DNA of 64,000 nucleotides from Patescibacteria group bacterium (GTDB lineage Bacteria > Patescibacteriota > Microgenomatia > Levybacterales > GWA1-39-11). Positions within the stretch are counted from its first letter, which is position 1. Each line of letters opens with the position of its first letter. The translations under genes were made by a program, and so were the position numbers. A model generated the notes under the pieces. The model saw only the letters and a program-made list of their open reading frames with translations, searched no databases and had not been told where the DNA came from. Location: NCBI GenBank assembly GCA_035545675.1, contig DASZYA010000004.1:6519-70518 (forward strand), in the 5' to 3' direction. Shown one piece after another: positions 1-64,000 of this stretch.

Positions 1-1
1 T

Positions 2-1297
2 ATTATTGATCCGGAGGATGAGTATAAAGCGCTTTGTCATGCACTGGACGGAGAATATATTAATTTCTCAAAGAATTCTGAGGTTAAAATAAATCCTTTT
101 GCTCTAATTGCAGAAGATATGACAGACGCACAACTTGGTATAAAAATCTTGTCCCTTCATGGACTTCTTAAAACAATGCTTGGAGATATGACCCCGACTC
201 AGGAGGCAATTCTGGACCGTGCTATTGTTCTTTGTTATAAACAAAAGGGAATTACTCCAGATCCTGCAACCTATAAGCTTGAGCCACCAATCCTTGAGGA
301 TCTTTACAAAACTCTTCTAAATATGGAGGAGCCTGAAGCAAAAGATTTATCTTTTAGATTAGAAAAATATGTTAAGGGAGGATTTTCAGGATTATTTAAC
401 CAACAAACAAATTATGATGTTAAAAACCAATTAACTGTTTTCTCGTTAAGACAGCTTGAGGATGTATTACGCCCAATCGCAATGCATGTAATTCTGGACT
501 TTGTTTGGAATAGAGTTAGAACAAAACTTAAAAAAAGAATTTTGGTGGTAGATGAAGCTTGGTATCTTATGCAACATCCAGACTCAGCTAGCTTCCTTCA
601 GGGAATTGCAAAACGTGCAAGAAAATATTTCCTAGGGGTCACTACTCTAACTCAGGATATAGAAGACTTCCTTAATAATGATTATGGAAAATCAATTCTT
701 TCTAATTCTTCTGTTCAAATTCTTTTGAAACAAAATTCTTCTGAGGTAGAAACTCTTGCAAAAGCCCTCTTCTTATCAGAAGGGGAAAAACAATTCTTGG
801 TTACAGCTCAGGTTGGAGAAGGATTATTATTTGCTGGACAAAATCACATAACAGCCGCTTTTGTAGCCTCTTCCTCTGAATATGATCTTATTACTTCAAA
901 GCCTCAGGACATTATGGATGCACAAAATAATTCCGCTCCAGTAAATGAACCTATTGATGTACAAAGCACAGAAATTCCAATACCAACTGCGCCAATTCAA
1001 AACCCTGCTCAACCTCAAAATCAACCAATAGATAATAGTGAAATAAAAGTTGTATCAACCAACCCAACGCCAGTTATGCCACAACCCATACCTCAAACAA
1101 CCAACCCAACACTCACACAAACTGCGCCTACAAGTGGCGTACCCATTGCAAGCGTGTCTCAACCACAACAACCAACAACACTCGCCGGAATATCTCAACA
1201 GAATATGAACATAGGTAATTCAACTATCCAGGCTTCAGCTACACCAACCACACCCCAGACACCCCAAGTAGGATCAGTGGGTGGACAAAATGGCTAG
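2..1297 (+). CDS. VirB4/TrbE-family type IV secretion ATPase, C-terminal part (5' truncated by window edge); P/T/Q-rich low-complexity C-terminal tail
   Basis: The reading frame is open from position 2. It contains ILVVDEAWYLM (Walker B-like DEAW) and GVTTLTQD..SVQILLKQNS..GEGLLFAGQN, typical of the VirB4/TraC C-terminal ATPase domain. The last ~130 aa are a Pro/Thr/Gln-rich tail. Confidence 0.6.
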   Translation: MIDPEDEYKALCHALDGEYINFSKNSEVKINPFALIAEDMTDAQLGIKILSLHGLLKTMLGDMTPTQEAILDRAIVLCYKQKGITPDPATYKLEPPILEDLYKTLLNMEEPEAKDLSFRLEKYVKGGFSGLFNQQTNYDVKNQLTVFSLRQLEDVLRPIAMHVILDFVWNRVRTKLKKRILVVDEAWYLMQHPDSASFLQGIAKRARKYFLGVTTLTQDIEDFLNNDYGKSILSNSSVQILLKQNSSEVETLAKALFLSEGEKQFLVTAQVGEGLLFAGQNHITAAFVASSSEYDLITSKPQDIMDAQNNSAPVNEPIDVQSTEIPIPTAPIQNPAQPQNQPIDNSEIKVVSTNPTPVMPQPIPQTTNPTLTQTAPTSGVPIASVSQPQQPTTLAGISQQNMNIGNSTIQASATPTTPQTPQVGSVGGQNG

Positions 1298-2954
1298 CAC
1301 AACTTTAGATAAAGACCAAGATCAGTCAGTTGGGTATGGGGGACAACCCCCACAGACAGAAGATATTCAGAATCCTTTTCCAGGCGGAGAACCTCCAGAA
1401 GATGATCGTGATCAATCCAATCAAGAAAGCTTATCAGACAGAATTCGTAGCGGATACAACACCGCACAAAATATAAAAAGGTTCTCAGGTGCAGGACAAG
1501 CGGCTGAGGCCGGAGAAACTGCAGAAGCGGGGGCTGCGGCAGCAGAGGGCGCTGAGGCCGGTGCGGCGGCGGCTGAAGGCGCAACAGCTGGCGAAGCAAC
1601 TGCCGGAATAGGTGCTGCTGGAACAGCGGGGGCCGAAGCTGGAGCAGCCAGTGCTGCCGGATTAGAAGGGGCTGGAGCTATTGGTGGAGCTGGCTTGGCT
1701 GGGGCCGGGGCTGGAGCTGGAGCTGCAGGAAGTGCAGCTGCAACAGCGGGGGCTGCGGCAGCAACAGAGGCAGCAACGGTAACTGCAGTTGGCGTTGGAG
1801 CAACTCCCGTTGGATGGATAGCAGCAGCGATTGCTGCAGTAATAATTTTGATAATAATCATTGTAGTGTTTTTTAGCGGAAGTACCTCTACTCTTCCCGC
1901 TAATCAAACACAGACTAATCCAACAACCAGAACTGGAACCACCGGTACAGCTATTTGTGGTGGGGGTGGATCATCTGGATCTCTTAACTATTCTGTTTCG
2001 CTCAGAGACACTTCTGTTCTTCCCCAAAACGTAACAGCTGTTCAAAATGAAATAGCTAGTGAATTCCCAAATGCTCATCTTTATGATTGGGATCATGTTG
2101 TTGACTCAGCAGTCAGAGCCGGCTGGAATCCTTCCTTTATTCTTACTTTATGGATCGAAGAAAGTGGCGCTCAGGGTGCTTCCGGCTATACAGATGCTTT
2201 AGGCTGTGATCCAACACATCCAACAACGGATCTTAATAAAAGCTTAAATTGTGTTTTTAATTCTTTTAGAAATTACGATAATTTTGATGATTTTATGTGC
2301 GTATATGGAGGAGATGGATTCCATAAAGCCCCATGTACGTTTAATTCTGATAATCCAAATTTTCCGGGTAATATCCAGAAGTGGTATACAAAGCTTACCG
2401 GTGGAACAGACTCTAGTAGCCCAGCTTCTCCACTTGCTTGTGCGCCTGGTACCCCAGGAGACTGGCCAACAATGGGTCAAATATCTCAAGGTCCTCAGGG
2501 AGCAACTGATCATGCAAGACTAGCAACCTATGGTTGGAACGCAATTGATGTAGCCGGCGCGCCAGATGAAAAAATAAAATCTGCTTTTAACGGAACTGTG
2601 ACTGCGGTACATGATTGCATAAAAGACGGTGATTGCTCAGGTGGCTACAATGGATTTGGAAATTCTGTTGAAGTTACAACAAACACAGATAAGGGGTCGT
2701 TCACTACCCTGTATGGTCACTTATCAGAAATAGATGCAGTTATTAACTCAGATATTAAAGCTGGGGATCTAATTGGACTTATGGGAACAACGGGTCACTC
2801 AACGGGGGTTCATCTTCATTATCAATTTATCGGCGCCGACATGGCTCCACCAAACATTCCCCAGCCGATTGTCCCATTAGATTGTGATTCTATTGGCGCA
2901 TGTAATCCCGATCATATTCAACCCGGCGAGCTAAGCCCGACGCCAGCTATATAA
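1281..2954 (+). CDS. membrane-anchored peptidoglycan hydrolase: Ala/Gly/Glu-rich N-terminal region, one TM helix, putative lysozyme/SLT-like region (WIEESG) and C-terminal M23 (LytM) metallopeptidase domain
   Basis: M23 motifs: HxxxD-like GWNAIDVAG and GTTGHSTGVHLHYQF (HxH). There is a hydrophobic stretch WIAAAIAAVIILIIIIVVFF. The 5' end overlaps the VirB4-like ORF by 17 nt. Confidence 0.65.
   Translation: MDKMASTTLDKDQDQSVGYGGQPPQTEDIQNPFPGGEPPEDDRDQSNQESLSDRIRSGYNTAQNIKRFSGAGQAAEAGETAEAGAAAAEGAEAGAAAAEGATAGEATAGIGAAGTAGAEAGAASAAGLEGAGAIGGAGLAGAGAGAGAAGSAAATAGAAAATEAATVTAVGVGATPVGWIAAAIAAVIILIIIIVVFFSGSTSTLPANQTQTNPTTRTGTTGTAICGGGGSSGSLNYSVSLRDTSVLPQNVTAVQNEIASEFPNAHLYDWDHVVDSAVRAGWNPSFILTLWIEESGAQGASGYTDALGCDPTHPTTDLNKSLNCVFNSFRNYDNFDDFMCVYGGDGFHKAPCTFNSDNPNFPGNIQKWYTKLTGGTDSSSPASPLACAPGTPGDWPTMGQISQGPQGATDHARLATYGWNAIDVAGAPDEKIKSAFNGTVTAVHDCIKDGDCSGGYNGFGNSVEVTTNTDKGSFTTLYGHLSEIDAVINSDIKAGDLIGLMGTTGHSTGVHLHYQFIGADMAPPNIPQPIVPLDCDSIGACNPDHIQPGELSPTPAI
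1480..1800 (+). repeat. GC-rich low-complexity coding repeat (GCx-rich codons) encoding an (Ala/Gly/Glu)n stretch inside the hydrolase gene
   Basis: Runs of gctgaggccgg / gctggagc units stand out locally as a GC-rich patch in an AT-rich genome. They generate the spurious antisense ORFs 1294..1907. Confidence 0.6.
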
Positions 2955-2961
2955 TAAGACT

Positions 2962-4008
2962 ATGGAAAAAATAAAAACAATAAATCCTAAAATCTTATTA
3001 ATCATATTTCTTTTTCTGATAACCGTCATCTTAATGGCATTTCTAAGCCTTTTAATTGGCCCAAAAAGGAGCAATAAAACAATACCCGAATCTCTTACCC
3101 CCACCCCTGTTCAAGAACAAATTCCGGAGGACGCTGAAATTCCTACCCCCATTATCCAAAATCCGGCAAGCGTTATAACAAATAATCTTGGTCAAGTAAG
3201 CTTCTCTGTTCTAAATCTTTCAATTCCCAAGGAAATGAATATTTACAGCGCAGAACCCGCTCCAATAGATCAGACAACGGCAGACTCAATTGCTCAAAAA
3301 CTAGGGATCGAAACCAAGGGCAAGATTACAACAACAACCAACGGAGACGCGATGAGTTTTTCAGACAAATCAATCAACCTTATTTTTTATCTGACTTCTG
3401 GAAACACTCAATACTTCAACAGCTTAGCAAGCACTAATCAAACACAAGGCAAGAATCTGAATGATTTACAAAATACATCTAAAAATTTCATGGATCTTTT
3501 TTCTCCTTTATCCGATGGGCTCATTATTGATGAGAAAAACACCTCTTTCATCACTGGTAGCGGAGATACAGAGAGCGTACCAAGCTTTGATCAGGCAACA
3601 ATTATAAACATTCCTTTTATACAAACAGTTGATGGTCTACCACTCTATTCACAATTTGGAAGCAACACGCAGGGAAGTGTTTCTATTAATAAAAATGGAC
3701 AAATATTAAGAGTGATACTTAACACCAAGCAGATATTGCTAGCCAAAAAATCTATCCCCACACTAACATTGGATGCAGCCAAAAAGGCCGTAATCAATGG
3801 AAACGCTGTCATAGCAAAGTATGGAACAGATAATGAGGTTTCTCTTCCAAATCCACAAAGTACATTATTCACAAAGGTAAGCTTAGGATATCTAAGAGAT
3901 ACAACAGCAAAACTCCTCTACCCAATCTTTATATTTGAAGGAGTAGCAACAACCGGAGGACAAAACTATCCAATAACAATCTATCTGACAGCTTACGCAA
4001 CTAATTAA
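2962..4008 (+). CDS. hypothetical N-terminally anchored extracellular protein (possible T4SS-associated component)
   Basis: It has a single N-terminal hydrophobic helix (ILLIIFLFLITVILMAFLSLLIG) followed by a hydrophilic Thr/Asn/Ser-rich domain. I recognise no motif in it. Confidence 0.4.
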   Translation: MEKIKTINPKILLIIFLFLITVILMAFLSLLIGPKRSNKTIPESLTPTPVQEQIPEDAEIPTPIIQNPASVITNNLGQVSFSVLNLSIPKEMNIYSAEPAPIDQTTADSIAQKLGIETKGKITTTTNGDAMSFSDKSINLIFYLTSGNTQYFNSLASTNQTQGKNLNDLQNTSKNFMDLFSPLSDGLIIDEKNTSFITGSGDTESVPSFDQATIINIPFIQTVDGLPLYSQFGSNTQGSVSINKNGQILRVILNTKQILLAKKSIPTLTLDAAKKAVINGNAVIAKYGTDNEVSLPNPQSTLFTKVSLGYLRDTTAKLLYPIFIFEGVATTGGQNYPITIYLTAYATN

Positions 4009-5105
4009 TCCTGAACCCTGACAGGCATAATAATGTGAATAAAATCCGGATCACTTTCCGATTTAAAGACTGCCGGCTCAACAGGAGACAGAAGGTCAAT
4101 TATCACTTCCTTATCTTGAATATTTTTAAGAGCGTCTGTTATGTATTTAATATTAAAAGAACTCTCATTGTCGTCCCCATCTTGTTTAACAACCAATTCA
4201 ACATCTCCTTGCCCTAAACCACTAGACTGAGAATGCATTTCAATTTTTCCATCACTAACCGTGAGCTTAACAACATTAGCACTATCCCTGGCAAAAATAG
4301 ATGCGAGTTTTAATTTCTGATTTAACTCCTCACTATCAACAACTATTTCTGTCTTATGGTTCTTTGGTATAACTCTTTGATAGTTAGGAAAATCTCCATT
4401 AATAAGTCTGCCGACAAAAAGAACGTCTCCTGACTCGAAGATGACCTGGTTTGCTTTCTGATAAACAAACATAGAAATCGCTCCACTAGTTTTAGCACTT
4501 AACACTTCTGCGATAATTCTTGATGGAATAATAAGGTTTGCGTCTATATCCATCTTTCTACCTTTAATTTTCTTCAAAGATAGTCTAAAACCATCCGTTG
4601 CGGCAAAATCAAGTTCGTCTCCGTTTTGAGATACATATACCCCTGTTAATTCAGGTCTTCCTTCGTCGAGGGACGCTGCAAAAATCACTTTTGAAAAGAT
4701 ATTATTCATCTCGTTTTCTGAAAACTCATAAATCTTGTCTCCGTACTCTTCAAAAAGAGTAGGGAATTCTTCTCTAGCTATTGTCTGAAGAGTAACCTTA
4801 TTATCTCGACATTTAACAATTAGACTATCTTTTTCAAGTGTTAGGCTCACTTTGTCTTTAGGAAAAGAAGATAAAACCTCTATAAATTGTTTTCCGGGAA
4901 TTGTTGTTGACCCATTCTCCTCAACTTTTCCTGGAATTTTAATCCTTACACCAATTTCTAGATTCGTTGCACAAAGAAATATTCCGTTTTCATTTGCATC
5001 AATTAATATATTGGAAAGTACTGGGATTTGGGATCTTACTGGAAGAATTTTTGAAATAGTTGGTAAGAAACCTTCAACGTTTTCTATTAGGAAATCTGCT
5101 TTCAT
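4005..5105 (-). CDS. dnaN: DNA polymerase III beta subunit (sliding clamp)
   Basis: 366 aa with a three-domain clamp-like sequence (MKADFLIENVEGFLPTISKI...IPGKQFIEVL). It lies immediately downstream of dnaA on the same strand. Confidence 0.85.
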   Translation of the reverse strand: MKADFLIENVEGFLPTISKILPVRSQIPVLSNILIDANENGIFLCATNLEIGVRIKIPGKVEENGSTTIPGKQFIEVLSSFPKDKVSLTLEKDSLIVKCRDNKVTLQTIAREEFPTLFEEYGDKIYEFSENEMNNIFSKVIFAASLDEGRPELTGVYVSQNGDELDFAATDGFRLSLKKIKGRKMDIDANLIIPSRIIAEVLSAKTSGAISMFVYQKANQVIFESGDVLFVGRLINGDFPNYQRVIPKNHKTEIVVDSEELNQKLKLASIFARDSANVVKLTVSDGKIEMHSQSSGLGQGDVELVVKQDGDDNESSFNIKYITDALKNIQDKEVIIDLLSPVEPAVFKSESDPDFIHIIMPVRVQD

Positions 5106-5241
5106 ATATTATATATATTAGTAGTCGTAGTAGTATATGTGGACAAGTGGAAAAAAGCAACGAAGCACGCCTGTAAAAATGTGGAAAACCTACTGATAAC
5201 TTTGTGAATAATGTGTTGATATTTTTCTATACCCATTTTTA
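5106..5241. promoter_or_regulatory. candidate oriC segment: AT-rich unwinding stretch plus cluster of DnaA-box-like 9-mers between dnaA and dnaN
   Basis: TGTGGACAA (5138-5146), TGTGGAAAA (5180-5188) and TGTGAATAA (5203-5211) are each 1 mismatch from TGTGGATAA, all in the same orientation. They are preceded by ttcatatattatatatattag (5101-5125). Confidence 0.5.
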
Positions 5242-6576
5242 TTAAAGAGAGATATCCTCTTTTATCTTCCTTTTTATAAACGACATTTCCTCACGAGTCT
5301 TATCCGAGTTTTCAAGAGTTTTCCCTATCTTTTCCACAGCGTGCATAACGGTTGAGTGATCGCGTCCGCCGAGAAGGTTTCCTATTTCAACATATGTAAG
5401 TCCTGCCTCTTCTTTTAGAAGATACATACACATGTGGCGGGGCCCTACCAGGTAAGAATCTCGCTTCACTCCTTTTAGTTGTGTAGTTTTAAGATTGTAG
5501 TAAGTGCAAATTGCGTCAATTATGGCATCTGGTCTGAAAACCACTTTGGTTTGGGTTTTGTTGACCATTGGTAGAATTGTTTCTGGGGTTATATCTCCTG
5601 CTCCGTGTATCGAAGATAGTTTTAGTAAAAATCCTTCTAATGCTCGGGCATCTTCTATGTTTTCCGCAATTGCCTTTGCAGCCTCCAGGGATAAATTTAG
5701 TCCATATTTTTTACTCTTAATAAGAAGTATTGCCGTTCTTAACTCAAAATCCGGTGGCTGAATATCAACGGATAGTCCGCCCTCAAACCTTGAAGCGAGT
5801 CTTGCCTCTAATTTCCTTATTTCAGAAGGTGGTCTATCTGAAGAAAATATAATTTGACCGCCACGATCTATGAGTGCATTAAAAGTGTGGAAAAGTTCTT
5901 CTTGAACCCTGTCTTTCCCGGCTAAAAATTGGATATCGTCAAGTAGAAGTATGTCTACATTTCTGAACTTTTTTCTTATGTCTGCTGTCGTTTTGTCTCT
6001 TATAGCTTCAACTACTTCGTTTGTAAACTCTTCTGTTGTCATATAGATAACTTTTGTGTTGTCATTTTCGGCAAAAACTTTGTTTGCTACCGCATTCATA
6101 AGATGGGTTTTTCCGACTCCTACTGTTCCATAGAAAAACAAAGGGTTATAGCGTGTTCCAGGATTTTGAGCAACGGTTGTCGCAGCCGTATAAGCGAGTT
6201 GGTTGCTTTCTGAAACAGCCAAGGAGTCAAATGTATAATCTGGTCTAATTCTTGCAGGGAGCCCTTTCCTAGCCGATAATTGAACGTCTTTTGCAAAAAG
6301 AGGCGTATCAAGCGTTTTTTTAGATGTAGGTACGTTTCTGCCTTCGGAGGTAAAAACTAAGCTAATATTACTATTAGTCTTTTTATCTAGAACCTTTTTG
6401 ATGAGTGAGTAATATCTTTTTTCCACATAGTCAGCGGTGATGTGGGTTGGTGCATCTATTGTTGCTATGGAATTCTCCAGAGAAACAAGAATAATAGGCT
6501 TAAAAAAAGTGAGAAATATTGGTTTTGAAACCTCTACTTCAATTTCAGCTAGTACTTGCTTCCAAAGATCTTCCAT
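5242..6576 (-). CDS. dnaA: chromosomal replication initiator protein DnaA
   Basis: AAA+ Walker A GTVGVGKTHLMNAV, a DnaA domain IV-like C-terminus (LKEEAGLTYVEIGNLLGGRDHSTVMHA), 444 aa. Confidence 0.9.
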   Translation of the reverse strand: MEDLWKQVLAEIEVEVSKPIFLTFFKPIILVSLENSIATIDAPTHITADYVEKRYYSLIKKVLDKKTNSNISLVFTSEGRNVPTSKKTLDTPLFAKDVQLSARKGLPARIRPDYTFDSLAVSESNQLAYTAATTVAQNPGTRYNPLFFYGTVGVGKTHLMNAVANKVFAENDNTKVIYMTTEEFTNEVVEAIRDKTTADIRKKFRNVDILLLDDIQFLAGKDRVQEELFHTFNALIDRGGQIIFSSDRPPSEIRKLEARLASRFEGGLSVDIQPPDFELRTAILLIKSKKYGLNLSLEAAKAIAENIEDARALEGFLLKLSSIHGAGDITPETILPMVNKTQTKVVFRPDAIIDAICTYYNLKTTQLKGVKRDSYLVGPRHMCMYLLKEEAGLTYVEIGNLLGGRDHSTVMHAVEKIGKTLENSDKTREEMSFIKRKIKEDISL

Positions 6577-6621
6577 AAGGGGAAAAATAAAACACTCCGA
6601 GCAGAGAACAAAGTATACGAA

Positions 6622-6630
6622 TGTGGATAA
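6622..6630. promoter_or_regulatory. perfect DnaA box (TGTGGATAA = reverse complement of TTATCCACA) upstream of dnaA
   Basis: Exact 9-mer at 6622-6630, in the dnaA upstream/divergent promoter region. Confidence 0.55.
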
Positions 6631-6695
6631 CTTTTTGTCAAGGGGAAATGAAGCAAATAATACTCCACTCTTTTGATATACTGAATAAAGAATTT

Positions 6696-9089
6696 ATGAG
6701 AATAGGACTTTTTACCGAGGGATTTTTTCCACAGCCAAACGGTGTTTCAGTAAGCGTTTTTGAGACAGCCAAGGAGTTAGAAAAACGGGGACATAATGTT
6801 ATTGTGGTTGCACCAAAATACCCAGGCTTTGTGGACAAGGAGCTAGATGTTATAAGACTTGCTTCTGTTAAAGTTCAAGAAGAAGCAAATATTAGAGTTG
6901 CATTAGCGCTTCCAGATACATCTTTTAGACGAGTTTTAGCTACAGACTTCGACTTGATACATGCACATAGTGGTGGTCCGATAACTCTTTTAGGTTCACA
7001 GATTGCTAAAAGCAAAGACATACCAATAGTCATTACTTATCACACACTTTGGAATAGATATACCCACTATTTTTTGAAAGGAAAAGTTGTTACCCCAAAA
7101 ATGATGGAGAGAGCAACAAAAATATTTGGTAATACCTTTGATTATCTTATCGCGCCAAGTGAAAGAGTTGAGAAAGAGCTTAAAAAATATGGAGTGAGGC
7201 GCCCCATAGCAGTTGTTCCAAGTGGAATTGATACTGAAAAATTTAACAAAGCAGAAAAAGGATTCCTGAGAAAAATAACAGGCATAAAAGATGCGCCAAT
7301 TGTTTTATTTGTTGGGAGAGTTGGAAGGGAAAAAAACGTGGATTTCTTAATAAGGTCATTTCGTGAGGTAGCGAAAAGGTCTGACGCACACCTAGTAATA
7401 GTTGGAGAAGGAAGAGATAGAAAAAAGTTAGAGGCTCTTGTTAAAAAGCTTGATTTAGAAAAAAGAGTACATTTTACAGGGTTAATAAATAACTCAGAGA
7501 TCCAAAAGGTTTATAAAGATGCAACTGTTTTTGTTTTTGCTTCCACCACAGAAACCCAAGGCTTAATAATCCCAGAGGCTTTGGCAAGCGGGGTTCCGGT
7601 AGTTGTGGTAGATGATCCAGCCTACAACTGCGTTGAAGATGGGAAAAATGGTTTCGTTGTAAAAAAGAACATTAATGAGTTTGCTCTAAAAACACTTGCC
7701 GTAATTGAGAACAAGGAGCTTAGAAAAAAACTATCAGAGCAAGCGATCATTACAGCAGAATCTCTTTCTGTCAAAAAAACAGTAGACAAACTAGAATCAG
7801 TTTATTTCGGTCTACTTAATAAGTATAACGAAGAAAGCGTAGCAAGAATCATGGGTCAAAATGAAAAAAGTGAGCGCATTTTTGTTGTAGACCTGGTATT
7901 CTTTGCAACTGTAATTGTCTTAAGGTTTGCTGCTCTCTTAGGGGATCACGCTACTTACCCAGCTCTATTCTTCCAAAATCAAATTATTTATCACACGGCT
8001 ATTGGTCTTTTTTTGATTTTGATGTTTTTGGCAGCCCTATTTAGAAAAAGAGATGTTGGTCTTATTCCCTTGGTAATGCTAGGAGTGGGTTTAGGCCTAA
8101 TAATAGATGAGGCCTGGTCAATAGTTGGAATACATGCAACATACCAAAATTACTGGAACCCACTAAATCTTTTGGCAATTCTTCTTGTTGGTGTTGTGCC
8201 CCCACTTCTTATAAGAAATAAGATTTCTGATAGACCAAAGTTTTATATTTCAACAAGAGAACAGAGACACGTTAATCCCGAGAACCCAAAGGTAAGCGTT
8301 GTAATACCTGCATATAATGAAGGCAATTTTATTGCCCCAACTCTTAAAAGTCTTCTCAACCAAACATACAAGAATTTTGAGTTAATAGTTGTGGATAACT
8401 CTTCAACTGATAACACTAGCGATGTTGCCGCAAGTTTTGGAGCGCGCGTAATTAAACAACACGTAACAGGCGTTGCCGCTACCCGTCAGGCAGGGTTCTT
8501 TGAGTCAAAAGGTGAAATTGTTGTATCAACTGATGCAGACTCCATAGTTCCCGAGAATTGGATAGAAAGAATTGTGGAAAAGTACAACAAAAACAAAAAA
8601 CTATCTGCTTACGGTGGATTGAATTATCTATATTCTGGGCCAGTTACAGCAAGAGCTGCCGGAAGATATCTGTTCCCAATATTCTGGAGAATAGATAGGA
8701 TTGTTAACCACGGTTGGAATTTGGTTGGATTTAATATGTCTGCAAGAAAAGATGCATTTATTAAGGTTGGAGGATTTAACTCTGATCTTAAGATGGGAGA
8801 GGATATAGATCTTTCTCAAAAACTTAGGACAGTTGGGGACATAGAGATTGACGATAGTCTTTTGGTTTATTCTTCCGGCAGGCGTTACAAGGATGGTCTC
8901 TTTGCAGGACTTACTGCTTACGTTCCCTTTTGGATATCAAAAATTCTTCTTAAGAAAGACAAGCCATTTGAATTCAAAGCAGTAAGGAGTGAAAAGAGTA
9001 ACAAAAAAGGATTTGCCTATCTACCGCTATGCGTTGTTTCTCTTCTTCTTGTGGCAATGTTTCTACTAGCCAATCCCGCCTTATTCTAG
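6696..9089 (+). CDS. fused glycosyltransferase: N-terminal GT4-family domain, central polytopic membrane segment, C-terminal GT2-family domain
   Basis: GT4-like motif ETQGLIIPEALASGVPVVV with Rossmann folds; about 5 hydrophobic helices (residues ~420-530); GT2 motif VSVVIPAYNEGNFIAPTLKSLLNQTYKNFELIVVDNSSTDNT. The ORF is open from 6621, but the start is assigned to Met26 (ATG 6696), since 6621 overlaps the DnaA box. Confidence 0.7.
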   Translation: MRIGLFTEGFFPQPNGVSVSVFETAKELEKRGHNVIVVAPKYPGFVDKELDVIRLASVKVQEEANIRVALALPDTSFRRVLATDFDLIHAHSGGPITLLGSQIAKSKDIPIVITYHTLWNRYTHYFLKGKVVTPKMMERATKIFGNTFDYLIAPSERVEKELKKYGVRRPIAVVPSGIDTEKFNKAEKGFLRKITGIKDAPIVLFVGRVGREKNVDFLIRSFREVAKRSDAHLVIVGEGRDRKKLEALVKKLDLEKRVHFTGLINNSEIQKVYKDATVFVFASTTETQGLIIPEALASGVPVVVVDDPAYNCVEDGKNGFVVKKNINEFALKTLAVIENKELRKKLSEQAIITAESLSVKKTVDKLESVYFGLLNKYNEESVARIMGQNEKSERIFVVDLVFFATVIVLRFAALLGDHATYPALFFQNQIIYHTAIGLFLILMFLAALFRKRDVGLIPLVMLGVGLGLIIDEAWSIVGIHATYQNYWNPLNLLAILLVGVVPPLLIRNKISDRPKFYISTREQRHVNPENPKVSVVIPAYNEGNFIAPTLKSLLNQTYKNFELIVVDNSSTDNTSDVAASFGARVIKQHVTGVAATRQAGFFESKGEIVVSTDADSIVPENWIERIVEKYNKNKKLSAYGGLNYLYSGPVTARAAGRYLFPIFWRIDRIVNHGWNLVGFNMSARKDAFIKVGGFNSDLKMGEDIDLSQKLRTVGDIEIDDSLLVYSSGRRYKDGLFAGLTAYVPFWISKILLKKDKPFEFKAVRSEKSNKKGFAYLPLCVVSLLLVAMFLLANPALF

Positions 9090-10112
9090 GTTTTTATAGA
9101 CAACAACTAGAAGCGAGATGAAAGGAATTGCAAGTAAAGCTCCTGCCATTCCCAAAAGCTTTCCGCCAATAATAATGCTTAGAATTATAACTATTGGGTT
9201 AAGTCCCACTGCTCTTTGCATGATTCTTGGAACGAGAACATGATTCTCAATAAATTGTATAAAGAAGTAAGATACGGCAACAACAATTCCTAAGAATGGC
9301 GAGATACTTAAAGCCACAAAAACAGCTGGAATCGCAGATATTATCGGACCAATGGTTGGAACTATTTCAAAAAGCGCTGCCGTAACAGCAAGCGGTAATG
9401 CAAACTCTATTCCAATAGCAGTCAGAACTACCCAAGTTAAGATTCCTATAAAAGCAGATAGCACTATTTGTCCACGAAGCCAGTTTCCAAGCTTGTCTTC
9501 AACTTGTTCTACTGTTCTTTTTACTTTCGCTTGATTCTTTTTTGGAAATAGCCCGGCAAAGCTGTCTATAACTGTCTCACGATACAAAAGAAGGTAAAAA
9601 GAGATAGCAAAAATTGAAACAGCCGACACTACTCCACCAAAAACTCTGGTAGTTACACTAATTGCATTTGATCCAATATTTCCAAGTTCATTTGTGGCAA
9701 GGCTATTTATTTGAGAGCTGTGAATTCTTGCACCAAAAAAGTCTATGTCGTGATTTAGATACCCCGGCAAAATCGCAAGTAAGGCTGATACCTGGCTAAT
9801 AAAGAAAGGCAGGATTGAGATTATGATTAAAACTAAGACAGCGATAGTTATAAGATACGGGATTGTTGCGGCAAGTGGCCTTGGTACGTTGTGTGATCTC
9901 AAAAACTTAACCACAGGGTAAATTGCAGACATTATGATGTAGGAAACAAAAAGAGCTACAATAATCTCGCGCATTGCAATTATTGCCCAAAATGTTACTA
10001 CAACAAGAAGCGCTGCTAATACCTGATTTTTGAGGAAGAAGTTGATAAATTGTTTTCTCATAGCCTCAATTATAAACATTATAGGTCTAAATTGCAAGTA
10101 AGAATAGGCCAA
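9081..10112 (-). CDS. AI-2E family (UPF0118/PerM-like) membrane transporter
   Basis: 8-TM protein with a conserved C-terminal block (HVLVPRIMQRAVGLNPIVIILSIIIGGKLLGMAGALLAIPF). Confidence 0.6.
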   Translation of the reverse strand: MAYSYLQFRPIMFIIEAMRKQFINFFLKNQVLAALLVVVTFWAIIAMREIIVALFVSYIIMSAIYPVVKFLRSHNVPRPLAATIPYLITIAVLVLIIISILPFFISQVSALLAILPGYLNHDIDFFGARIHSSQINSLATNELGNIGSNAISVTTRVFGGVVSAVSIFAISFYLLLYRETVIDSFAGLFPKKNQAKVKRTVEQVEDKLGNWLRGQIVLSAFIGILTWVVLTAIGIEFALPLAVTAALFEIVPTIGPIISAIPAVFVALSISPFLGIVVAVSYFFIQFIENHVLVPRIMQRAVGLNPIVIILSIIIGGKLLGMAGALLAIPFISLLVVVYKNLE

Positions 10113-10128
10113 ATGCTATAATGACCTT

Positions 10129-10731
10129 ATGGACAAATTGCTACTTCTTGATATAGACGGAACCCTATTTAACCCAGAGCAGTTCGGGAGGCTAATTAGG
10201 CACGAATTCGTCAGGATACTAGGCGTATCAGAGGAGGAGATCGTGCGTGCAAATGCCGATTATTACGCTACTCTTCCTACTACGACAGACTTTAATCCAA
10301 GAGATATAGCGCAACACATCGCAAATGCTTTCAGTGTGGACCAGGCCGAGCTAGATAAGGTATTTTGGGAAAACGAGCAAATCTATAAAGAATCTTTGTT
10401 TCCAGAAGTTCTTGATACCCTCAAAAAGCTATCAAAAACCCATACTCTTGGTATATTCTCCCAAGGAAATGAGGAGCTTCAAACAAGAAAGCTAAACGCT
10501 TGCGATATCGCCCAGTTTTTTGATCGTAACTACCTCTATATACACAAAAGGAAGCTTGAGGAAGAAGTTCTGAACCAAATTCCTGAAGCAGCCATAATAG
10601 TTGATGACAACCACGATTGGGTAAAGGAGATTAATGCAAAAAGAGGAGCGATATGGCTAAACAGAAGAACCGAAGATAAAGATCCAAGCCTTACAACCAT
10701 TCATCTCCTTTCAGATTTGTTAGCTCTTTAA
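10129..10731 (+). CDS. HAD-superfamily hydrolase
   Basis: N-terminal LLLDIDGTLF (DxDGT motif I). Confidence 0.6.
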   Translation: MDKLLLLDIDGTLFNPEQFGRLIRHEFVRILGVSEEEIVRANADYYATLPTTTDFNPRDIAQHIANAFSVDQAELDKVFWENEQIYKESLFPEVLDTLKKLSKTHTLGIFSQGNEELQTRKLNACDIAQFFDRNYLYIHKRKLEEEVLNQIPEAAIIVDDNHDWVKEINAKRGAIWLNRRTEDKDPSLTTIHLLSDLLAL

Positions 10732-11249
10732 TAAAGGTCTGGGTGCAGGAAGCGTCCTAATGCAAAAGCAACTCCATGTCTTACTCCTTCAGCTCTTGTT
10801 ACAACTCCTTTTGTCATAATTCCAAACATACCTATTCCCTCCCCAATCTTGTGGGTTCCAAATATTTCATCGATTGCTTGTTCCAGATTTTTTCCGCTTT
10901 CAATTTTTTTAATTAGCTTATCTGGTAATATGAGGCCGGCGGAAGCTCCTACTCCAATATTTCCTCTTTTATCAACTATTACAATCATTTGGTTTTCAAA
11001 ATGGCCGTAGGGATATTTTTGAATTCCTCCCTCAACGCCTACACCATAGCTTGCGTCTTTAACTTTTTTTAAAGCTCCCTTTGCTCGGTTTAAGGCTCCC
11101 TGATACATCTCGTCATTTGACATGGGTTGTTCTGAGACGCCGCTCGCAACATAGGTGCCCACGACCTTAACGTTTTTAAAATGGTGAGAGAAGACTTCCT
11201 GAACAGGAGATATCTTGGTGGGATTTGTGGAGCCTACTGCAACAATCAT
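10728..11249 (-). CDS. DUF84/YjjX-like non-canonical purine NTP phosphatase
   Basis: N-terminus MIVAVGSTNPTKISPVQEVF resembles YjjX (VCATTNPAKI); size 173 aa. Confidence 0.5.
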   Translation of the reverse strand: MIVAVGSTNPTKISPVQEVFSHHFKNVKVVGTYVASGVSEQPMSNDEMYQGALNRAKGALKKVKDASYGVGVEGGIQKYPYGHFENQMIVIVDKRGNIGVGASAGLILPDKLIKKIESGKNLEQAIDEIFGTHKIGEGIGMFGIMTKGVVTRAEGVRHGVAFALGRFLHPDLY

Positions 11250-11263
11250 GTGTAGGCCTATTA

Positions 11264-11395
11264 TATAGTAAAATTTTTATTTCTTAATTTTTAATTCTTA
11301 GCGAATTTTTAATATTTAAAATTTGAAAATTAATAATTCATTGGAAATTAGTAATTAGAAATTGGAAATTGATTAGATTATCTTTATAATCATGA
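11264..11395. repeat. intergenic repeat element copy A (~110 nt, AT-rich, aatttttatttcttaatttttaatt...gaaattag units) upstream of ruvC
   Basis: It is near-identical over ~100 nt to 16998-17110 upstream of msrA. Confidence 0.5.
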
Positions 11396-11399
11396 AGCT

Positions 11400-11882
11400 A
11401 TGATAGTTCTTGGAATAGATCCTGGTATTGGAAGAACTGGTTGGGGAGTAATTGAGGTAAAGGGTTCTAGAAATACCGCCCTTGCATATGACTGTTTTGA
11501 AACTCCTGCGACGAGAGAAACCGCTGCAAGACTAGTTGATTTGCGGGCTGAAATCTTACGAATAATTAAAAAACATAAGCCGGAAATGGTAGGTATTGAA
11601 GAGCTGTTTTTTAATACAAACGCAAAGACCGCTATGGTAGTTGGGCAAGCAAGAGGTGTTGTTTTGGAAGCTATTGCTGAAAATGGAATCCCAATAATAT
11701 CTATGACTCCACCAGAAATAAAAACTGCAGTAGCAGGATATGGAAAGGCAGATAAAGATCAGGTGGGAAAGATGGTAAAAATGCTTTTGGGGCTCCCCTC
11801 TGTTCCAAAGCCGGATGACACAGCAGATGCTTTGGCCTGCGCTTTGGCCTGTTCATTCTCTTATAAGATGAAGCTTGCCTAG
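11400..11882 (+). CDS. ruvC: crossover junction endodeoxyribonuclease RuvC
   Basis: MIVLGIDPGIGRTGWGVIE N-terminus, 160 aa. Confidence 0.85.
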   Translation: MIVLGIDPGIGRTGWGVIEVKGSRNTALAYDCFETPATRETAARLVDLRAEILRIIKKHKPEMVGIEELFFNTNAKTAMVVGQARGVVLEAIAENGIPIISMTPPEIKTAVAGYGKADKDQVGKMVKMLLGLPSVPKPDDTADALACALACSFSYKMKLA

Positions 11883-11899
11883 ATTGATATAATCACTTA

Positions 11900-12322
11900 A
11901 TGACAACCGAGCTAGACAATTTTTTTAAAGAATATCTTGAGGTCTCAAAATCTGGATTTGTTAAAGAAATTCTTCGAGGCTTGCCCTCTAATGTAGAGAG
12001 TGATGCTCGGGTAACCGCTGAGCGTTTGTTTGTGTCTTTTCGAGAAAATCGACTAAACTACAGTTCTGTAACGCTTTTTGAAGGCAGAAATAATGCCGGA
12101 CGAATAATCGCCGCATTGTATTTTGAGCAAAAACAGAAAGCTGGCTATAGTTTCGCTTTAAGCGAATTAATGGGCGAGTTAAGTGATAAAGTTGGCTCCC
12201 ACAAGACACTTGTTCCTGTGTTTGTAGATTTCGGAAGTGATTTAGATTTTGCTAGCGATATTGCAAGCAGAAATGGTGGTAAGTCTTTTAAGAAGATTTG
12301 GGAATTTTCCCCTGTGATATAA
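11900..12322 (+). CDS. hypothetical protein inserted between ruvC and ruvA
   Basis: 140 aa ORF in good context with tight spacing; no motif recognised. Confidence 0.35.
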   Translation: MTTELDNFFKEYLEVSKSGFVKEILRGLPSNVESDARVTAERLFVSFRENRLNYSSVTLFEGRNNAGRIIAALYFEQKQKAGYSFALSELMGELSDKVGSHKTLVPVFVDFGSDLDFASDIASRNGGKSFKKIWEFSPVI

Positions 12323-12332
12323 TCTTTGAGAA

Positions 12333-12902
12333 ATGATTGGATACCTCAATGGAAGTGTAATTGTAAGAGACGATCCCCTGTTAATAATTGAGGTAAATAG
12401 TGTTGGTTATAGGGTTCACGCAACTTCTGCTGTGCTCTCCTCCATTGTTGATAACAAAGTAAAAGTTTTTACATACACCCACGTTAGAGAAGATATTCTT
12501 GAGCTTTATGGGTTCTCAAAATACTCAGACCTTAAGCTTTTTGAAATGTTAATAAATGTAAGTGGTGTTGGTCCGAGAACTGCTATTGGGATTTTTTCTG
12601 TCGGAACGGCAAGCGAGATAACTCGCGCAATAATGGACGCGGATACTTCTTTTTTCACTCGTGTGCCTCGCCTTGGTGGTAAAAATGCTCAAAAGATAAT
12701 AATAGAATTAAAAAACAAAATTGGAGGCGAAGGAGTTTTGGATTTGGGAGATGGAATAGTTTCCCAGAGAAATGAGCTTGCCGATGCGCTAAGATCTTTT
12801 GGGTTTTCAAAAGACGAGATTAATGACGCAGCGCGTAATATAGATGGCTCAAAATCTGTTGAAGAGCAAATAAAGACGGCACTAAAGTACTTGGGAAAGT
12901 GA
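12333..12902 (+). CDS. ruvA: Holliday junction DNA helicase subunit RuvA
   Basis: MIGYLNGSV...VGYRV...LINVSGVGPRTAI (HhH), 189 aa. Confidence 0.8.
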   Translation: MIGYLNGSVIVRDDPLLIIEVNSVGYRVHATSAVLSSIVDNKVKVFTYTHVREDILELYGFSKYSDLKLFEMLINVSGVGPRTAIGIFSVGTASEITRAIMDADTSFFTRVPRLGGKNAQKIIIELKNKIGGEGVLDLGDGIVSQRNELADALRSFGFSKDEINDAARNIDGSKSVEEQIKTALKYLGK

Positions 12903-12973
12903 TTAAAGATTAAAGATTAAAGATTAAAGATTAAAGATTAAAGATTAAAGATTAAAGATTAAAGATTAAAGAT
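12903..12973. repeat. (TTAAAGA)n heptamer tandem repeat, ~10 copies, filling the whole ruvA-ruvB spacer
   Basis: A direct read of tgattaaagattaaag...gattaaagat followed immediately by ATG of ruvB. Confidence 0.9.
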
Positions 12974-14011
12974 ATGGTTAATATAAAGAAAACAAAGGGA
13001 ACGATTGTTGATGAGGCTACAACTCCGGAAGAAGAGGTTGTATTTACTACTCTTAGAGTCTCTGATTGGGATGATTTTGTAGGCCAAACAACGGTTAAGA
13101 AATCAATGCAGATTGGAATAGCTGCTGCCAAGAAAAGAAAAGAGCCGCTTGAACACGTCCTTCTTTATGGGCCTCCTGGACTTGGCAAGACAACCCTATC
13201 TCACCTGATCGCAAAAGAAATGGGCGCAAATATCCGCGTTACCAGTGGTCCGGCAATTGAGCGCGCCGGAGACCTTGCCTCTATTCTCACAAATTTAGAA
13301 GCCGGAGACGTTTTGTTTATTGATGAGATTCATAGGTTAAATAAAATAGTTGAAGAAACCCTGTATCCCGCAATGGAGGATTATGCTCTAGACATAGTTA
13401 TTGGTAAAGGGCCTTCGGCTCGTACTGTTAGGCTTGATCTTCCCCGCTTTACCATAGTTGGTGCAACAACTAGGGCCGGAATGTTATCTGGTCCGCTTCG
13501 TGATCGTTTTGGTGTAGTTCATAGAATGGTTTTCTATTTGCCGGAAGAGTTAGAAAAAATTGTAGAAAAAGCAGCAGCGAAACTAAAAGTAAAAATAGAT
13601 AAGGCTTCAATTGCAGAAGTTGCAAAAAGAGCTCGGGGTACACCTCGCATTGCGCTAAGGCTTCTAAAGCGCGCTCGTGATTATTCAGAAGTTCATGGTA
13701 AAGGTGATATAACGCACGACCTCACAGAAGAAGCGTTGGGTCTTCTCGAGGTTGATCCAATGGGACTAGATCATTTAGACAGACGTTATCTAAAAAGTAT
13801 TATAGAGAAGCATAGCGGTGGTCCAGTTGGAGTTGAAACAATCGCCGCCACCCTATCAGAAGACACAGGAACAATAGAGGAAATTGTTGAACCATACCTT
13901 TTGCAAATTGGATTTATAAAAAGAACAAAAGGTGGACGCGTTGCAACCCCTGAGGCTTATCGCCACTTGGAAATTAAGCAAAAAAAATCAGGACAACAAA
14001 ACCTTTTATAA
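12974..14011 (+). CDS. ruvB: Holliday junction branch-migration helicase RuvB
   Basis: [20 protein letters not shown] Walker A, sensor regions, 345 aa. Confidence 0.9.
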
Positions 14012-14056
14012 CCACTTGACAACAAATTAGCACTCGTGGTACTCTAGTGCTAGACT

Positions 14057-16210
14057 ATGAATGATGACAACCAAAACATTGCAGACTTATTAAAGCCAGT
14101 CACTCCAGAGGAAGCGCTTAAGAAATTTACATATAATCTTACAGAGCAAGCCCGCGAGCACAAGATTGATCCCGTTGTTGGACGCGAAACAGAAATTAGA
14201 CGCGTCATGGAAATTTTATCTCGAAGAACAAAAAACAATCCTATTCTTCTTGGTGATCCCGGAGTTGGTAAAACAGCAATCGTAGAGGGTCTCGCACAAA
14301 AAATTGCAACAGGCGCAGTTCCAAGCGTTCTTAAAAACAAAGAATTAATAGTTTTGGACTTCGCGCAATTGTTGGCAGGTGCTAAGTTTCGCGGAGAATT
14401 TGAAGAAAGATTAAAAGGTGTTGTAAAAGCAGTTGAGGACTCCAATGGGAAATATATTATGTTTATTGATGAGATCCACATTCTTATTGGGGGAGGAGCA
14501 GCGGAGGGATCAGTTGATGCAGCAAATATTCTTAAGCCCTCTTTGGCCCGTGGATTGCTTAGAACGATTGGTGCTACAACGCTAAGCGAATACAGAAAAT
14601 ATATTGAGAGGGATGCGGCTCTTGCAAGGCGCTTTCAGCCCGTTAACGTTGACGAGCCAACAATTGAAGATACAATTGCAATCCTTCGCGGTATTAAAGA
14701 AAAATATGAGCTTCATCATGGAATTAGAATTACAGACAATGCTCTAATTGCTGCTGCTAAACTTTCTTCCCAATATATTCCCCACCGCTTTCTACCAGAC
14801 AAGGCTATAGATTTGGTAGATGAGGCAACTGCCTCTATTAAGATTGAGACTGAAAGTATGCCTTTTGAGCTAGATCAATTAAAAAGAAAAATTACTCAAA
14901 TAGAAATAGAGTTAGCTGCTTTAAAAAATGATAAAAGTACCCTTGCAAAAACGAGACGGGAGAATTTGGAAAAAGACCTTAAAGAATTAAAAGAAAAAGC
15001 AGGTGGAATTGAGGAGCGTTGGAATGAGCAAAAAGGGCTTATTCAGAAAATTCAGGAACAACGTGCAAAAATTGATGCTCTTAAGATAGAGTTAGATCGC
15101 GCTGAACAAAATGTAGATCTAAACCGCGCAGCAGAAATAAAATACGGAAAACTGCCTCAGCTAGAAGAGGAACTTAAGAAAATAACTAGCGAGTGGGAGA
15201 AGATTCCAGAAGAAAACAGAGTTTTACGTGAAGAGGTTGATGAAAATGATATTGCAAAAGTTGTTAGTCGTTGGACAGGGATTCCGGCAACAAGACTCCT
15301 TGCAACGGAAGCAGAACGCCTAACTCATCTTGAGGACGAGCTTAAAAAAAGAGTCATAGGTCAGGATGATGCTCTTAAGATTTTGGCACGCGCTATCAGG
15401 AGAAGCAGAACTGGGTTATCTGCAAAAGATAAACCAATCGGTTCATTTTTGTTCTTGGGTCCAACGGGAGTTGGTAAAACAGAAACCGCAAAGGCATTGG
15501 CCGAAATACTATTTTCAGATGAGCATGCGATAGTAAGGATAGACATGAGCGAGTATCAGGAGCAGCATTCTGTAGCGCGTCTTATTGGTGCGCCTCCAGG
15601 ATATGTAGGTTACGAAGAAGGCGGACAATTAACAGAGGCAGTTCGCCGCCGTCCCTACTCTGTAGTTTTGCTGGATGAAATAGAAAAGGCAAATCCTAGC
15701 GTTTTCAATATTTTGTTGCAAGTATTTGATGATGGAAGACTAACCGATTCAAAAGGTGTAACGGTAGATTTTCGTAACACTATAATTATTATGACTTCAA
15801 ATCTGGGATCAGAAATAATCAGAAAGAAGACGGGTAAAAATAATGAAGCTATTGAGCGAGAACTCATGGAGCTTTTGCATAAAAGCTTTAAGCCAGAGTT
15901 TCTTAATAGGCTTGATGGAATAGTTGTTTATGATTCTCTAACCGAGATTGAAATTAAAGAAATTTCAAAGCTTCAGCTAGAAGATGTTAAAAGACGCCTG
16001 GCAGAAAACAACATTGTTCTTGATATAACCGATAGTCTTGTTTCATACTTTGCAAAAGAGGGTTTTGATCCCATCTTTGGCGCCAGACCCTTAAGAAGGC
16101 TTATAGAAGAAAAGCTGGTTGATGAAGTTGCCATGCAGATTTTGGAAGAAAAAGTAAAACCAGGCATGACCATTAAACCCACCGTTAAAGATGATAAGAT
16201 CAGCTTATAG
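14057..16210 (+). CDS. clpB: ClpB-type AAA+ disaggregase lacking the N-terminal domain
   Basis: Two NBDs (GDPGVGKTAIVEG; GPTGVGKTETAKAL) and a coiled-coil M-domain (LDQLKRKITQIEIELAALKND...). It starts at the linker preceding NBD1 (IDPVVGRETEIRRV), 717 aa. Confidence 0.8.
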   Translation: MNDDNQNIADLLKPVTPEEALKKFTYNLTEQAREHKIDPVVGRETEIRRVMEILSRRTKNNPILLGDPGVGKTAIVEGLAQKIATGAVPSVLKNKELIVLDFAQLLAGAKFRGEFEERLKGVVKAVEDSNGKYIMFIDEIHILIGGGAAEGSVDAANILKPSLARGLLRTIGATTLSEYRKYIERDAALARRFQPVNVDEPTIEDTIAILRGIKEKYELHHGIRITDNALIAAAKLSSQYIPHRFLPDKAIDLVDEATASIKIETESMPFELDQLKRKITQIEIELAALKNDKSTLAKTRRENLEKDLKELKEKAGGIEERWNEQKGLIQKIQEQRAKIDALKIELDRAEQNVDLNRAAEIKYGKLPQLEEELKKITSEWEKIPEENRVLREEVDENDIAKVVSRWTGIPATRLLATEAERLTHLEDELKKRVIGQDDALKILARAIRRSRTGLSAKDKPIGSFLFLGPTGVGKTETAKALAEILFSDEHAIVRIDMSEYQEQHSVARLIGAPPGYVGYEEGGQLTEAVRRRPYSVVLLDEIEKANPSVFNILLQVFDDGRLTDSKGVTVDFRNTIIIMTSNLGSEIIRKKTGKNNEAIERELMELLHKSFKPEFLNRLDGIVVYDSLTEIEIKEISKLQLEDVKRRLAENNIVLDITDSLVSYFAKEGFDPIFGARPLRRLIEEKLVDEVAMQILEEKVKPGMTIKPTVKDDKISL

Positions 16211-16308
16211 CCTATAAAGAATTTCTAGTTAGAAATTGTAAGTTAATTAGAAATTAGAAATTAATTACAATACTTGATACTTAATACTCAATACCCGATA
16301 CTAATCTC

Positions 16309-16995
16309 ATGGAAAGGTATTTAACTCGCGACAGACTGCTGGAGGTTAGTAAGCACAAGCACTTTGGTTGGGGAGTGTCTTTTGTCATTGCCCTACTCAT
16401 ACTTGACCTTCTTTTTTTAAATTACAAAATAATATTTGTAAAACCAACTCTAGGAAGTAATATTCAATCTCAAACAACACAAACAGCAAGTAATTCGGAA
16501 GGCTCAACAATTACTGAGGCAAAAGACAGTTGTGGTCAGAATTGCCAGGCTTATATAAATAAGGCAATTTCTGATGCGATGGGTGAATCAAGAACAACAA
16601 GTGTTGGCACAAATACTTCTGCAAACCCCGCTAGTGAATACTTTGTGCCTCTTGGTAGCGGAGTTATTAATTCAACCTCGTGGCAAACAGTAGCTGGGAT
16701 GCAGGCATATATAGATAGTTCCGCTTATTCAAATATTGGTACTGTGACGTTTGAGATATCTATTAGTATCCCCTCCGGTAATGAAACTGCCAATTTTCAA
16801 CTTTATGACCAAACACAAAATCACCCTGTTTGGAATTCTGAAGTAACTTTTACGGGTGGTGGAACTCCACAGCTTTTGATATCTGCTCCCATTACTCTTG
16901 ATCCTGGCAATAATTTATATGTTGTGCAAGCTCAAACCCAACTACCCTTCCCTGCCTATATAACTCAAGCAAGGGTCCATATCATCACGCAATAG
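16309..16995 (+). CDS. hypothetical membrane-anchored secreted protein
   Basis: N-terminal TM (GWGVSFVIALLILDLLFL), then a Ser/Thr/Asn-rich domain. Confidence 0.35.
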   Translation: MERYLTRDRLLEVSKHKHFGWGVSFVIALLILDLLFLNYKIIFVKPTLGSNIQSQTTQTASNSEGSTITEAKDSCGQNCQAYINKAISDAMGESRTTSVGTNTSANPASEYFVPLGSGVINSTSWQTVAGMQAYIDSSAYSNIGTVTFEISISIPSGNETANFQLYDQTQNHPVWNSEVTFTGGGTPQLLISAPITLDPGNNLYVVQAQTQLPFPAYITQARVHIITQ

Positions 16996-16997
16996 AT

Positions 16998-17110
16998 TGC
17001 GTAATTTTTATTTCTTAATTTTTAATTTTTATTGAATTTTTAATGTTTTAAAATTTGAAAATTAATAATTGATTAGAAATTAGAAATTAGAAATTAGAAA
17101 TTAACCCGAT
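16998..17110. repeat. intergenic repeat element copy B plus (GAAATTA)4 tandem heptamers upstream of msrA
   Basis: It aligns with 11264-11395. gaaattagaaattagaaattagaaatta lies at 17080-17107. Confidence 0.5.
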
Positions 17111-17147
17111 ACTTGATACTAAATACTTAATACTTCATACTGTTGGT

Positions 17148-17678
17148 ATGGAAACGGCTACTTTTGCGGGCGGGTGCTTTTGGTGTACTGAGGCAATTTT
17201 CCAAAGGTTAAAAGGAGTTATGTCTGTTCTTCCTGGTTATTCTGGCGGGGAAACTGAAAACCCAAGTTATGAAGATGTTTCAAGTGGTACAACAGGACAT
17301 GCTGAGGCAACCCAGATAGAATTTGATCCGAGTGTTATATCTTTTGAAAAATTGGTTGAAATATTTTTTCACCTTCACGATCCCACTACTCTAAATCGAC
17401 AAGGAAATGATGTGGGTACTCAATATAGGTCTGCAATTTTTTACCATGATGAAAAACAAAAGGAAGAAGCGTTAAAAGTAAAAAAACAAATTGAGGACGA
17501 GCATGTTTATTCTGATCCAATTGTCACAGAAATTGTTCCTTTCAAAGCCTTTTATGTAGCGGAAGATTATCATAAAAATTATTACAATAACAATAAAGAA
17601 GCAGGATATTGCCGCGTAATAATAGATCCCAAAATCAAAAAACTCCTCGCAGAATACAAAGAAGAAGTGAAAAATTAG
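17148..17678 (+). CDS. msrA: peptide methionine sulfoxide reductase MsrA
   Basis: GGCFWCTEA active-site motif. Confidence 0.85.
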   Translation: METATFAGGCFWCTEAIFQRLKGVMSVLPGYSGGETENPSYEDVSSGTTGHAEATQIEFDPSVISFEKLVEIFFHLHDPTTLNRQGNDVGTQYRSAIFYHDEKQKEEALKVKKQIEDEHVYSDPIVTEIVPFKAFYVAEDYHKNYYNNNKEAGYCRVIIDPKIKKLLAEYKEEVKN

Positions 17679-17723
17679 ACTTCAACCTAATACCTAGAAG
17701 CTAAGGCCTAATCCCTGAAAAAT

Positions 17724-19157
17724 TTGAAAAAATTTTTCACAAGTGCTACGCTAAATCTTGTGAAGATCAAAATTGTTCCTGTCCTTTTGGTTATCATAGC
17801 TGTTTTAGTTGCCGGAATTCTATTTATGGCGGTAAAAAGCGGTGGCCTATTCAGTAGCAATAGCGCAACAATCTCAGGAAAGTTTGATATCAATGGTGTT
17901 ATTCCCGATGGTTCCACAATTACCCTTACAGAAAGAGAATTAAGTGCTCCAAAGGCAAAGGTCTTTGCAAGTGGAGTTCCTGTAGCAGATGAAGAGGAAT
18001 GGAGTTTTAATAATGCTACTAAGAATAAAACCTATGAAATTCAGGCACAAGTTGTTGTAAATGGCGCAGTAGTTACAACTTCAAGTCCCGTTGAAATAAC
18101 AGCTCCAGCAAGTGACGAGACGCTCACTCTTAATATTCAGTCAGATGAAAAAAAGACTGCCGTAATTTCTGGATCAATTGTAGTTAATGGTTATATTCCA
18201 AAGGGTTCAACAATAACTATCAAGGGGAGAAAGCTTGGTGTAAACGAGTTTACCACTGTTGCAAGCAACTTAAATGGACAGGCCAGACAGTTTATGAGTT
18301 ACACAACAGCAGTTGCCGGAACAACATATGAAGTAGAAGGAGTTCTTGTAAGTCCTTCCGGTCAAGAGATTGGTGCTTCAAGCCTTCTTTCTGTTACGGC
18401 CCCCGCAATTGACGAAACACTAACCATTAATTCTTCTGCCCAGTCGCCAACCATAGTTGCAAATACTCCAACTTCTGTTCCAACTACAGCTAGCGCTCCA
18501 TCATCAACTCCCGTTCCCGCTGCTCCATCTGCAGTGGTTTCTGGTGGAATTAACTTTAACGGTGCAGCACCAAGTAATTCTAGAATCGTTGTGTTTCAAA
18601 AACCTTTAAATGGATCAAGTTATCAAGTTGCGGTTGATAATATTTCTCCAATTGATGGAACTGCCTGGCAATGGAACGGAGCCCAAGCTTCTACTTGGTA
18701 TACAATGATTGCGATTCTAAAACAAAGAAATGCTAATGGTACAGATACGGATATTGCAACTTCTGCTCCGGTTACAATTGCAGCTCCTGCTACAAATGTA
18801 ATATTCACTATTAACTCCGGCGTTTCTCTCCAAGGGCCTGGCGGACCAATTACTGTTACTTGCCAAACTTATAATGGTGGACCAAACCAAAACAATTGGA
18901 ATGTAACGGTTAACTTTGGAACCGTATCTGGGGCTCAGTCATATTGGCTTCAGATAGGGTCCACAAATGGAGGAAATAATCTTACAAATACTACTCAGAA
19001 TGTTCAGGCCGGAAGTAACCAGACAATTGGGGTGACATTTAACAACAACACAACTTATTATGCTCGTTATGCATATGCAAATATTCCAAATGCTGGGGTA
19101 AGTAATTCTCAGTATTCAGCCTTTTCATCCACCACTCCTCTTCAGTGTAGCCACTGA
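17724..19157 (+). CDS. cell-surface protein with N-terminal anchor and internal repeated beta-rich domains
   Basis: TM helix, then repeated modules (SGKFDINGVIPDGSTITL / SGSIVVNGYIPKGSTITI; VEITAPASDETLTLN / LSVTAPAIDETLTIN / VTIAAPATNVIFTIN). Confidence 0.45.
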   Translation: MKKFFTSATLNLVKIKIVPVLLVIIAVLVAGILFMAVKSGGLFSSNSATISGKFDINGVIPDGSTITLTERELSAPKAKVFASGVPVADEEEWSFNNATKNKTYEIQAQVVVNGAVVTTSSPVEITAPASDETLTLNIQSDEKKTAVISGSIVVNGYIPKGSTITIKGRKLGVNEFTTVASNLNGQARQFMSYTTAVAGTTYEVEGVLVSPSGQEIGASSLLSVTAPAIDETLTINSSAQSPTIVANTPTSVPTTASAPSSTPVPAAPSAVVSGGINFNGAAPSNSRIVVFQKPLNGSSYQVAVDNISPIDGTAWQWNGAQASTWYTMIAILKQRNANGTDTDIATSAPVTIAAPATNVIFTINSGVSLQGPGGPITVTCQTYNGGPNQNNWNVTVNFGTVSGAQSYWLQIGSTNGGNNLTNTTQNVQAGSNQTIGVTFNNNTTYYARYAYANIPNAGVSNSQYSAFSSTTPLQCSH

Positions 19158-19214
19158 TTAAAGATTAAAGATTAAAGATTAAAGATTAAAGATTAAAGAT
19201 TAAAGATTAAAGAT
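19156..19214. repeat. (GATTAAA)n heptamer tandem repeat, ~8 copies, second locus
   Basis: Same unit as 12903-12973. It starts at the TGA stop of the surface-protein gene. Confidence 0.9.
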
Positions 19215-19246
19215 GCATTCATTATTCGTTAATCATTATTCTTAAT

Positions 19247-19390
19247 TCATCTGATTATCCCAAGTGCGAGGAGGCCGGAGATTATAAGATAAGCGGCAAT
19301 TAGATAATTAAGAGCCCTTGGAAAGGCCAAGATCAGAATTCCAAAAAGAATTGAAACAACAGGGTCTAGATTGTTAAAAGCTATGCTCAT
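19247..19390 (-). CDS. small hydrophobic membrane protein (47 aa from internal Met; ORF open to 19501)
   Basis: MSIAFNNLDPVVSILFGILILAFPRALNYLIAAYLIISGLLALGIIR. Its ATG overlaps the stop of the upstream gene (ctaatg). Confidence 0.35.
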   Translation of the reverse strand: MSIAFNNLDPVVSILFGILILAFPRALNYLIAAYLIISGLLALGIIR

Positions 19391-19824
19391 TAGACATTTT
19401 CCTCCACTTCTTCTGGAGTTACTGGCTTTGCTATTTGGAGAAGTTGTACTATTCCTGCTGCAATTAAGAAGTAAACAAGTCCGGCAATTATTGTAGACCA
19501 TTCAAAAACAGATCCTTGCTCGGTTGATGTTCTAAGTATTCCTTGGAAGGGTAATGCAAGAGGAGCTGAAAGCGTATAGATAAGACTTGTAAACCCGCTA
19601 AACGGATTTGCGCCCATTGCCTTCAGCATCACCCTAAAGAATAAAAGAATTTCAATTACGCAAAGAATGTACCAGACTACTTGATAGGTTCTAAATAAGG
19701 CCTTTTTCTTCTCGTAGACTTTTTGTGGATGTTCGGTTCTAACCACCGGATTAGTCTGAGTAGTTTTAACTACTCTTGTTGGATGTGTGACTTCTCGTGT
19801 TTCTGTCGTAACGTATTCAGCCAT
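19390..19824 (-). CDS. YggT-family-like membrane protein
   Basis: Pattern R.ML...GANPFSGF...IYTLSAPLALPFQGIL with two TM helices resembles the YggT/Ycf19 family. Confidence 0.4.
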   Translation of the reverse strand: MAEYVTTETREVTHPTRVVKTTQTNPVVRTEHPQKVYEKKKALFRTYQVVWYILCVIEILLFFRVMLKAMGANPFSGFTSLIYTLSAPLALPFQGILRTSTEQGSVFEWSTIIAGLVYFLIAAGIVQLLQIAKPVTPEEVEENV

Positions 19825-19895
19825 ATAATTGCTTATAAGTTTAGGCAGGTAGTTGCAGGAAACAATATGAAGAATGTAAGAAAATGTTAAGCAAT

Positions 19896-20414
19896 TTAGC
19901 CTTTAACGACTCTGTAGTGAAGCTGAATAGTATTGAGGTTTATATTCTTGCTTTCTATGAATTCTAGGTCAAATTCAAAGTCGTCTTCTGCAAATAGCTT
20001 TATTCCCTTTCCTAGAACAAGAGGTTCTACATCAAGATAGATTTCATCAATAAGCTTTTCTTTCATAAAACTTGAATTAAGACGTCCGCCTCCAGCGACA
20101 AAAGCTTCTTTGTAGCCTTTTTCTTCTAACATCTTTAGAACATCTTTGGGACTATCATTTGTAAAAACCGCTTGGTGCTCCCAAGTGTTTTCAATTTCTT
20201 TTTGGGTCATAACAACATTTAGTGCATCTGGAAAAGGGAAATAGCCGTAGTCCGAAGCAGACTTAAAAGTGTTTGCTCCCATAACGATGTTGCCTGCTAT
20301 CTTGCTGTGTTGATAGAAGCCCTGAAGATCTTCTTCTGAAGTCCATTCGGAGTCGCCATTCTCTTTTGCAATGTAACCATTGATGGAGATACCCATGTAA
20401 AGAATCACTTTCAT
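19896..20414 (-). CDS. dihydrofolate reductase-family (RibD C-terminal-like) protein
   Basis: MKVILYMGISINGYIA...VMGANTF...AFVAGGGRLNSSF. Confidence 0.6.
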   Translation of the reverse strand: MKVILYMGISINGYIAKENGDSEWTSEEDLQGFYQHSKIAGNIVMGANTFKSASDYGYFPFPDALNVVMTQKEIENTWEHQAVFTNDSPKDVLKMLEEKGYKEAFVAGGGRLNSSFMKEKLIDEIYLDVEPLVLGKGIKLFAEDDFEFDLEFIESKNINLNTIQLHYRVVKG

Positions 20415-20449
20415 GTTTTCGATTATAGCAAAATGTTAAAATATGGACT

Positions 20450-21394
20450 ATGAAATATAAACATTCTGTTCTTGGGGGTACTTTTGATCACTTACATATT
20501 GGTCACAAACACTTTATAAAAGCAGCACTTGAGCACTCAGAAAGCTTAACCATTGGGTTAACAGTGGAAGAGCTTTATAAAAATAAAGCATTTGCCTACT
20601 CTATTCTTTCTTATGAGGCGAGAGAAAAAGAATTAAAAGAATTTCTAAGAGAGGAAGGATTTCTGGATAAGACAAAAATAGTTCCTATAAAAGATTTTTA
20701 TGGAATAACTTTAGATCAAGAAAATATAGATGCAATCTTTGTAACAAGGCATGGGGAAAAGGCCGCAAGGCTAATTAATAAGAAAAGACATGGAAAAGGT
20801 TTCAGAAAGCTAAGTGTAAATCTTGTAAATTTTGCTCGCGGAAATGATGGGAATGTAATTTCCTCTACCAGAATTAGGGCCGGCCTAATTGATAGAAATG
20901 GATTTTCATACAAAAAGTTTTTGAATAAGAATTTCACCCTAAAAGACTCTTTAAGAGAGACGGTTAAATTTATTCCCGAAGGCAAAATCTATGAGGATTA
21001 CAAGGTCGTTTTAAGGGAGAAAGTTATAATTTCTGTTGGAGATGTTGTTTCTTCCGATCTTGTTGAGCTTGGTAGACAAGCAGACCTATCAATAGTAGAT
21101 AAAAAAACAAAAAGAATTAAAAATACGGCCTTTAAAAAGCAGCCTGATAAGATAGTAAGAAATCCAAAAGGAACTTTAAAAAGAAGTGCTAGCGAGGCAA
21201 TTTTTGAGTGTTTAAGGGATGGCAAGAAAGTAATAAAAGTAATTGGTGAAGAAGATTTATTAGCTCTTTCTGCTACTCTTCTTGCGCCTCTTGGATCAAT
21301 TGTGGTTTATGGTATGCCAGACAAGGGACTTGTGGAAGTGGTAGTTACTGAGGAAAAGAAAAAAGAAGTCTTAGCCTTTTTTAAAAGTTGGTAG
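20450..21394 (+). CDS. fusion of a HIGH-motif cytidylyltransferase-like (archaeal PPAT-like) domain and a DUF359-like (GTP-dependent dephospho-CoA kinase-like) domain
   Basis: N-terminus GGTFDHLHIGHKHFIKAA (nucleotidyltransferase H-x-G-H). The C-terminal half ISVGDVVSSDLVELGRQADLSIVDKKTKR resembles DUF359. Confidence 0.5.
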   Translation: MKYKHSVLGGTFDHLHIGHKHFIKAALEHSESLTIGLTVEELYKNKAFAYSILSYEAREKELKEFLREEGFLDKTKIVPIKDFYGITLDQENIDAIFVTRHGEKAARLINKKRHGKGFRKLSVNLVNFARGNDGNVISSTRIRAGLIDRNGFSYKKFLNKNFTLKDSLRETVKFIPEGKIYEDYKVVLREKVIISVGDVVSSDLVELGRQADLSIVDKKTKRIKNTAFKKQPDKIVRNPKGTLKRSASEAIFECLRDGKKVIKVIGEEDLLALSATLLAPLGSIVVYGMPDKGLVEVVVTEEKKKEVLAFFKSW

Positions 21395-21952
21395 TTATTT
21401 CTTTTTGCTAGGTACAAAAAGAAGGGTTGCAATAAAAGTTCCAATTATAGTTACAAGCCAGCCGAACATAATTTTGCCTTCTAGGTTGTGAATATTTGCC
21501 TCAACTTCCTTCATGTTTCTTCCGGCCAATACAAAGCCAGCAGAATTAGATGATGAATAAGGTGTAATTACTGTTGCAATTCTAATGCCCGGCTCTGGCT
21601 GCCAAGTCAGCGTTTCTCCATTGTTTTCCTTTGCGTTGTTGAAAATACCCTTTGGTAAAACAGGATTCTTACCATTTAGTTGGCCTGTTGAAACGATAAC
21701 TTTTCCAGAAGAATCATAAAAAATCATAAACGGGGCTAGATTTGTTGCGATATCAATTTTTTCTGGACCCTGAAAAAGTGACGCGTTGGTAAAAGCATGA
21801 GATGTCATATTCGTAGCATAGTCTCTAGAAATTTGTAACTGTGGATCATTTGCGCCAAGGCGTAGGAGTTGCTGTGTTGTTCCAAGAATTATAAAAGTTA
21901 CTCCGGTTATAGCAACGGCGAGGGGAATGAAAATGCGAATCTTTTGATTCAT
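21395..21952 (-). CDS. hypothetical protein with N- and C-terminal TM helices
   Basis: Hydrophobic termini; no motif. Confidence 0.3.
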   Translation of the reverse strand: MNQKIRIFIPLAVAITGVTFIILGTTQQLLRLGANDPQLQISRDYATNMTSHAFTNASLFQGPEKIDIATNLAPFMIFYDSSGKVIVSTGQLNGKNPVLPKGIFNNAKENNGETLTWQPEPGIRIATVITPYSSSNSAGFVLAGRNMKEVEANIHNLEGKIMFGWLVTIIGTFIATLLFVPSKKK

Positions 21953-21967
21953 AAAAAGATTATATCA

Positions 21968-23179
21968 CTATCTTTTGTTTGCGTTTCCAAGAGCGGCTAC
22001 TGCTGCTCCAATTCTTCCAGCTTCTTCAATATTTACAAAATGGATGGATTTTTGCGTTAATCTTTTTGCCACTTCTTGAGCTATTTCTTTATAGCCTGGC
22101 ACCTTCCAGAACAATGACCCCTCAACAGGTATTTGTAATTGCTCTTCTGTAAACGTTTCTGGAAATGCTTTTGTAATTCCAGCGATCATAACTCCAACTA
22201 GTTGTGCAGATCTGTTTCTAAGTCTTTCTGCTGCTTCAATAAGCATTGGGTTTCCTTGGGTAGTTATTAAAAGATTTGTGATTGTTTCACTGTCTAGGTT
22301 CGAGGGTATATGGGGTATTCCTTCTCTTGAAAGTTCTTGTGCAACTATTTCCATTTGTTGGCCTAGCCAAAGCCCTGAAATCTGTTTTTCGGCTAAATAT
22401 TTTCCCGTCATACCACTTCTGCCACTTTGTCTGTCAACAATTTTTGCTAACTCGTTTAATGGAAAGCCAGAAAAACTTCCCGATTCTGTATTTATTACGC
22501 CATTTGGAGTATCTGCTGCAAGATTGAATCCTGTCCCCACTACTCCCCCAAGTTTTGCCCCATCGGAAAAAACCACTGCAACCGTATCATTCATTACAGA
22601 GGTTGGGGTGTTTGCATCTATTCCATAGTTTTGGGAAAGACTTTCTCTAAGCGCCTGGCCGACGGGTAATTTACTTATACCCGGAATTACAAATTCTTTT
22701 GTGAGTTGTTCCGGGGAAACAATATCTACTCCACCATCTGTTTTAACTGCTTGACCCGGGAATGAATAAACAATTCCAATAGCATCAATGTTTCCTTGAT
22801 CTAGCATTGGCGCAACACCGTTTGCTATGTGGGCAAAAAATTCATCAGCGCTTCTAAATTCTCTTCCTGGTAAAGCTGCTCTTTGAGAATCTTGTATTGA
22901 TGGTTTGCTATTTTCTATGGCAACGCGTGCTCCATACAAATTTGTTCCTCCAATCTCAACTATTAAAGCCTGACTACCTTCTCTTAAATCAGAAAGAGAT
23001 ACTGAGGATAATAAGGATGGATACATAGGAAGTCCTTTTTCACCATGCGTATCTAAGCCATCTTTTAGAGCAGTAATATAATCATCAACCGCTTGTCTTT
23101 CTTCCTGTTCATTAAGTGGGCGCAGATTCGTTCTTTCAAAGAATTCAACATCGTTTAGTTTTTCGCGCATATTGTGCAT
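21968..23179 (-). CDS. hexokinase-family sugar kinase
   Basis: LIVEIGGTNLYGARV (phosphate-1) and GVVGTGFNLAADTP (hexokinase GTG.N motif), 403 aa. Confidence 0.5.
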   Translation of the reverse strand: MHNMREKLNDVEFFERTNLRPLNEQEERQAVDDYITALKDGLDTHGEKGLPMYPSLLSSVSLSDLREGSQALIVEIGGTNLYGARVAIENSKPSIQDSQRAALPGREFRSADEFFAHIANGVAPMLDQGNIDAIGIVYSFPGQAVKTDGGVDIVSPEQLTKEFVIPGISKLPVGQALRESLSQNYGIDANTPTSVMNDTVAVVFSDGAKLGGVVGTGFNLAADTPNGVINTESGSFSGFPLNELAKIVDRQSGRSGMTGKYLAEKQISGLWLGQQMEIVAQELSREGIPHIPSNLDSETITNLLITTQGNPMLIEAAERLRNRSAQLVGVMIAGITKAFPETFTEEQLQIPVEGSLFWKVPGYKEIAQEVAKRLTQKSIHFVNIEEAGRIGAAVAALGNANKR

Positions 23180-23214
23180 ATTCTATACTAATTTAGCCAC
23201 AAATCAAGCTAAAG

Positions 23215-23688
23215 TCATTTTATAAGTTTATTTTTATACCTTTTTACAAAGTCGTCCATTTGGGAATGTGTGGGGGTTGGGAGATTTTCTAGTGTAAACC
23301 AGCCAAGTTCATCGTGTTTTTCCGGAATCATATTTTTAATTTTATCTCTATCTACCAAAACCTTGTAGTCTAGGGCTATCCAATGAGTCTTTGCACCTGA
23401 CTCATCAGTTCTATGAACATCTCTTATTCCCAAGAATTCGTGATCAAGAACATCGCCATTGTATTCTTCTTTTATTTCTCGCGCGAGTGCTTCAAGAACT
23501 GGCTCGCCCACTTCTACGCCGCCTCCTCCGGGATCCCAGGTGCCAATTTCATCTCGTGATTTTTTACTTCTTTTTGAAAGGATAAAATTGCCTTTTCCGT
23601 CATGGCAATAAAAGACTACGGCTACTCCAATGTGGTCAATTCCTGCTCTCACAAATTGATTATAAGTCTTGTGGGGATATATATCCAA
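23215..23688 (-). CDS. NUDIX hydrolase
   Basis: Nudix box GGGVEVGEPVLEALAREIKEEYNG. Confidence 0.75.
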   Translation of the reverse strand: MDIYPHKTYNQFVRAGIDHIGVAVVFYCHDGKGNFILSKRSKKSRDEIGTWDPGGGGVEVGEPVLEALAREIKEEYNGDVLDHEFLGIRDVHRTDESGAKTHWIALDYKVLVDRDKIKNMIPEKHDELGWFTLENLPTPTHSQMDDFVKRYKNKLIK

Positions 23689-23772
23689 GCGCTTTACTAA
23701 TCTTCATATAGTTATCTACAAAATATTTACCGAAGGCAGGGTCCTCCTCTTTTGCTCCAACTGTTCTTGCGG

Positions 23773-24030
23773 TCATAACCCAATAGTATGGTTTTCCAAG
23801 CCAAACCTTAGAACATGAATTAAGCTTGTTACTTGATTTTTTCTTTCTCCAAATTCATTAAGGGCCTCAATATTTGTTACAGTATCTTCTCTTCCTGGGA
23901 GTCTGCTTGGGACCTGGGGAGAAGATTCGTCTATAAACCATCGATTATTTGTATCGGTTACGTGTCTTGCGCTAATGACTTGATCTATTTCTAATGACAT
24001 AGGTTGGTATTCTAGCAGGAAATGGGCCAA
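23773..24030 (-). CDS. hypothetical ORF, possibly degenerate
   Basis: ORF only. A short out-of-frame ORF (MTARTVGAKEEDPAFGKYF...) lies between it and the Nudix gene. Confidence 0.2.
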   Translation of the reverse strand: MAHFLLEYQPMSLEIDQVISARHVTDTNNRWFIDESSPQVPSRLPGREDTVTNIEALNEFGERKNQVTSLIHVLRFGLENHTIGL

Positions 24031-24045
24031 TTTAAAACTATAAGA

Positions 24046-24486
24046 CTACTTTACTAATCTTAGAAGAAAAATGAATACTAGGGGGCCAAGAGTGATGGAT
24101 GCAACATCAAATATTGGCTTTATAAGTTGTCTCTCGCCTACTTTTATACCCTTCTTTCTATCCATTTGAGAGGTAAGAATGATCAAAGATATTGGGGCAG
24201 CAAGAGCTGCAATAATAAGATCTGTTTTCAAAATTAGCCAAGTTCCAACTAGGGATAGTGAGGCTAGGAGTCTATCTCTTTTAAATACTTCTGTTGTATG
24301 AAAGGTAGCCTCAATTTTTCTAATATCTTCCCATATTTCATTTGTTAGGCCAGTAAAAAACGCCCCCAGTACACCAAATCCAAGGCTAATGTGGAAGTGG
24401 CTTTGGAGAAAATAAAATAGAGAACCAGACACAAACATGTGAAATATTGATCTTAAGGACAGATTAAGATAATTATGTTTTGGCAT
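24046..24486 (-). CDS. hypothetical 4-TM membrane protein
   Basis: Hydrophobicity pattern. Confidence 0.35.
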   Translation of the reverse strand: MPKHNYLNLSLRSIFHMFVSGSLFYFLQSHFHISLGFGVLGAFFTGLTNEIWEDIRKIEATFHTTEVFKRDRLLASLSLVGTWLILKTDLIIAALAAPISLIILTSQMDRKKGIKVGERQLIKPIFDVASITLGPLVFIFLLRLVK

Positions 24487-24506
24487 GGGCTGTTATTATA
24501 CCAGAG

Positions 24507-24737
24507 TTAGAGCTGATAGTCGCCTCTGGGGTCATCTTCGGTTTCAGTGAGAGCGTAATACATCTGGTTTATCTCGATTGCCGGATCTTCATCAAATTGG
24601 TATTCTTTGCGATCTTCATCGTACTCCACGAGATGCGTTTTTATACCCTCATAGAGAATTCTTGCAGCCGTTTCTTTGTGATCTTGATAGGTATAAAAGA
24701 CCTTAGAACAATATGAGCAAGAATATGAGTAGTACAT
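24507..24737 (-). CDS. small acidic Cys/His protein (C-x2-C...H...H, possible zinc-binding)
   Basis: YSCSYCSKVFYTYQDHKETAARILYEGIKTH followed by an acidic tail. Confidence 0.3.
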   Translation of the reverse strand: MYYSYSCSYCSKVFYTYQDHKETAARILYEGIKTHLVEYDEDRKEYQFDEDPAIEINQMYYALTETEDDPRGDYQL

Positions 24738-24749
24738 AACAGTATTATA

Positions 24750-25007
24750 CTAAAATGACCTAACCTTCCTTTTTGCGTCTCTTTTAAAGGCCGATGCGAG
24801 TAATTGTGTTGCTTCTTCCTTTTTTAAAACTCCTTCTTTGATTAATTGACCAATTATTTTATATCTGACCAGGTCTGCTTCGGCTCTCAGATTTTCTCTG
24901 TGTTCGATTTCTCTAGGAGATCTTGGTCGGGGGTCTTGGTATTTTCTGGGTTCACCATGGCATTCTTTTTTCATTTTATTTAAATTCATGAAGATTATTT
25001 TCATCAA
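24750..25007 (-). CDS. small basic hypothetical protein
   Basis: ORF in an operon-like array downstream of the deacetylase; the true start is uncertain, as the N-terminus overlaps 24976..25941. Confidence 0.25.
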   Translation of the reverse strand: MMKIIFMNLNKMKKECHGEPRKYQDPRPRSPREIEHRENLRAEADLVRYKIIGQLIKEGVLKKEEATQLLASAFKRDAKRKVRSF

Positions 25008-25941
25008 TATAATTTAGTAATTCATTTCCGGTTCTATATCCTGGTCTAATTCTAAATAAGAAATAAAGATTGGCAGGATTCTGTTCATTTCCAAGAACCG
25101 TAGAAACAGCGCTTGTAAAGCCAGCGTCTTTTACTACCTTTATAGCCTGCTCATCAAATCCTCCGCTTGGGTATGCAAACGATACAACTTTTATTCCATA
25201 GTTTTTCTCAAGCATGGTTTTGCTTTCATTGACCTCATATTTAACAATTGGTAGAAAGGCGCCTTTTAGATAAACGTGATGAACAGTGTGGGCTCCAATT
25301 TCTACAATCTTACTGTTAATTACATCTTTAAGTTGCGCGTCTGTTAAGAAGTCTGAACCACCAATAAATCCCGGAATTATATAGGCAGTAGCCCGAGCAT
25401 TGTATTTTTTAAGAATTGGAAGAATTACGGTATCAAGATCCCAATGACCATCATCAATTGTTATTACAACAGGCTTTGGAGGTAACACTTTTTTATTCTT
25501 GAGCATGTCATTAAGCTGGCCTGCTGTCAAAAAGTGGTAACCGGCATCGTGCAGGGTTTTAATTTGGGAATCAAATACGTCCGGATTAATATTTAGGGAT
25601 ACTCTTGTTTTATCTTTCTTATCTTGTACGTATTCAACATAATGATACATGAGGATTGGAATCTTAAGGCTAGCCGAGGCCGTTGCGTCTTTTGCAAATT
25701 TTTCCTTGATATCTTTTGGTAGTTTTTTAACATCATTTCTTGGCGTTTCTACTACGGCATGAGTTTGAAAGCTTAAGAATTGATAAATAAATATCCCAAA
25801 GGCTAAAAATAAAAGAAATCTAAGCACACCCACGTGAGTTGCGTGATGACGTGATTTTGTGGTGACCCTTTTTTTGCTAGTTTTTTTGGGTTTTGGCAAA
25901 ACTTTTTTTTCCTTTGTTTTCTTTCTAGTTTTTATAGCCAT
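24976..25941 (-). CDS. polysaccharide deacetylase (NodB-domain) with N-terminal membrane anchor
   Basis: VVITIDDGHWD (TxDDG-type motif 1), a basic N-terminus plus a TM helix. Confidence 0.7.
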   Translation of the reverse strand: MAIKTRKKTKEKKVLPKPKKTSKKRVTTKSRHHATHVGVLRFLLFLAFGIFIYQFLSFQTHAVVETPRNDVKKLPKDIKEKFAKDATASASLKIPILMYHYVEYVQDKKDKTRVSLNINPDVFDSQIKTLHDAGYHFLTAGQLNDMLKNKKVLPPKPVVITIDDGHWDLDTVILPILKKYNARATAYIIPGFIGGSDFLTDAQLKDVINSKIVEIGAHTVHHVYLKGAFLPIVKYEVNESKTMLEKNYGIKVVSFAYPSGGFDEQAIKVVKDAGFTSAVSTVLGNEQNPANLYFLFRIRPGYRTGNELLNYIDENNLHEFK

Positions 25942-25999
25942 AAAATAAGTCTTGCTATATTACCACATGAATTGATCTTGAAAAAGGCTTTCATAATGG

Positions 26000-26398
26000 G
26001 TGTATAATATATTCATGAATGGATTTGTAGGAAATATTGAAAAAGAAACCCTTGAGAACCAAGATTTTAGAAGAGTTCTTTTTACAGGTCAGCATGCTCA
26101 AGTAGTTCTTATGAGTCTTAAGCCAAATGAAGATATTGGTATGGAGGTTCACGAGATTGTCGATCAATTTATAAGAATTGAGAAGGGAAATGGAAAAGTG
26201 ATAATGAATGGAGAAGAACACAAATTAAGTGATGGAGATGCTTTTGTTGTTCCAGCAGGAACTGAGCACAACGTAATCAATGAGTCAGCTGATGCTGAAA
26301 TGAAACTATACACAGTTTATTCTCCACCCCACCACAAGGATGGAACAGTTCACCAAACAAAAGAAGACGCAGAAAAAGATACCGCAGACCACCTATAA
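26000..26398 (+). CDS. cupin-domain protein
   Basis: G(x)5HxH-like MEVHEIVDQFIRIEKGNG...PAGTEHNVIN. Confidence 0.6.
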   Translation: MYNIFMNGFVGNIEKETLENQDFRRVLFTGQHAQVVLMSLKPNEDIGMEVHEIVDQFIRIEKGNGKVIMNGEEHKLSDGDAFVVPAGTEHNVINESADAEMKLYTVYSPPHHKDGTVHQTKEDAEKDTADHL

Positions 26399-26399
26399 A

Positions 26400-26951
26400 T
26401 TATTTAGGTTGGTAATAGAGAAGAATATTTCCGTTTCCAAAAGTCCTTGAGTTAACTAGCTTTAAATCTGTTTTCTTAACTCCTTTAAACAACAACTTCC
26501 CTTCACCTAAAACTACCGGGCTAACCATGAGTCTGTATTCATCAATTAGGTCTAGATTTGCAAATTGTTGGACTATTTGCCCGCTTCCAAAAATAGCCAT
26601 GTCTTTACCCTCTTCTTCTTTAAGTTTTTTAATTGCAGCAGTATCTATTTCATCTATTACAACAGTATTTTGCCAGGTAGCATTTTTAATAGATTTTGAA
26701 AAAACAATTTTTGGAGTTTCGTTCATGAGCTTTGCAACGGTTGGATCATCTTTCAAGGCTCCCTCTGTTGGCCAATAGCTTTTCATTAGGTCATAAGTAG
26801 TTCGGCCAAACATAAGAGTCCCAAATTCACTGGTCTGTTTAATTGCAAATTCATTAAACTCTTCGTCAACTGTATGCCAGTCAATATTGCCGTCAGGCCC
26901 GGCAAAATATCCATCAACCGTCACCATATTAAAAACAATTATCCTTCTCAT
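26400..26951 (-). CDS. dihydrofolate reductase-family (RibD C-terminal-like) protein, second paralog
   Basis: MRRIIVFNMVTVDGYFAGPDG...LMFGRTTYD...AIFGSGQIVQQF. Confidence 0.65.
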   Translation of the reverse strand: MRRIIVFNMVTVDGYFAGPDGNIDWHTVDEEFNEFAIKQTSEFGTLMFGRTTYDLMKSYWPTEGALKDDPTVAKLMNETPKIVFSKSIKNATWQNTVVIDEIDTAAIKKLKEEEGKDMAIFGSGQIVQQFANLDLIDEYRLMVSPVVLGEGKLLFKGVKKTDLKLVNSRTFGNGNILLYYQPK

Positions 26952-27226
26952 TAGTTTTGTTTTCCAAATCTTTTCAATGCGCGTAAATGTGCTTTTTCTG
27001 CTTCTTTTTCTCTGTTGTGGGGATGGGAATGTGCAGTGAGCGAACCTAATAAATGTTCTGTTGTGTGAGCTATATCTTCAACTGCAGCATTGAATGCCTC
27101 TTCATTATCAGTAGAAGGCTTGTTAAATCCTGAGACTTTTCTGACGTATTGAAGAGCTGCTGCATGAACTTCTTCATGTGTTGCTGTGGGTTCAAAATTG
27201 AAAAGATGTTTTATGTTGTGACACAT
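26951..27226 (-). CDS. hypothetical His-rich small protein
   Basis: ORF with ATGA overlap to the upstream gene. Confidence 0.3.
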   Translation of the reverse strand: MCHNIKHLFNFEPTATHEEVHAAALQYVRKVSGFNKPSTDNEEAFNAAVEDIAHTTEHLLGSLTAHSHPHNREKEAEKAHLRALKRFGKQN

Positions 27227-27310
27227 ATAAATAGCTTATAGCTGATAGGTTTTAGCTCGTAGGGAGATTTTAAGCCTTTGATAAATATGTTTCAAGGGTA
27301 TTTTTGTTAA

Positions 27311-27706
27311 TTAATTTTTGAGTTCTTCCTCTTCTTCAGCGTTCCAGGGGGTAATTAGCTGAAAGTAATTTCCATCAGGGTCAGCAAAGGTGGCAATCCA
27401 GAAATTTCCATCCTCTCCCATTGCGTAAGGTTCTTTTACTACCTCTACTCCTTCTATTTCTTTGATTCTTTCAAATTCACCCTTAACGTCTTTTGTTTCA
27501 AAATTAAAGAGTACGCGGTCAGGGTCTTTTGCTTTTCCATGAATCTTGTCATGAAATCCAATGCTTAAGAAGCAGCTCCCTACTAAAAATCCTTTGTAGT
27601 TCTCGTCTTCCATATCTGGCTTCTTTTCAAAAACCTTTTCGTAGAAATCAGCAAGTTTTTTAACGTCCTCTGTTGATAATAATATTGAATTAAAATTTAA
27701 TTTCAT
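27311..27706 (-). CDS. VOC (glyoxalase/bleomycin-resistance/dioxygenase) family protein
   Basis: Size and a beta-alpha-beta(3) module pattern (LLSTEDVKKLADFYEKVF). Confidence 0.55.
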   Translation of the reverse strand: MKLNFNSILLSTEDVKKLADFYEKVFEKKPDMEDENYKGFLVGSCFLSIGFHDKIHGKAKDPDRVLFNFETKDVKGEFERIKEIEGVEVVKEPYAMGEDGNFWIATFADPDGNYFQLITPWNAEEEEELKN

Positions 27707-27773
27707 TTCATTTATATCCCCCGGTTAGATAGCTTCTCTGAAGCATCGAACGGGGCCACGTTGAATGTGTAAG

Positions 27774-28295
27774 CTATTCAACTGTGGCTGCTTTTTTAAT
27801 AGCTTCTAAGTCTAATTTTTTCATTGGCATAAATACTTTTGTTACTGCCTCTGCTCTTGTTGGATCTTTCATGAGCTCATCTAGGATTCTTGGTGTTATT
27901 TGCCATGTGATACCAAAGCGATCTGTACACCATCCACATTGTTCTGCTTCTGGAACTGCTGACAGTTTCTCCCAGAAGTGATCAATTTCTTCTTGAGTTT
28001 CGCATTCAACTATAAAAGATACTGATCCATTAAGTTTAAATTGTTCTAGTGGCCCACCATTTAGTGCCATGAATTTTGATCCATCAAGGGTGTATTCGAG
28101 AGTCATAACTGTTCCCTCTTTGATTTTGGAAATTTCTTCTCCTTCTTTTGTGGCTTTTGTAATGTCTCCGAGTTCTCCGTGGTGAACCCCGCCTGGAGCA
28201 GAATTAAAAGTATCTACGTAGTATTTTGCGGCTTCCTCTCCGTCGCTATTTACAAACCAAATACAAGTAGTCATTCTTCTTACATTATAGCGCAA
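27774..28295 (-). CDS. VOC-family PhnB-like protein
   Basis: C-terminal CGWCTDRFGITWQI hallmark of the PhnB-like/3-demethylubiquinone methyltransferase-like family. Confidence 0.6.
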   Translation of the reverse strand: MRYNVRRMTTCIWFVNSDGEEAAKYYVDTFNSAPGGVHHGELGDITKATKEGEEISKIKEGTVMTLEYTLDGSKFMALNGGPLEQFKLNGSVSFIVECETQEEIDHFWEKLSAVPEAEQCGWCTDRFGITWQITPRILDELMKDPTRAEAVTKVFMPMKKLDLEAIKKAATVE

Positions 28296-28385
28296 GTTTT
28301 GTTAGAAAGAAGTATGAATTTATCAGAGCTTAGGTGTGATTTAGATCATTTATGTCTTTTCAAGCAATTATTAGAATGAAAGCAT

Positions 28386-28796
28386 ATGATACCGGAGAAA
28401 ATACAAAGAATAATTCTTCTAATAGTTCTTGCCTATGAAGGCTTAGGTGGGCTTTTGGGAGGAATACTTTTGGTTTTAGGGCCAGATGGACATTATATGG
28501 ATATGAATATTGAAATTATGCATGGAGCCTTTCCTGACTTTTTAATCCCAGGAGTAATTCTCACTTGTATGGGAGCGCTTACAACAACAGCATTCTTCGC
28601 AGTTCTTAGAAGAAGCAGATATGATTGGCTTCTTGCCGGGTTTTCAATGGGTGGATATATTATTTGGTTTGCAACAGAAATCACGATACTAAGAGAACTT
28701 CATTGGCTTCATATTATGTGGGGAGTCCCGGTTTTAATAGGTGCCTCAATGGTTATTCCAATGCTCCCTTGGTTTAGGAGAAATCTAAGCTCTTAA
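28386..28796 (+). CDS. hypothetical 4-TM membrane protein
   Basis: Hydrophobicity. Confidence 0.35.
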   Translation: MIPEKIQRIILLIVLAYEGLGGLLGGILLVLGPDGHYMDMNIEIMHGAFPDFLIPGVILTCMGALTTTAFFAVLRRSRYDWLLAGFSMGGYIIWFATEITILRELHWLHIMWGVPVLIGASMVIPMLPWFRRNLSS

Positions 28797-29455
28797 ACCC
28801 TTGCGGCGAGAAGGTCTTCCACTAGTCTTTGAGATTTTAAGGCAATTGCGAATTCTGCGCCTTGCCCAGTTTTCTTAAGTGCTTCTTCTATATCTTCTTT
28901 GATACCACTTTTGCTTAAAGTTTCTACAATGTAAATATTTCCGTGATCACGAGTCCCATTTATTTGAATGTTCATTTTTTCTCCTTCTTTTCCATCAATC
29001 GTAATTAGAGGTTTTACTGCCATGTCTGCCCACTCGAAAATCTTAATCATTGTATCTATTGGCCACTCAGAGTTTATACCTGGAAACATAATCACTTGGA
29101 TTTTGGAATTAGGTTCCTCTTCTGGTTGAGTATTATATATTTGAGCAAAGCCGGTTATTCCCATTTGGGCAAAATATCCCTCGTATATATCCCTAACCTT
29201 TGCTGCATTGGGGTCAAAATAGCTTACAAAAAGATTGGGATTTTTTGATTGTTTGTAGAGCTCCTCCACTGTTCCTCTCAATTCATCAGGTTCATCTTGT
29301 AAGCCTGGAAAATAATGGCCATGCGCAAGTCTGTGACGCTTAGCCACATAAGGAAGATATATCCCTTGATTTTGTAGTAGGCCTAAGTTATCCGCGAATT
29401 CCTCTACGGACCATGCGGAAAGCTGCTCCGGTACGTATGTAAGCGTTTCTGCCAT
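28793..29455 (-). CDS. hypothetical protein
   Basis: ORF only. Confidence 0.3.
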   Translation of the reverse strand: MAETLTYVPEQLSAWSVEEFADNLGLLQNQGIYLPYVAKRHRLAHGHYFPGLQDEPDELRGTVEELYKQSKNPNLFVSYFDPNAAKVRDIYEGYFAQMGITGFAQIYNTQPEEEPNSKIQVIMFPGINSEWPIDTMIKIFEWADMAVKPLITIDGKEGEKMNIQINGTRDHGNIYIVETLSKSGIKEDIEEALKKTGQGAEFAIALKSQRLVEDLLAARV

Positions 29456-29505
29456 AAGGAGGTATTATAGCATTTTACTAATCCTATAGGAAATTTAGAA
29501 TGAAT

Positions 29506-30231
29506 TTATTGAAGTTTGGAAAACCAGTCTGTGTATTCTTTATCAACCATATCTCTAAACTTTTCTTCTTGAATACTGTGTGGGGCGCCTTTCAGAAGGT
29601 GGTAGGTTAATTTTGAACTGTCCTTTACCGCATTCTTATAGTTTTGAAGAGTTTGGCGTGGGACGGAATTGTCGAATTCTGATTCGAGAATTAAAATATT
29701 GCCATCAAAGTTATGTATGGCTTCAAGTGCCATCGTATCAGTGGGTTCTCTTTTTTCCGCTCGCCATTCTAAAACGCCTGGATTCTCAGAGCCAGCAAGT
29801 CTTGCAAGTCCTGTAAAGGTTTCTCTTGGATAGTTTGCAGGAACTCTTAAAACTAAATTTTTAACTTTCCTTTTTGATGTAAGAAGCGCAACTAAATATC
29901 CTCCAAGACTTGATCCCACAACACTTATGTTGTCCGGATCAACTCCATCTATTTTTGCAAGATGATCATAAGCCTTTAGGGCATCGCTTAGAAGCTCTTC
30001 ATGGGTTACTGTGTTGATATCGCCTTCGCTATCTCCATGCCCTCTTAGGTCAACCAAAAAACAAATATATCCAAGTTTAGTAAGTGACTCTGCATATTGG
30101 ATGTTTCTTATTCTTTTGCCTGTCCAGCCAGGAATAAAAAGAATTGCGGGGTTTTTGCTCGTTTTGTTTTTAGGAAGAAAGAGAGTTGTTGCTAATTTAA
30201 GACCATCATTTTCTATAAATGAGTTTTCCAT
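29506..30231 (-). CDS. alpha/beta hydrolase
   Basis: GxSxG nucleophile elbow VVGSSLGGYL; HGDSEG. Confidence 0.65.
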   Translation of the reverse strand: MENSFIENDGLKLATTLFLPKNKTSKNPAILFIPGWTGKRIRNIQYAESLTKLGYICFLVDLRGHGDSEGDINTVTHEELLSDALKAYDHLAKIDGVDPDNISVVGSSLGGYLVALLTSKRKVKNLVLRVPANYPRETFTGLARLAGSENPGVLEWRAEKREPTDTMALEAIHNFDGNILILESEFDNSVPRQTLQNYKNAVKDSSKLTYHLLKGAPHSIQEEKFRDMVDKEYTDWFSKLQ

Positions 30232-30246
30232 GAAGCTATTATAGCA

Positions 30247-30753
30247 TTACTGTTCCATTGCTTTGAGGATGCGGTGGATAGTTTTCCAGGTTCTACTGGT
30301 TACCTCTTTTTTGTGATCTCTGTCCATTTTGGCCATAAAGTTGGTTGATTTATCTGTGTTCATGTTAAGAACCGTTGCTATTTCTTTCCTTCTGTCTTTA
30401 AAAAAAGTTACGAGTAAATAATTTGGCGCCTTATCTTCTACTCCTTTGAATGGGTCACTTTTTACAAGCTTTTTTAGATCTTCTTCTGATCTGACAATTG
30501 TCATTCGAGAGAAATCCAATTTTTTAGGAAGATTTTCTTCAATCTTATCTTCTAGTGCTTTTTCATCCGTTTCTTTTGATTCAAAAACTACATTTCCACT
30601 AGCAATAACTGGCTTTACCTTTGTAAATCCTAGGCCTTCAAAGAATTCTGTAAATTTGGGACCACTCATATTGGGGTTTCCTGGTCCAACTCCACGAATT
30701 AGCGCAACATACATCATACATTTAGCCGAGTACGCGTGATAGAAGGAGTACAA
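30247..30753 (-). CDS. DUF1697-family protein
   Basis: YVALIRGVGPGNPNMSGPKFTEFFEGLGFTKVKPVIASGNVVFE matches the DUF1697 N-terminal pattern. Confidence 0.5.
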   Translation of the reverse strand: MYSFYHAYSAKCMMYVALIRGVGPGNPNMSGPKFTEFFEGLGFTKVKPVIASGNVVFESKETDEKALEDKIEENLPKKLDFSRMTIVRSEEDLKKLVKSDPFKGVEDKAPNYLLVTFFKDRRKEIATVLNMNTDKSTNFMAKMDRDHKKEVTSRTWKTIHRILKAMEQ

Positions 30754-31024
30754 GAAGGATGATTGTTAGGATTCCAAAAGTAGCAAGAGATTTAAAAGCA
30801 AGTTCAATTGCGGCTTTTTTCTTCCCGTTAAAATACATTTGGAAGGGATTAAAAAAGAAAATGTAAGCCATGATAGCTGCTGAGAAGGTGAATAAGGAAA
30901 GAACTATTATTGGCATAAATACAGAAGGTTTGTTGTCGATGTGGGGAGCATAAAACATTGTGGATGCAATGATTGATATATAGGCAAGCGCTGCTATTCC
31001 GTTAAGTATTGGGTTTTTGCTCAT
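30722..31024 (-). CDS. small 3-TM membrane protein
   Basis: Hydrophobicity. Confidence 0.3.
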   Translation of the reverse strand: MSKNPILNGIAALAYISIIASTMFYAPHIDNKPSVFMPIIVLSLFTFSAAIMAYIFFFNPFQMYFNGKKKAAIELAFKSLATFGILTIILLVLLLSRVLG

Positions 31025-31026
31025 AG

Positions 31027-31440
31027 CTATTTAAGATACGGTCTTGTTGGCTGCAGAACGCCTACCGCATTTCCTTCTGTATCAAGAATTGAAATGTATT
31101 TCCCAATTCCAGGGATGTCCATTACATCATTTTTTATAGTTCCACCAGCGGCTAATATATCTTTTTTAGCTTGCTCTATGTCATCAACGTTTATTACTAC
31201 ATGTACGGTTTTGTCTTCTGGTTTTGGTACGTGGGTTTCATCGTAAAACCCTCCGTTAATTGTTCCTGGGGTTTTTACCATTCCATTTTCATCAGTGTCA
31301 GAAGTTAGTGCGATTACATAATTACCCATTTCTTCATTTGTTGGTTCCATTCCCCAACCAAAAGCGCTTTTGTAGAATTCTGAAACGCGTTTTGCGTCTT
31401 TGTATGGCATTTCAAAGTGTACAACGGGGTTTTTACTCAT
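31027..31440 (-). CDS. VOC/glyoxalase-family protein
   Basis: VVHFEMPYKDAKRVSEFYKSAFGW... Confidence 0.6.
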   Translation of the reverse strand: MSKNPVVHFEMPYKDAKRVSEFYKSAFGWGMEPTNEEMGNYVIALTSDTDENGMVKTPGTINGGFYDETHVPKPEDKTVHVVINVDDIEQAKKDILAAGGTIKNDVMDIPGIGKYISILDTEGNAVGVLQPTRPYLK

Positions 31441-31463
31441 AAATTTATTATAGCACAGGGTGT

Positions 31464-32258
31464 CTATCGTCCAAGAGCCGTATCCATTTCTCTCCAGCTA
31501 ATCTCTCTGTCTCGAGATGCTTCTAAAAGTAGCTTTACGCTCCTAGAGCTATTGGGGTTAACCTTATCTCTTTTATCTGTTGCGTCAACATTGTGAAGAA
31601 ATCCAAGCCCAAATCTAATGATTCGTCTTGCCTCTTCTTCATCTGGAACATATTCGCCCCAGGCTTCATTTTTTGGATCAATAGCCTCTTTAGGGGGATA
31701 AATCATTGCTTTTAAGACTTCTTCTACTAGAACTTGGGGTGCAGGACAGGAATTAGATTTGGGATTTTTGTTATCCGCAATAAAATGGTTCTTTTTTGCA
31801 GTGTTGTTACCATCAGCAAAATTGTAGGTTTGTCTTTGGGTTTTGGGCTTATCGCTTAACTTGGGATCTCTTACCATTTCGTATGCCACGGCTTTTATTC
31901 CATCTGCCGCCCTTGATGCATCAATAAAATAAGGGGGTAATATGTCAACCGGATTATTTGCTCGCATTCGAAGATACATGGGCATTGCATGGATTGCGTA
32001 GGCAAACTCTTCTAATTGTTTAGGTGTTAGGGGCGTTTCTGAGTAAGTCGATCTGATGTATTTTATTAAGCTTATTGCCTCGTCGTTGGACTGTTGAAAT
32101 TCTGAAAATGCTACTGTGTCTGTAGGGTGTCCTATTCTTCCTGGTAATCTGTTCGGGACAAAGCTTCGATTTTCCTGTAGTTTTGCAATAATATTTCTAC
32201 CGCTTGTATCAAAACCCTCTCTTATTGCATCGCCAATGTGCCTTTCTGTGTATGACAT
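31464..32258 (-). CDS. hypothetical protein
   Basis: ORF only. Confidence 0.3.
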   Translation of the reverse strand: MSYTERHIGDAIREGFDTSGRNIIAKLQENRSFVPNRLPGRIGHPTDTVAFSEFQQSNDEAISLIKYIRSTYSETPLTPKQLEEFAYAIHAMPMYLRMRANNPVDILPPYFIDASRAADGIKAVAYEMVRDPKLSDKPKTQRQTYNFADGNNTAKKNHFIADNKNPKSNSCPAPQVLVEEVLKAMIYPPKEAIDPKNEAWGEYVPDEEEARRIIRFGLGFLHNVDATDKRDKVNPNSSRSVKLLLEASRDREISWREMDTALGR

Positions 32259-32306
32259 AGGGGGATATTCTATAAGAAATCTAGGATTCTTTCAAACTTA
32301 AAGAGG

Positions 32307-32696
32307 TTATTTCTTCTCAGAAATTAACGAGAGTATGTTTCCGGCTGGATCTTTGAACCAGGCTATTGAGCCTCCATCTGGGTTCTTCATAATGCCTTTT
32401 TCATCTGTTTTCATTCCTTCTCCCATGTCATAGTGCTCGAAAGTTACACCTTTTGCTACTAGTTTATCTACTGCTTTTTCTACATCATCTACTAAAAAGT
32501 TAAGAACTGTAAAAGTTGCTGGTTTGTGGTCAGGCTTTGGATAAATCATTCCCATTGCGCCTTGTCCTAGGTGAAGCTCTAATACTCCCATTTCATTGTC
32601 TTTTGTTTCTATTCCAAGGGTTGTGCCATAAAATTCTTTTGCACGTTTTAAGTCATCTGTAGAAAAACTTGAAAAGGTTTTTGTATCTTTAAACAT
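32307..32696 (-). CDS. VOC/glyoxalase-family protein
   Basis: FSTDDLKRAKEFYGTTLG... pattern. Confidence 0.6.
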   Translation of the reverse strand: MFKDTKTFSSFSTDDLKRAKEFYGTTLGIETKDNEMGVLELHLGQGAMGMIYPKPDHKPATFTVLNFLVDDVEKAVDKLVAKGVTFEHYDMGEGMKTDEKGIMKNPDGGSIAWFKDPAGNILSLISEKK

Positions 32697-33106
32697 TATT
32701 CTTTTGCTGAAACATTTACCATCCAGTGGATTCCAAATTTATCTGTTAACATTCCAAAAGTATCTCCCCATGGAGCTTTTGCTAAGGGATAGTCTGCTTT
32801 TCCACCTTCTGCGAGTTTATTAAACCATTCGGTTAACTGTTCCAGGTCTGAGCCAATAAGACTCATGCTAATATTGTCCCCTACATGTACTGGGTGTTCT
32901 GAATTTCCGTCAGCAGCCATAAAAGTGAAGTTTTCTGTTTTTAGCTCTGAGTGCATTGTTAAGTCTTTATCCTCTGGTGCACAGTTTGGATTGCCTTCTG
33001 CGTAAGTTTGGGTTGTTAGTTCTCCACCAAAAATAGATTTGTAGAATTCCATAGCTTCGCGTGTCTTTCCGGTGAAATTTAGATAAGGAAGAAGAGTTGA
33101 TTTCAT
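32696..33106 (-). CDS. VOC-family PhnB-like protein
   Basis: LNFTGKTREAMEFYKSIFGG...GDTFGMLTDKFGIHWMVN. Confidence 0.6.
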   Translation of the reverse strand: MKSTLLPYLNFTGKTREAMEFYKSIFGGELTTQTYAEGNPNCAPEDKDLTMHSELKTENFTFMAADGNSEHPVHVGDNISMSLIGSDLEQLTEWFNKLAEGGKADYPLAKAPWGDTFGMLTDKFGIHWMVNVSAKE

Positions 33107-33206
33107 TAGGAAAATTAGTATAACAAGCAGTTCTTACAAAAACAAGCAAATTCTTCTCGCAGCAAAAATCAGACTCCTTACGACATCTGACTTTTGCTAG
33201 AATGGT

Positions 33207-33620
33207 CTACTTTATGCCATTCTCAGTACTTGTAACATTAAAGTTACTATCAAGTTTAACCGTGACCTGTGAGCCGTCTGACTTTGTCATATGAGCTTCG
33301 TATTTTGCTCCTTCAGCGTCGGTCTCTACACGTTCTATAGTTGCGCCTGGTACTGCTTTTTGTGCTGCCTTTTTGACCTCATCTGCAGTGTCTCCTGTTA
33401 ATAATTCTTCTTTTGTCCCGTTGGCTCCTATGTGGCCGCCTTTACTAGGATCAAAAGTAGAATCTTGTGGAGGTTTTGTACTTTGGGTGGTTTGAGTTGT
33501 GCTATCTGCTGCATTTGCTGAGCCAATTATATTTGCACCAGCAAACATTCCGATAGTAAGCATTAATACACCCATCCCAATTGCCGCTACTTTATTCCTC
33601 ATCCTATCACCTCCTTTCAT
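33207..33620 (-). CDS. secreted PepSY-like domain protein
   Basis: Signal/anchor, then ...EVKKAAQKAVPGATIERVETDAEG..YEAHMTKSDGSQVTVKLDSNFNV. Confidence 0.4.
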   Translation of the reverse strand: MKGGDRMRNKVAAIGMGVLMLTIGMFAGANIIGSANAADSTTQTTQSTKPPQDSTFDPSKGGHIGANGTKEELLTGDTADEVKKAAQKAVPGATIERVETDAEGAKYEAHMTKSDGSQVTVKLDSNFNVTSTENGIK

Positions 33621-33665
33621 TTTTTCAATTATTGCAGGTGGATCTTAAAAACGCCTTAAGAGGAG

Positions 33666-34517
33666 CTATTCGTTTTCATTAATGAATTCGCGAATGAAGT
33701 TTATGCACTCTTCTCTTTCTGTCCAGAAAGGAAAGTGGGCGCTGTTTTCAAATATTCTCATTCTTGAATCTGGAATAAGAGTTGTAAAGTATTCTGTTGC
33801 TTCTGGGGTTGTTTCGTCTATTCTTCCACAAAAAAGAAGCGTTGGAACATTAATATCTTTTAGTTTATTTGAGAGGCTGATATTTGCCGATGGACCATTT
33901 GGTTCAAAGAAGTTTGGGCCAAACATTATCTTTTCAACTTCTGGATTCATCTTGTGTTCTGATTTTAGAACCGCTGTGGGAAGATCCTTTACTCCATATA
34001 GATATTTTTCAAGGAATTCACCCATCGCATTTTTATATTCCTCTGATTCTTCTGGTTGCTTAAGTCCTTTTTGAACACTTTCCGGGAAAGTGTTAATGAT
34101 CTCCTTAATTTGTTTTGTCCAAAGAGGTATATCAAGGAATGGATTTGCCAAGATTAACAATTTAAGTCCCGGAGGGTTTTTAATAGCAAAGTTTGCTGCA
34201 ATTGTTGTTCCCCAGGATTGGCCAAGAATAATATATTCTTTGAACCCAAGGTGTTTTATGAGTGTTTCCAGCTCTCCTGTGTAGTAGTCAAGAGTAAACG
34301 CAGACTTATCAGTAGTCCATTCAGAGTTCCCACAGCCTAGTTGATCATAAAAAACAACCTGACGATCGTTTGCTAAATCTCTAAATGGCTCAAGATAATC
34401 ATGAGGATAAGCTGGCCCGCCGTGAATCACAATAATTGGAGTTTTGTTGCCTTCTCCAACTATTTCATACCAGACTTTTCCCTTGCCTGCATCAATAAAT
34501 CCTTCTGTTGTTGTCAT
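33666..34517 (-). CDS. proline iminopeptidase-like alpha/beta hydrolase (S33 family)
   Basis: IVIHGGPAYPHDY; GQSWGTT nucleophile elbow. Confidence 0.65.
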   Translation of the reverse strand: MTTTEGFIDAGKGKVWYEIVGEGNKTPIIVIHGGPAYPHDYLEPFRDLANDRQVVFYDQLGCGNSEWTTDKSAFTLDYYTGELETLIKHLGFKEYIILGQSWGTTIAANFAIKNPPGLKLLILANPFLDIPLWTKQIKEIINTFPESVQKGLKQPEESEEYKNAMGEFLEKYLYGVKDLPTAVLKSEHKMNPEVEKIMFGPNFFEPNGPSANISLSNKLKDINVPTLLFCGRIDETTPEATEYFTTLIPDSRMRIFENSAHFPFWTEREECINFIREFINENE

Positions 34518-34540
34518 AAAGCGATTATATCAATTTATCT

Positions 34541-34900
34541 CTATCTTTTATTTTCTTCATTCCATTTTGCCTGAGCTTTTATTAGCCTTTGGATTAAATC
34601 AAAAGGAATAGGCTTATTGAGTGGAAAGCGAATTGTTCCTTTGCTCATTTCATAATCTTTTAACTCATCTTTGAATTGTTTTCTAACGGGTTCAAAAATT
34701 GCATAGATTCCAATGTGTGTTTTTGTTTGGGCAAAATAAACTAGTCTACCGTGGTATGAATAAAAAGGCATGCTGTAGCTAATTCTCTCCTCGGCTTCAG
34801 GAACTGTGGTTTTTATAATCTCACGGATTTTAGTAAGACTTTCTTGAACGTTTTTTGGAGAAGCGGCAATATACTCGTCTACTGTTTTATAAGATTGCAT
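34541..34900 (-). CDS. DUF1801 (YdhG-like) protein
   Basis: VDEYIAASPKNVQESLTKIREIIKTTVPEAEERISYSMPFY. Confidence 0.5.
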   Translation of the reverse strand: MQSYKTVDEYIAASPKNVQESLTKIREIIKTTVPEAEERISYSMPFYSYHGRLVYFAQTKTHIGIYAIFEPVRKQFKDELKDYEMSKGTIRFPLNKPIPFDLIQRLIKAQAKWNEENKR

Positions 34901-34903
34901 ATA

Positions 34904-35302
34904 TTATTCAAACCACATCGGCGTTTTATCATATGGATTTGCATGATTATAATTAACAGTTATCTCCTCGTCTTTTTTAATATTTTCTATGGCAGTAAAT
35001 TCAATTACGCCTTCTTTCTCTTTTATTTCATATGTGGCGTTTGGTTTTCTGGTGTGGTTGTATATTGATCCAAAACCTAAAGCAACAGCGGCTTGTTCTT
35101 TTTTCTTGCCAAAGTAGTAAAGATAGGTAATGAGAATGTTGTCATTTATTTCACTTGTGTCGTGCTCAGAAAGCTCAATTATTGGACATATCTCAATTAA
35201 TTCGCCTTTCTTAATATCATCTCTTGCAAATACTCCTCTTTCTGATTTTGCTATATCAGATGGGGCCACATATATTTTATTTGGAGACAAGATCTTATTC
35301 AT
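34904..35302 (-). CDS. SET-domain-like protein (putative protein lysine methyltransferase)
   Basis: IYNHTRKPNATYE (NHSxxPN-like motif) and EEITVNYN (ELTxxY-like). Confidence 0.4.
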   Translation of the reverse strand: MNKILSPNKIYVAPSDIAKSERGVFARDDIKKGELIEICPIIELSEHDTSEINDNILITYLYYFGKKKEQAAVALGFGSIYNHTRKPNATYEIKEKEGVIEFTAIENIKKDEEITVNYNHANPYDKTPMWFE

Positions 35303-35332
35303 GAAGTGATTATAGTAGTTGGAGATTTGACA

Positions 35333-36031
35333 TTACTCTGCCGGATATCCCGGGAACCAATCACCCTTGATGTGTTCTTTTGGAATTCCCATCTTCTCAA
35401 GCATTTCATTTAGTGAATCTACCATTGGTTCGGGACCTGAAACATAGAAAATTGGTCCGCCAGCTGGCGGATTGAAGTCAGGAACTAATTCTTTTACCTT
35501 ATTCTCATCAATATGTTCTGGAGAAAATACATAATTAATTTTTAGATTCGGATTTCTTGTGGATAGCTCCTCTAGTTCATCTCTGAAAACTACATTTTGA
35601 TCGCGATTTGCATATATTAAATTTACATTAATTGGTTTTTTGTCATGATCAAGCTGTCTTAATATTGATCTGAATGGCGTTATTCCAATTCCTCCTGCAA
35701 TGAATACATATTCTAAGTCTGGATTATCCAGGGTAAAGTCGCCTTCCACGTAAGAAATTTCAATCTCATCTCCCTCTTTTAGACTTGCAAGCTTTTTCTT
35801 AAATGAACTTCCTTTGTCTTGTGTAATTCTTGTTGTAATCTGTACGTGGTTTTCATATGGAGCAGCTGCATTTGTAAACCAACGATCAGATCCTCTATTA
35901 TCTGTTGGTTCGTGATGTAATACGTAGTGAAGATATTGTCCTGGAACCCATTCAAGTTTTTCTTGTGGCTCAAAAATAAAAGTGAGGACTCCAGCGGTAG
36001 CTTCTTTTTTCTCTTTGAGCTTGAGGATCAT
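35333..36031 (-). CDS. ferredoxin-NADP reductase-like FAD/NAD(P)-binding oxidoreductase
   Basis: RWFT..AAP (RxYS-like FAD motif) and FIAGGIGITPFRSIL (NAD-binding GxGxxP). Confidence 0.55.
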   Translation of the reverse strand: MILKLKEKKEATAGVLTFIFEPQEKLEWVPGQYLHYVLHHEPTDNRGSDRWFTNAAAPYENHVQITTRITQDKGSSFKKKLASLKEGDEIEISYVEGDFTLDNPDLEYVFIAGGIGITPFRSILRQLDHDKKPINVNLIYANRDQNVVFRDELEELSTRNPNLKINYVFSPEHIDENKVKELVPDFNPPAGGPIFYVSGPEPMVDSLNEMLEKMGIPKEHIKGDWFPGYPAE

Positions 36032-36080
36032 GATTTATTATAGCACCATAGATCAATCCCTTTGGTATACTCTGCTTATT

Positions 36081-36290
36081 ATGAATCTTAAAAACGATAG
36101 TTATGTGATTCACATGGGGACAAAGAATTTCACAGAGAAGTATTATAAAGATGAAAAGGGTTGGTTGAAGATTTCTGCAAAGGGAAAAGAGTTCAGAATG
36201 ACAGCAGAACAGGTGCTTAATCATTTATTGCCTGCTGTTGCCGGGGTAAAGCCAGGATTAATACTCAAAGTAGAACACAAAGAAGAATAG
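36081..36290 (+). CDS. small hypothetical protein (start assigned to internal Met; ORF open from 35982)
   Basis: ORF only. Confidence 0.25.
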   Translation: MNLKNDSYVIHMGTKNFTEKYYKDEKGWLKISAKGKEFRMTAEQVLNHLLPAVAGVKPGLILKVEHKEE

Positions 36291-36292
36291 AA

Positions 36293-36631
36293 TTACTTAG
36301 TTTTCTTTCTTGACCTGGAGGGGATTAAATTACCAATAATGCTTAAGACTGCTCCGAAAACTGCACTTACAACTCCCATCAAAACAAAAAATGGAATTTT
36401 GGTTGCTACAGGATCAGCGCCGTTATAGTTTGCTACCATAAAAACAAAACCCAAGAAAAATCCATATGCCAACCCATTTTTAATTGACTCTTTTCTGTTG
36501 TTGCTAAGATATCCAATTATTAAAGCAGCCAATCCCCAGGGAATTACGGTTAAAACTTGCAGTGTAAGTACTTTTGTCGCCAAGAAGCCTAAGATTATTC
36601 CTAGGATTCCCGTGATAAGTATTCTCTTCAT
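36293..36631 (-). CDS. hypothetical membrane protein
   Basis: 3-4 TM helices. Confidence 0.3.
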   Translation of the reverse strand: MKRILITGILGIILGFLATKVLTLQVLTVIPWGLAALIIGYLSNNRKESIKNGLAYGFFLGFVFMVANYNGADPVATKIPFFVLMGVVSAVFGAVLSIIGNLIPSRSRKKTK

Positions 36632-36996
36632 TACTCTATTGTACGACTTTTTCTAAAGCCAACCAATATTGGTAAAAGAAAAGTTAGGGCGTAATAAAGG
36701 TAAACATCTGGCTTGTAATAAACGCTAGTTGTTGTGAATGCTCTAACAAGGAAGAAATAGTCACAAATAACTGCAATCAAGGTCCATACGATTGCTATTC
36801 CTAGATAATGTTTTATATCTCTGCTCTTTATTTGTTTTATTAGTACCCACAAAGAAACAATAATTCCAATTGGCATTACGAACCAGCCAATAAGATCATG
36901 TGGCACTATGGTAAAGAAAACTATTCCAAGTCCATATCCAATTAGCCATACCATAAACCCCCAAAAAAATGCATCTTTTAAAAATTGTTTGTTCAT
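36631..36996 (-). CDS. hypothetical membrane protein
   Basis: 4 TM helices; ATGA overlap with the downstream gene. Confidence 0.3.
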   Translation of the reverse strand: MNKQFLKDAFFWGFMVWLIGYGLGIVFFTIVPHDLIGWFVMPIGIIVSLWVLIKQIKSRDIKHYLGIAIVWTLIAVICDYFFLVRAFTTTSVYYKPDVYLYYALTFLLPILVGFRKSRTIE

Positions 36997-37185
36997 AGTA
37001 AATTCCTCTTTTTAATTTCTTCTAAGATTTTCCCGCCAAGAGGACGGCAGCTACAGTTTTTTGCATGTGCCAGATGCCACTCTATTCTTTGGTCAAGCGT
37101 TGGATTTTTTGGCATTTTGTTTTTTGTGTGCCACTCAGCATTTATTTTCATACCAAGAGTTTATCCTACAAGAAAGCAAAATGAT

Positions 37186-37201
37186 GTGATCTTAATCACT
37201 C
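37186..37201. promoter_or_regulatory. CRP/FNR-type palindrome TGTGA-N6-TCACT
   Basis: A direct read: tgtgatcttaatcact. Confidence 0.45.
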
Positions 37202-37630
37202 AAAGGGGTTGTTGTTTTTCATGAATTGATAGGATTTCTCTACTAACTTGGTAAGTGTATCTAGGTCTACATCTGATAGCTTATTTATATAAAGGCAGCC
37301 TCCCATTCCGCCACTGGTTTTGTGCTTGCCCAGTTTTTTCAATAGTGCCTCGCTCTCATTGTTGCCGTGCATAATATATAGAGTTAAATTGGCTTTTCTT
37401 GGGGAGAATCCAACGAGCATCCAGTCTCCTTCTTGGGAACTTTTTTTGGATTTGTAATGATATTTACCAAAACCAACAATACTTCCACCCCACATCACTG
37501 CTTTTTCGCCAGTAATGTTTTCAAACATTTCTAGCAATTTAAGGGCGTCTTTTCTTTTTTCTTCAGGTTCAATAGTATTTAAAAAATCTTTGGGGTCTTG
37601 GGTTGTGACTTTTGTTTTTAACTCTGCCAT
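37196..37630 (-). CDS. DUF1801 (YdhG/YdeI-like) protein, second paralog
   Basis: DPKDFLNTIEPEEKRKDALKLLEMFENITGEKAVMWGGSIVGFGKYHY. Confidence 0.5.
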   Translation of the reverse strand: MAELKTKVTTQDPKDFLNTIEPEEKRKDALKLLEMFENITGEKAVMWGGSIVGFGKYHYKSKKSSQEGDWMLVGFSPRKANLTLYIMHGNNESEALLKKLGKHKTSGGMGGCLYINKLSDVDLDTLTKLVEKSYQFMKNNNPFE

Positions 37631-37695
37631 ACGGGAATTATATCAGATATTCTGCTCAAGCTATTTAGCTTTGATTAAGGTATAATAAACACACA

Positions 37696-38169
37696 ATGGC
37701 ATTTAATAGAGATAGAAATCGTGGCGGTGGACATTTTTCCGGCGGAGGAAGAAGAGATGATAGACGAGAACGTCCACAAATGTTTCCAGCAACCTGCAGT
37801 AACTGTGGGAAAGCATGTGAAGTCCCCTTTAGACCAACTGGAGATAAGCCGGTTTTGTGTAGAGATTGTTTTAGACAAAATGGAGGACCAAGAGAAAGAA
37901 GAGATGATAGGCCTCGTTTTGAGCCAAGACATGATGGTCCACCTCCTCCACCACCATTCCCACCACATATTAAAGAAGAGCTTGATTCTATAAATCAAAA
38001 GGTGGATAAGATCTTGGATATTTTACTTGCTGCAACAGAAATGCCAGAGGAAATAAAAGATGAGGCAATTGATGCTGTTAATGAAGTATTTGAAGACGCT
38101 CCGGTAGAAGTAAAAGCAAAAACCCCCAGAAAAAAGACTTCAAAAGCTACTCCTTCAGAAGAAGTATAA
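37696..38169 (+). CDS. Arg/Gly-rich zinc-ribbon protein (CxxC-x17-CxxC) with acidic C-terminal helix
   Basis: CSNCGKACEVPFRPTGDKPVLCRDC, flanked by RGG/RRDD low complexity. Confidence 0.4.
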   Translation: MAFNRDRNRGGGHFSGGGRRDDRRERPQMFPATCSNCGKACEVPFRPTGDKPVLCRDCFRQNGGPRERRDDRPRFEPRHDGPPPPPPFPPHIKEELDSINQKVDKILDILLAATEMPEEIKDEAIDAVNEVFEDAPVEVKAKTPRKKTSKATPSEEV

Positions 38170-38176
38170 GATACCT

Positions 38177-38250
38177 TGCTCCCCCGCGTGGACTCGGACC
38201 ACGAACCTTATTCTTAACAGGAATCTGCTCTACCATTGAGCTACAGGGGA
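38177..38250 (-). tRNA. tRNA-Asn (anticodon GUU)
   Basis: Hand fold of the reverse complement: acceptor TCCCCTG/CGGGGGA, D-arm GCTC-AATGGTA-GAGC, anticodon loop CTGTTAA, T-arm CGTGG-TCCGAGT-CCACG, discriminator G. Confidence 0.7.
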
Positions 38251-38342
38251 ATGTCCTGACAATTGACAACTAACAATTGACAATTGACGCTCGTAACATT
38301 GAATTATATAAAACCTGAAGCTGATTGTAAATTACTAAGCGG

Positions 38343-39158
38343 TTAGCCTGTTATGAATACGGGAATCCAGGATGGGTAGTTTGCATGTAGTAAGGCAAAA
38401 TACAAAATAAAGTCTACCGTGAGATGAATTGCAATTACATAAACAAGATCATTTGTCTTGTTGTAAACCCAGCCTTGCAGGAAACAAAATATAGGAACAA
38501 TAAGAAACCCCCACTCTCTGAATCCCAGCTCGTAAAGAAAAGACGTAAAGACAATGGTTGTAGCAATATTCGCAGTCATAAAGGGAAAATAACGCTTAAG
38601 GATTCCAAGAGTTGTACTTACAAAGAAAAGTTCATCCCAAATTCCTAGAAGATTTGTCCCCAAGAATAAAACAAAAAGGTTCATGAAGCCCGGCATTACT
38701 GGCCAATTGTGATAAACCCCAGAAGTTTTTAGATAAAAAGGAATCATAAGATAAGCAAGTACAAAAGCAAAAAGGATATAACCGTAGCGAATAGGCTTCC
38801 ATTTGTGAGGAATATGAAAGTTGTATTTGATTTTATCTTCTTTGTAGAAAAATCGGGATATAAGAAAAGGTAGAATTAGTGCTAGTCCCAGTGCTCCACC
38901 CATGGCTACAATATGCTCCGGGCTGATATTGGTTGAAATTGGGGTCACACCCATAATGGAAATGCTTATAAAAGGAAGAAATAGCTCGCGAGCGGCTGTT
39001 CTCTTGTTAAGAATCCAAGTAAGTGCCGTTCCACACACTATGGCAATCCACCCTGCTATATGCTGTTGGAGACCTATTAATAGAACTCCTGAGAGACATA
39101 TAAAAAATAGACTAATATATTTTGCGTAAGTTTGGTTTTTCATTTGCTTAAGATTCAT
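38343..39158 (-). CDS. polytopic membrane protein, possibly CPBP-family intramembrane protease
   Basis: 8 TM helices; WDELFF...FTSFLYE...IAIHLTVD loosely resemble the CPBP EExxxR/FxxxH/HxxxD motifs. Confidence 0.35.
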   Translation of the reverse strand: MNLKQMKNQTYAKYISLFFICLSGVLLIGLQQHIAGWIAIVCGTALTWILNKRTAARELFLPFISISIMGVTPISTNISPEHIVAMGGALGLALILPFLISRFFYKEDKIKYNFHIPHKWKPIRYGYILFAFVLAYLMIPFYLKTSGVYHNWPVMPGFMNLFVLFLGTNLLGIWDELFFVSTTLGILKRYFPFMTANIATTIVFTSFLYELGFREWGFLIVPIFCFLQGWVYNKTNDLVYVIAIHLTVDFILYFALLHANYPSWIPVFITG

Positions 39159-39208
39159 GAATTATATGAAATTGCGTGCGTAGTTGTAAATTGTTAGGGT
39201 GATATAAT

Positions 39209-39460
39209 ATGTTTATGGCAAAAAAAACAAAAACAGAAACGTTTGAGATAAAAGGCGAAGAGCTTCTCAAGAAAATAAAGGAATTGATAAAAGAAGGAAA
39301 CGTAAGAAGAATTATTATCAAAGATAAATTTGGAAAAACAATTATAGAACTTCCCCTAACTGTTGGCGTGGTTGGCGCTGTACTCGCCCCTAGCTTTGCA
39401 GCAATCGGAGCAATAGCCGCCCTAATTGCTGAATGTACAATTATTGTTGAAAGAGAATAG
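39209..39460 (+). CDS. small DUF4342-like protein
   Basis: ETFEIKGEELLKKIKELIKEGNVRRIIIKDKFGKTIIELPLTVG, then a hydrophobic tail. Confidence 0.35.
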   Translation: MFMAKKTKTETFEIKGEELLKKIKELIKEGNVRRIIIKDKFGKTIIELPLTVGVVGAVLAPSFAAIGAIAALIAECTIIVERE

Positions 39461-39473
39461 TTAACAAATAATT

Positions 39474-40109
39474 ATGGATTCTATTAAAGAAAAAATAGAA
39501 GAATTCTTCTCCAAATATAAAATCCAAAAATATAAAAAGGGAGAAATTTTGGTTCGTGCCGGAGATGACCCTGCTGGCATTTTCTATCTTAAATCTGGAC
39601 TTGTTCGAGAATACGCAATTTCCAAGACCGGGGAAGAGGTTGTTGTAAATATATTTAAGACCGGGGCTTTTTTCCCAATGTCTTTTGCAATTAACAAAAC
39701 TCCCAACACATATTTTTTTGAGGCCATGGAAGATCTTATTCTAGTACGAGCGCCAAGTGAGGATGTTGTTGAATTCATAAAAACAAATTCAGACGTTTTA
39801 TTTGACCTTCTTAGACGTGTATATCTGGGAACAGATGGATTATTATCTCGTATGGCTTATCTAATGTCTGGAAGTGCAAGCGAAAGGTTGATTATTGAGC
39901 TTATAATTACTGCCAAAAGATTTGGTACCAAAGAAAGTAGCGAAATTATGGTTAGTACTACAGAAAAAGATCTTGCAACTCAAACCGGAATCACGCGCGA
40001 GACCGTAAGTAGAGAAATAAAAAAACTTAAAGACAAAGGGCTAATAGATTTTGGAAAGCATAGTCTTGTAATAAAGGATATAGCAAAGCTAGAGGAAGAG
40101 ATCTATTAA
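39474..40109 (+). CDS. Crp/Fnr-family transcriptional regulator
   Basis: cNMP-binding beta-roll (ILVRAGDDPAGIFYLKSGLVREY) and a C-terminal HTH (DLATQTGITRETVSREIKKLKDKGLI). Confidence 0.75.
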   Translation: MDSIKEKIEEFFSKYKIQKYKKGEILVRAGDDPAGIFYLKSGLVREYAISKTGEEVVVNIFKTGAFFPMSFAINKTPNTYFFEAMEDLILVRAPSEDVVEFIKTNSDVLFDLLRRVYLGTDGLLSRMAYLMSGSASERLIIELIITAKRFGTKESSEIMVSTTEKDLATQTGITRETVSREIKKLKDKGLIDFGKHSLVIKDIAKLEEEIY

Positions 40110-40456
40110 TTAATAGATTTAGTTATTACTTCTCCAGTTGGTTGAATTCTTCTCCTTATCCTCCCATCTGGAAGTCCTGTTGGAAGTAAGTATCCTTGCC
40201 AATTACCCTCCCCAATAAATAATTCTAAGTGTTTGAGGTCTACAAAATCCGGTTCATTTTTTACTTCATAAAGCCTATAGGGGCCAGCAGAAACTGTGAG
40301 TCTTGGATTAAACTTTTTTTTGGTTGCAACCAAAATATCTCCAATCTCTTCTGCTTCTATCCATGCGAATCTATCCTTTTCATCTAGTGTAAGTATTTTT
40401 GTTTTATCAAAGGTTTCTATCAGAGAATATTTTCCTTGTTTTATTAGTCTTATCAT
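40106..40456 (-). CDS. hypothetical protein
   Basis: ORF; a CRP-like site lies ~30 nt upstream. Confidence 0.3.
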   Translation of the reverse strand: MIRLIKQGKYSLIETFDKTKILTLDEKDRFAWIEAEEIGDILVATKKKFNPRLTVSAGPYRLYEVKNEPDFVDLKHLELFIGEGNWQGYLLPTGLPDGRIRRRIQPTGEVITKSIN

Positions 40457-40484
40457 AGAGTCAAATATATACTTCTTGTAGATA

Positions 40485-40500
40485 GAAATATGTGATTTTA
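40485..40500. promoter_or_regulatory. CRP/FNR-type palindrome TGTGA-N6-TCACT
   Basis: A direct read: tgtgattttaatcact. Confidence 0.45.
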
Positions 40501-41106
40501 ATCACTCTAATTTATTGATTTATTTCATCGATTCAATCTCTTAATAGTTTTAATATTGGTTTATGAGAAAGATGAGAAAAGAAAGTAGAAATTTTTTAAG
40601 AGAAATTTTAGAAGAAATTGAACTAACAATTGCACCGTTTATCAGAATTTTAATGATAAATCCAAATAAGAAATATGTTTAACAAAATATATACATTTTT
40701 AAATAAAGTTCAAGCCCTCACTCTTTTTATGGGACTATTTATAGTTTTTGCTGTAATTCACAATTTGTTTTATGGATTTTTAAGTTTTGAGGAGCCCGTA
40801 TTTTTTGTTTTAGCTCTATTTTTCTTATTCATGTCATTTATATGTTTAATTTTTCAGGTTAGAACAAAGAAGGTTTTCTAGGCAGAGATTGGAGGTGAAT
40901 CATATGGTTTATGAAATAACAGTTCCAGATTATCAGAGAATAATTAAGAAAGAACAAAAGAAAACATTGCTTGAGCAGCTTAAGGCAATACTTTGGGGAA
41001 GGAACAAGACTCCAGATTTTGAAGATGGGGAACCAACGGATGAGCCTGACGAAGAAGGTTATAGGGTAAATTACCCAGCATATAACAGGGTTCATTAACG
41101 GGTCTA

Positions 41107-41754
41107 TTGTTATGGTTAAAATTTGGCTATACTTTTTGTATGGGTAAAATCGCGGGAGTTTTATTTGCTTTAGCTGGCTTTGTAATCTTAATGGGTATCA
41201 CAACTGCTGAATCTTTTTATCCAGGCTATAATCTTCACAGTAGTTATATTAGTTGGCTTGGAGCCACGCCTCCGCCAAACATTATTATTAAGCAGCCTTC
41301 TGCAACCATCTTTGATTTATCTATGGTTTTTGCAGGGATTTTAATTCTTGCCGGAGGAATATTCTTTTATCGTAGATATGGAAACAAGATCCTTTTTGCT
41401 CCGATTCTTTTTATGGGCTTAGGAACTCTTGGAGTTGGTTTGTTTCCAGCTTCTCATGCATCTATTCATCCCTTGATTGCTGGGATCGCTTTTGCTGCAG
41501 GAGGAATTGCAGGGATTCTCTCTTATAGAAAAACCACTGCTCCATTTAGGTATTTGGCTCTGGTTCTTGGATTGGTGACTCTCGGCTTTTTAATACTTGG
41601 GATCCTTGATCCAAAAATCCTCTCTCCGCTTGGTATTGGGGGAGCTGAACGTTGGGTTGCTTACCCAATAACTATTTGGCTAATTTTATTTGGAGGATAT
41701 CTCATGGGTCCAAGACCTACCTCAAAAGCTTCTAAAATCAAAAGTAAAAGATAG
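41107..41754 (+). CDS. hypothetical 6-TM membrane protein
   Basis: Hydrophobicity. Confidence 0.35.
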   Translation: MLWLKFGYTFCMGKIAGVLFALAGFVILMGITTAESFYPGYNLHSSYISWLGATPPPNIIIKQPSATIFDLSMVFAGILILAGGIFFYRRYGNKILFAPILFMGLGTLGVGLFPASHASIHPLIAGIAFAAGGIAGILSYRKTTAPFRYLALVLGLVTLGFLILGILDPKILSPLGIGGAERWVAYPITIWLILFGGYLMGPRPTSKASKIKSKR

Positions 41755-42183
41755 GGCTTGATAGCGCCCAAAACCCTCATTTGTAAGAGCAATTTAGACC
41801 TATAGCATGCCACTTTACAGTAGGATTCACTTATGATATATTCCACCTATAGGAAAGATGTTTAGCCGCTATTTTGCATGGCGGTAATGAACGCTTTCTT
41901 TTTTTTGGTTTTGCAGAATTCGTGCCTAAAATTGCATTTAGGTTTTGAGCTTTGCATTCGCACTTTGAAAACTAGATTTTTGGAAAGAAAATAATTTTAA
42001 TTTTTAATATATGTAACGCAGAATTTTGACTGCGGCGCTCTAGAAATAAAACGCATTGTTTTTAGAAGGCCGTGGTCAAAGTGGCTAATTGACTAAATAT
42101 AAGGCATAGAAAGGATATAGCCAACCAAAAGGGACATGTAGACAGCAATATCGTTACGTGAATAGTTCTTTAAGGACCGAACA

Positions 42184-44547
42184 TTGAATAGGACAGATCG
42201 TTCCGACCCGCCAGTCAACGAGACCTTCAAGACCTTCGTTACGCCTTATGTTGCTCCCTTCGAGCGATTCGGGCAGAACGACGGCAGAGAGGTCGGCGGC
42301 AAGGTAGCCAACATCGGTGAGATGATTCGGGCAGAAATACCCGTACCCGATGGGTTCGCCATCAAGGTGAGCGCATGGGATCGTTTCATCGAGTACAACA
42401 ACCTGATGCCGCGCATCCTCGAACTTCACGAGGGTCTCGACTTCAGGAACGAAGGCGAGCGTCATGAGCGCTCAAATCACCTCATGGCACTCATTAAGGG
42501 TGCTAGTATGCCTCCGGATGTCGCTCAAGACATCAGGCAGGCGTACCGTCTGCTCTCTGGTTCGACCGACGTACGAGTGGCGGTAAGATCTTCGGCTACG
42601 GCTGAGGACCTTGCTAAAGCTTCGAGCGCCGGCGAGTACGACTCCAAGCTCAACGTTTACGGAGAGGTGGACGTCGTAGTTGCAGTACAGGCGGTATTCG
42701 CGTCAGTGTTCACTGCTCGCGCGATGCTCTATCGCGATCAAAACGGCATTCCCTTCACGGGAGTTAAGATGGCCGTTGCGGTTATGAGGATGGTTCAGTC
42801 CGTAAGGTCTGCCATCGTTTTCACCGCGGACCGCATTTCCGGCAACCGAAACGTTATGTCGATGACAATCGGCATGGGTCTCGGCGAGACGCTGGTCCAG
42901 AGCACGGTTACTGCCGACTTCATCAAGGTCGACAGGGCGAGGCGCACGATCATTTCCAGGATAATCGGTAGTCAAACTCACCAGATGGTGTGGTCCGATG
43001 ACCTGCGAAAGAACATCGACGTTGAGATCGAACCCGAACTCCGGGACGCTCCCAAGGCCGATGAGGTGCAGACCCTGGATTTGGCCGACATCTGCGAAAT
43101 GGTGGAACGACACTACGGGCGTCCCCGCGACATCGAAGCCGCGATGGCCCCCAATGGTCGTTGGTACATCGTTCAGTCACGTGACTGTACGACTCCCCTG
43201 ATCGAGGACGAGCCCGAACCGGCAGTCGCGCTCAGGCCGTTTGTTACTGGTATCGAAGCTTCCGCAGGGATTGCTTCGGGCCCAGTTCGAATCATCCGGA
43301 CGCTGCAAGATCTTCACGCGTTCAGCGAGGGAGATATTCTCGTCACCGAGATGACCACTCCCGACATGCTTGACGAGATGGAGCTGGCCGCCGCCGTTGT
43401 TGCGGAAATCGGTACCTCCAACTCGCATGCTGCAATCGTTTGCGGAGAGATGGAAACCCCATGTGTTGTGGGAGCGGACGGAGTTATGTCTCTCCTTCGC
43501 GATGGGGACATCATCACCGTGGATGGTAGCCATGGCAAGGTGTATAGGGGAGAAATTCCTGAGCTCTTGGCCTGGCACGATCGGCGTGAAGCTCGGCTGA
43601 CCAAGCTGGCAGAAGAAGGTGAGAAGGTAAAAACCCGCACAAAGATTGGGTTGATCGCCGCCACGCCTCGAGCTGCTGTCAAGCTGGCCCGCCGAAACGT
43701 CGACATGGTATGTCTCTATCGTACGGAGCTAGCGGTTAGCCGCCTCAAGTTGCACCCTCGCGTCTTCGACGCTCAGGGCCGACGAGAGGTGTTCATTCGA
43801 AGCCTGGTTGACTCCATGTCTGCCTACTGCGAGGCATTTTTTCCCCGTTACCTTGCAGATAACAGCAAGGGCCTCGTGGTCGTTCGGACTCTCGACTACA
43901 AAGATGACGAGATGGCTCGACTCGAAGGCTCGGAGCTGTACGAAAAGCCCGGCAAGAACTTTATGCTGGGTAAGCGGGGACTTTTCCGTTACGAATGGGA
44001 TCATGTTACACACGAGATGGAGACTGAGGCACTCAAACGAGTCGCCCAGAAGTATCCTAACCTCGTCGTGATGGTGCCGTTCCCGCGGACGCCCGAAGAA
44101 CTCGGACGTGTCACCGCCAAGTTGGTTGAGCGAGGCCTCAATGTCCCTCTGTGGGCTATGGCTGAGGTACCGCTAACCATTATGTATCTCGAGGAGTTTG
44201 TTGATGCTTGCCAAGGCCGACTCAAGGGTCTGTCGATCGGTAGCAACGATGCGCTTCAGGGACTCATGATGGTTGACCGCGAAGATCCAATTCTCGCCGC
44301 CCACGCTGAGTACTCGGAGAACCATCCGCTCATGCGTCGGACTTTCGTCGACATCGTTCGTCGAGGTAAGGCAAGGGGTCTCACGGTCAGTCTGTGTGGT
44401 AATGCTGTCAGCAAATTCCCGGAAATCGCCGCGGATTTGGTGGAAGCAGGAATTGATTCCATTGGGGTTGATCCGCGCAAGGCTGACATCGTTCGCAACA
44501 TCGTCAAGGAGACTGAGGAGAGGCTCGGCATTACGCTCGAAGCATAA
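42184..44547 (+). CDS. ppsA: phosphoenolpyruvate synthase (pyruvate, water dikinase)-like PEP-utilizing enzyme; sits in a ~58% GC island
   Basis: N-terminal GGKVANIGEM (PPDK_N ATP-grasp); phosphohistidine swivel domain GTSNSHAAIVCGEMETPCVVG; C-terminal TIM-barrel PEP-binding domain (SIGSNDALQGLM; SLCGNAVSKFPE). 787 aa, similar to E. coli PpsA at 792 aa. Its codon usage and GC are wholly unlike the flanks. Confidence 0.75.
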   Translation: MNRTDRSDPPVNETFKTFVTPYVAPFERFGQNDGREVGGKVANIGEMIRAEIPVPDGFAIKVSAWDRFIEYNNLMPRILELHEGLDFRNEGERHERSNHLMALIKGASMPPDVAQDIRQAYRLLSGSTDVRVAVRSSATAEDLAKASSAGEYDSKLNVYGEVDVVVAVQAVFASVFTARAMLYRDQNGIPFTGVKMAVAVMRMVQSVRSAIVFTADRISGNRNVMSMTIGMGLGETLVQSTVTADFIKVDRARRTIISRIIGSQTHQMVWSDDLRKNIDVEIEPELRDAPKADEVQTLDLADICEMVERHYGRPRDIEAAMAPNGRWYIVQSRDCTTPLIEDEPEPAVALRPFVTGIEASAGIASGPVRIIRTLQDLHAFSEGDILVTEMTTPDMLDEMELAAAVVAEIGTSNSHAAIVCGEMETPCVVGADGVMSLLRDGDIITVDGSHGKVYRGEIPELLAWHDRREARLTKLAEEGEKVKTRTKIGLIAATPRAAVKLARRNVDMVCLYRTELAVSRLKLHPRVFDAQGRREVFIRSLVDSMSAYCEAFFPRYLADNSKGLVVVRTLDYKDDEMARLEGSELYEKPGKNFMLGKRGLFRYEWDHVTHEMETEALKRVAQKYPNLVVMVPFPRTPEELGRVTAKLVERGLNVPLWAMAEVPLTIMYLEEFVDACQGRLKGLSIGSNDALQGLMMVDREDPILAAHAEYSENHPLMRRTFVDIVRRGKARGLTVSLCGNAVSKFPEIAADLVEAGIDSIGVDPRKADIVRNIVKETEERLGITLEA

Positions 44548-44549
44548 CT

Positions 44550-44885
44550 CTGATGTCTGTTCAGTGAGCCCGCCCGAGTTTCAGGACGAGATAAGCTCAC
44601 AGCTTCCTGATCACGGTGTGACGCGTTACGTAGGTGTCTCACCTGCAGGAAGAGATCTTTGGCATAAGCCAGATCAATCCGAGGCCTTAGGTCTCACTCC
44701 GGCGTCTCGCCAAGTTCGCGCAAGGCGCCACCATCGGGTCCCCAAAAGGACAAGCCCGACTCTTTCCAGAGTCTAGATCATCCCCTGCCGTTTGGTAGAC
44801 CGCTTGCGTATGCGAGTTGTTGCCATTCGGCGGGGGATTTTTTTGGGGAAAATTGAAAAAATAAAAATCTTCTATATAATCCACA
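44550..44885. other. GC-rich non-coding tail of the island with inverted repeats and a terminal G-rich/T-run (possible terminator at ~44825-44850)
   Basis: cttcctg..caggaag and ggtgtgac..gtctcacc inverted repeats at 44590-44655; ggcgggggattttttt at 44826-44842. Confidence 0.3.
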
Positions 44886-44887
44886 AT

Positions 44888-45385
44888 ATGCCAAAAGAAA
44901 CACAGCAAGAAATAAAGCTTAGGTTATTCCATGAGAATGCAGATAGATTTTATAGACCTCCCCTGATGATGGATATTGCCTTAGAAGAAGCTAGAAGAAG
45001 AAGGTTACAGTCGAGATTTACGAATAAAGATCTTTTTGAGGCAGCACTAGGTACTTATGCAGTTATTAAGCAACAAGATATTCATGACATGTTAGAACCT
45101 CAAGAACATGTATATCCTTGGACAGAATCTACTTCTCCTGTTGAGTCGGATGATATAGAGGCAGGTCCGGTAATTCTTTTTGCAGAGCAAGAGCCGTCTG
45201 TTCCACATCTTCCAAGACTTGAACATGTAACTCTTGATATTGGAGAGGCGAGTTATAATTTTGATAGGAATATTAGTGGTGTAGTTACATCATATGTTAA
45301 TCAGAGGGAACAAAGTCTTGCCCCAGAAGAAGCAAGGGATATTGTTGAAATTCTTTACAGAATGCTTGTAGTCAACGCTAGATAG
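44888..45385 (+). CDS. hypothetical protein (start assigned to first low-GC Met; ORF open from 44792 through the island tail)
   Basis: ORF only. Confidence 0.3.
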   Translation: MPKETQQEIKLRLFHENADRFYRPPLMMDIALEEARRRRLQSRFTNKDLFEAALGTYAVIKQQDIHDMLEPQEHVYPWTESTSPVESDDIEAGPVILFAEQEPSVPHLPRLEHVTLDIGEASYNFDRNISGVVTSYVNQREQSLAPEEARDIVEILYRMLVVNAR

Positions 45386-45387
45386 AT

Positions 45388-45960
45388 TTAAAAAGTGGGA
45401 TCTAATTTTACACTTTGAACTAAAGTCTTTGCATCTGCTTCATATTGTCCCCAGTTTTTAACTAGAGTTTCAAAGTTTACTATATATAATTTATCTGTCC
45501 TCTCATTTCCAGTTACTTCCATGTAGTTCATTTTTGGTTTAAAGGCAACATTTCCCATTGGTGTTCCTCCTGTCTCGAATAGTCCTCCAACGGTGAATAA
45601 AAATCTATTATTAGTATCACGCCTTCTTATAAGAGGCCCTCGGAGTTTCATAAATGGAGATTTCATTAAATTTTCTGCATAGTCAAAGACGCCAGCCTTA
45701 TAAAGTGCGCTGAGATTATCTATTGCGCCAACTTGAAAAAGCGTTTTGTTAGCGTCTTTACTTGATGTTATTATCGTTCGTTTATCTAGGATTACAGTAG
45801 GCGTTTTTGCTAATTGATCAGGACTCATTGTAAAGGCATAAGAGTTATTAGCCTCTGATTCGCGCGCATTCCATGTGTCAGGAACTAAAATTTCCGCATG
45901 AATACTGGGTAGTGATTTGGGCACAAGTCTAAGAGCTGTTTCTTTCTGATCTATGGTCAT
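45388..45960 (-). CDS. hypothetical protein
   Basis: ORF only. Confidence 0.3.
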   Translation of the reverse strand: MTIDQKETALRLVPKSLPSIHAEILVPDTWNARESEANNSYAFTMSPDQLAKTPTVILDKRTIITSSKDANKTLFQVGAIDNLSALYKAGVFDYAENLMKSPFMKLRGPLIRRRDTNNRFLFTVGGLFETGGTPMGNVAFKPKMNYMEVTGNERTDKLYIVNFETLVKNWGQYEADAKTLVQSVKLDPTF

Positions 45961-46025
45961 AAGGTAAATTATATTATAGGTTTAGACTAATATCAAACAA
46001 TTCAATTAGTAGTGGGAGATGTAGA

Positions 46026-47246
46026 TTATTCGAGGTAGTCGCGGAGTTTATTACCTCTACTTGGATGACGAAGTTTTCTGAGTGCTTTTGCTTCAATTTG
46101 TCTTATACGTTCACGTGTAACCGCAAACATTTTTCCTACTTCTTCCAAAGTCTTTGGTTTTCCGTCCCTAAGCCCAAATCTTTCTTCTAATACGCGTCTC
46201 TCACGATCAGAAAGAGTCGAAAGAACTGCGTTGAGCTGCTCTTTTAGAAGTCCACGAGATGCTGTATCAAACAAAGTTGGAGCTGTAATATCATAAATAA
46301 AGTCACCAAGATATGAATCTTCCTCGTCTCCTACTGGAGTATCAAGAGATGCTGGCTGTTGGCTAATTTTGATGATCTCACGAGCTTTATCTGGCTCTAT
46401 TTCAAGAATTTCTGATATTTCTTCTGGACTTGGTTGACGGCCAAGCTCTTGCATGAGTTTTCTTTGAACTCTCATAAATCTATTGATGTTTTCAACCATG
46501 TGAACAGGAATACGAATTGTTCTTGCCTGGTCTGCAATTGCACGAGTTATAGCCTGTCTAATCCACCAAGTAGCATAGGTTGAGAATTTAAATCCTTTTT
46601 TCCAGTCATACTTTTCAACAGCACGGATCAATCCCTGGTTTCCTTCTTGAATGAGATCGAGTAATGTCATTCCACGTCCCACATATTTCTTAGCAATAGA
46701 AACAACAAGTCTAAGATTACTTTCAACAAGCTTCTTGCGAGCTTTTTGATCTCCTTTTTCAATACGTTTTGCAAGTTCTACCTCTTCTGGGAAGGTAAGA
46801 AGTGGAATTCTTCCAATTTCTTTGAGATACATGCGGACTGGATCAGTAACTGCTCCACCCTGGATGATATTAAGTGCTTCTAATTCACGTTCAAGATCTT
46901 CAATTGATCTTTGTGAATCTTTTTCTTCTTCTACTGTTTCAAATATATCTATACCCTTTTTGAGTAATTGATCATAAAGATAATCAAGATCAGCTATATG
47001 ATCTTCTGGTTTTTGAAATGCATTTAATATTTCCTCTTGGGATATATAGCCACGTTTCTTTGCAAGAGCTAGTAGATCTTCAATTTTGGAGTGTTTTGGA
47101 GTATTGGTTCCTCCCTTTTCTTTTGTAGCTTTTGTTTTTACAACAACTTCTTCCTCAACCTTTTTAGCAGCTGTTTTTTTGGCGGCCTTTTCTTTAGTTG
47201 ATGGGGATTTTTTGGTTTTTACCACAGAATTAGAAACCTTAGGCAT
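46026..47246 (-). CDS. rpoD: RNA polymerase sigma-70 factor RpoD
   Basis: Region 2 [43 protein letters not shown]; region 4 HTH; a basic N-terminal tail. Confidence 0.9.
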
Positions 47247-47360
47247 AAGTTATACCTATTCTACTCTCAATTTGTGCTTAAAGCAAGGGTACGATTGGGT
47301 GTTGGGTCTTAGTTCTTGATTTTTGGTTTTTCCTAAGATCTAGGATCTAATAACCAAGAT

Positions 47361-49151
47361 CTAGCTTAGGAGTTTGGAGTATTTATTAAATTCTGTTTCT
47401 AGCTCTTCTACTTTTTGGCTGTCCTTTTCTTTTTCTGCTTCACCAATTAACGTTCCAAGTTTTTTAAGTTTTGCTCGGACGCTTGTAGTTTTGGCTTGCT
47501 TTGCAATCTTTTCAATTTCTGTTTTTAGTTTCTCATCACTGTTAAAATCAGCAATCGGTGCAATTGAAGCTGTATCAAAAGCCATTTTGAGTTCACTTGG
47601 TAAATATGAGGCAAAATGGCTTGCATCAAATGTAGTGCTAGTTTGCGTATAGTCTTCAAGTTTTTTTAAAACCTTCTCGTATGAGGGGTTTGTGAGGCCA
47701 ATCCCATCCAATACTGTTTTTGCGGTTACTAAAAATTCTTTAGGACGGGGCGATTGAAAAATCAAAGATAAAAGATATGTTTCAATTTTCTCCTCTTTTG
47801 TTAGTTGGCGATTAATATCTGATACTACTTTTTTGGGTTCTGGTTTTGTGCTCTTTTGAGCCTGACGTGTAACTGAGTCAAGAGAAACGTCAAGTTTTTC
47901 TGCCAATTTTTTAAGATAATGCTCTTTTATAACCTCGTTTTCTATTGCGGCAAGATATGGTAGAGTTCTGTCTAGTATCTTTTTCATTCCCTCAGCGCTC
48001 GCCTTATCTGATTCTTTTATCGCTGAGTCAATAATGAAGTCATAAACATTTATGTCATCTCTCATTGCCTTCTTAAAAGCTGGCGCGTTTTCATTTAGTA
48101 GTTCATCTGGATCTTTACCTAGAGGAGGAATAATAACTGTGGCTGTAATTCCCTCATGTTCAATTAATTGAATTGATCTACGCTGTGCTTCTGTTCCGGC
48201 CTTATCTGTGTCAAAACAAAATACAAATTTTGGAGCAAAACGTTTTAGAAGTTTTATTTGATTTTCTGTTAAGGCAGTTCCTTTGACTGCGACTATATTT
48301 GTAATTCCTTCCTTGTGAGCCGTTATTACATCAAACTCTCCTTCAACAATTATTACTTTCCCCTCTTTTTTAATTCCATCACGAGCAAGATTTATTCCAA
48401 AAAGAGTGTCACCCTTTACATAAACCGGAGTTTCACGAGTGTTTACATATTTTGGTTGGGTTTCAGCATTTAACCCACGGCCCGAGAAGGCAATAACATT
48501 TCCACGGGCATCAATTATTGGAAAGATTATTCTACTTCTAAAAAAGTCTGATACGTAGCGTCCACGCCTAAAACCAAGACCCGCATTAAGAACTTCATCC
48601 TCTGTGTATTTTTTCTTGCCAATAAGATATTTGACTAACGCATCATTGTCTGGTGCAAACCCAAGATTGAAAGTTTTTATAAGCGGAATAGACATTTTTC
48701 TTTCATTCAATAAATAATCTAGTGCTTTTTTTCCAACCGGATGGCTAAGCAATAGATAGTTATAAAATTGGGAGGTAAGATGATTTAGGGAGTAAATTGA
48801 CTCTTGTTTCTTCTCTCTTTCTGTTCTGGCTGCTGGGGCGCTAAGCTTTATTCCAGCCCGCATTGCAAGTTCTTTCAGAGCTTCTCCAAATCCAATATTT
48901 TCGTACTCTTCTACAAAAGTAAAAACATCTCCTCCTTTTTGACACCCAAAACAGTGCCAAATTTGACGATCCGGAGATACTACAAAAGAAGCGCTTTTTT
49001 CATCATGGAATGGACAATTGGATTTAAAGTTACGTCCTGCTTTCTTAAGCTGAATATAGCTTCCAATTACATCAACTATATCTAGTTTTTGTTTTACTTT
49101 TTCTATATCGTCCATGGGTATAACAAACAACTGACAATTGACCACTGACAA
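47361..49151 (-). CDS. dnaG: DNA primase DnaG (ORF opens at a TTG at 49151; the conserved N-terminus begins at the ATG at 49114)
   Basis: Zinc-binding CPFHDEKSASF..WHCFGCQKGGD; TOPRIM IIVEGEFDV..DTDKAG. Confidence 0.85.
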   Translation of the reverse strand: MSVVNCQLFVIPMDDIEKVKQKLDIVDVIGSYIQLKKAGRNFKSNCPFHDEKSASFVVSPDRQIWHCFGCQKGGDVFTFVEEYENIGFGEALKELAMRAGIKLSAPAARTEREKKQESIYSLNHLTSQFYNYLLLSHPVGKKALDYLLNERKMSIPLIKTFNLGFAPDNDALVKYLIGKKKYTEDEVLNAGLGFRRGRYVSDFFRSRIIFPIIDARGNVIAFSGRGLNAETQPKYVNTRETPVYVKGDTLFGINLARDGIKKEGKVIIVEGEFDVITAHKEGITNIVAVKGTALTENQIKLLKRFAPKFVFCFDTDKAGTEAQRRSIQLIEHEGITATVIIPPLGKDPDELLNENAPAFKKAMRDDINVYDFIIDSAIKESDKASAEGMKKILDRTLPYLAAIENEVIKEHYLKKLAEKLDVSLDSVTRQAQKSTKPEPKKVVSDINRQLTKEEKIETYLLSLIFQSPRPKEFLVTAKTVLDGIGLTNPSYEKVLKKLEDYTQTSTTFDASHFASYLPSELKMAFDTASIAPIADFNSDEKLKTEIEKIAKQAKTTSVRAKLKKLGTLIGEAEKEKDSQKVEELETEFNKYSKLLS

Positions 49152-49170
49152 TTGACCACTGACAATTGAC
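49128..49170. repeat. three direct copies of CTGACAATTGACCA immediately upstream of the dnaG start
   Basis: A direct read; a related motif occurs at 38251-38290. Confidence 0.6.
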
Positions 49171-49341
49171 GGTTTGCAAGGCTATTGTAGCACAGAAGAT
49201 ATATTCGCTTGCTCTCTACAATTATTCATATGCTTAACCAATTATTGCTATTAGCTATAAGCTCGAAGTATGTTTTTTCTTTGATTTATGTTTCCTGTCT
49301 TGAAAACTATTAGCTATTTGCTATTAACTATTAACTAGAAT

Positions 49342-50868
49342 ATGTTTGCCAAGGTTTTTTCAGGCGCTGTCATTGGGCTTGATGGGGTTTTGGTTGAGGT
49401 TGAAACAGATATTCTGTCTGGACTACCGGCTTTTAATATTGTGGGCTTAGCAGACCGCGCTGTAGAAGAATCTCGTGAACGAGTTAGGTCTGCTCTAAAA
49501 AATATTTCAGCAGATTTACCTGCCAAAAGAATCACTGTAAATTTAGCACCCGGCGATCTACCAAAAGAAGGTTCATCCTTTGATCTTCCGATTGCCATTT
49601 CAATACTTCTTGCAACGGGACAATTATCAGCAGATGTTTCGCGCTCCATGTTCTTGGGAGAATTGTCTTTGGATGGTTCGGTTCGTAATACCAACGGGGT
49701 TTTGCCGGTGGTGTTGCTAGCCAAAGAGCTTGGAATGGAGAATATTTTTGTCCCTGAGCAAAATATATTAGAAGCTGCCGTTGTATCGGGTGTTAATATC
49801 TATCCGGTAAAAACTTTAAAAGAAATTTTTCTTCATTTGTCTGGTCAAAAAATCTTAGAGGTTTTTCCGCAAGCCTCTTATGAGAGTTATCTAAAGGATG
49901 AAGAGTACGATTTTGATATGAGAGATATTAAGGGACAGGAATTTGTAAAGCGCGCAATAGAGATTGCAGTTGCCGGAGGACACAATATCTTACTTAAAGG
50001 GCCACCCGGAAGTGGAAAAACCTTAATATCAAAAACCGTCCCATCAATTCTTCCGCCACTTACTTTTGATGAAGCAATTGAGGTAACAAAGATTTATAGT
50101 ATCTCGGGTCTTCTTGGTAAAAATGCTCTCATGGTTGTCCGCCCTTTTAGGAACCCCCATCATACTACGTCTCATATCGGGCTAATTGGTGGATCAGCTG
50201 TTCCCAAGCCAGGAGAAGTGTCACTTGCACATCGCGGAGTTCTATTCTTAGATGAATTTCCTGAATTCCCAAGACAAGTTCTTGAAGCTCTTCGTCAGCC
50301 CTTAGAGGATGGTCATGTAGTTGTTTCTCGTGCTCGCCAAAGAGTAACTTTTCCAAGCCGCTTTATGCTAGTTGCTGCTCTTAATCCATGTCCTTGTGGG
50401 TTTTATGGAGATCCAAATAATGAATGTAAATGTACTTATTCTCAGGTTCTTCGTTACCAAAAAAGGGTTTCAGGGCCAATGCTAGATAGAATTGATATTC
50501 ATATTGATGTTCCAGCAGTTAAAGCTTCAAAGATAGTAAATGATGATGAAGAAGAGGGAGAGTCTTCTAAAAAGATAAGAGGGCGCGTTGTAAAAGCTCG
50601 TAAAGTTCAAGAGAATCGTTTTAAGGGCAAAAAAGTTATTACAAATAGCGAAATGAGTACGCGAGACATAAAGCAATTGTGTAAAATAGATGAAGAAGCA
50701 AAGGAAGTCTTAAAGCAAGCACTTCTTAAGCTCTCTTTATCTGCTCGGGCGTATCATAAGGTCATAAAAATTGCCCAGACTATTTCTGATCTAGATAATT
50801 CTGACACTATTTCTCGAAATCATGTCCTTGAGGCCCTGCAATATAGACCCAAATTGGCAGAGAGCTGA
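49342..50868 (+). CDS. comM: YifB/ComM-family Mg-chelatase-like AAA+ ATPase
   Basis: N-terminal Lon-like domain (VFSGAVIGLDGVLVEVE), Walker A GPPGSGKT, C-terminal ChlI-like domain. Confidence 0.8.
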   Translation: MFAKVFSGAVIGLDGVLVEVETDILSGLPAFNIVGLADRAVEESRERVRSALKNISADLPAKRITVNLAPGDLPKEGSSFDLPIAISILLATGQLSADVSRSMFLGELSLDGSVRNTNGVLPVVLLAKELGMENIFVPEQNILEAAVVSGVNIYPVKTLKEIFLHLSGQKILEVFPQASYESYLKDEEYDFDMRDIKGQEFVKRAIEIAVAGGHNILLKGPPGSGKTLISKTVPSILPPLTFDEAIEVTKIYSISGLLGKNALMVVRPFRNPHHTTSHIGLIGGSAVPKPGEVSLAHRGVLFLDEFPEFPRQVLEALRQPLEDGHVVVSRARQRVTFPSRFMLVAALNPCPCGFYGDPNNECKCTYSQVLRYQKRVSGPMLDRIDIHIDVPAVKASKIVNDDEEEGESSKKIRGRVVKARKVQENRFKGKKVITNSEMSTRDIKQLCKIDEEAKEVLKQALLKLSLSARAYHKVIKIAQTISDLDNSDTISRNHVLEALQYRPKLAES

Positions 50869-51010
50869 TAGGTGTTAGCTCATAGGTTTTAGGGAATAGG
50901 GATTAGAGAAATTCAATTATCAAATTCCAATTAATCAAACCAATTAATAAATAACAAAAGATAGCGAGTTTGAAAATTGATCAATTGATTTAATTGGTAA
51001 TTAATTAAAA

Positions 51011-51892
51011 ATGGATAAAAATATCTTTACAAAAATATTTACAGTTTTTCTCATTTACTCTCTTCTACTTCTTTTTATTGGAAGACAAATTGGTTTTATT
51101 CCAGAACTTCATTTTGGAAATAAAAAAGTAGTAACAGCTACCCAAGATACAAGAAAACAGGTTTTAGATCAGTTTTTAAGAAATGAAAAAGGAGAATACA
51201 GTATTTATTATAAGAATCTAAAAACCGGAGAAGAGTTTGGGATAGATGAGAACAAAGTTCAGACAGCTGCTTCTTTGAATAAGCTCCCCTATGTTGCCTA
51301 TTTATACAACCAAGCAGGCAAAGGAAAAATAAGTCTTTCTGATCAAATTACAATTCAGAAAGATGATATACAAGATTACGGTACGGGATCGTTACGGTAT
51401 GCGGATCCTGGAGGATCATACTCTCTTAAGACATTAACAAAACTTGCTATGGAGCAATCTGATAATACAGCGGCTCATGTTCTTGGCGTAAGGCTTGGTG
51501 CGGACAATGTGCAGGATTATGTTAATTCTCTTGGGATGCTAGCAACAAATCTTGATAACAATACAACCTCAGCCAAGGATATGGGAACAATTCTAGGAGA
51601 TCTCTATATGGGTAAAGTTGTAAATTCTGCCTTAAAGCTTGAGCTTCTTGATTTTATGAAAGATACGGATTTTGAAGATAGACTTGCCCGCAACATTCCC
51701 AAAAGCGTTTCCGTTTATCATAAGGCCGGGGATGGAGTTGGTTTTGTGCATGACGCTGGAATAATTGATGATGGTAAGAATCCGTTTATTCTAGTAGTCA
51801 TGACAAGTGAGGTTCCAGATATAGAACATGCAAAATCAACAATTGGAAAGATCGCAAAGTTTGTCTACGATAAACAGGTTTCAGCGAATTAG
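51011..51892 (+). CDS. class A beta-lactamase-like serine hydrolase with N-terminal anchor
   Basis: SxxK (ASLNK), SDN (EQSDNTA), K[ST]G-like (HKAGDG). Confidence 0.55.
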   Translation: MDKNIFTKIFTVFLIYSLLLLFIGRQIGFIPELHFGNKKVVTATQDTRKQVLDQFLRNEKGEYSIYYKNLKTGEEFGIDENKVQTAASLNKLPYVAYLYNQAGKGKISLSDQITIQKDDIQDYGTGSLRYADPGGSYSLKTLTKLAMEQSDNTAAHVLGVRLGADNVQDYVNSLGMLATNLDNNTTSAKDMGTILGDLYMGKVVNSALKLELLDFMKDTDFEDRLARNIPKSVSVYHKAGDGVGFVHDAGIIDDGKNPFILVVMTSEVPDIEHAKSTIGKIAKFVYDKQVSAN

Positions 51893-52510
51893 TTTCACTA
51901 AGTTGTGATAACTCTCTGCTGGATTCGGTGCGGTCCAGATGCAGCTGGTTGAAACGAATCGCGTTGCTCCGGATTCATGTGCTTTAGCAATAGTTTTGTC
52001 GTTTATTCCCCCATCTGCTCCTATTGGAATATTAGTCAGTTTTCTAAGATGACGGATTTTATCAAGCCTGTCTTCCATAAGGGGTGGGCCAGAAAATCCA
52101 ACTCTATCTGATGTGTAGATAAGTAGAGAATCTAATTCTTCGAAAGGAACTTTTATAGAAGAAATATGAGTTGGTCCATCCAGCGCTAGTCCTACTTCTC
52201 CAAATCTTTTTGCTTCTTTTATAAATTCATTCTGGGAGCTCATGTGTTCAATATGTCCTAAAAATCTTTTAAACCCCGCTTTGCCCCAATTATTAAGCAA
52301 ATTTATAGGGTCTTGGACCATCATGTGAAGTTCTAAAAATAAATCTTGTGAATATTTACTAAATGGTTCCGGGTCAAGAAAAGTTAGATTATTTACAAAT
52401 TTTCCATCAATGATATCTACATGGACGGTGTTGGTGAATGTTTTGATTTGGTTTAGTTTTTTTTCGATTGAATCCCAATCTTTTTCAAGTACGCCGGGGA
52501 TAACTTGCAT
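51881..52510 (-). CDS. rpe: ribulose-phosphate 3-epimerase
   Basis: VHVDIIDGKFVNNLTF, HMMVQDP, GADGGIN. Confidence 0.6.
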   Translation of the reverse strand: MQVIPGVLEKDWDSIEKKLNQIKTFTNTVHVDIIDGKFVNNLTFLDPEPFSKYSQDLFLELHMMVQDPINLLNNWGKAGFKRFLGHIEHMSSQNEFIKEAKRFGEVGLALDGPTHISSIKVPFEELDSLLIYTSDRVGFSGPPLMEDRLDKIRHLRKLTNIPIGADGGINDKTIAKAHESGATRFVSTSCIWTAPNPAESYHNLVKLIR

Positions 52511-52598
52511 GAATCTAGTATAAGATATCAGGTGTTAAGTATTAAAGAGTTAACGAGTTAAAGAGTTTAAAATTTATCTGTGATCCAAGATCTAAGAA

Positions 52599-53102
52599 CT
52601 AAGATCTATTTTCGATTGCTGTAATCTTATCTATTCTTCTCTGGTGTCTTGCTTCTCCAGAAAATGGAGTTTCAATAAATACTTTAGATGCCTTCTCGGC
52701 ATCCTCTTTTGTAACAAAGCGAACTCCAAAAGAAAGCATATTTGCATTGTTATGAATCCTTGCGAGTTTCACTATCTCAAAGGGATCAGAACTTTTTGTG
52801 CCATTTATGTCAATGGAATCTATTGGAGCTGCTGCTGTATAAAATAATGCGCAACGAATTCCTGGATATTTATTAGCAGCCATTTGTTCTCCTTGTCCCG
52901 ATCCTCCTATTACGATTCCAAAACTTCCAGGATTTTGACTGACTTTTTGTGCGGCTAGTCCAATAAAGTCTGGATAGTCGTCATCTGGATCATATTTCTC
53001 TGGTCCGCAGTCTTCTACATCATAGTTGTCATCAACCAGATATCTTCTAATGGCTGCTTTTAGATCTAATCCTGTATGATCTGCTGCTATATAAATTTTC
53101 AT
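52599..53102 (-). CDS. rpiB: ribose-5-phosphate isomerase B
   Basis: MKIYIAADHTGLDLKAAI. Confidence 0.75.
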   Translation of the reverse strand: MKIYIAADHTGLDLKAAIRRYLVDDNYDVEDCGPEKYDPDDDYPDFIGLAAQKVSQNPGSFGIVIGGSGQGEQMAANKYPGIRCALFYTAAAPIDSIDINGTKSSDPFEIVKLARIHNNANMLSFGVRFVTKEDAEKASKVFIETPFSGEARHQRRIDKITAIENRS

Positions 53103-53123
53103 AATTAACCTAAAACCTAATCT

Positions 53124-54011
53124 CTAAATTATTGCCTTATTGCTTGATCCGAATACGTCTATCTTTTCTTCTACCACTTTTTGTACATCATCTTCAACTG
53201 TTTTCATTAGTTTTACTACTGCATATTCATCTGGATTATCCTTAAGTTGTTCTTCTAGCTCATTTCTAAAAGCAACTCTCATATCAGAATTTATGTTGAT
53301 TTTACTTACGCCCACCTCAATAGCTTGCTTAAAATATTCAGGAGGAGTCCCTGATCCGCCGTGGAGTGATATAGCACAAGGTAAAACTGCCCTAATTCTT
53401 TTTAGAAGCTCTATGTCGAGGATTTTGGGCACGGGATATTTGCCATGAAGATTTCCTATTGCTGCAGCAAATGTATCAATTCCTGTTGCTTCTACAAAAG
53501 CTTTTGCTCCCTCTGGTGTTGAGAAAGTCTTTTTAATCTCTTCGTAATCTATTTCCTCTTTGTGTAGGTTTGAACTTCCTCCAAAATAGTGAGGTTCTGA
53601 TTCAACGAGTGCTCCTGTTTTTTTAGCATACTCTACAACCTCTTTTGTTGCTTGAATTATTTCTTCTTCTGTTGCATCTTTTTTTGCTTGGGATAGATCT
53701 ATGTGGATAAATTCAAATCCTGCATCAATACCCGCCTTTGCTGCTTCAACGCTTGGCGAATGATCTAGGTTTATATACATTTCAACACCAAACTCTTGCT
53801 TGTAGTTATCAACCATGTCGCGAACATTAGCAAGTCCCATTGCTTCTACTTCTCCGTGCGATACTTCTACCAAGACGGGTGCGTTTTTATTTTTTGCTGC
53901 TCTGACGATTGCTATGAGGGTTTCTTGATTGTCTATGTTGAAGGCACCTACTGCGAATTTTTCTTTCTTAGTTCTCTCCCATAATTCTCTTGCCTTGTCT
54001 TGATTTGTCAT
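53124..54011 (-). CDS. fba: class II fructose/tagatose-bisphosphate aldolase
   Basis: FAVGAFNIDN...ISLHGGSGTP. Confidence 0.8.
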   Translation of the reverse strand: MTNQDKARELWERTKKEKFAVGAFNIDNQETLIAIVRAAKNKNAPVLVEVSHGEVEAMGLANVRDMVDNYKQEFGVEMYINLDHSPSVEAAKAGIDAGFEFIHIDLSQAKKDATEEEIIQATKEVVEYAKKTGALVESEPHYFGGSSNLHKEEIDYEEIKKTFSTPEGAKAFVEATGIDTFAAAIGNLHGKYPVPKILDIELLKRIRAVLPCAISLHGGSGTPPEYFKQAIEVGVSKININSDMRVAFRNELEEQLKDNPDEYAVVKLMKTVEDDVQKVVEEKIDVFGSSNKAII

Positions 54012-54958
54012 ATCTGTTTTGCACTTAAATTATTATTGCTTTTTATTCTTTCGTCAAGCTCTTTTTTGGATAGTAAGCCGTTTTCTGCACCAATTTGTTG
54101 CATTTTGTATTCAGCATTTGTTGCTCCCCAAAGCATTGAGGTGGGAATATCTTGTTCGTTGAGTATTCCGGCAAAGAAACCCGAGGCATATGCATCTCCT
54201 GCGCCGGTTTTTTCTTTCCCTACACCTGGAGCTGGGTCAATATGATACATGGTTCTTGTTTTGTCAGCAGCATAGGCTCCATTTGCCCCGTCTGTTATTG
54301 AGATAGTTTCTACTCCTAAATCAAGAAGAGTCGCTAGCTGCTCTTTTATATCAGATTTATCTGTTATCTTTTCTGCTTCTTCCTTGTTTGAGAAATATGC
54401 CTTTGAATTTTTTACTACGTCTAGAGTTAATTCATTTTTCTCTTCAATTTGGCGTGTTCCAGGAGAGAAAGCTAGGGGAATATTGTTTTCTCGGGCATAA
54501 GATAGAACTTTCTTATAGGCGTCTTCCCACATTTCTGGAATTGAAGTTAGAAATATATAGTCATACTTTTCTTCTTTTGGAGCAAAACCGTAAGAAGCCC
54601 TGCCATAATTGGAAACAATAATACGATCTTCTGGGAAATCTAGGATCAGGTGTATTGGGGAGGCAAGATCAGGCACCCTCTCGATATCAAGTCCTACTCC
54701 TTGGCTCGAAAGGCCATTTTCTATTTCGCGGGAGAAAAAATCTGATCCTAAATATGTGTAGAATGTGGTTGGAGTTTCCAATTTTGTCAGACCAACTGAA
54801 ACATTCGCGCCATTTCCCCCAATAGAATGACCCTGGATTTGGGATGGAATTTTATCCCCCAGAGATAGCTCTACTTTCTTATCGTTGAGATTAAAATGAT
54901 CTTTATCAAGAGTTAAAAAGAGGTCAATAACAGAGGATCCAATTACAAGAACATGCAT
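54008..54958 (-). CDS. PfkB-family carbohydrate kinase
   Basis: GGNGANVSVGL; DPAPGVGKEKTGAGDAYASGF (PfkB signature 2). Confidence 0.7.
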   Translation of the reverse strand: MHVLVIGSSVIDLFLTLDKDHFNLNDKKVELSLGDKIPSQIQGHSIGGNGANVSVGLTKLETPTTFYTYLGSDFFSREIENGLSSQGVGLDIERVPDLASPIHLILDFPEDRIIVSNYGRASYGFAPKEEKYDYIFLTSIPEMWEDAYKKVLSYARENNIPLAFSPGTRQIEEKNELTLDVVKNSKAYFSNKEEAEKITDKSDIKEQLATLLDLGVETISITDGANGAYAADKTRTMYHIDPAPGVGKEKTGAGDAYASGFFAGILNEQDIPTSMLWGATNAEYKMQQIGAENGLLSKKELDERIKSNNNLSAKQI

Positions 54959-55187
54959 AGATTAATTGTAGAACAATTTAGCAGCTACTGACAACCCTTC
55001 GACAGGCTCAGGCCAGGTCTTATCTCAGAATGAACAAAAGGCTGATTCCTCTTCCAAATAAGGCTAATTCTTGGTATAATTTGGATTGATTTCAAGGCCT
55101 TTTTGTTAAGTGGTCTGATTCTGCCTGTCCTAAGAATTTATACCTCTGCGTGATTTTTGGTTAACGTAGATCTCTTAAGTATTTATT

Positions 55188-57611
55188 ATGCGTATTATCA
55201 TGGCTGTCCTAAACTTTATTGTTAACCTACTTGTGAGGATTGGTGATTTTGTGCTTGATATGTTTTATCTTCCGGTAAAGGCTACTAAGAGCGCAGTTCC
55301 CTCTGTAAAAAATATTACAAAACCTAGAAGTGGCACATTTAACCTTAAGAAAAAAGAACCCATAAAGTTGCCAAAAATAAAAGTAAAAAGTCCAATACCT
55401 TTAGTTAGTTCATTTTTTTTAAAAGTATTCCAGGTAGTAAAAAAAGCATTTTTGATTGTTGTAAAAATCTTAAAACTTCCTTTTGTTTTTATTGCTTTCG
55501 TTTTTGGTTTTATTGTGGGTGGAATCAAGAAAATTCATCTTCCAAGGTTCAAGAAACCAAGCATTACGCTTTCCGCAAGAACATCAACGTCTAGGAAAAT
55601 GGCTGTGAAAAAGCCAATCAAGAAGGCAAAGTTTACTTACCATAAGCCAAGCTTTACCTACAAGCTAAAGTACGTTTTTATAGGTTTTATGTTTTCTTTT
55701 GTTTTTCTATTCATGCCTCTTGTCTCGTTTCTTTTTGTGTCCGATCTTCCAAATCCATCTGATCTATCTGTAAATTACATTCCAAAAACCACAAAGATTT
55801 ATGATAGAAACGGAACGCTTCTTTATGAGATCTATGCAAATCAAAACAGAACTATAGTAAGTCTTAATGACATACCAAAAAACCTTACAAATGCTACTGT
55901 TGCAATTGAAGATAAAGATTTCTATAACCATCCAGGATTTGATATTAGAGGAATAATAAGAGCACTTATTACAAACGTTAGAAATCAAGGTTTTCAGGGA
56001 GGATCAACTATTACTCAGCAGCTTATTAAATCTGCTTTTTTAACGCCTGATCCAACCATTGTCAGAAAAGTAAAAGAAATAGCTCTGGCCTTCTGGGCAG
56101 AAAGAGTTTATTCAAAAAATCAGATACTCGAGCTTTATTTGAATTATGTTCCTTATGGTGGAACTGCTTGGGGAGCACAAGCTGCTTCTGATGTCTATTT
56201 TGGCAAAGATGTAAAAGATTTAGATCTTGCTCAGTCTGCTTTTCTTGCCGGTCTTCCCCAGTCTCCATCTGTTTATTCACCTTTTTCTGGAAATAAAGAT
56301 CTTTGGAAACAAAGACAGCGTGAAGTTCTTAATGCGATGGTTAAATCAAATTACATTACAAAAGATCAGGCAAAGAAAGCCTACGATGAAAAGCTAACGT
56401 TTAATACTCCCGATGTTTCTATTAAGGCTCCACATTTTGTTATGTATGTAAGGCGTTTACTAGAAGAAAAATATGGTCTTACAGAGGTTGAGCGTGGAGG
56501 GTTATCGGTTTATACCAGTCTTGACCTTGGGGTCCAGAATAAGGCTGAGCAAATAGTAAGTGATGAAGTTGATTCTGATTCATATCTTAACATTGGAAAT
56601 GGAGCGGCTTTAATTACTGATCCAAGGAATGGAGATATACTCGCTATGGTAGGAAGTAAAAACTATTTTGATACGGCAAACGATGGAAATGTTAATCTTA
56701 CGACTTCACTTAGACAGCCCGGATCATCAATAAAACTAATTACCTATTCCCTTGCTTTGTCACAAGGTTATACGGAGGCATCTATTATGGATGATACCCC
56801 TCTTACAATTAGTGTTGCAGGTGGTCCATCTTATAGCCCTGTAAACTATGATGGTAATTTCCATGGAAAAGTTCCTTTAAGAACGGCTTTTGCAAATTCA
56901 TTTAACATTCCACCGGTTAGGCTTGCTCAAAAATTTGGAGCGGATAAGGTAAAAGACTTTGGGGTAAAAATGGGAATTAGTTCTTGGACTAATGTTCAAA
57001 ATTATGGCGTTTCAATTACTCTTGGAGGAGTTGAGGTTAAGATGACAGATCTTGCAACAGCCTACGGAGTTATTGCAAATAGCGGACAAAGAGTTGATCT
57101 TAATCCAATTCTTAAAGTTCAGGATTCTCATGGTCAAACAATCTATTCAAAGAGCATTAATGAGACTCCAATTCTTGATCCTGGAGTAGCTTTCATAATT
57201 TCTGATATCCTAGCTGACAACAATGCGAGAAGTATTGAATTTGGACTTAACACACCACTTAACGTTCCTGGTGCTCGTGTTTCTGTAAAAACTGGAACAA
57301 CAGATAATAAGCGTGATAATTGGACAATTGGTTTTACCCCAAATGTAGTTGTGGCAACTTGGGTTGGAAATAATGACAATTCCCCTCTAAACCCCGCTCT
57401 TGCCTCTGGAATAACTGGTGCTGCTCCTATGTGGAATAAGATTATGACTATGATGCTTGATAAAATTGGAACCCCATCAGCCGTTGTAATACCGGGAGAT
57501 GTTGTTAAGAAATATTGCCTTGGGCAGGATAGATATTTTGTGCAAGGAACAGAAAATTCTGTAAGTTGTAGCGGACCGGCAACCTCTACTACTCCCACTC
57601 CACAACGTTAA
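55188..57611 (+). CDS. bifunctional penicillin-binding protein 1A (GT51 transglycosylase + transpeptidase) with unusually long basic N-terminal extension
   Basis: GT51 RNQGFQGGSTITQQLIK; TPase SxxK (SSIKLI), KTGTT. The first ~125 aa are Lys-rich with hydrophobic stretches, and the true start may be at an internal Met. Confidence 0.8.
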   Translation: MRIIMAVLNFIVNLLVRIGDFVLDMFYLPVKATKSAVPSVKNITKPRSGTFNLKKKEPIKLPKIKVKSPIPLVSSFFLKVFQVVKKAFLIVVKILKLPFVFIAFVFGFIVGGIKKIHLPRFKKPSITLSARTSTSRKMAVKKPIKKAKFTYHKPSFTYKLKYVFIGFMFSFVFLFMPLVSFLFVSDLPNPSDLSVNYIPKTTKIYDRNGTLLYEIYANQNRTIVSLNDIPKNLTNATVAIEDKDFYNHPGFDIRGIIRALITNVRNQGFQGGSTITQQLIKSAFLTPDPTIVRKVKEIALAFWAERVYSKNQILELYLNYVPYGGTAWGAQAASDVYFGKDVKDLDLAQSAFLAGLPQSPSVYSPFSGNKDLWKQRQREVLNAMVKSNYITKDQAKKAYDEKLTFNTPDVSIKAPHFVMYVRRLLEEKYGLTEVERGGLSVYTSLDLGVQNKAEQIVSDEVDSDSYLNIGNGAALITDPRNGDILAMVGSKNYFDTANDGNVNLTTSLRQPGSSIKLITYSLALSQGYTEASIMDDTPLTISVAGGPSYSPVNYDGNFHGKVPLRTAFANSFNIPPVRLAQKFGADKVKDFGVKMGISSWTNVQNYGVSITLGGVEVKMTDLATAYGVIANSGQRVDLNPILKVQDSHGQTIYSKSINETPILDPGVAFIISDILADNNARSIEFGLNTPLNVPGARVSVKTGTTDNKRDNWTIGFTPNVVVATWVGNNDNSPLNPALASGITGAAPMWNKIMTMMLDKIGTPSAVVIPGDVVKKYCLGQDRYFVQGTENSVSCSGPATSTTPTPQR

Positions 57612-57656
57612 GGATTAGGATTTAGGGAATAGGGATTAGAGATTTAATCTGCTATT

Positions 57657-57694
57657 CGCTATTCGCTATTCGCTATTCGCTATTCGCTATGTAT
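57657..57694. repeat. (CTATTCG)n tandem heptamer repeat, ~5.5 copies
   Basis: A direct read, between the PBP1A stop and the pgk start. Confidence 0.8.
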
Positions 57695-57706
57695 AATGAT
57701 TAAGGA

Positions 57707-58762
57707 ATGGTTAAAAGTATTGCTTCTTTAGGTTCACTCAATGGTAAAACAGTTCTTCTAAGAGTTGATAGTGATGTTGATATTGAAAACGGAAAAATAG
57801 TAGACGATACAAGGCTTCTTGCTTCTCTTGATACGCTTCATCATCTTCTTAAAAAAAGAGCAGATGTAAATATTATAGGGCATCTTGGTCGTCCAGATCC
57901 CAAGGATCCAGAATCCAATAGTAAAAACTTCACCTTAGAGCCAGTAGCACAATGGTTCGCTGATAAGTTAAAGGGGAAAGTTAAGCCTATAACTATAGGA
58001 CGCCTTAAAGCTTTTGAAATTACTAATCATATTAATTTAATAGAAAATCTTAGATTTTTCCCTGAAGAGGAGAAAAATGATCCTGAATTTGCGCGAGAAT
58101 TGGCACTTCTTGGAGATATTTATGTGGATGATGCGTTTGCGGTAAGTCACCGAGCACATGCAAGTATTGTAGGTGTCACAAAGTATCTACCCTCCTACGC
58201 AGGCCTTCATATGCAAAATGAAATTGAAGAACTATCAAAAATCTTAGTAAATCCAAAAAGACCTTTGGCGATTCTTATTGGTGGTGCGAAAATCGAGACA
58301 AAACTTCCAATGGTTGAAAAGATGCATCATGTTGCAGATTACGTCTTAGTAGGTGGGGAAATTGCCGAGCAAGACAAGGTAATCATAAAAGTTCAGCACG
58401 AAAAGATTGTGGGTCAAAAATCTGCAGTAGTTGTTTCCGAATCGACTGAAGATGGAAAAGATATTGACCAAAAATCAGTTGAGAATTTCTGCCAAATTTT
58501 AGGACTTGCCAATACAATTGTTTGGAATGGGCCGGTTGGATTTACTGACCATGGAGAAAAGACGGAAAGAGGTACAAAAGCACTGGCTGAATTTATAGTT
58601 TCAACAAATGCCTATAAGGTTGTAGGTGGCGGAGATACACTTGCCTATTTAAGTCGATTAAATCTTTTGGATAAGTTCGACTTCGTCTCAACAGGCGGCG
58701 GCGCAATGCTTGAGTTTTTGTCAGGAAAAGAATTGCCAGGAATTAAAGCCCTTGAGAAGTAG
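57707..58762 (+). CDS. pgk: phosphoglycerate kinase
   Basis: LLRVDSDVDIENGKI..IIGHLGRP; TGGGAMLEFLSGKELPGIKALE. Confidence 0.8.
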   Translation: MVKSIASLGSLNGKTVLLRVDSDVDIENGKIVDDTRLLASLDTLHHLLKKRADVNIIGHLGRPDPKDPESNSKNFTLEPVAQWFADKLKGKVKPITIGRLKAFEITNHINLIENLRFFPEEEKNDPEFARELALLGDIYVDDAFAVSHRAHASIVGVTKYLPSYAGLHMQNEIEELSKILVNPKRPLAILIGGAKIETKLPMVEKMHHVADYVLVGGEIAEQDKVIIKVQHEKIVGQKSAVVVSESTEDGKDIDQKSVENFCQILGLANTIVWNGPVGFTDHGEKTERGTKALAEFIVSTNAYKVVGGGDTLAYLSRLNLLDKFDFVSTGGGAMLEFLSGKELPGIKALEK

Positions 58763-59489
58763 ACTGATCTTGTCCGCTCGACTCATTTGGAATAAAAGTC
58801 CAAACCCTATCACTTTCGATTTTGTGGTAATCGATTTTATATTTGCCACCGCTAACTTCAGCTTCAAATACTCCAGCATCTTGCCAAGTTTTATAGATAT
58901 CAAACGTTTTTCTCATAAAACCCAAAGTCTGTGCATCAGTTAGAGTAGTAGTTTGCTCCCATGGATAATCTATCTCAACAGGTTTGTCTTCAGTTAGCGC
59001 CTTAAAATACTGTGGGACTACTCTGTTGTTATCTAAATAATATGTCGCTTCAGTGAAATACTCTGGTGAAAAAGATGGGGATCCCATGTTTAATCTGACT
59101 TCTTCGCCTTTTGTGTGGAGAGGTTTGGTTTCATCCATACATTCATTACGTGTGCGAATAGAATACTTTCTGTCTTCTCCTTGCTCAAACCAAATTCCAA
59201 TAGAATGTCCGTCGGAAAATCCTTGAATCATATTTGACGTTGCTTGTCGGGGAGAATTTTCTGTGCATCCAAGAATCTGGACCATAGAATCAACATAAAT
59301 GTCAAAATCTTGTGGTGTAATTTTTTCTTTTGCAAGAATTCTTTCGCAATCTACCTCAAGTCTTTGTTTTTCCCACTCATTGATAGGGTCAATAATAGAT
59401 GGATATTTTGGAGGTTCTTGTGAGGGTGTTTCTGTAGCTTTTCGAAAGGCAAATGGTCTGAGTTTTCTGAATCTTTCTAGCTGTTGCAT
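58743..59489 (-). CDS. hypothetical protein
   Basis: ORF only. Confidence 0.3.
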   Translation of the reverse strand: MQQLERFRKLRPFAFRKATETPSQEPPKYPSIIDPINEWEKQRLEVDCERILAKEKITPQDFDIYVDSMVQILGCTENSPRQATSNMIQGFSDGHSIGIWFEQGEDRKYSIRTRNECMDETKPLHTKGEEVRLNMGSPSFSPEYFTEATYYLDNNRVVPQYFKALTEDKPVEIDYPWEQTTTLTDAQTLGFMRKTFDIYKTWQDAGVFEAEVSGGKYKIDYHKIESDRVWTFIPNESSGQDQSTSQGL

Positions 59490-59544
59490 TGGCTTATTTT
59501 TAACAAACAGATTTTACATTGTCAATATTTGATATATTAAATTT

Positions 59545-59916
59545 ATGAAGATTGCAAATAAAACTGGAGTTTTAGGAGAAGATATAGCAGTTGACTACTT
59601 AAAAAAGAAAGGCTACAAGATAATTGAGAGAAACTTCCGCAAAAAATACGAGGAGATAGATATTATTTCTATTAAAGATAAGACTTTGGTTTTTATAGAA
59701 GTAAAAACCCGTAAATCAACTGCTTTTGGTACCCCATTTGAAGCTATTGCTCCCTGGAAATTAAAACATCTTGTGCAACTAGCTCAATTCTATAAGATTA
59801 CACATAAAAATCTGCCTGAGGATATGAGAATAGATGCAATTGGAGTTAAGTTTAATGGTGAGAGTCTTGAGTCGATTGAGCACTTAGAAAATATTATGGA
59901 TATCGATTTTACTTGA
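59545..59916 (+). CDS. YraN-family (UPF0102) endonuclease-like protein
   Basis: GEDIAVDYLKKKGYKIIERNFRKKYEEIDIISIK..VFIEVKTRK. Confidence 0.7.
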   Translation: MKIANKTGVLGEDIAVDYLKKKGYKIIERNFRKKYEEIDIISIKDKTLVFIEVKTRKSTAFGTPFEAIAPWKLKHLVQLAQFYKITHKNLPEDMRIDAIGVKFNGESLESIEHLENIMDIDFT

Positions 59917-60535
59917 GGATTTCGCTCCTTTTTGCTTCCATTATTCCCTTAATTTTTGATAGAGTTCCTTCTAGGTCTCCTTCTTCATTTATTACCAAAT
60001 AATCACAATCATCATATTGTTCCATTTCCCACTTAACAAGAGAGGGGTTCCAGCGATGTTTGTGTTTTCCTTCTCCCTCGTCTCTTTTTACCCTTGTCTC
60101 TAAAACCTCAATATCTGGAGCAGTTAAAAATACAAAAACTGATCTATCAGTCATGCTTTTAACTTTTTGTTTTATATTCTTAACTCCCTTTGCATCAATG
60201 TGCCAGATAATGTCTTTTCCAGTCTTTAGAGCTTCTTCTAGTGTCCTTTTCTCAGTTCCATACAAATGTTCACGAAACTCTACCCATTCAAAGAAGTCAT
60301 GGCTAGCAATTTTATCCTCAAAAGCACCTCTTTCTATAAAGTAGTACGGATTTCCTTCTGATTCACCTTCACGTGGTATGCGGCTTGTTGTTGTAATAAT
60401 TCTAACGAGATTTGGATCATCTACCTGAAGTTTTGCGAAAAGCGCATCTTTTCCTGCAGCGGTTGGTCCGGTTAATACTAGGAGTGTTCCTCTTTTTTGC
60501 TGGAGCTCTATTTCCTCATCAATGGGTTTTCCCAT
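59909..60535 (-). CDS. gmk: guanylate kinase
   Basis: LVLTGPTAAGKDAL; TTTSRIPREGESEGNPYYF. Confidence 0.8.
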   Translation of the reverse strand: MGKPIDEEIELQQKRGTLLVLTGPTAAGKDALFAKLQVDDPNLVRIITTTSRIPREGESEGNPYYFIERGAFEDKIASHDFFEWVEFREHLYGTEKRTLEEALKTGKDIIWHIDAKGVKNIKQKVKSMTDRSVFVFLTAPDIEVLETRVKRDEGEGKHKHRWNPSLVKWEMEQYDDCDYLVINEEGDLEGTLSKIKGIMEAKRSEILK

Positions 60536-60666
60536 AGCCTATTATATCAAACTATTGATGATTGATTATTGATTAATGATTAAAGTTTAAAATCAACTGA
60601 AAATTAAAACATATAAAATCATTAAGAATTAGGAATTAAAAATTGCTTTGATCTAGGATCTGATAA

Positions 60667-61764
60667 CTAAGAACTAGCTTGTGGAGTTGTTTGAGCCTGT
60701 GTTCCGAGCAATATTGTTTCTTCAATGAGTCTGTTTGAGTATCCAAATTCATTGTCATACCAAGCAATGACTTTTACCATGTTCCCACCAACAACTTGAG
60801 TAAGGGATAGATCTGCAATTGATGAGTGATAGTTGCCAATAATATCAGAAGAAACTATTGGATCATGCGTTGTTGCAAGAATTCCTTCAAATTGTGGTTG
60901 TTTTGATGCATTCTCAAGAGCCTGATTTACTTCTTCTACCGTTGTGTCACGTTTTACCAAAAAGGTAAAGTCTGATAAGGATCCTGTTGGGACAGGAACA
61001 CGGACTGCTAATCCATTAAATTTACCCTCTAAGCTTGGAATAGCTTTTGCTGCTGCTTTTGTAGCACCAGTTGAAGTTGGAATAATGTTTGCTGCTGCGG
61101 CTCTTGCTCTCCTGTAATCTTTGTGCCCTCCGTCTTGAAGTCTTTGATCGGAAGTATATCCATGAATTGTAGTCATCATGGCCTTTTCTATCCCAAAAGT
61201 TGTTTCCATTACATGTGCAACTGGAGTTATGCAGTTTGTTGTGCAACTTGCGTTACTTATGATGTTTTCTGTTTTTGAACTTCCATCTTGGTTCATGTTG
61301 ACTCCAAGTACATACGTAGATCCACTCGCCTCGTCTTTAAAAGGAGCAGAAAGGATTGCGGCTTTGGCTCCGGCCTGAAGATGTTTTTGGAGTCCTTCTT
61401 GGGTTGTAAATGCTCCGGTTGATTCAATAACTATATCTACGTTTAAATCTTTCCATGGAAGTTTTTCTGGTTCACGACCCGAGAAAACTGGGATTTCTTT
61501 TCCATTTATAACAAGTGCTCCAATGAGTGGGGTTTGGCTTTGAAAAGGAAGACTTACTTCTTCCGCTTTTTTAACTGATAGCTCAATTCCTTGAAGTGGT
61601 CCATAAACTGTATCGTATTTAAGAAGATACATCCAGCCAGTAATATCGGTTGATGACCCGGCATTAATTCCAACAACGTCTACTTCATCCATGTGGGATA
61701 GAAGAATTACTCGATGAGCAACACGCCCTATTCTTCCATAACCATTGATTCCAACCCTTACCAT
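60667..61764 (-). CDS. gap: glyceraldehyde-3-phosphate dehydrogenase
   Basis: VRVGINGYGRIGR; ASCTTNC. Confidence 0.9.
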   Translation of the reverse strand: MVRVGINGYGRIGRVAHRVILLSHMDEVDVVGINAGSSTDITGWMYLLKYDTVYGPLQGIELSVKKAEEVSLPFQSQTPLIGALVINGKEIPVFSGREPEKLPWKDLNVDIVIESTGAFTTQEGLQKHLQAGAKAAILSAPFKDEASGSTYVLGVNMNQDGSSKTENIISNASCTTNCITPVAHVMETTFGIEKAMMTTIHGYTSDQRLQDGGHKDYRRARAAAANIIPTSTGATKAAAKAIPSLEGKFNGLAVRVPVPTGSLSDFTFLVKRDTTVEEVNQALENASKQPQFEGILATTHDPIVSSDIIGNYHSSIADLSLTQVVGGNMVKVIAWYDNEFGYSNRLIEETILLGTQAQTTPQASS

Positions 61765-61842
61765 ATATTTAGAATAAAGAATTATGAATAAAGAATCAAG
61801 CCTTCATGTTTTTGATTCTAATTTCTGATAGAATGTCTCCCT

Positions 61843-62529
61843 ATGAATGAGAAAATGTTGATTGCAGCTCATAAAGCGTGGAAAAAAGGCGAGGCGGCAG
61901 AAAATCTTCAAAGAAGCACGTTGAGATCGGCATACCATAGAGGACTTGATGATCGGGATACTTCTCTAAGTGGAGTTAATTTTCTCGCAGGTCGAGCAAG
62001 GGAGTTGGCGAATTTAGCTTTAACATCTGAAGAAGAAATTTACTGGGCAACAGCGTCACACGACTTTTACATAGAGAGTGCAAGTTTATACGCGACTAGG
62101 GGCGATAAAGCTCGCCAGTTAAATGTCTTGTCTAGAGCCTCTGAGTTATCTGAGTCTTTATTCAGTTTTACACGAGATTTCAAATGGGCCAATTCAGCAA
62201 TCGATGAGAAGGTAGCCGATGCAGAGCTTTATCTTGAGTTGGGTAAAAAAGATGCGGCCGCTTTCTCTCTTGCCATAGCTGCTAATATTGCAGGTAAATT
62301 TGCTAGTAGAGCCGGTAGGGAGGGCTCTGTGCCCTTTAGAGAAAAGATTTGTGAGTTCAATATTAGATCTGGTCAGTTATTTTTGGAAGTAGGAGATAGA
62401 AGAAGAGCCATTACTTCTCATCATATTCTGCGCGAAACAGCCTATTCCTTGATGGAACTGACAGGAGATCCCAAATATTCTTCATGGATTGAAATCGGAG
62501 ACCGTTTTTTTGAATCACTCAATAAATAG
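61843..62529 (+). CDS. hypothetical protein
   Basis: ORF only. Confidence 0.3.
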   Translation: MNEKMLIAAHKAWKKGEAAENLQRSTLRSAYHRGLDDRDTSLSGVNFLAGRARELANLALTSEEEIYWATASHDFYIESASLYATRGDKARQLNVLSRASELSESLFSFTRDFKWANSAIDEKVADAELYLELGKKDAAAFSLAIAANIAGKFASRAGREGSVPFREKICEFNIRSGQLFLEVGDRRRAITSHHILRETAYSLMELTGDPKYSSWIEIGDRFFESLNK

Positions 62530-62551
62530 GAGATGAATTGTTGCCTTCTTG

Positions 62552-62580
62552 TTGTGATTTGGGCACGTATTCGGTATAAT
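62552..62580 (+). promoter_or_regulatory. candidate sigma-70 promoter for rpmH (TTGTGA -17 nt- TATAAT), predicting a near-leaderless transcript
   Basis: ttgtga at 62552-62557, a 17-nt spacer, tataat at 62575-62580, rpmH ATG at 62588. Confidence 0.35.
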
Positions 62581-62587
62581 ATGCTTT

Positions 62588-62719
62588 ATGCCAGAGTTAT
62601 TACCAAAAAGGAAAAAATTAAAAGGTAAGAGAAAGCACGGCTTTTTAGGAAGACTAAAGACCAGAACCGGCAAGCAAGTTATTAAAAGAAGAAGGCTTAA
62701 GGGTCGAAAGCGCGTCTAA
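62588..62719 (+). CDS. rpmH: 50S ribosomal protein L34
   Basis: Hand translation: MPELLPKRKKLKGKRKHGFLGRLKTRTGKQVIKRRRLKGRKRV (43 aa); it is absent from the ORF track because it is short. Confidence 0.8.
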   Translation: MPELLPKRKKLKGKRKHGFLGRLKTRTGKQVIKRRRLKGRKRV

Positions 62720-62721
62720 GA

Positions 62722-63042
62722 ATGTTTCCTAAGAAATCTCGTTATTCTTTTAAAGAAGGATTGCCGAGAAAAGTCATTTCTTTCCCATCTTTTTCATTAA
62801 GATTCGAAAAAAATGATATTGGCGCAAGAATAGCGGTAGTTGTGAGTAAGAAAGTAGATAAAAGCGCAGTTGCGAGGAACAGCATTAAGAGAAAATTCCT
62901 CGATCTATTAAAAGAAAACGGCGCTCAAGATCTATCTTACAGCCTTGTTTTCTATTTAAGGAGAAATGCTCTTGAAAATGATATGCTTTCAGGAGAAATA
63001 AAAGAAGCATTAAACAAACTTAACAATGTTCCAAATCTTTAA
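62722..63042 (+). CDS. rnpA: ribonuclease P protein component
   Basis: Position after rpmH; basic RNR-like motif SIKRKFLDLLKE; 106 aa. Confidence 0.75.
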   Translation: MFPKKSRYSFKEGLPRKVISFPSFSLRFEKNDIGARIAVVVSKKVDKSAVARNSIKRKFLDLLKENGAQDLSYSLVFYLRRNALENDMLSGEIKEALNKLNNVPNL

Positions 63043-63868
63043 CGTCATATTCACTTACCCAATAACTAACCTCTTAGTAGCTTTTTATCAATTATTTACC
63101 CATTTTGGTGTGCCCTACGCTTTTGGTTTTTCAATTATTCTTTTAACCGCTGTAGTTAAATTATTTCTTTTTCCTTTCATGTCTGCTCAGATTAAGTCTA
63201 CCTATAAAATGCAAAAAGTTGCGCCTCTTATAAATTCACTCAAAGAAAAGCACAAGGGAGACAACAAGCGTCAACAGGAAGAAATAATGAAGCTCTATAA
63301 GGAACATGGAGTAAATCCAGCCGGTGGATGCATACCATTACTTGTTCAAATTCCTATCATTTATAGCCTTTATCACGTATTAATAACTGCAGTTAATGCA
63401 AACACAACCCAAGAGATAAATGCTATCAATAAAGTACTTTACTTTGATTGGCTAAAAATCCAATCTATCTGGAACCTGACATTTTTTGGTCTGCCATTGG
63501 GAGCAAATCCTTGGGAGCTTGCTAAGCATGGTAGTTATCTAATGCTTTTGATCCCATTAATTACAGGTCTTGGTCAGTTTGTTCTTTCTAAGATGATGAT
63601 GCCAGAAGAGGTTGTTGATGCAAAAATAAAACTTGCAAAGCAAACTCCTCAAAAAGAAGATGATTTCCAAGCTGCTTTTCAAAAGCAATCTATGTTTATT
63701 TTTCCAGCAATGATTGGTTTGTTTTCAGCAACATTACCAATTGGACTCTCTTTGTACTGGAATACGTTCACAGTTTTTGGTATACTCCAGCAATACATTT
63801 TAGTTGGAGCCGGATCTTTGACTCCACATGTTAATAAATTGAAAGGAAAAGTAAATGGAAATAAATAA
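63026..63868 (+). CDS. yidC: membrane protein insertase YidC (short form)
   Basis: 5 TM helices; conserved GGCIPLLVQIPIIYSLY; position after rnpA. Confidence 0.8.
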   Translation: MFQIFNVIFTYPITNLLVAFYQLFTHFGVPYAFGFSIILLTAVVKLFLFPFMSAQIKSTYKMQKVAPLINSLKEKHKGDNKRQQEEIMKLYKEHGVNPAGGCIPLLVQIPIIYSLYHVLITAVNANTTQEINAINKVLYFDWLKIQSIWNLTFFGLPLGANPWELAKHGSYLMLLIPLITGLGQFVLSKMMMPEEVVDAKIKLAKQTPQKEDDFQAAFQKQSMFIFPAMIGLFSATLPIGLSLYWNTFTVFGILQQYILVGAGSLTPHVNKLKGKVNGNK

Positions 63869-64000
63869 AGTTATTCAAGAAGAAGCAGAAAACCTACTTG
63901 ATCAAGTTGGTATAAAAGCAACAGTTAAAGTTGAAGTTGACGGAGAAGGATTCAAGCTCCATTTAGACGGTGAGGAGAACGCTCTTCTTATTGGAAAGCA
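63855..64000 (+). CDS. Jag/KhpB-family RNA-binding protein, N-terminal fragment (3' truncated by window edge)
   Basis: MEINKVIQEEAENLLDQVGIKATVKVEVDGEGFKLHLDGEE (Jag N-domain); position after yidC. Confidence 0.6.
   Translation, partial: MEINKVIQEEAENLLDQVGIKATVKVEVDGEGFKLHLDGEENALLIGK

Follow-up and report, generated by a model that had tools for sequence, protein, structure and literature searches.

Related loci around PhnB_a and the tRNA-Asn slot

Small genes of the families described below have counterparts in other Patescibacteria around homologues of PhnB_a, a gene for a VOC-fold protein that has 69–73% identical homologues in 15 other genomes. In 8 of 15 other GTDB loci a PhnB-like partner lies directly upstream of PhnB_a; tRNA-Asn was found upstream in 8/15 and rpoD in 6/15. 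The distance from tRNA-Asn to PhnB_a is 60 bp to 1.4 kb in L006, L008, L013, L015, L018, L019, and L020, and 8.8 kb in L010. In L006, L008, L014, L015, L018, and L019, rpoD precedes the PhnB pair or PhnB_a by 0.6–5.3 kb, and dnaG accompanies it in these six wherever the locus extends far enough. DUF1801, SET, cupin, or DUF2277 genes are often close to the PhnB pair, and a Pfam census of 150 neighboring ORFs from 14 genomes gave 22 PF06983, 10 Glyoxalase, 7 DUF1801, 3 SET, and 3 OmdA matches. The clustering of these families is not due to chance, since 14 other genomes show it again around their PhnB_a homologues. Locus L023 carries PhnB_b-VOC_a-DUF2277-RibD_C in the order found here. Metagenome contigs with GC of at least 0.55 and longer than 4 kb mostly carried a PhnB_b relative alone.

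The locus analyzed here lies in a 64,000-nt stretch (the window) of an NCBI MAG named "Patescibacteria group bacterium" (locus tags VHE53_00630 to VHE53_00720); the host is an ultra-small soil Patescibacteria (CPR) bacterium. The assembly is supported by independent Logan contigs that match positions 29348–45445 at 100% identity. PhnB_a is the anchor gene of the neighborhood. The block occupies a slot with tRNA-Asn, downstream of dnaG-rpoD, on one side and a deacetylase-NUDIX-hexokinase-yggT-msrA-clpB-ruvBA core segment on the other. The conserved right boundary is tRNA-Asn (GTT) (38178–38250, minus strand; ARAGORN and Rfam), with rpoD (46026–47246, minus; Sigma70 domains) and dnaG (47361–49151, minus; TIGR01391) as core anchors upstream. 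The conserved left boundary is a polysaccharide deacetylase gene (24976–25941, minus; PF01522). A zf_Tbcl_2 zinc-finger gene (37696–38169, plus strand; PF23477, E = 1.7e-16) lies next to the tRNA.

Gene content of the block

The initial annotation described roughly 25 short genes, nearly all on one strand. ORF listing and Pfam scans gave 23 credible short genes between 26.0 and 37.6 kb, 21 of them on the minus strand, with a median length of 136 aa vs. 228 aa elsewhere in the window. The 12-kb run of small stress/detox-type genes is real; it is an ordinary kind of block, and GenBank annotation of its genes exists already. Pfam recovered the families that had been named: five VOC-fold proteins, two of them PhnB-like, two DUF1801 proteins, a cupin, a second RibD_C-like reductase (the other copy, at 19896–20414, lies outside the block), a DUF1697 protein, two alpha/beta hydrolases, and a ferredoxin-reductase-like protein. 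A DUF2277 gene, a SET-domain gene, and a conserved 52-aa ORF had been overlooked. Three starts were revised by comparison with the sister genome (see below) and by an independent gene call. Genes are on the minus strand unless stated otherwise.

At the deacetylase end, the block had been said to start at 25991, but the ORF at 25991–26221 (minus) is a spurious antisense ORF within the cupin gene. The Cupin_2 gene (PF07883, E = 2e-16) is on the plus strand, opposite to the block, and its start was moved from 26000 to ATG 26015 (26015–26398, 127 aa); the sister copy is 86% identical and is called there at 127 aa. It is followed by the RibD_C gene (26400–26951, 183 aa; PF01872, E = 1.4e-24; "dihydrofolate reductase family protein" in PGAP, HVT00729.1; 87% identity to the sister copy), whose start overlaps the stop of the DUF2277 gene (26951–27226, 91 aa; PF10041, E = 9e-36). 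The DUF2277 sister copy is 73% identical, and homologues of 49–66% occur in the same neighborhood in L014, L023, L027, and L076. VOC_a (27311–27706, 131 aa; PF00903, E = 3e-9) is 83% identical to its sister copy, 55% to that of L023, and 48% to that of L042. PhnB_a (PF06983, E = 9.5e-34) carries the CGWC motif; its ORF of 27774–28295 was shortened to ATG 28274 (27774–28274, 166 aa), and its sister copy is 91% identical.

A small membrane protein gene on the opposite strand (28386–28796, plus, 136 aa; no match in the Pfam scan) has a 76% identical sister copy in the same position and orientation. The uncharacterized unk220 (28793–29455, 220 aa) had no match in the Pfam scan and no relative in JGI metagenomes; it is 77% identical to its sister copy, and its AF2 model (pLDDT 36) is unusable. 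The following S9/DLH-like alpha/beta hydrolase (29506–30231, 241 aa; PF00561, PF00326, PF01738) is window-only, with no tblastn match in the sister, as is the DUF1697 gene (PF08002, E = 1e-25), which was not found there. The latter was revised from 30247–30753 to ATG 30714 (30247–30714, 155 aa), and an independent Logan gene call also gave 155 aa. A 100-aa membrane protein (30722–31024; no match in the Pfam scan) has 40–49% homologues in L010, L015, and the sister, where it is relocated. VOC_b (31027–31440, 137 aa; PF22677, Ble-like_N, and PF00903) is 77% identical to its sister copy and 45% to that of L027. The 264-aa unk264 (31464–32258) gave no match in the Pfam scan and has no PDB or Pfam relatives; it belongs to a rare uncharacterized family with 47 representatives among 1.84e9 proteins, a word-indexed search returned only itself and one sister paralog, and it is 40% identical to its sister counterpart. 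VOC_c (32307–32696, 129 aa; PF00903, E = 2e-10; sister 79%, L013 56%) overlaps with its start the stop of PhnB_b (32696–33106, 136 aa; PF06983, PF00903), which carries the FGIHW motif and has a 91% identical sister copy. The nearest metagenome relatives of PhnB_b (56–65%) are on low-GC contigs, and four of these contigs, L023, L027, L029, and L042, hold further block genes.

The PepSY domain claimed for a window-only secreted or membrane-anchored protein (33207–33620, 137 aa) has a match to PF03413 only below threshold (E = 7e-4, 20 bits vs. a cut-off of 24). Next are abH (33666–34517, 283 aa; PF00561, E = 3e-25), an alpha/beta hydrolase of the proline-iminopeptidase family by its PGAP name that is 70% identical to its sister copy; DUF1801_a (34541–34900, 119 aa; PF08818, E = 3e-19), with 46–57% homologues in L009, L017, L027, and L029; and the SET-domain gene (34904–35302, 132 aa; PF00856, E = 2e-17; sister 79%, L012 52%, L009 36%). 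An FNR-like oxidoreductase gene (35333–36031, 232 aa; PF00175, NAD_binding_1, E = 9e-15; PGAP "FAD-dependent oxidoreductase") is window-only and was not found in the sister slot. Two window-only membrane protein genes (36293–36631, 112 aa; 36631–36996, 121 aa) overlap stop to start, without significant Pfam match and without match in the sister. The conserved 52-aa ORF (36993–37151; no match in the Pfam scan) probably accounts for the tblastn similarity in L019 and L027 obtained with the antisense frame w36985_37224 as query. DUF1801_b (37196–37630, 144 aa; PF08818, E = 1.7e-7) forms the tRNA-proximal end; its identity is 74% to the sister, 72% to a Woesebacteria genome (L009), and 61–63% to L006 and L016.

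Gene turnover and origin of the block

Two relatives with the same slot were compared, one close (the sister species; L003, L021, L104) and one intermediate (L005). The sister slot has the same boundaries, tRNA-Asn and the deacetylase gene (76–80% identity, same position, then NUDIX and hexokinase), in the order tRNA-Asn ... DUF1801_b'-SET'-abH'-PhnB_b'-VOC_c'-VOC_b'-unk258 ... unk220'-memb'-PhnB_a'-VOC_a'-DUF2277'-RibD_C'-cupin'-deacetylase'-NUDIX'-hexokinase'. Fifteen of the 23 block genes are common to both, and for 13 of these the relative order is also unchanged; approximately 8 are window-only, a label that covers gain or loss alike, and 11 are sister-only. Most differences are at the tRNA-proximal end. 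A 47% homologue of the zf_Tbcl_2 gene lies between unk258 and unk220' (L021:7641-8195); a boundary gene here is thus mid-block in the sister, indicating rearrangement. In L005 tRNA-Asn bounds an equivalent slot with the same flanks and wholly different content (rpoD-tRNA-Asn-12 unrelated small genes over 7.5 kb-hexokinase-yggT-msrA-ruvBAC). The block's adjacency to a tRNA gene, its replacement in L005, and the unshared genes bear out the proposed accessory, variable character of the region.

Turnover is gene by gene, with sharp gene boundaries. The PepSY gene is a single-gene insertion: gene and putative promoter together fill precisely the interval that separates the abH stop from the conserved PhnB_b promoter region, an interval of only 45 bp in the sister. 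The place of DUF1801_a, bounded precisely by the stop codon of SET and the TGATATAAT box of abH, is taken in the sister by an unrelated DUF6958 gene within the same limits.

We consider it likely that the block was not acquired recently as an island but is a vertically inherited, flexible, and slowly reshuffled chromosomal neighborhood beside a tRNA gene. Its probable origin is a PhnB-like VOC gene or pair that followed tRNA-Asn at a distance of 60 bp to 1.4 kb. The slot would then have reached ∼23 genes in this lineage, with single genes being added or swapped one for one at gene boundaries, most simply through homologous recombination in conserved neighboring genes with DNA from related cells.

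PhnB_a itself may have been exchanged among Patescibacteria, since its identity is out of step with that of RpoD: the window and L018 share 91% in RpoD but 71% in PhnB_a, and other genomes average 69% in RpoD and 84% in PhnB_a. Additive island growth via an unseen integrase also fits the tRNA-adjacent position and the tRNA-proximal location of most differences from the sister. Of the flanking features of an island, tRNA-Asn is in place. No recombinase or integrase was detected among the ORFs scanned with Pfam, no att repeat was seen (neither a second tRNA 3' end nor long flanking repeats), and the block matched no plasmid, phage, or virus.

The recent or strain-specific acquisition suggested in the initial annotation finds no support in the sister genome, with its 15 shared genes and retained boundaries. 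The shared block proteins are 40–91% identical (n = 15; median 77%, mean 75%), a divergence similar to that of the flanking core proteins (n = 13; mean 81%; means hand-averaged), and DNA identity is 72–82% in block and flanks alike. Conservation of gene order across the lineage had been named as an argument against a recent island; order is kept in the sister, and in farther genomes it is kept within sub-blocks, such as VOC_a-DUF2277-RibD_C in L023. Rapid paralog expansion is not supported, as the VOC proteins are only 23–31% identical to one another, which speaks against recent duplication, and each is much more similar to proteins of other genomes.

Composition, promoter-like signals and predicted products

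The composition and the leaderless promoter architecture of the block are native. GC3 is 0.30 vs. 0.28 in the rest of the window, and composition does not differ between window-only and shared genes. The RSCU distance of the block (0.065) is marginally off, ∼2.7 sd above the mean of the random-subset null (0.040 ± 0.009) and inside its range (maximum 0.074). Ten block proteins tested were singletons at 90% identity, barring a sister copy and one 175-aa Logan fragment.

Fourteen to 16 of the 23 block genes have their own TAnAAT/TGnTATAAT box 5–12 nt ahead of the ATG, in the genome-wide leaderless layout; the others are translationally coupled to a neighbor or lack a recognizable signal. Examples are the TGTATAAT box 6 nt ahead of the cupin ATG 26015 and the TGCTATAAT box 6 nt ahead of the ATG of the alpha/beta hydrolase gene at 29506–30231. 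TAnAAT occupies −16 to −10 at 10 of the 19 ATG starts in the block and at 16 of the 44 outside it, compared to 3% of all ATGs (p = 2e-23). Matches in a generic sigma-70 scan were no more numerous than in shuffled sequence. These promoters are putative, being sequence patterns. Judged by sequence, the block does not look like a single operon and reads as ∼16 separate units of 1–3 genes.

The products comprise the five VOC-fold proteins, the cupin, the RibD_C reductase, two alpha/beta hydrolases, the FNR-like reductase, the SET-domain protein, the DUF1801, DUF1697, and DUF2277 proteins, and five small membrane or secreted proteins. Judged by family membership, most look like independent small cytosolic proteins binding or transforming small molecules, the SET-domain protein would be a methyltransferase, and together they may form a miscellaneous chemical-stress/detoxification kit, not a pathway. 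The nearest solved structures to PhnB_a (1U69), PhnB_b (1U6L, 3OMS), and VOC_b (2R6U, Rv0577) are structural-genomics hypothetical proteins.

Gene content of the tRNA-Asn to deacetylase interval

ORF listing of the interval at 26.0–37.6 kb gave 23 credible genes, of which the minus strand carries 21. Their median length is 136 aa, compared with 228 aa in the rest of the window, and they are separated by a median gap of ∼23 bp (range -32 to 100 bp; only four gaps reach 67–100 bp), with several overlapping stop and start codons. The initial annotation had described a run of small detoxification- and stress-type genes here, and nearly all entries of its gene list were matched by Pfam. Three Glyoxalase/VOC proteins are encoded at 27311, 31027, and 32307 (VOC_a, VOC_b, and VOC_c), two PF06983 PhnB-like proteins at 27774–28274 (PhnB_a, with the CGWC motif) and 32696–33106 (PhnB_b, with FGIHW), and two DUF1801 proteins at 34541 and 37196 (DUF1801_a and DUF1801_b). 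Pfam also matched Cupin_2 (26000, plus strand), RibD_C (26400; a further copy at 19896 is outside the block), DUF1697 (30247), two alpha/beta hydrolases (29506–30231, abH_S9; 33666–34517, abH), and an NAD_binding_1/FNR-like protein (35333). For the PepSY entry a Pfam match exists, but only below threshold. The start coordinate of the block had to be corrected, as the minus-strand ORF at 25991–26221 is spurious and antisense to the cupin gene. Three genes had been overlooked. Two encode DUF2277 (26951) and SET-domain (34904) proteins, and the third is a 52-aa ORF (36993–37151), whose apparent homologs elsewhere reflect similarity picked up via the antisense frame. No Pfam family was found for the 220-aa and 264-aa proteins (unk220, 28793–29455; unk264, 31464–32258), nor for five small membrane or secreted proteins. 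A possible 58-aa ORF on the opposite strand (36114–36290, plus) lies between the FNR-like and membrane-protein genes; it had no Pfam match, and a gene is called there in the Logan assembly.

The block genes are already present in the GenBank annotation of this NCBI MAG ("Patescibacteria group bacterium"; locus tags VHE53_00630 to VHE53_00720, proteins HVT00729 to HVT00760), where PGAP names them "VOC family protein," "dihydrofolate reductase family protein," etc. The findings on the block open no long-standing question.

The five VOC-fold proteins scored 37.5, 116.8, 34.0, 41.6, and 49.7 bits against Pfam gathering cut-offs of 20.6 or 24 (PF00903/PF06983), which places them in the superfamily as a family match only, no member this close having a demonstrated activity. 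The Pfam name of PF06983 (3-dmu-9_3-mt) is a historical label. The best PDB matches of the PhnB-like proteins were 1U69 (E = 7e-24) and 1U6L (E = 1e-21), and together with 3OMS ("PhnB"), 2R6U, and Rv0577 these make up the nearest solved structures, all five being functionally uncharacterized structural-genomics proteins. The block products are best read, from their sequences, as miscellaneous and probably independent small-molecule-binding or -transforming proteins together with small envelope proteins. A "chemical stress/detoxification" label for the whole block is possible but rather doubtful.

A full HMMER search retrieved 47 representatives of the rare unk264 family from 1.84 billion proteins, and the family has no Pfam or PDB relative. 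Its members share invariant D, R, R, E, P, R, G, G, N, and F residues and an S-C-P motif. The sister species carries two copies (L003:428–1204 and 8759–9511), and the second copy in the window is only an 85-aa remnant (23773–24030) beside the NUDIX gene. A scan with unk264 of GTDB representative contigs, among which the genome of the window is not included, found no member; word-indexed searches with unk264 alone or with a three-sequence profile recovered nothing but the window copy and one paralog in the sister. No match to unk220 was found in a metagenome scan. The AlphaFold models made for unk264 from a two-sequence alignment and for unk220 from its sequence alone reached a pLDDT of ∼35 and were unusable.

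To the right, the block is followed by zf_Tbcl_2, tRNA-Asn (38178–38250; its 3' end lies 550 bp from the block), Rce1-like, DUF4342, Crp, DUF998, PEP-synthase-like, rpoD, and dnaG genes. To the left are, in order, polysaccharide deacetylase (24976–25941), NUDIX, eukaryote-type hexokinase, YggT, MsrA, ClpB, and RuvB/A genes. The hexokinase (21968–23179, minus; PF00349 and PF03727) is a eukaryote-type enzyme in a Patescibacteria genome; ∼50 homolog clusters were found, one of them in Daviesbacteria.

The slot in related genomes

We reached two relatives through homologs of the hexokinase: a sister species (66% hexokinase identity; GCA_035549315.1 and GCA_964585445.1, loci L003, L004, L021, and L104) and a remoter relative, L005 (51%). 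No other sister species was found; this one has the block at the same boundaries, and its slot from tRNA-Asn to deacetylase measures 14.9 kb. Starting from tRNA-Asn, it reads: a 188-aa protein, GNAT, a 193-aa protein, RibD_C'', DUF2975, and HTH_26; then the orthologs of memb100 (a small membrane protein, 30722–31024 in the window) and DUF1801_b (74% identity), a 167-aa protein, HD, the SET ortholog (79%), DUF6958, and the abH ortholog (70%). It continues with the orthologs of PhnB_b (91%), VOC_c (79%), and VOC_b (77%), unk258 (40%), a zf gene on the opposite strand, a 165-aa protein, and the orthologs of unk220 (77%) and of a membrane protein (76%). The orthologs of PhnB_a (91%), VOC_a (83%), and DUF2277 (73%), the hydrolase abH314, and the orthologs of RibD_C (87%), cupin (86%), and deacetylase (76–80%) complete the series.

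The sister thus has 15 of the 23 window genes in the same slot, and 13 of these keep their relative order; VOC_b and unk264 have changed places, and memb100 and the zf boundary gene stand at other positions. Shared block proteins are on average 75% identical (median 77%) and flanking core proteins 81% (n = 13), both hand-averaged, and DNA identity is 72–82% in both block and flanks. Eight genes are found only in the window (abH_S9, DUF1697, PepSY, DUF1801_a, FNR, two membrane proteins, and the 52-aa ORF) and ∼11 only in the sister. In L005 the frame is as in the window, with rpoD and tRNA-Asn and then NUDIX, hexokinase, YggT, MsrA, and RuvBAC, and the slot is filled by ∼12 unrelated small genes, including GIY-YIG, AAA_28, L-PSP, 2-Hacid_dh, PNPOx, GNAT, and tRNA_bind; no VOC gene was found in it. 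The slot has tRNA-Asn at one end and NUDIX-hexokinase-yggT-msrA-ruvBA at the other in the window, the sister locus L104, and L005, where it holds 23, ∼27, and 12 genes, respectively, of partly or wholly different content. Conserved core genes flank differing content, which is how a flexible genomic region is recognized.

We concluded that the behavior of the block is like that of a flexible genomic region, or plasticity zone, in a slot next to a tRNA gene. The block resembles the "additive" flexible islands, which often lie beside a tRNA gene, in its fixed position between core genes, in its variation among relatives with genes gained or lost singly, and in the stress/detoxification flavor of its accessory content. 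It differs from them in that neither a mobility gene (among the ORFs scanned) nor att repeats were found, and no signature shows in its composition. Much of its content is old and common to the sister at core-like divergence, and its anchor gene PhnB_a is conserved across Patescibacteria. The suggestion in the initial annotation that the region is accessory is borne out by its variability, whereas the sister gene order speaks against the block being strain-specific. The well-defined variable slot from tRNA-Asn to deacetylase could serve population-genomic study of gene turnover in Patescibacteria.

Predicted promoter units and alternative explanations

Shine-Dalgarno motifs are almost absent from this genome. 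A TAnAAT box (often TGnTATAAT) starts 10–16 nt before the ATG and ends ∼6 nt from it at 26 of 63 ATG gene starts (41%), compared with 3% of all ATGs (p = 2e-23). Within the block, 10 of 19 starts have it, compared with 16 of 44 elsewhere; the layout looks leaderless genome-wide, judging from the predicted boxes. Examples of starts that bear the box are 10129, 11900, 12333, 19896, 21395, 24046, 29455, 30231, 31440, 34517, 36031, 37630, and 59909. When upstream regions were read, 14–16 block genes had their own -10 box 5–12 nt before the ATG; genes without one either overlap or abut the upstream gene or have no recognizable signal. A generic promoter and terminator scan gave nothing above chance. 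We infer that the block consists of ∼16 putative units of one to three genes.

Differences between window and sister coincide exactly with the boundaries of these predicted units. DUF1801_a in the window and the unrelated DUF6958 in the sister occupy the same place, bounded by the SET stop codon and the TGATATAAT box of abH, and the PepSY unit is placed between the abH stop codon and the conserved PhnB_b promoter region. The simplest mechanism for such turnover would be homologous recombination in conserved neighboring genes.

The same layout bears on whether the block might be one co-regulated detoxification operon, with enzymes that act successively on a common substrate. The one-sided strand bias, the tight spacing, terminator-like sites no more frequent than chance, and the recurrence of the sub-blocks VOC_a-DUF2277-RibD_C and the PhnB pair in other genomes all speak for it. 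However, tight spacing is a genome-wide trait here, most block genes have their own predicted -10 box, two genes are inverted, and single genes have been exchanged for unrelated ones between the sister species with their neighbors undisturbed. The families have no known shared pathway. The block content is not conserved as a set among relatives, and the sequence patterns fit ∼16 units. We consider an operon of this kind improbable.

Essentially as in the initial annotation, the block could also be a recently acquired mobile genomic island inserted at the tRNA-Asn 3' end. Its position next to that gene, the wholly different L005 content, the eight window-only genes, and the reported abundance of genomic islands in Patescibacteria (PMC12455944) favor this reading. 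In groundwater Patescibacteria, horizontally acquired islands were called by composition- and comparison-based predictors, and glyoxalase genes are among the transferred genes (PMC12455944). Those islands come from the same phylum as the block, but the block is native in composition and syntenic with a sister species. Pfam detected no integrase/recombinase, transposase, or relaxase among ORFs of at least 75 aa over 19.4–47.2 kb (a few short ORFs at 23.7–45.96 kb were left out). No second copy of the 26-nt tRNA-Asn 3' segment was present in the window with up to 3 mismatches allowed, and no long direct or inverted repeats were found around the block. Megablast of the block against plasmids and phages gave no match, nor did a PhnB_a scan of viral contigs.

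The GC content is flat at ∼0.37 over the block, and GC3 is 0.30 in the block vs. 0.28. The distance in synonymous codon usage (RSCU) between the block and the rest of the window is 0.065, compared with 0.040 ± 0.009 (maximum 0.074) for random gene subsets and 0.207 for the PEP-synthase gene as a positive control. The block has the lowest dinucleotide delta* value in the window, and window-only and shared genes did not differ in composition. At 90% identity, the ten block proteins tested were singletons but for one copy in the sister and a 175-aa fragment from Logan. The leaderless promoter layout is likewise native, the genes shared with the sister have diverged as much as the flanks and end at the same tRNA-Asn boundary, and the adjacency of tRNA-Asn and PhnB is itself conserved in seven other genomes. 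Recent mobile acquisition is largely refuted by these results and appears very unlikely. Of the flanking features proposed for inspection, a tRNA gene does adjoin the block, but no integrase was detected among the ORFs scanned. What stands of an "acquired or expanding accessory region" is that the region is variable and accessory; it appears to be neither recent, strain-specific, mobile, nor driven by duplication. A "recent xenobiotic island in a minimal genome" was an attractive reading but very probably a wrong one and is corrected here: VOC/DUF1801/cupin small-gene clusters can be old, syntenic, and under purifying selection even in ∼1-Mb CPR genomes.

Integron-like cassette arrays (CALINs) consist of promoterless cassettes captured at attC sites, and cassette arrays typically carry VOC-type genes. 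The block resembles them as a one-directional run of many short, functionally unrelated genes, VOC-type genes included, that are replaced one by one at sharp boundaries. It differs in that the ORFs scanned include no IntI-type recombinase, no recurrent inverted-repeat, attC-like element was found (the -10 box is the only recurrent intergenic motif), and the genes have their own predicted promoters. Sites of the attC type are at least 55 bp long, and most gaps in the block are too short for them. A cassette array is highly improbable here.

Recent tandem duplication, with the VOC, DUF1801, and hydrolase copies forming a rapidly expanding paralog array, might be suspected because 12 kb hold five VOC-fold genes, two of them adjacent (32307–33106), and two genes each for DUF1801 and alpha/beta hydrolase proteins. 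But the VOC proteins are only 23–31% identical among themselves (BLASTP, E = 7e-5 to 0.02), and neither the two DUF1801 proteins nor the two hydrolases matched each other at E ≤ 10. Each VOC copy has a 77–91% identical ortholog in the sister and 45–73% identical relatives in other genomes. Recent tandem duplication is excluded, with hardly any doubt, by this low mutual identity and the far closer relatives elsewhere, and the splits between the copies must long predate the lineage of the window. The paralog expansion proposed initially is not upheld.

An assembly or binning artefact fusing foreign DNA to a Patescibacteria contig is barely conceivable: the source is a metagenome-assembled genome with a 2.8-kb high-GC gene nearby (42.1–44.9 kb), but independent Logan contigs (run SRR12170518) reproduce 29348–45445 at 100% identity except for a 35-bp gap at 36265–36299, a sister genome from another sample joins the same block to the same core genes, and composition and promoter layout are alike in block and flanks. 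The gap separates the Logan contigs L001 and L002, and L002 and L103 share a 29-nt overlap. Exact-protein look-ups found no match for the deacetylase and otherwise just short Logan contigs from that run.

Wider distribution of PhnB_a and its neighborhood

A scan of GTDB representative genomes with PhnB_a yielded 15 further loci at 69–73% identity, with labels that include Woesebacteria, Saccharibacteria, and Paceibacteria. Among 17 GTDB loci, 12 are titled "uncultured Gammaproteobacteria" or "Pseudomonadales" (L006–L008, L012–L018, L020, and L022). One of these, L018, has an RpoD 91% identical to that of the Patescibacteria-labeled window and a collinear yifB-dnaG-rpoD segment. The gammaproteobacterial and pseudomonadal labels are probably wrong.

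A PhnB-like partner lies directly upstream of PhnB_a in 8 of the 15 loci. The tRNA-Asn gene is 60 bp to 1.4 kb upstream of PhnB_a in seven loci and 8.8 kb upstream in an eighth, and rpoD (with dnaG where the locus extends far enough) is found 0.6–5.3 kb upstream in six. L018 is collinear with the window from 54.0 to 46.0 kb and then continues with rpoD, tRNA-Asn, a 93-aa ORF, the PhnB partner, and PhnB_a. That rpoD, tRNA-Asn, and a PhnB pair keep this arrangement is a further positive, if modest, result of the analysis.

Homologs of other block genes recur near PhnB_a in nine of the loci (L006, L009, L010, and L012–L017): DUF1801_b (61–72%), DUF1801_a (35–46%), SET (36–52%), cupin (60%), DUF2277 (51%), VOC_c (56%), memb100 (41–45%), and RibD_C (30%). 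In a Pfam census, the 150 ORFs surrounding PhnB_a in 14 genomes gave 22 PF06983 (14 by construction), 10 Glyoxalase, 7 DUF1801, 4 DUF2975, 3 SET, and 3 OmdA matches. In JGI metagenomes, the nearest relatives of PhnB_b (56–65%) are on low-GC contigs, four of which hold further block genes; one locus (L023) has PhnB_b (65%), VOC_a (55%), DUF2277 (66%), and RibD_C (48%) in the order of the window. Contigs with GC of at least 0.55 and longer than 4 kb mostly carry a single PhnB_b-type gene only.

PhnB_a orthologs from six other genomes have a mean pairwise identity of 84%, compared with 69% for RpoD and with no correlation between the two, in loci that had been retrieved through exact 7-mers. PhnB_a of the window and sister is an outlier at ∼72%, even against L018 with its 91% identical RpoD. 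This pattern of identities argues that PhnB_a may not be a dispensable accessory gene, and its unusually high conservation indicates a more central function than "accessory detoxification."

A broader reading would place a slot after dnaG-rpoD-tRNA-Asn across the whole phylum, with a PhnB-type VOC gene, better conserved than sigma-70, as anchor and with self-contained leaderless promoter-plus-gene units, each exchanged for a single other one at stop-codon and promoter boundaries through recombination with relatives. We regard this generalization as unlikely. If true, the slot would be an integrase-free functional analog of a cassette array, and minimal cells would obtain from it a changeable kit against toxic small molecules from the host or community. 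No description of this neighborhood was found in the literature searched, nor anything relevant on the combination of DUF1801, DUF1697, and glyoxalase, on PF06983 in CPR, or on VOC genes in the Southlakia Tn-seq paper.

A second variable interval extends from rpoD to tRNA-Asn (38251–46025, 7.8 kb in the window) and holds 190-aa and 197-aa ORFs and the PEP-synthase-like, DUF998, Crp, DUF4342, and Rce1-like genes. It spans only ∼60 bp in L018 (L018:8970–9106) and L019. The PEP-synthase-like gene (42184–44547, plus) stands out in composition, with a GC content of 0.55 over 42100–44900 vs. 0.37 for the genome and a GC3 of 0.565, and makes up a separate Logan contig that overlaps the neighboring one by 29 nt. 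The sister has a high-GC PEP-utilizing gene at the equivalent place (L104:1–208; 40% identity over the 63 aa visible), and we therefore dropped the idea of a strain-specific recent insertion. The adjacent Rce1-like gene is 87% identical in the sister.

Short tandem repeats were seen in intergenic DNA, directly upstream of genes or beside the tRNA gene, at ∼12935–12973, upstream of 16309 and 17148, at ∼57680–57706, and at 38256–38290; their units include (AAGATTA)n before ruvB, GATACTT-like, (TATTCGC)n, and GACAATT. At the left edge of the window, a gene for a VirB4-like conjugal-transfer ATPase of the CD1110 family (119–1297, plus) is followed by one for a peptidoglycan hydrolase, which suggests a type IV secretion locus.

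Follow-up and report, generated by a model that had tools for sequence, protein, structure and literature searches.

Our analysis suggests that the two 16-bp palindromes flanking a Crp/Fnr-family regulator gene in the 64-kb window (i.e. the whole stretch of 64,000 nucleotides analysed here) are conserved operators of the regulator encoded between them, from which it would activate leaderless promoters in the class II manner, a reading that we hold to be reasonably probable on comparative grounds. In the proposed mechanism, a dimer of this regulator would bind the operator wTGTGAT-N4-ATCACAw and would control at least three promoters in the window, those of a 52-aa gene and its operon (site 1), of a 116-aa gene (site 2) and of a 136-aa gene (site 3), with each box centred 29.5 bp upstream of what appears to be a weak TAnnnT -10 hexamer. 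If the transcript begins with the A of the ATG or with a neighbouring base, which would make the mRNA leaderless, the centre of the box comes to lie at -41.5. In this class II position a Crp/Fnr dimer would abut sigma region 4, contact RNA polymerase and activate an intrinsically poor promoter.

Both palindromes reported in the initial annotation do exist, although their coordinates had been off by 1 and 6 nt. Site 1 (TGTGATCTTAATCACT) occupies positions 37185-37200 instead of 37186-37201, with the core GTGAT-N4-ATCAC at 37186-37199 and the surrounding 22-mer at 37182-37203, and site 2 (TGTGATTTTAATCACT) occupies 40491-40506 instead of 40485-40500, with its core at 40492-40505 and the 22-mer at 40488-40509. 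The motif TGTGAT-N4-ATCACT occurs twice in the 64-kb window, compared to an expectation of 0.02, and two or more copies were found in none of 100 dinucleotide shuffles. A third site of equal quality, GTGATTTAGATCAT (28336-28349; 22-mer 28332-28353), had previously been missed; the PWM scores are 20.3 bits for site 1, 18.8 bits for site 2 and 18.0 bits for site 3. The gene between the first two sites (39474-40109, plus strand, 211 aa, referred to as crp below) indeed encodes the sole Crp/Fnr protein in the window, being the only match to its own-family profile among the 258 six-frame ORFs with a length of 60 aa or more. A terminator or structural palindrome was also considered for the sites and rejected because of the 5-bp arms, the 4-nt spacer, the lack of a T-run, the fixed position relative to start codons and a terminator scan of positions 36000-42000, which returned nothing at sites 1 and 2.

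A real gene of 52 aa on the minus strand begins 34 nt downstream of site 1 (ATG at 37151), an arrangement not mentioned in the initial annotation, and 41.5 nt separate the A of this ATG from the centre of the site. The -10-like hexamer TAAACT (37158-37163, minus strand) has its first base 29.5 bp from the site centre and stands 12 nt before the ATG, a position relative to both site and start codon from which a leaderless promoter is predicted. The predicted target is a minus-strand operon of three genes with overlapping reading frames (36293-37151), namely the 52-aa gene (37151-36993) followed by two genes for membrane proteins of 121 aa (36996-36631) and 112 aa (36631-36293). The family of the 52-aa protein comprises 179 clusters, the best 120 of which show 71-90% identity, and a partner gene of about 120 aa is a conserved feature of it. 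An equivalent of site 1 was found upstream of the orthologs in 6 of 8 loci, and a site at -40.5 or -41.5 precedes them in 4 of 6 further loci and in locus L077; the loci with a site at the same position are L077, L083/84, L085/86, L087 and L088/89. The TGA stop codon of a DUF1801 gene (37196-37198, minus strand) is situated inside one half-site of site 1.

As had been proposed, site 2 lies upstream of the ORF at 40106-40456 (minus strand), 34-35 nt before its ATG at 40456. From the A of this ATG back to the site centre the distance is 42.5 nt, and the intervening hexamer TATATT (40464-40469, minus strand) begins 13 nt ahead of the start codon, at 29.5 bp from the centre. The encoded 116-aa protein, whose gene is convergent with crp, is the most conserved of the predicted targets. 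It is an all-beta protein largely restricted to the same bacterial group, with an AF2 model at pLDDT 74; no Pfam or NCBIfam match was obtained for it and a profile search against the PDB yielded only noise. Rare fusions of family members to DUF2795, Rho_N or DUF5661 hint only vaguely at a role connected with nucleic acids or stress. In most of 42 loci the 116-aa gene is preceded by an orthologous site, and in an unbiased dyad enumeration upstream of the 41 non-window orthologs TGAT-N4-ATCA ranked first (26/41 versus 57/1276, p 4e-25). In addition, of 77 loci about 40 show the order crp > 116-aa gene < site, and in most of the 77 a site is at most 1-2 genes away from crp.

Site 2 had also been described as facing a divergent small ORF starting at 40675. 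The start would rather be at 40563, and a possible weak second box, TTGATTTATTTCAT (40515-40528), 23 bp from site 2 and assigned with low confidence at a PWM score of only 5.0 bits, is more likely to serve this ORF than site 2 itself. This box shows the full geometry on the plus strand (TAATAT at 40551-40556, ATG at 40563) and is followed by ORFs of 39 aa (40563-40682, plus strand; called as a gene on contig L001) and 68 aa (40675-40881, plus strand). In the orthologs, pairs of boxes with this 23-bp spacing are frequent, with ATCA-N11-TGAT in 15/41, and a divergent operon of small ORFs may have a fourth promoter here, if only with low confidence. At site 3, the hexamer TAGAAT (28372-28377) begins 29.5 bp from the site centre, and the predicted target is a 136-aa membrane protein (28386-28796, plus strand, ATG at 28386), homologs of which have sites in loci L026 and L009. 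The regulator gene is probably co-transcribed with a DUF4342 gene (39209-39460), which is not conserved upstream of crp among the ortholog loci (7 loci). Upstream of this operon in the window there is no box that could serve autoregulation (best PWM score -4.9 bits), nor is there one upstream of the window's ppsA (best score -0.3 bits).

The comparison was extended to 80 ortholog loci (1.3 Mb) from Levy-, Davies- and Roizmanbacteria, Saccharibacteria and WWE3. In these regions around orthologous crp genes the exact core GTGAT-N4-ATCAC was observed 26 times versus 1.4 expected, an approximately 18-fold enrichment. The genome-wide frequency check suggested at the outset was covered for the 64-kb window and these 1.3 Mb of ortholog loci. 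The operator consensus wTGTGAT-N4-ATCACAw was obtained from 159 sites, with G at 56% and T at 30% in the first core position, the core of this logo being partly circular since the PWM was seeded from the previously described motif; the dyad and offset tests are free of this circularity. The enrichment, the top-ranking dyad, the same position before two targets and the CRP-like GTGA-reading residues of the recognition helix all argue for the initial proposal of a local regulon in which the adjacent Crp/Fnr protein uses the boxes as its operators. Targets that recur among the relatives are Usp, cupin, PpsA, VKOR, VIT1, rhodanese, baeRF and Hsp20, suggesting a stress or dormancy-type response.

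The position of the sites relative to the putative promoters is strikingly rigid. A TAnnnT hexamer with its first base exactly 29.5 bp from the site centre is present at 78/167 sites, compared to a background of about 10 per offset, and this set corresponds to 71 non-redundant promoters in 42 loci. Secondary peaks of the spacing are found 11 and 23 bp further upstream, i.e. with centres at -52.5 and -64.5. All three strong sites in the window share the 29.5-bp geometry, with the hexamer 12-14 nt before the start codon. Across the loci the modal offset from the first base of the hexamer to the start codon is 12 nt (19 cases), gene starts being called by a simple ORF rule. In the 116-aa family, TAnnnT is present at -12 in 16/35 promoters and an SD-like sequence in only 1/35 upstream regions. 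Leaderless initiation is what we infer from hexamers that span -12 to -7 relative to the start codon and from the lack of a Shine-Dalgarno sequence, and a box 29.5 bp upstream of the hexamer of a weak core promoter would correspond to a class II arrangement.

The same sites and the same regulator might also function mainly in repression, with the protein bound from -48 to -35 blocking sigma or RNA polymerase at -35 until a signal arrives, an alternative that we regard as unlikely but take seriously. A box touching the -35 position could equally well occlude RNA polymerase, and in the promoter-proximal flank of the sites the box abuts or overlaps a TGAc (-34 to -31) that partly resembles a -35 element, so that some promoters may have a basal activity which the bound protein would block. 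Moreover, in about 10 other loci there are sites upstream of crp itself at just 8-38 nt from the start codon, without class II geometry and in a typical position for autorepression, and the regulator probably also represses at some promoters. However, a spacing between box and -10 hexamer fixed to a single bp is not what such a mechanism would lead one to expect, and at the secondary peaks a repressor would not occlude the polymerase. The site-less promoters of these genomes, 206 of leaderless type, showed no -35 element and rely on the TG-extension and consensus -10 bases, whereas precisely these features are depleted in the site promoters (G at -14 in 14% versus 52%, A at -9 in 42% versus 71%; p 1.5e-9 to 7e-5, the two promoter sets being selected by different criteria). 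This is the pattern expected of activator-dependent rather than repressed promoters.

The regulator itself has an N-terminal cNMP-binding-type beta-barrel domain (PF00027, residues 18-105, E 1.4e-15, 57.5 bits versus a cut-off of 27.5) and a C-terminal Crp-type HTH (PF13545/PF00325; HTH_Crp_2 with 53.1 bits versus 27, Crp with 24.3 versus 21), which together with a palindromic operator of 5-bp half-sites 6 bp apart, TGTGA-N6-TCAC(A/T) in the window, are the characteristics of the Crp/Fnr superfamily. All 32 aligned orthologs share the recognition helix TRETVSRE, and its invariant R175, E176 and R180 align with R180, E181 and R185 of CRP in hhalign. The closest solved structure by sequence is NtcA (8h3v/3la2, E 3e-19), while the NtcA model TIGR03697 gives 42 bits versus a cut-off of 245. 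More than 1,200 homologs of the regulator were found, most of them named for Levybacteria or Patescibacteria.

The TGTGA-type box, the conserved R/E/R residues that read the DNA and the presence of a cNMP_binding domain might be taken to indicate true catabolite control by cAMP-CRP, orthologous in function to E. coli CRP. This is nevertheless highly improbable, as the cAMP contacts G71, E72, R82 and S83 of E. coli CRP correspond in hhalign to P68, M69, N78 and T79, of which P68, M69 and N78 are invariant in the 32 orthologs; in addition, the protein scores 45.7 bits against the cut-off of 266 of the CRP equivalog model NF008732, and there are no sugar-catabolic genes among the recurrent targets in the ortholog loci. 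It is even harder to believe that the palindromes are due to chance, serve an unrelated factor or represent structural repeats or terminator stems without any link to the regulator. The scan of the genome itself covers only the 64 kb, which leaves this explanation some room, but it would have to account for the enrichment in both window and ortholog loci, the conserved sites upstream of orthologs from two separate gene families, the proximity to crp in most of the 77 loci, the fixed distance to the -10 hexamers and a box that matches the specificity expected from the recognition helix. Least probable of all is an FNR-type oxygen sensor with an Fe-S cluster, for although the half-site is often TTGAT (T at 30% in the first core position), the recognition helix has an FNR-like E..SR and several targets are redox-flavoured (VKOR, rhodanese, flavodoxin), the regulator contains zero cysteines in its 211 aa and no conserved Cys column in 32 orthologs, hence no Fe-S cluster, and reaches 50.4 bits versus the cut-off of 228 of the Fnr model NF008365. 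Judged by these residues, both cAMP bound as in E. coli and an Fe-S cluster drop out as the effector.

Operators of the intervening regulator at class II, leaderless promoters could be part of a wider picture, which we consider rather improbable as a whole: a CPR-wide clade of two-domain Crp/Fnr proteins responding to a signal other than cAMP would govern a stress or dormancy regulon via class II, leaderless and -35-less promoters, with the 116-aa beta protein as its lineage-restricted, invariant first target. The fold of this protein weakly resembles LigD 3'-phosphoesterase and triphosphate-tunnel enzymes. The protein might have a nucleotide or the end of a nucleic acid as its substrate, and it might even make or remove the ligand of the regulator, thereby closing a feedback loop.

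Mostly uncultured and with very few regulators, Patescibacteria/CPR are a group whose transcriptional control has hardly been characterized. A 2025 survey described two-domain CRP/FNR proteins as notably absent from CPR (PMC12531629), a statement on which the more than 1,200 homologs have a bearing; apart from it, our search of the literature on a Crp/Fnr regulon or leaderless transcription in CPR found nothing relevant. The box, the protein, the rigid promoter geometry and the candidate regulon together provide a testable regulatory code for several CPR classes, with two conserved proteins lacking a functional annotation (116 aa and 52 aa) as prime candidate targets. The promoter features suggest that these organisms use extended -10, -35-less and often leaderless promoters, which, if true, would aid the prediction of gene starts and operons in CPR genomes.

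In class II promoters of E. coli CRP, e.g. galP1, the box is centred at -41.5, and the distance of 29.5 bp between box centre and -10 hexamer found here corresponds to this position. The two-domain architecture, the 16-bp inverted repeat TGTGA-N6-TCACA and the Arg/Glu/Arg of the recognition helix are also shared with CRP, whereas the cAMP contacts are replaced by P68/M69 and N78/T79, the score is far under the equivalog cut-off, the promoters appear to be leaderless and without a -35 element, and the targets are not catabolic. For FNR, class II placement is the rule; like FNR and FNR-like proteins, the present regulator tolerates TTGAT in the half-site and has a helix with the E..SR motif, but it is devoid of cysteines and G is favoured over T at the discriminating position (56% versus 30%). 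NtcA, the 2-oxoglutarate sensor of cyanobacteria and also a class II activator, has superfamily and length in common with the regulator, yet recognizes the box GTA-N8-TAC with a helix R-V-T-V-T-R, compared to GTGAT-N4-ATCAC and R-E-T-V-S-R in the present case. Finally, SdrP from Thermus thermophilus (PDB 2zcw) is a Crp/Fnr member matched at E 1.2e-9, a distant sequence relationship only. SdrP controls stress and stationary-phase genes and needs no bound effector for its activity; the stress and redox genes in its regulon are reminiscent of the Usp/Hsp20/cupin flavour of the targets described here.

Both 16-mers that the initial annotation had singled out beside the crp gene are present in the window, with coordinates slightly displaced: by sequence match, TGTGATCTTAATCACT is found at 37185-37200 (site 1) and TGTGATTTTAATCACT at 40491-40506 (site 2). 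The palindrome, which had been described as TGTGA-N6-TCACT, is in truth GTGAT-N4-ATCAC. TGTGAT-N4-ATCACT, with 12 specified bases, occurs twice in the 64 kb, compared to 0.02 occurrences expected from dinucleotide shuffles. Each site lies ahead of a minus-strand gene and at equal distance, with 34 nt from the core end of site 1 to the ATG (37151) of a 52-aa ORF and 35 nt from that of site 2 to the ATG (40456) of a 116-aa ORF. One half-site of site 1, the GTGAT, contains the TGA stop codon (37196-37198) of a DUF1801 gene (37196..37630, minus strand); the end of that gene thus overlaps with the operator of the operon that follows.

For comparison, 80 loci with regulator orthologs, each extended by 10 kb to either side, were used, originating from Levy-, Davies-, Roizman- and Woesebacteria, Saccharibacteria and WWE3. 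Many (L003-L005, L008, L009 and others) come from MAG records titled 'uncultured Gammaproteobacteria bacterium' and contain a Patescibacteria-type locus; as their gene content, and also their GC (computed for the ppsA-bearing loci), matches Levybacteria-like genomes, these taxonomic labels are probably mistaken or mere placeholders.

In these 1.3 Mb the exact core GTGAT-N4-ATCAC was found 26 times (non-redundant with the window), with 1.4 expected. In 28 loci the ortholog of the 116-aa gene has, 34-38 or 57-61 nt ahead of its ATG, a box with at most one mismatch, and often there is one at each position, 23 bp apart. An enumeration that made no use of the annotated motif, covering all 4-mer inverted repeats with spacers of 0-12 upstream of 41 non-window orthologs of this gene, returned TGAT-N4-ATCA as the top dyad (26/41 versus 57/1276 background regions, p 4e-25) and, in second rank, ATCA-N11-TGAT, the pattern left by two boxes in tandem with 23-bp spacing. 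The gene order crp > 116-aa gene < box is kept in about 40 of 77 loci, and nearly all loci have at least one box within one or two genes of crp. As for the 52-aa gene, the box has its centre at position -40.5 or -41.5 relative to the ATG in the window, in L077 and in four of six further orthologs on independent contigs (L083/84, L085/86, L087, L088/89). This recurrence at orthologous positions gives solid support to the proposal that both sites are conserved regulatory elements.

A PWM made from the ortholog loci only (consensus wTGTGAT-N4-ATCACAw) exceeds 15 bits at three window positions, with 0.4 such matches in shuffles, namely the 22-mers of site 1 (37182-37203, 20.3 bits), site 2 (40488-40509, 18.8 bits) and a third site (28332-28353, 18.0 bits) with the core GTGATTTAGATCAT at 28336-28349. 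Site 3 is located upstream of the gene for a 136-aa membrane protein (28386-28796), and in the loci L026 and L009 the homologs of this gene likewise have boxes.

For the 167 boxes scoring 12 bits or more, the start of TAnnnT relative to the box centre was tabulated. A distance of 29.5 bp was found for 78 of them (71 non-redundant promoters from 42 loci) versus about 10 at other offsets; lesser peaks occur at 40.5 bp (+11) and 52.5 bp (+23). Taking the hexamer as -12 to -7 places the box centre at -41.5, where CRP and FNR sit at class II promoters. In the window, all three sites show the 29.5-bp spacing, with the hexamers TAAACT (37163..37158) at site 1, TATATT (40469..40464) at site 2 and TAGAAT (28372-28377) at site 3. 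The boxes of the 40.5-bp class sit one helical turn farther upstream (centre about -52.5), and 26 non-redundant ones in the ortholog loci stand alone, with no second, promoter-nearer box.

The initial annotation also had site 2 face a divergent small ORF at 40675. On this side a weak box with the same geometry is found, TTGATTTATTTCAT (40515-40528, 23 bp from site 2, only 5.0 bits by the PWM), followed on the plus strand by TAATAT (40551-40556), an ATG at 40563 which opens a 39-aa ORF, and the 68-aa ORF at 40675. The layout mirrors ortholog loci with tandem boxes for divergent genes (e.g. L004), and a role of the degenerate box for the divergent small ORFs is plausible but weak.

The start codon most often follows the first hexamer base by exactly 12 nt (19 cases), and promoters of the 116-aa family have TAnnnT at -12 from the ATG in 16/35 but an SD-like sequence in only 1/35, from which leaderless or nearly leaderless transcripts are predicted for the box-bearing promoters. 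In the ortholog loci the -12 hexamer peak accounts for about 17% of all genes, and only 18% have an SD-like sequence. The 206 box-less putative leaderless promoters of L002-L081 and the window are characterized by an extended -10 of the form TnTGnTATAAT, placed precisely 12 nt ahead of the ATG, with T at position -15 in 59% of them and G at position -14 in 52%, and they show no -35 element. This suggests that leaderless transcription independent of a -35 is widespread in these Patescibacteria.

In the 78 promoters with a box this extension is missing (G at -14 in 14% versus 52% in box-less promoters, p 1.5e-9), and the hexamers are of poorer quality (A at -9: 42% versus 71%, p 9e-6). A regulator that mainly represses would be compatible with the partial -35-like TGAc in the promoter-proximal flank of the boxes and with the boxes that precede crp in about 10 other loci, which are too near the start codon for activation. 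We nevertheless consider this unlikely, since weak core promoters, single-bp phasing and sites one and two helical turns farther upstream fit activation better than occlusion; class II activation by the regulator thus seems a reasonably probable mode. The crp-proximal boxes make repression likely at some promoters. In L019, L023, L024, L026, L032, L047 and others their distance to the crp start codon is 8-38 nt (locus position about 9900-9965), which is not class II geometry, and some of these boxes are at -41.5 for a divergent gene (histidine kinase or VIT1), suggesting negative autoregulation of crp in these loci. No box was found upstream of crp in the window.

Among the genes that class II activation would serve, the 52-aa ORF (36993-37151) is, on sequence grounds, a real gene. 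It overlaps two small membrane-protein genes (36996..36631 and 36631..36293), and its family comprises 179 clusters, the best 120 of which are 71-90% identical; few of these 120 have a source name, mostly Patescibacteria. The small protein is very conserved among its homologs (P0241-P0360) and carries W-H ... H-x2-H-x3-C-x-C, which could be a metal-binding site. Usually the next gene, overlapping with that of the small protein, encodes a membrane protein of about 120 aa. The 116-aa ORF is convergent with crp; its family numbers 380 clusters, every one of them hypothetical and without a Pfam domain, and when 1.84 billion representative proteins were searched exhaustively with a profile, only 196 members were found. 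The AlphaFold2 model of the 116-aa protein is all-beta (pLDDT 74) with a weak likeness to the LigD 3'-phosphoesterase fold, to which sequence profiles give no link and whose histidines are not conserved in the family. A few long members carry a C-terminal DUF2795, Rho_N or DUF5661 (P0464, P0506, P0477, P0475, P0468, P0364).

The predicted targets that recur in relatives comprise cupin, Usp, PEP synthase, VKOR, VIT1, rhodanese, bacterial PH-domain proteins, a baeRF release-factor-like protein and histidine kinase, with single cases of Hsp20, a hibernation-factor-like protein and an NRAMP transporter; going by family names only, the regulon may have a stress or dormancy flavour. In 15 ortholog loci crp and the 116-aa gene have a native ppsA (about 39% GC) as neighbour, and 7 of these ppsA genes carry a Crp-type box. 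The PEP-synthase-like gene of the window (42184-44547) has no such box, only 31-34% identity to the native PpsA genes, and 56% GC within a GC-rich block (about 42.2-44.7 kb; contig 38.5%); it looks like a horizontally acquired replacement outside the regulon. Elsewhere, three copies of CAATTGAC (starts 38260, 38274 and 38281; span 38260-38288) lie between a tRNA-Asn (38178-38250, minus) and a near-consensus TTTACA-17-TATAAT (38331..38303, minus).

The ORF at 39474-40109 contains cNMP_binding and HTH_Crp_2 domains and, in agreement with the initial annotation, is the only one of the searched window ORFs to match a profile of its own family. More than 1,200 homologs were found at E below 1e-10, many of them 58-74% identical and from Levybacteria and relatives. 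The window's own proteins appear in public records under 'Patescibacteria group bacterium'. The recognition helix T-R-E-T-V-S-R-E is invariant in 32 orthologs. In E. coli CRP, R180/E181/R185 read GTGA and G71/E72 and R82/S83 contact cAMP; a profile alignment places R175/E176/R180 of the regulator opposite the former, and P68/M69 and N78/T79 at the cAMP-contact positions, P68, M69 and N78 being invariant in the family. As the protein has no cysteine, an FNR-type cluster is ruled out. It scores far under every cut-off of the curated NCBIfam subfamilies (Fnr 50 vs 228, CRP 46 vs 266, NtcA 42 vs 245), and its nearest solved relative is NtcA (E 3e-19).

By both domains and the operator type the system belongs to the Crp/Fnr superfamily; CRP proper, FNR and NtcA were each rejected because one defining feature, tested for each, is absent. 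A literature search found no published Crp/Fnr regulon for Patescibacteria or Saccharibacteria. A survey from 2025, covering about 6,000 genomes, states that the CPR clade notably lacks two-domain CRP/FNR proteins (PMC12531629), a statement that the present regulator data do not fit. The system described here would work like the Crp/Fnr class II activators of the textbooks.

Follow-up and report, generated by a model that had tools for sequence, protein, structure and literature searches.

The window analysed here, a stretch of 64,000 nucleotides, belongs to a metagenome-assembled genome (MAG) of a Microgenomates-type Patescibacterium. Most of it is AT-rich. About two thirds of the way along, however, lies a GC-rich island with a single intact gene for a PEP-synthase-like protein, followed by a structured non-coding tail and an intrinsic terminator. 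The features of the locus, together with its AT-rich host neighbours, are collected in Table 1.

Table 1. Features of the island and its surroundings (positions are those of the window; SD, Shine-Dalgarno)
Feature	Position	Strand	Evidence
tRNA-Asn, only tRNA in the window, ~4 kb from the island	38178-38250		
DUF998 membrane-protein gene, AT-rich host flank, left of the insertion site	41107..41754	+	Pfam DUF998, E 4.8e-21
Upstream intergenic region, AT-rich, GC 0.36	41755..42183	+	sequence read, promoter scan, GC
Promoter-like site upstream of pps	41814-41842		promoter scan
SD AAGGA, 7 nt before the TTG start	42172-42176		sequence read
Divergent PEP-synthase-like gene, island core, 787 aa, TTG start, intact	42184-44547	+	Pfam domains
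Non-coding 3' tail, GC 0.54, ~300 nt, strongly structured	44548..44850	+	RNA fold, terminator scan
Intrinsic-terminator hairpin closing the 3' tail	arms ~44781-44790 and ~44828-44837; T-run 44838-44844		terminator scan
Promoter-like site before the 165-aa ORFan, strong, 11/12	44853-44880		promoter scan
ORFan, AT-rich, 165 aa counted from ATG (197 aa in the ORF list, which starts it at TTG 44792)	44888..45385	+	
ORFan, AT-rich, 190 aa, downstream of rpoD on the rpoD strand	45388..45960	-	
rpoD, host flank	46026-47246	-	Pfam sigma-70 domains
dnaG, host flank	47361-49151	-	Pfam primase domain

The gene islet and its product

The 3' tail folds much more stably than its shuffled versions (minimum free energy -135.2 versus -100.7±5.25 kcal/mol, z -6.57), and Rfam gives no match for it. 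Neither ORFan finds a match in Pfam, NCBIfam or PHROG, and neither occurs in the related contigs L097-L101 (by tblastn for the 165-aa ORFan). The database entry for the 190-aa ORFan is a hypothetical protein from this MAG. The relatives of the RpoD protein encoded beyond them carry the names Levybacteria or Patescibacteria.

The first-pass annotation of this DNA had pointed out that no integrase or tRNA gene flanks the island and that the nearest tRNA is 4 kb away, and this is indeed the case. The island holds no recombinase gene (integrase or transposase), target-site duplication, terminal inverted repeat or tRNA target. The candidate duplications and inverted repeats at its edges turned out to be just short, low-identity chance repeats. 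Such hallmarks of mobility are frequent, but not obligatory, in acquisitions of single genes.

Along the protein, Pfam recognizes PPDK_N (ATP-grasp; E 4.5e-79), PEP-utilizers (the mobile His domain; 2.7e-23), and PEP-utilizers_C (1.1e-31), in this order, and the whole chain aligns end to end with the solved PEP synthases 9dae, 8a8e, and 2ols. The catalytic phospho-carrier H415, located in TSNSHAAIV, aligns with GMTSHAAIV of 9dae and is invariant in both family alignments, and the C-terminal motifs NFMLGKRG, IGSNDALQ, and SLCGNA (which holds the catalytic Cys) are aligned with their counterparts in the same structure. The protein therefore has in common with PpsA, as defined by NF005057, TIGR01418, and the three structures, the domain order, the catalytic His, MLGxRG, GSND, and the C-terminal Cys. 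It differs in two places next to the catalytic His: two positions ahead of it, Asn replaces the Thr that is regulatory in E. coli-type enzymes, and behind it CGE stands instead of the SRE of PpsA.

The scores of the protein lie below the cut-offs of both curated PpsA models (569.7 bits against 598 for NF005057, and 541.1 against 739.75 for TIGR01418), and it is therefore filed as PpsA-like. The proteins P0003 and P0005 are above both cut-offs. Labels of this kind are used for the proteins compared: P0001 is the window protein, and P0002 and P0003 are the products of pps genes in other Microgenomates genomes. Thus, the earlier description of a complete PEP synthase-like gene with three domains is upheld, but the gene is not a plain ppsA. 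An identical protein is on record as a "PEP/pyruvate-binding domain-containing protein" of a Patescibacteria MAG. The pyruvate, phosphate dikinases (PPDK, TIGR01828) form a homologous family with the same pyruvate-PEP interconversion, and a high-GC PPDK gene occupies the equivalent slot in the related lineage L113; the window protein, in contrast, scores only 100.7 bits where the PPDK model requires 843, and has a PpsA-type architecture. A homologue of the rifamycin phosphotransferase type was also considered and rejected, given a score of 248.9 bits where NF041857 requires 999, a match limited to the N-terminal domain, and the presence of PEP-utilizers_C. The protein is a divergent PpsA-like member of the pyruvate, water dikinase family rather than a certified PpsA.

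Composition of the island

The GC content is 0.56 between 42,150 and 44,850, against 0.377 in the rest of the window. In 300-nt windows it rises from 0.35 to 0.53-0.59 at ~42,150 and returns to 0.35 at ~44,850. In 50-nt windows, the 5' edge coincides with the start codon (42,170-42,190), while the 3' edge falls inside the terminator (44,810-44,830). The abrupt change and reversion described at first reading are therefore real, and so is the contrast, although the figures given for it (58% and 35%) were slightly off. Elsewhere in the window, a second GC bump at ~1400-1900, reaching up to 0.675, is caused by an Ala/Gly-rich low-complexity linker.

For the pps-like gene as a whole the GC content is 0.563, and for its three codon positions 0.633, 0.416, and 0.640. 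The third-position value compares with 0.288±0.033 in 46 host ORFs (z=10.7), in agreement with the GC-rich codons noted before as unlike those of the host, while the second-position value lies within 1 SD of the host genes. The surplus is mainly found at third codon positions, that is, at synonymous ones. The tetranucleotide comparison proposed by the first-pass annotation as a check gave the same picture: the distance of the island from the host has a z of 14.5, and after normalization for GC the signatures of island and host correlate with r=-0.04/-0.01, compared with about 0.80±0.05 for background windows. As a control, pps genes compared with their own flanks in 39 genomes give a GC-normalized r of 0.805±0.053. 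Likewise, in 78 ordinary loci with a gene of this family, the GC of the gene exceeds that of its flanks by 0.004±0.022 and by no more than 0.056, whereas the island gene exceeds its flanks by 0.186. The deviation is far outside chance. The GC3 of the gene falls on the line relating GC1/GC2 to GC3 in 82 control pps genes (z=-1.0), and no compositional amelioration towards the AT-rich host is detectable.

The usual cause of a GC-rich block in an AT-rich genome is an rRNA gene. This cause, or that of another structured RNA, was rejected here: at the gathering or E<=10 thresholds Rfam returns only chance-level matches for the island, and the sole Rfam match in the window is tRNA-Asn.

Insertion site, relatives, and recurrence

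The best comparison for the locus is contig L099, whose RpoD is 94%, DnaG 68%, and neighboring FBA 89% identical to those of the window (RpoD 94% and DnaG 65-68% when L097 and L099 are taken together). In L099 rpoD and a DUF998 gene, with a product 54% identical to that of the window, are adjacent, whereas in the window 4.27 kb with pps and the two ORFans lie between them. In L097/L098 and L101 other genes follow rpoD, and there is no pps there. The site is a variable region just downstream of rpoD, and the pps segment represents an insertion, judging from the empty site in the closest available relatives. A similar high-GC ppsA at the same locus in relatives, which according to the first-pass annotation would have indicated older, vertical inheritance, is thus the opposite of what was found. 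The position of the 5' composition boundary exactly at the start codon is unusually tidy for a random illegitimate insertion.

The only close relative of the protein, with 58% identity, comes from a second Microgenomates genome, which is likewise low in GC and in which its gene likewise stands out as GC-rich. In a search over representatives of ~15 billion proteins, none outside its own cluster (defined at >=50%) is more than 42% identical, and the relatives beyond the 58% match come mostly from Chloroflexota. The named relatives from outside the CPR all belong to Chloroflexota/Dehalococcoidia and are 37-40% identical over the full length; for the Chloroflexota relatives as a whole the range is 37-42%. 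PpsA genes of these bacteria have a GC range like that of the island, and the island signature resembles that of the gene flanks in some genomes of Chloroflexota (r up to 0.76). In contrast to the island, however, such genes match their own flanks (GC difference 0.004±0.022, signature r 0.81), and their identity to the window protein is too low for the status of donor. The protein search that had been suggested as a way to the donor clade ended in a Patescibacterium (58%), followed by sequences of <=42%; the sampled sequences include no donor or donor-like lineage by which a donor clade could be named. In an unrooted neighbor-joining (NJ) tree, P0001 and P0002 sit on long branches and P0003 joins beside them, a branching compatible with one CPR clade. 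Long branches are typical of fast-evolving CPR proteins and would fit a long residence in the CPR better than a fresh import. Viral contigs contained neither a relative of the protein nor the RNA element motif, a scan of metagenome contigs with patterns from P0001 and P0002 gave no relatives (the patterns being unspecific), and the five contigs retrieved with a custom ABC-F pattern did not serve to place pps, being too short or non-syntenic.

The island is not a solitary case. The genes for P0002 (GC 0.61, flanks 0.43) and P0003 (0.54, flanks 0.39) stand out in the same way from hosts that are both Microgenomates, where the taxonomy of the L002/L011 hosts is inferred from named ABC-F relatives. 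In a second Microgenomates family, three lineages share a syntenic locus with a conserved leader, but each has another high-GC gene behind it: a divergent PpsA, a canonical PpsA, and the PPDK of L113 (TIGR01828, E 1e-41). The canonical PpsA is 43% identical, against 50-90% for the flanking proteins, and the PPDK in the same slot proves outright gene replacement at that locus. Moreover, the leader blocks and the 3' RNA elements of L003 and L011 are homologous, yet they abut very different coding sequences. Several independent sequencing runs have given contigs with a GC-rich dikinase gene in a low-GC Microgenomates genome, and un-ameliorated, GC-rich pyruvate/PEP dikinase genes are present in at least four Microgenomates lineages. 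The pattern at the leader locus suggests a fast turnover of the pyruvate/PEP step through repeated import.

Between strains, the P0002 gene shows 2 differences in 2,379 nt, both synonymous, although its flanks are more divergent. The tail adjacent to pps and the downstream region differ by ~15%, which shows recombination breakpoints at the gene end. An apparent replacement of pps in L102/L103 by an "861-aa ORF without Pfam match" proved to be an artefact of gene calling, an antisense reading frame without stops that overlies the GC-rich pps, and P0002 is present there at 100%. As for the island itself, nhmmer detects no match between its upstream region and the conserved leaders of L003/L011/L113; two short motifs look alike by eye, but 28% of control tiles score equally, and the homology was rejected. 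The 3' tail matches the 3' RNA element of L003/L011 marginally (11.4 bits, E 0.01 in 7 kb), mostly over the terminal hairpin.

Origin and role of the islet

Taken together, the island is probably a horizontally acquired gene islet of a Microgenomates-type Patescibacterium, consisting of one intact gene, its GC-rich 3' tail, and a terminator. The source would almost certainly be another organism, and the event one of an ordinary kind. That the gene is instead native, with its GC raised by amino acid composition or by an embedded structured RNA, deserves practically no credence. A linker of biased composition does produce the second GC bump of the window, and the island protein is somewhat rich in Arg, Ala, and Val, but codon-position analysis refutes this reading: the surplus is mainly one of GC3 (0.64 versus 0.29), GC2 is like that of the host, no RNA family matches, and ordinary pps genes stay within ±0.056 of their genome GC. 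Very improbable, too, is the chimeric join that had been offered as an option at first reading, in which an assembly or binning error placed a high-GC fragment in a Patescibacteria contig. The abruptness of the change at both ends and the metagenomic source of the genome would agree with such an error. It would nevertheless require that a single complete gene had been joined wrongly, yet precisely, at both of its ends, and the junctions are functionally coherent, with an SD and start codon on the 5' side and a terminator followed by the promoter of the next gene on the 3' side. Other Microgenomates lineages, sequenced in several independent runs, show this architecture too, and the independent, unitig-based Logan contig L001 equals window positions 41632-45445 at 100% over 3,814 bp, through both junctions.

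A more serious, though still unlikely, alternative is that of a long-resident CPR gene, which entered the Microgenomates long ago, was inherited or passed among CPR bacteria, and had its high GC actively maintained, the candidate forces being GC-biased gene conversion in a cassette prone to recombination and selection at synonymous sites. The only close relative is GC-rich and from Microgenomates as well, the ~15 billion proteins represented yield no high-GC donor, and the long branches of P0001 and P0002 with P0003 adjacent, the leader blocks and RNA element kept around very different coding sequences, and the recombination breakpoints of P0002 are all compatible with it. Against it, a local rise of GC in resident DNA should leave a partial host signature, and the correlation with the host is zero; GC1, GC2, and GC3 fit the equilibrium line that ordinary pps genes of high GC follow; the nearest relatives have an empty site at this locus; the PPDK replacement in L113 demonstrates turnover without any special force; and no known mechanism keeps one gene 35 GC3 points above its genome. 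Repeated import is likelier than an unexplained mechanism holding the composition of one gene far from that of its genome. Rather unlikely, for its part, is an exchangeable cassette, that is, a GC-rich dikinase coding module that circulates among AT-rich Microgenomates and stays GC-rich over long times, with a conserved host leader ahead of it and, in one family, a conserved structured RNA of 170 nt after it. If this were true, something would have to maintain the composition, for example biased gene conversion at a hot spot of recombination or mRNA selection.

Under horizontal acquisition, the source would be a genome of ~55-60% GC, most like those of Chloroflexota/Dehalococcoidia, whose composition and oligonucleotide signature the gene would have retained. 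The foreign signature and the empty site support the acquisition from a high-GC donor put forward by the first-pass annotation, but not its dating as very recent, which had been read from composition alone. In its new host, the gene would be expressed from host-like signals, namely the AT-rich upstream region, the SD AAGGA, and the TTG located at the 5' composition boundary. It is presumably functional, as indicated by the intact three-domain ORF, the catalytic motifs kept, and the near invariance of its sister P0002 between strains. The enzyme most likely moves phosphate via the conserved His between ATP/AMP and pyruvate/PEP, and the islet probably supplies this pyruvate/PEP step, which is missing in many CPR bacteria without pyruvate kinase. 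CPR bacteria often lack pyruvate kinase, and according to one proposal the interconversion of PEP and pyruvate is then carried out by a PEP synthetase (PMC7304191); the "gluconeogenic or anaplerotic" role first suggested is therefore only one option.

The islet would thus be a clean and well-bounded case of an ultra-small, reduced bacterium filling a hole in its central carbon metabolism by the import of a single gene. For the curation of CPR genomes, it is also relevant that the seeming "contamination" in this MAG is real biology. The wider dikinase pattern in Microgenomates, however, is a more interesting lead than this single islet.

Horizontal gene transfer is frequent in Patescibacteria (PMC12455944). 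A recurrent GC anomaly of the sort described here is reported neither in that study nor in PMC7304191, and GC content is unmentioned by Jaffe et al. The horizontally transferred genes and genomic islands of Patescibacteria (PMC12455944) and the laterally transferred glycolytic enzymes of the CPR (PMC7304191) are likewise instances of a metabolic gene gained while the donor is unrecovered, and the islet, like them, touches the patchy terminal steps of glycolysis in a streamlined CPR genome. It differs from those cases in being a single gene, without mobility genes, un-ameliorated, and ~19 GC points above its host.

A compositionally foreign block downstream of rpoD

Along the window, GC content (300-nt windows) climbs from ~0.35 to 0.53-0.59 near 42,150 and drops to ~0.35 again near 44,850, and at 50-nt resolution the edges of the island lie at 42,170-42,190 (5') and 44,810-44,830 (3'). 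Between 42,150 and 44,850 the GC content is 0.56, against 0.377 in the remainder of the 64-kb window, and the block holds one intact long ORF, pps, in agreement with the complete gene in a high-GC island described in the first-pass annotation. The GC surplus of pps is found at synonymous sites: GC1/GC2/GC3 are 0.633/0.416/0.640, compared with 0.504±0.040/0.363±0.054/0.288±0.033 in 46 host ORFs (z=10.7 for GC3, z≈1 for GC2). The gene exceeds its flanks by 0.186 in GC, versus 0.004±0.022 (maximum 0.056) in 78 ordinary loci of the same family, mostly from Chloroflexota. The tetranucleotide distance of the island is 14.5 SD from the window mean. When tetranucleotide usage is normalised for base composition, the island correlates with the host at r=-0.04, compared with 0.80±0.045 (minimum 0.65) for background windows and 0.805±0.053 (minimum 0.66) for pps against its own flanks in 39 control genomes. 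Since the deviation persists after normalisation, the whole signature of the island is foreign, beyond its GC level alone.

A GC-rich block of ~2.7 kb in an AT-rich genome has the classic appearance of an rRNA gene. This origin was rejected, as the tRNA-Asn gene is the sole Rfam match in the whole window and the island has no credible match at E≤10. A second GC bump (up to 0.675) at 1400-1900, within ORF 1281-2954, was also discarded as an island; here the GC content is amino-acid driven and stems from an Ala/Gly/Glu-rich low-complexity linker that precedes a transmembrane segment of an M23-peptidase protein. This ORF adjoins a gene for a TraG-like P-loop ATPase (119-1297).

Coordinates of features in the window and in related contigs (L numbers)
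Feature	Position	Strand	Remarks
tRNA-Asn	38178-38250	minus	sole Rfam match in window
650-nt gap holding AT-rich stretch	between ORFs 40106-40456 (minus) and 41107-41754 (plus)		
Promoter-like site in AT-rich region upstream of pps	41814-41842		promoter scan
pps ORF, 787 aa	42184-44547	plus	one long ORF of block; PPDK_N, PEP-utilizers, PEP-utilizers_C
Non-coding 3' tail of pps, ~300 nt after stop	44548-44850		GC 0.54
Hairpin and seven T's at 3' junction	~44781-44844		
Promoter-like site of next gene	44853-44880		11/12
Shared AT-rich leader of GC-rich genes	L003:4157-4520, L011:9435-9815, L113:760-1120 (minus strand)		
GC-rich structured element, ~170 nt	L003:7025-7195, L004:4621-4796, L011:12288-12453, L102:6220-6390 (minus strand)		

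The RpoD encoded near the island has its relatives in genomes named Levybacteria or Levyibacteriota, and from such sequence evidence the host can be assigned to the Microgenomates group of CPR bacteria. A chimeric assembly join, once considered as an alternative, is contradicted by L001, a contig of the independent Logan assembly of run SRR12170518, which is 100% identical to window positions 41632-45445 and spans both junctions. Both junctions are also functionally tidy: AAGGA stands 7 nt ahead of the TTG start codon of pps, where the composition changes, and the tail closes with a hairpin and T-run before the promoter-like site of the next gene.

The insertion site can be read from a relative, contig L099, which shares the gene order PfkB-FBA-RpiB-Rpe-beta-lactamase-dnaG-rpoD with the window (RpoD 94%, FBA 89%, Rpe 72%, and DnaG 68% identical). 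There, the DUF998 gene directly adjoins rpoD, whereas in the window the two are separated by 4.27 kb, comprising ORFans of 190 aa and 165/197 aa, both AT-rich and with no family match, together with GC-rich pps and its tail. To the left of the DUF998 gene, positions 40350-40950 are very AT-rich (GC 0.24-0.26). The other rpoD neighbourhoods of relatives (L097/L098 and L101) carry different genes after rpoD, and pps is absent from this position in all of them, as in L099. Because these neighbourhoods differ and do not contain pps, the region 3' of rpoD is variable in the lineage and pps is lineage-specific. In L101 (11134-21006) the genes that follow rpoD encode a second sigma-70 paralogue, a pair of serine recombinases, and NTPase or DUF4238 proteins, a content which suggests that integration is frequently targeted to this position in the lineage, as a hot spot. 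The island itself is accompanied by neither an integrase nor a tRNA target, in line with the earlier reading, and flanking repeats were not found either; the nearest tRNA gene is that for tRNA-Asn.

The encoded protein and its relatives

The product of pps (P0001) possesses all three domains of a PEP-utilizing enzyme, as first annotated, and can be aligned end to end with the solved PEP synthases 9dae, 8a8e, and 2ols. Its phospho-carrier His (in TSNSHAAIV) is conserved, as are the motifs MLGKRG, GSND, and LCGN, and the protein probably functions as a pyruvate, water dikinase. It is nonetheless only PpsA-like, scoring under both curated PpsA equivalog cut-offs (569.7 vs 598; 541.1 vs 739.75), which explains the cautious name given by NCBI. 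Two residues ahead of the catalytic His, Asn replaces the Thr that has the regulatory role in enzymes of the E. coli type.

Only about one in three CPR genomes was found to have pyruvate kinase, and PEP synthetase has been suggested as an alternative for the interconversion of PEP and pyruvate in them (Jaffe et al., PMC7304191). By this analogy, P0001 may act in the final glycolytic step rather than in gluconeogenesis. The PpsA-like character given in the initial annotation stands, and the gluconeogenic or anaplerotic role proposed there would be one option only.

In a word-indexed search of 5.8 billion clusters, the one close relative of P0001 is P0002 (58%), a divergent PpsA, followed by P0003 (43%), a canonical PpsA, and by matches of ~40%, mostly from Chloroflexota/Dehalococcoidia. 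An exhaustive HMMER search of 1.84 billion representatives gave nothing above 42% outside the cluster of P0001 itself, and among named species-representative genomes relatives reach only 37-40%, almost all in Chloroflexota. The search thus yielded Chloroflexota-type relatives but no donor clade. In a neighbor-joining tree, P0001 pairs with P0002 as its sister, both with long branches, and P0003 forms a separate deep branch nearer (~50%) to Chloroflexota-type enzymes.

A recurrent dikinase slot and its 3' RNA element

The genes for P0002 (GC 0.609, GC3 0.79, on contigs from several runs) and P0003 (GC 0.539, GC3 0.62) are likewise GC-rich, with flanks of ~0.43 and 0.39, respectively. The ABC-F proteins of their hosts have named relatives at 55-58% in Davies-, Levy-, Beckwith-, Woese-, and Shapirobacteria, which places these hosts in the Microgenomates as well. 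The two loci share one gene order (ABC-F, Zn-ribbon, LUD, HxlR, (CDF), pps), with flanking proteins 50-90% identical but Pps proteins only 43%. A third lineage, L113 (ABC-F 83%), keeps this synteny and has a block of GC 0.52-0.59 at the equivalent position, which codes for the N-terminal part of a pyruvate, phosphate dikinase (PPDK; TIGR01828, E 1e-41, vs 26 bits for PpsA).

The three loci (L003, L011, L113) share an AT-rich leader, whose common blocks are a promoter-like TTGTCAAC...TATACT, GGTTTTAGACCCATAGTG, a hairpin with a T-run after it, GCACTTTGAAAATTTGGTTTCG, a long CTTGATCGTGG...CCACGATCAAG hairpin, and GGGAAAGGAG; a Shine-Dalgarno site is conserved too, and the leader is succeeded by a short upstream ORF that varies. 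The genes behind this leader, all GC-rich, code for a divergent PpsA, a canonical PpsA, and a PPDK, so that one conserved slot has received three distinct dikinase genes. The arrangement has the look of gene replacement behind a fixed regulatory region, and one outright replacement or more is proven, as PPDK and PpsA belong to separate enzyme families.

Several further observations concern these contigs. Two strains compared at the P0002 locus (L003:2405-7750 and L004) form a divergence mosaic, with 13 differences in the 2.2 kb upstream of pps, 2, both synonymous, in its 2,379 nt, and 116 in 0.75 kb downstream; the breakpoint is the stop codon, which points to recombination at the 3' edge of the gene. 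A low-GC Microgenomates contig (L002:2112-2612) carries another small gene of high GC content (166 aa, GC3 0.84, GC ~0.65) with no Pfam or PHROG match, suggesting that such genomes hold several GC-rich imports. An 861-aa ORF lacking Pfam matches in public gene calls (L102:6364-8949, L103:2528-5113) is a gene-calling artefact, namely a stop-free antisense frame of pps whose opposite strand encodes P0002 at 100% identity.

Immediately 3' of the pps stop codon, four contigs of one Microgenomates family (L003, L102, L004, L011) contain a structured element with four hairpins and conserved single strands between them (ACGAAACC, GATCCACC, GACTCTTTCAA). Across these four sequences, 97% of cells are paired, against 31-52% in slid controls, and double-sided changes number 6, whereas shuffles give 1.8±1.1 (0/500 exceeding); on four sequences only, compensatory changes thus support the predicted fold. 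The element has no Rfam match and was not found downstream of the searched Chloroflexota pps genes or in viral contigs, and is a candidate new RNA motif known from these four sequences. The tail of the window pps is also strongly structured, with several hairpins 5' of the terminator (MFE -135.2 vs -100.7±5.25 kcal/mol in shuffles, z=-6.6); its match to the element model is marginal (11.4 bits, E 0.01 in 7 kb) and homology is not claimed. The tail may be a 3' UTR brought along from the donor or a functional RNA.

Recent import or long residence

The island is quite likely an un-ameliorated islet that a Microgenomates genome acquired horizontally, with a PpsA-like gene that is probably functional. 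A GC-rich gene could instead have circulated within CPR for long, GC-rich throughout, as no donor lineage is sampled, the nearest relative of P0001 sits in another CPR genome, and the P0001/P0002 branch is long. However, when GC3 was regressed on GC1 (and GC2) in 82 control pps genes, the window pps (z=-1.0), P0002 (+0.1 to +0.5), and P0003 (-0.7 to -0.95) all fell on the equilibrium line, with no amelioration detectable in any of them. The normalised signature of the island agrees at 0.72 with P0002, 0.69 with P0003, and up to 0.76 with some Chloroflexota flanks, but at -0.01 with the host. Together with the empty site in L099 and the replacement proven in L113, these results speak for import that was repeated and fairly recent, with fast turnover; long residence in CPR is unlikely. 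Of the very recent acquisition from a high-GC donor proposed at first, acquisition from a high-GC source is supported by the empty site and foreign signature, a fairly recent date is favoured, and no donor clade can be named.

Two leads deserve further attention: the slot for GC-rich dikinase genes that recurs in related CPR genomes, and the 3' RNA element found with it. The novelty of the acquisition itself is modest, since it represents a known kind of event (PMC12455944, PMC7304191).
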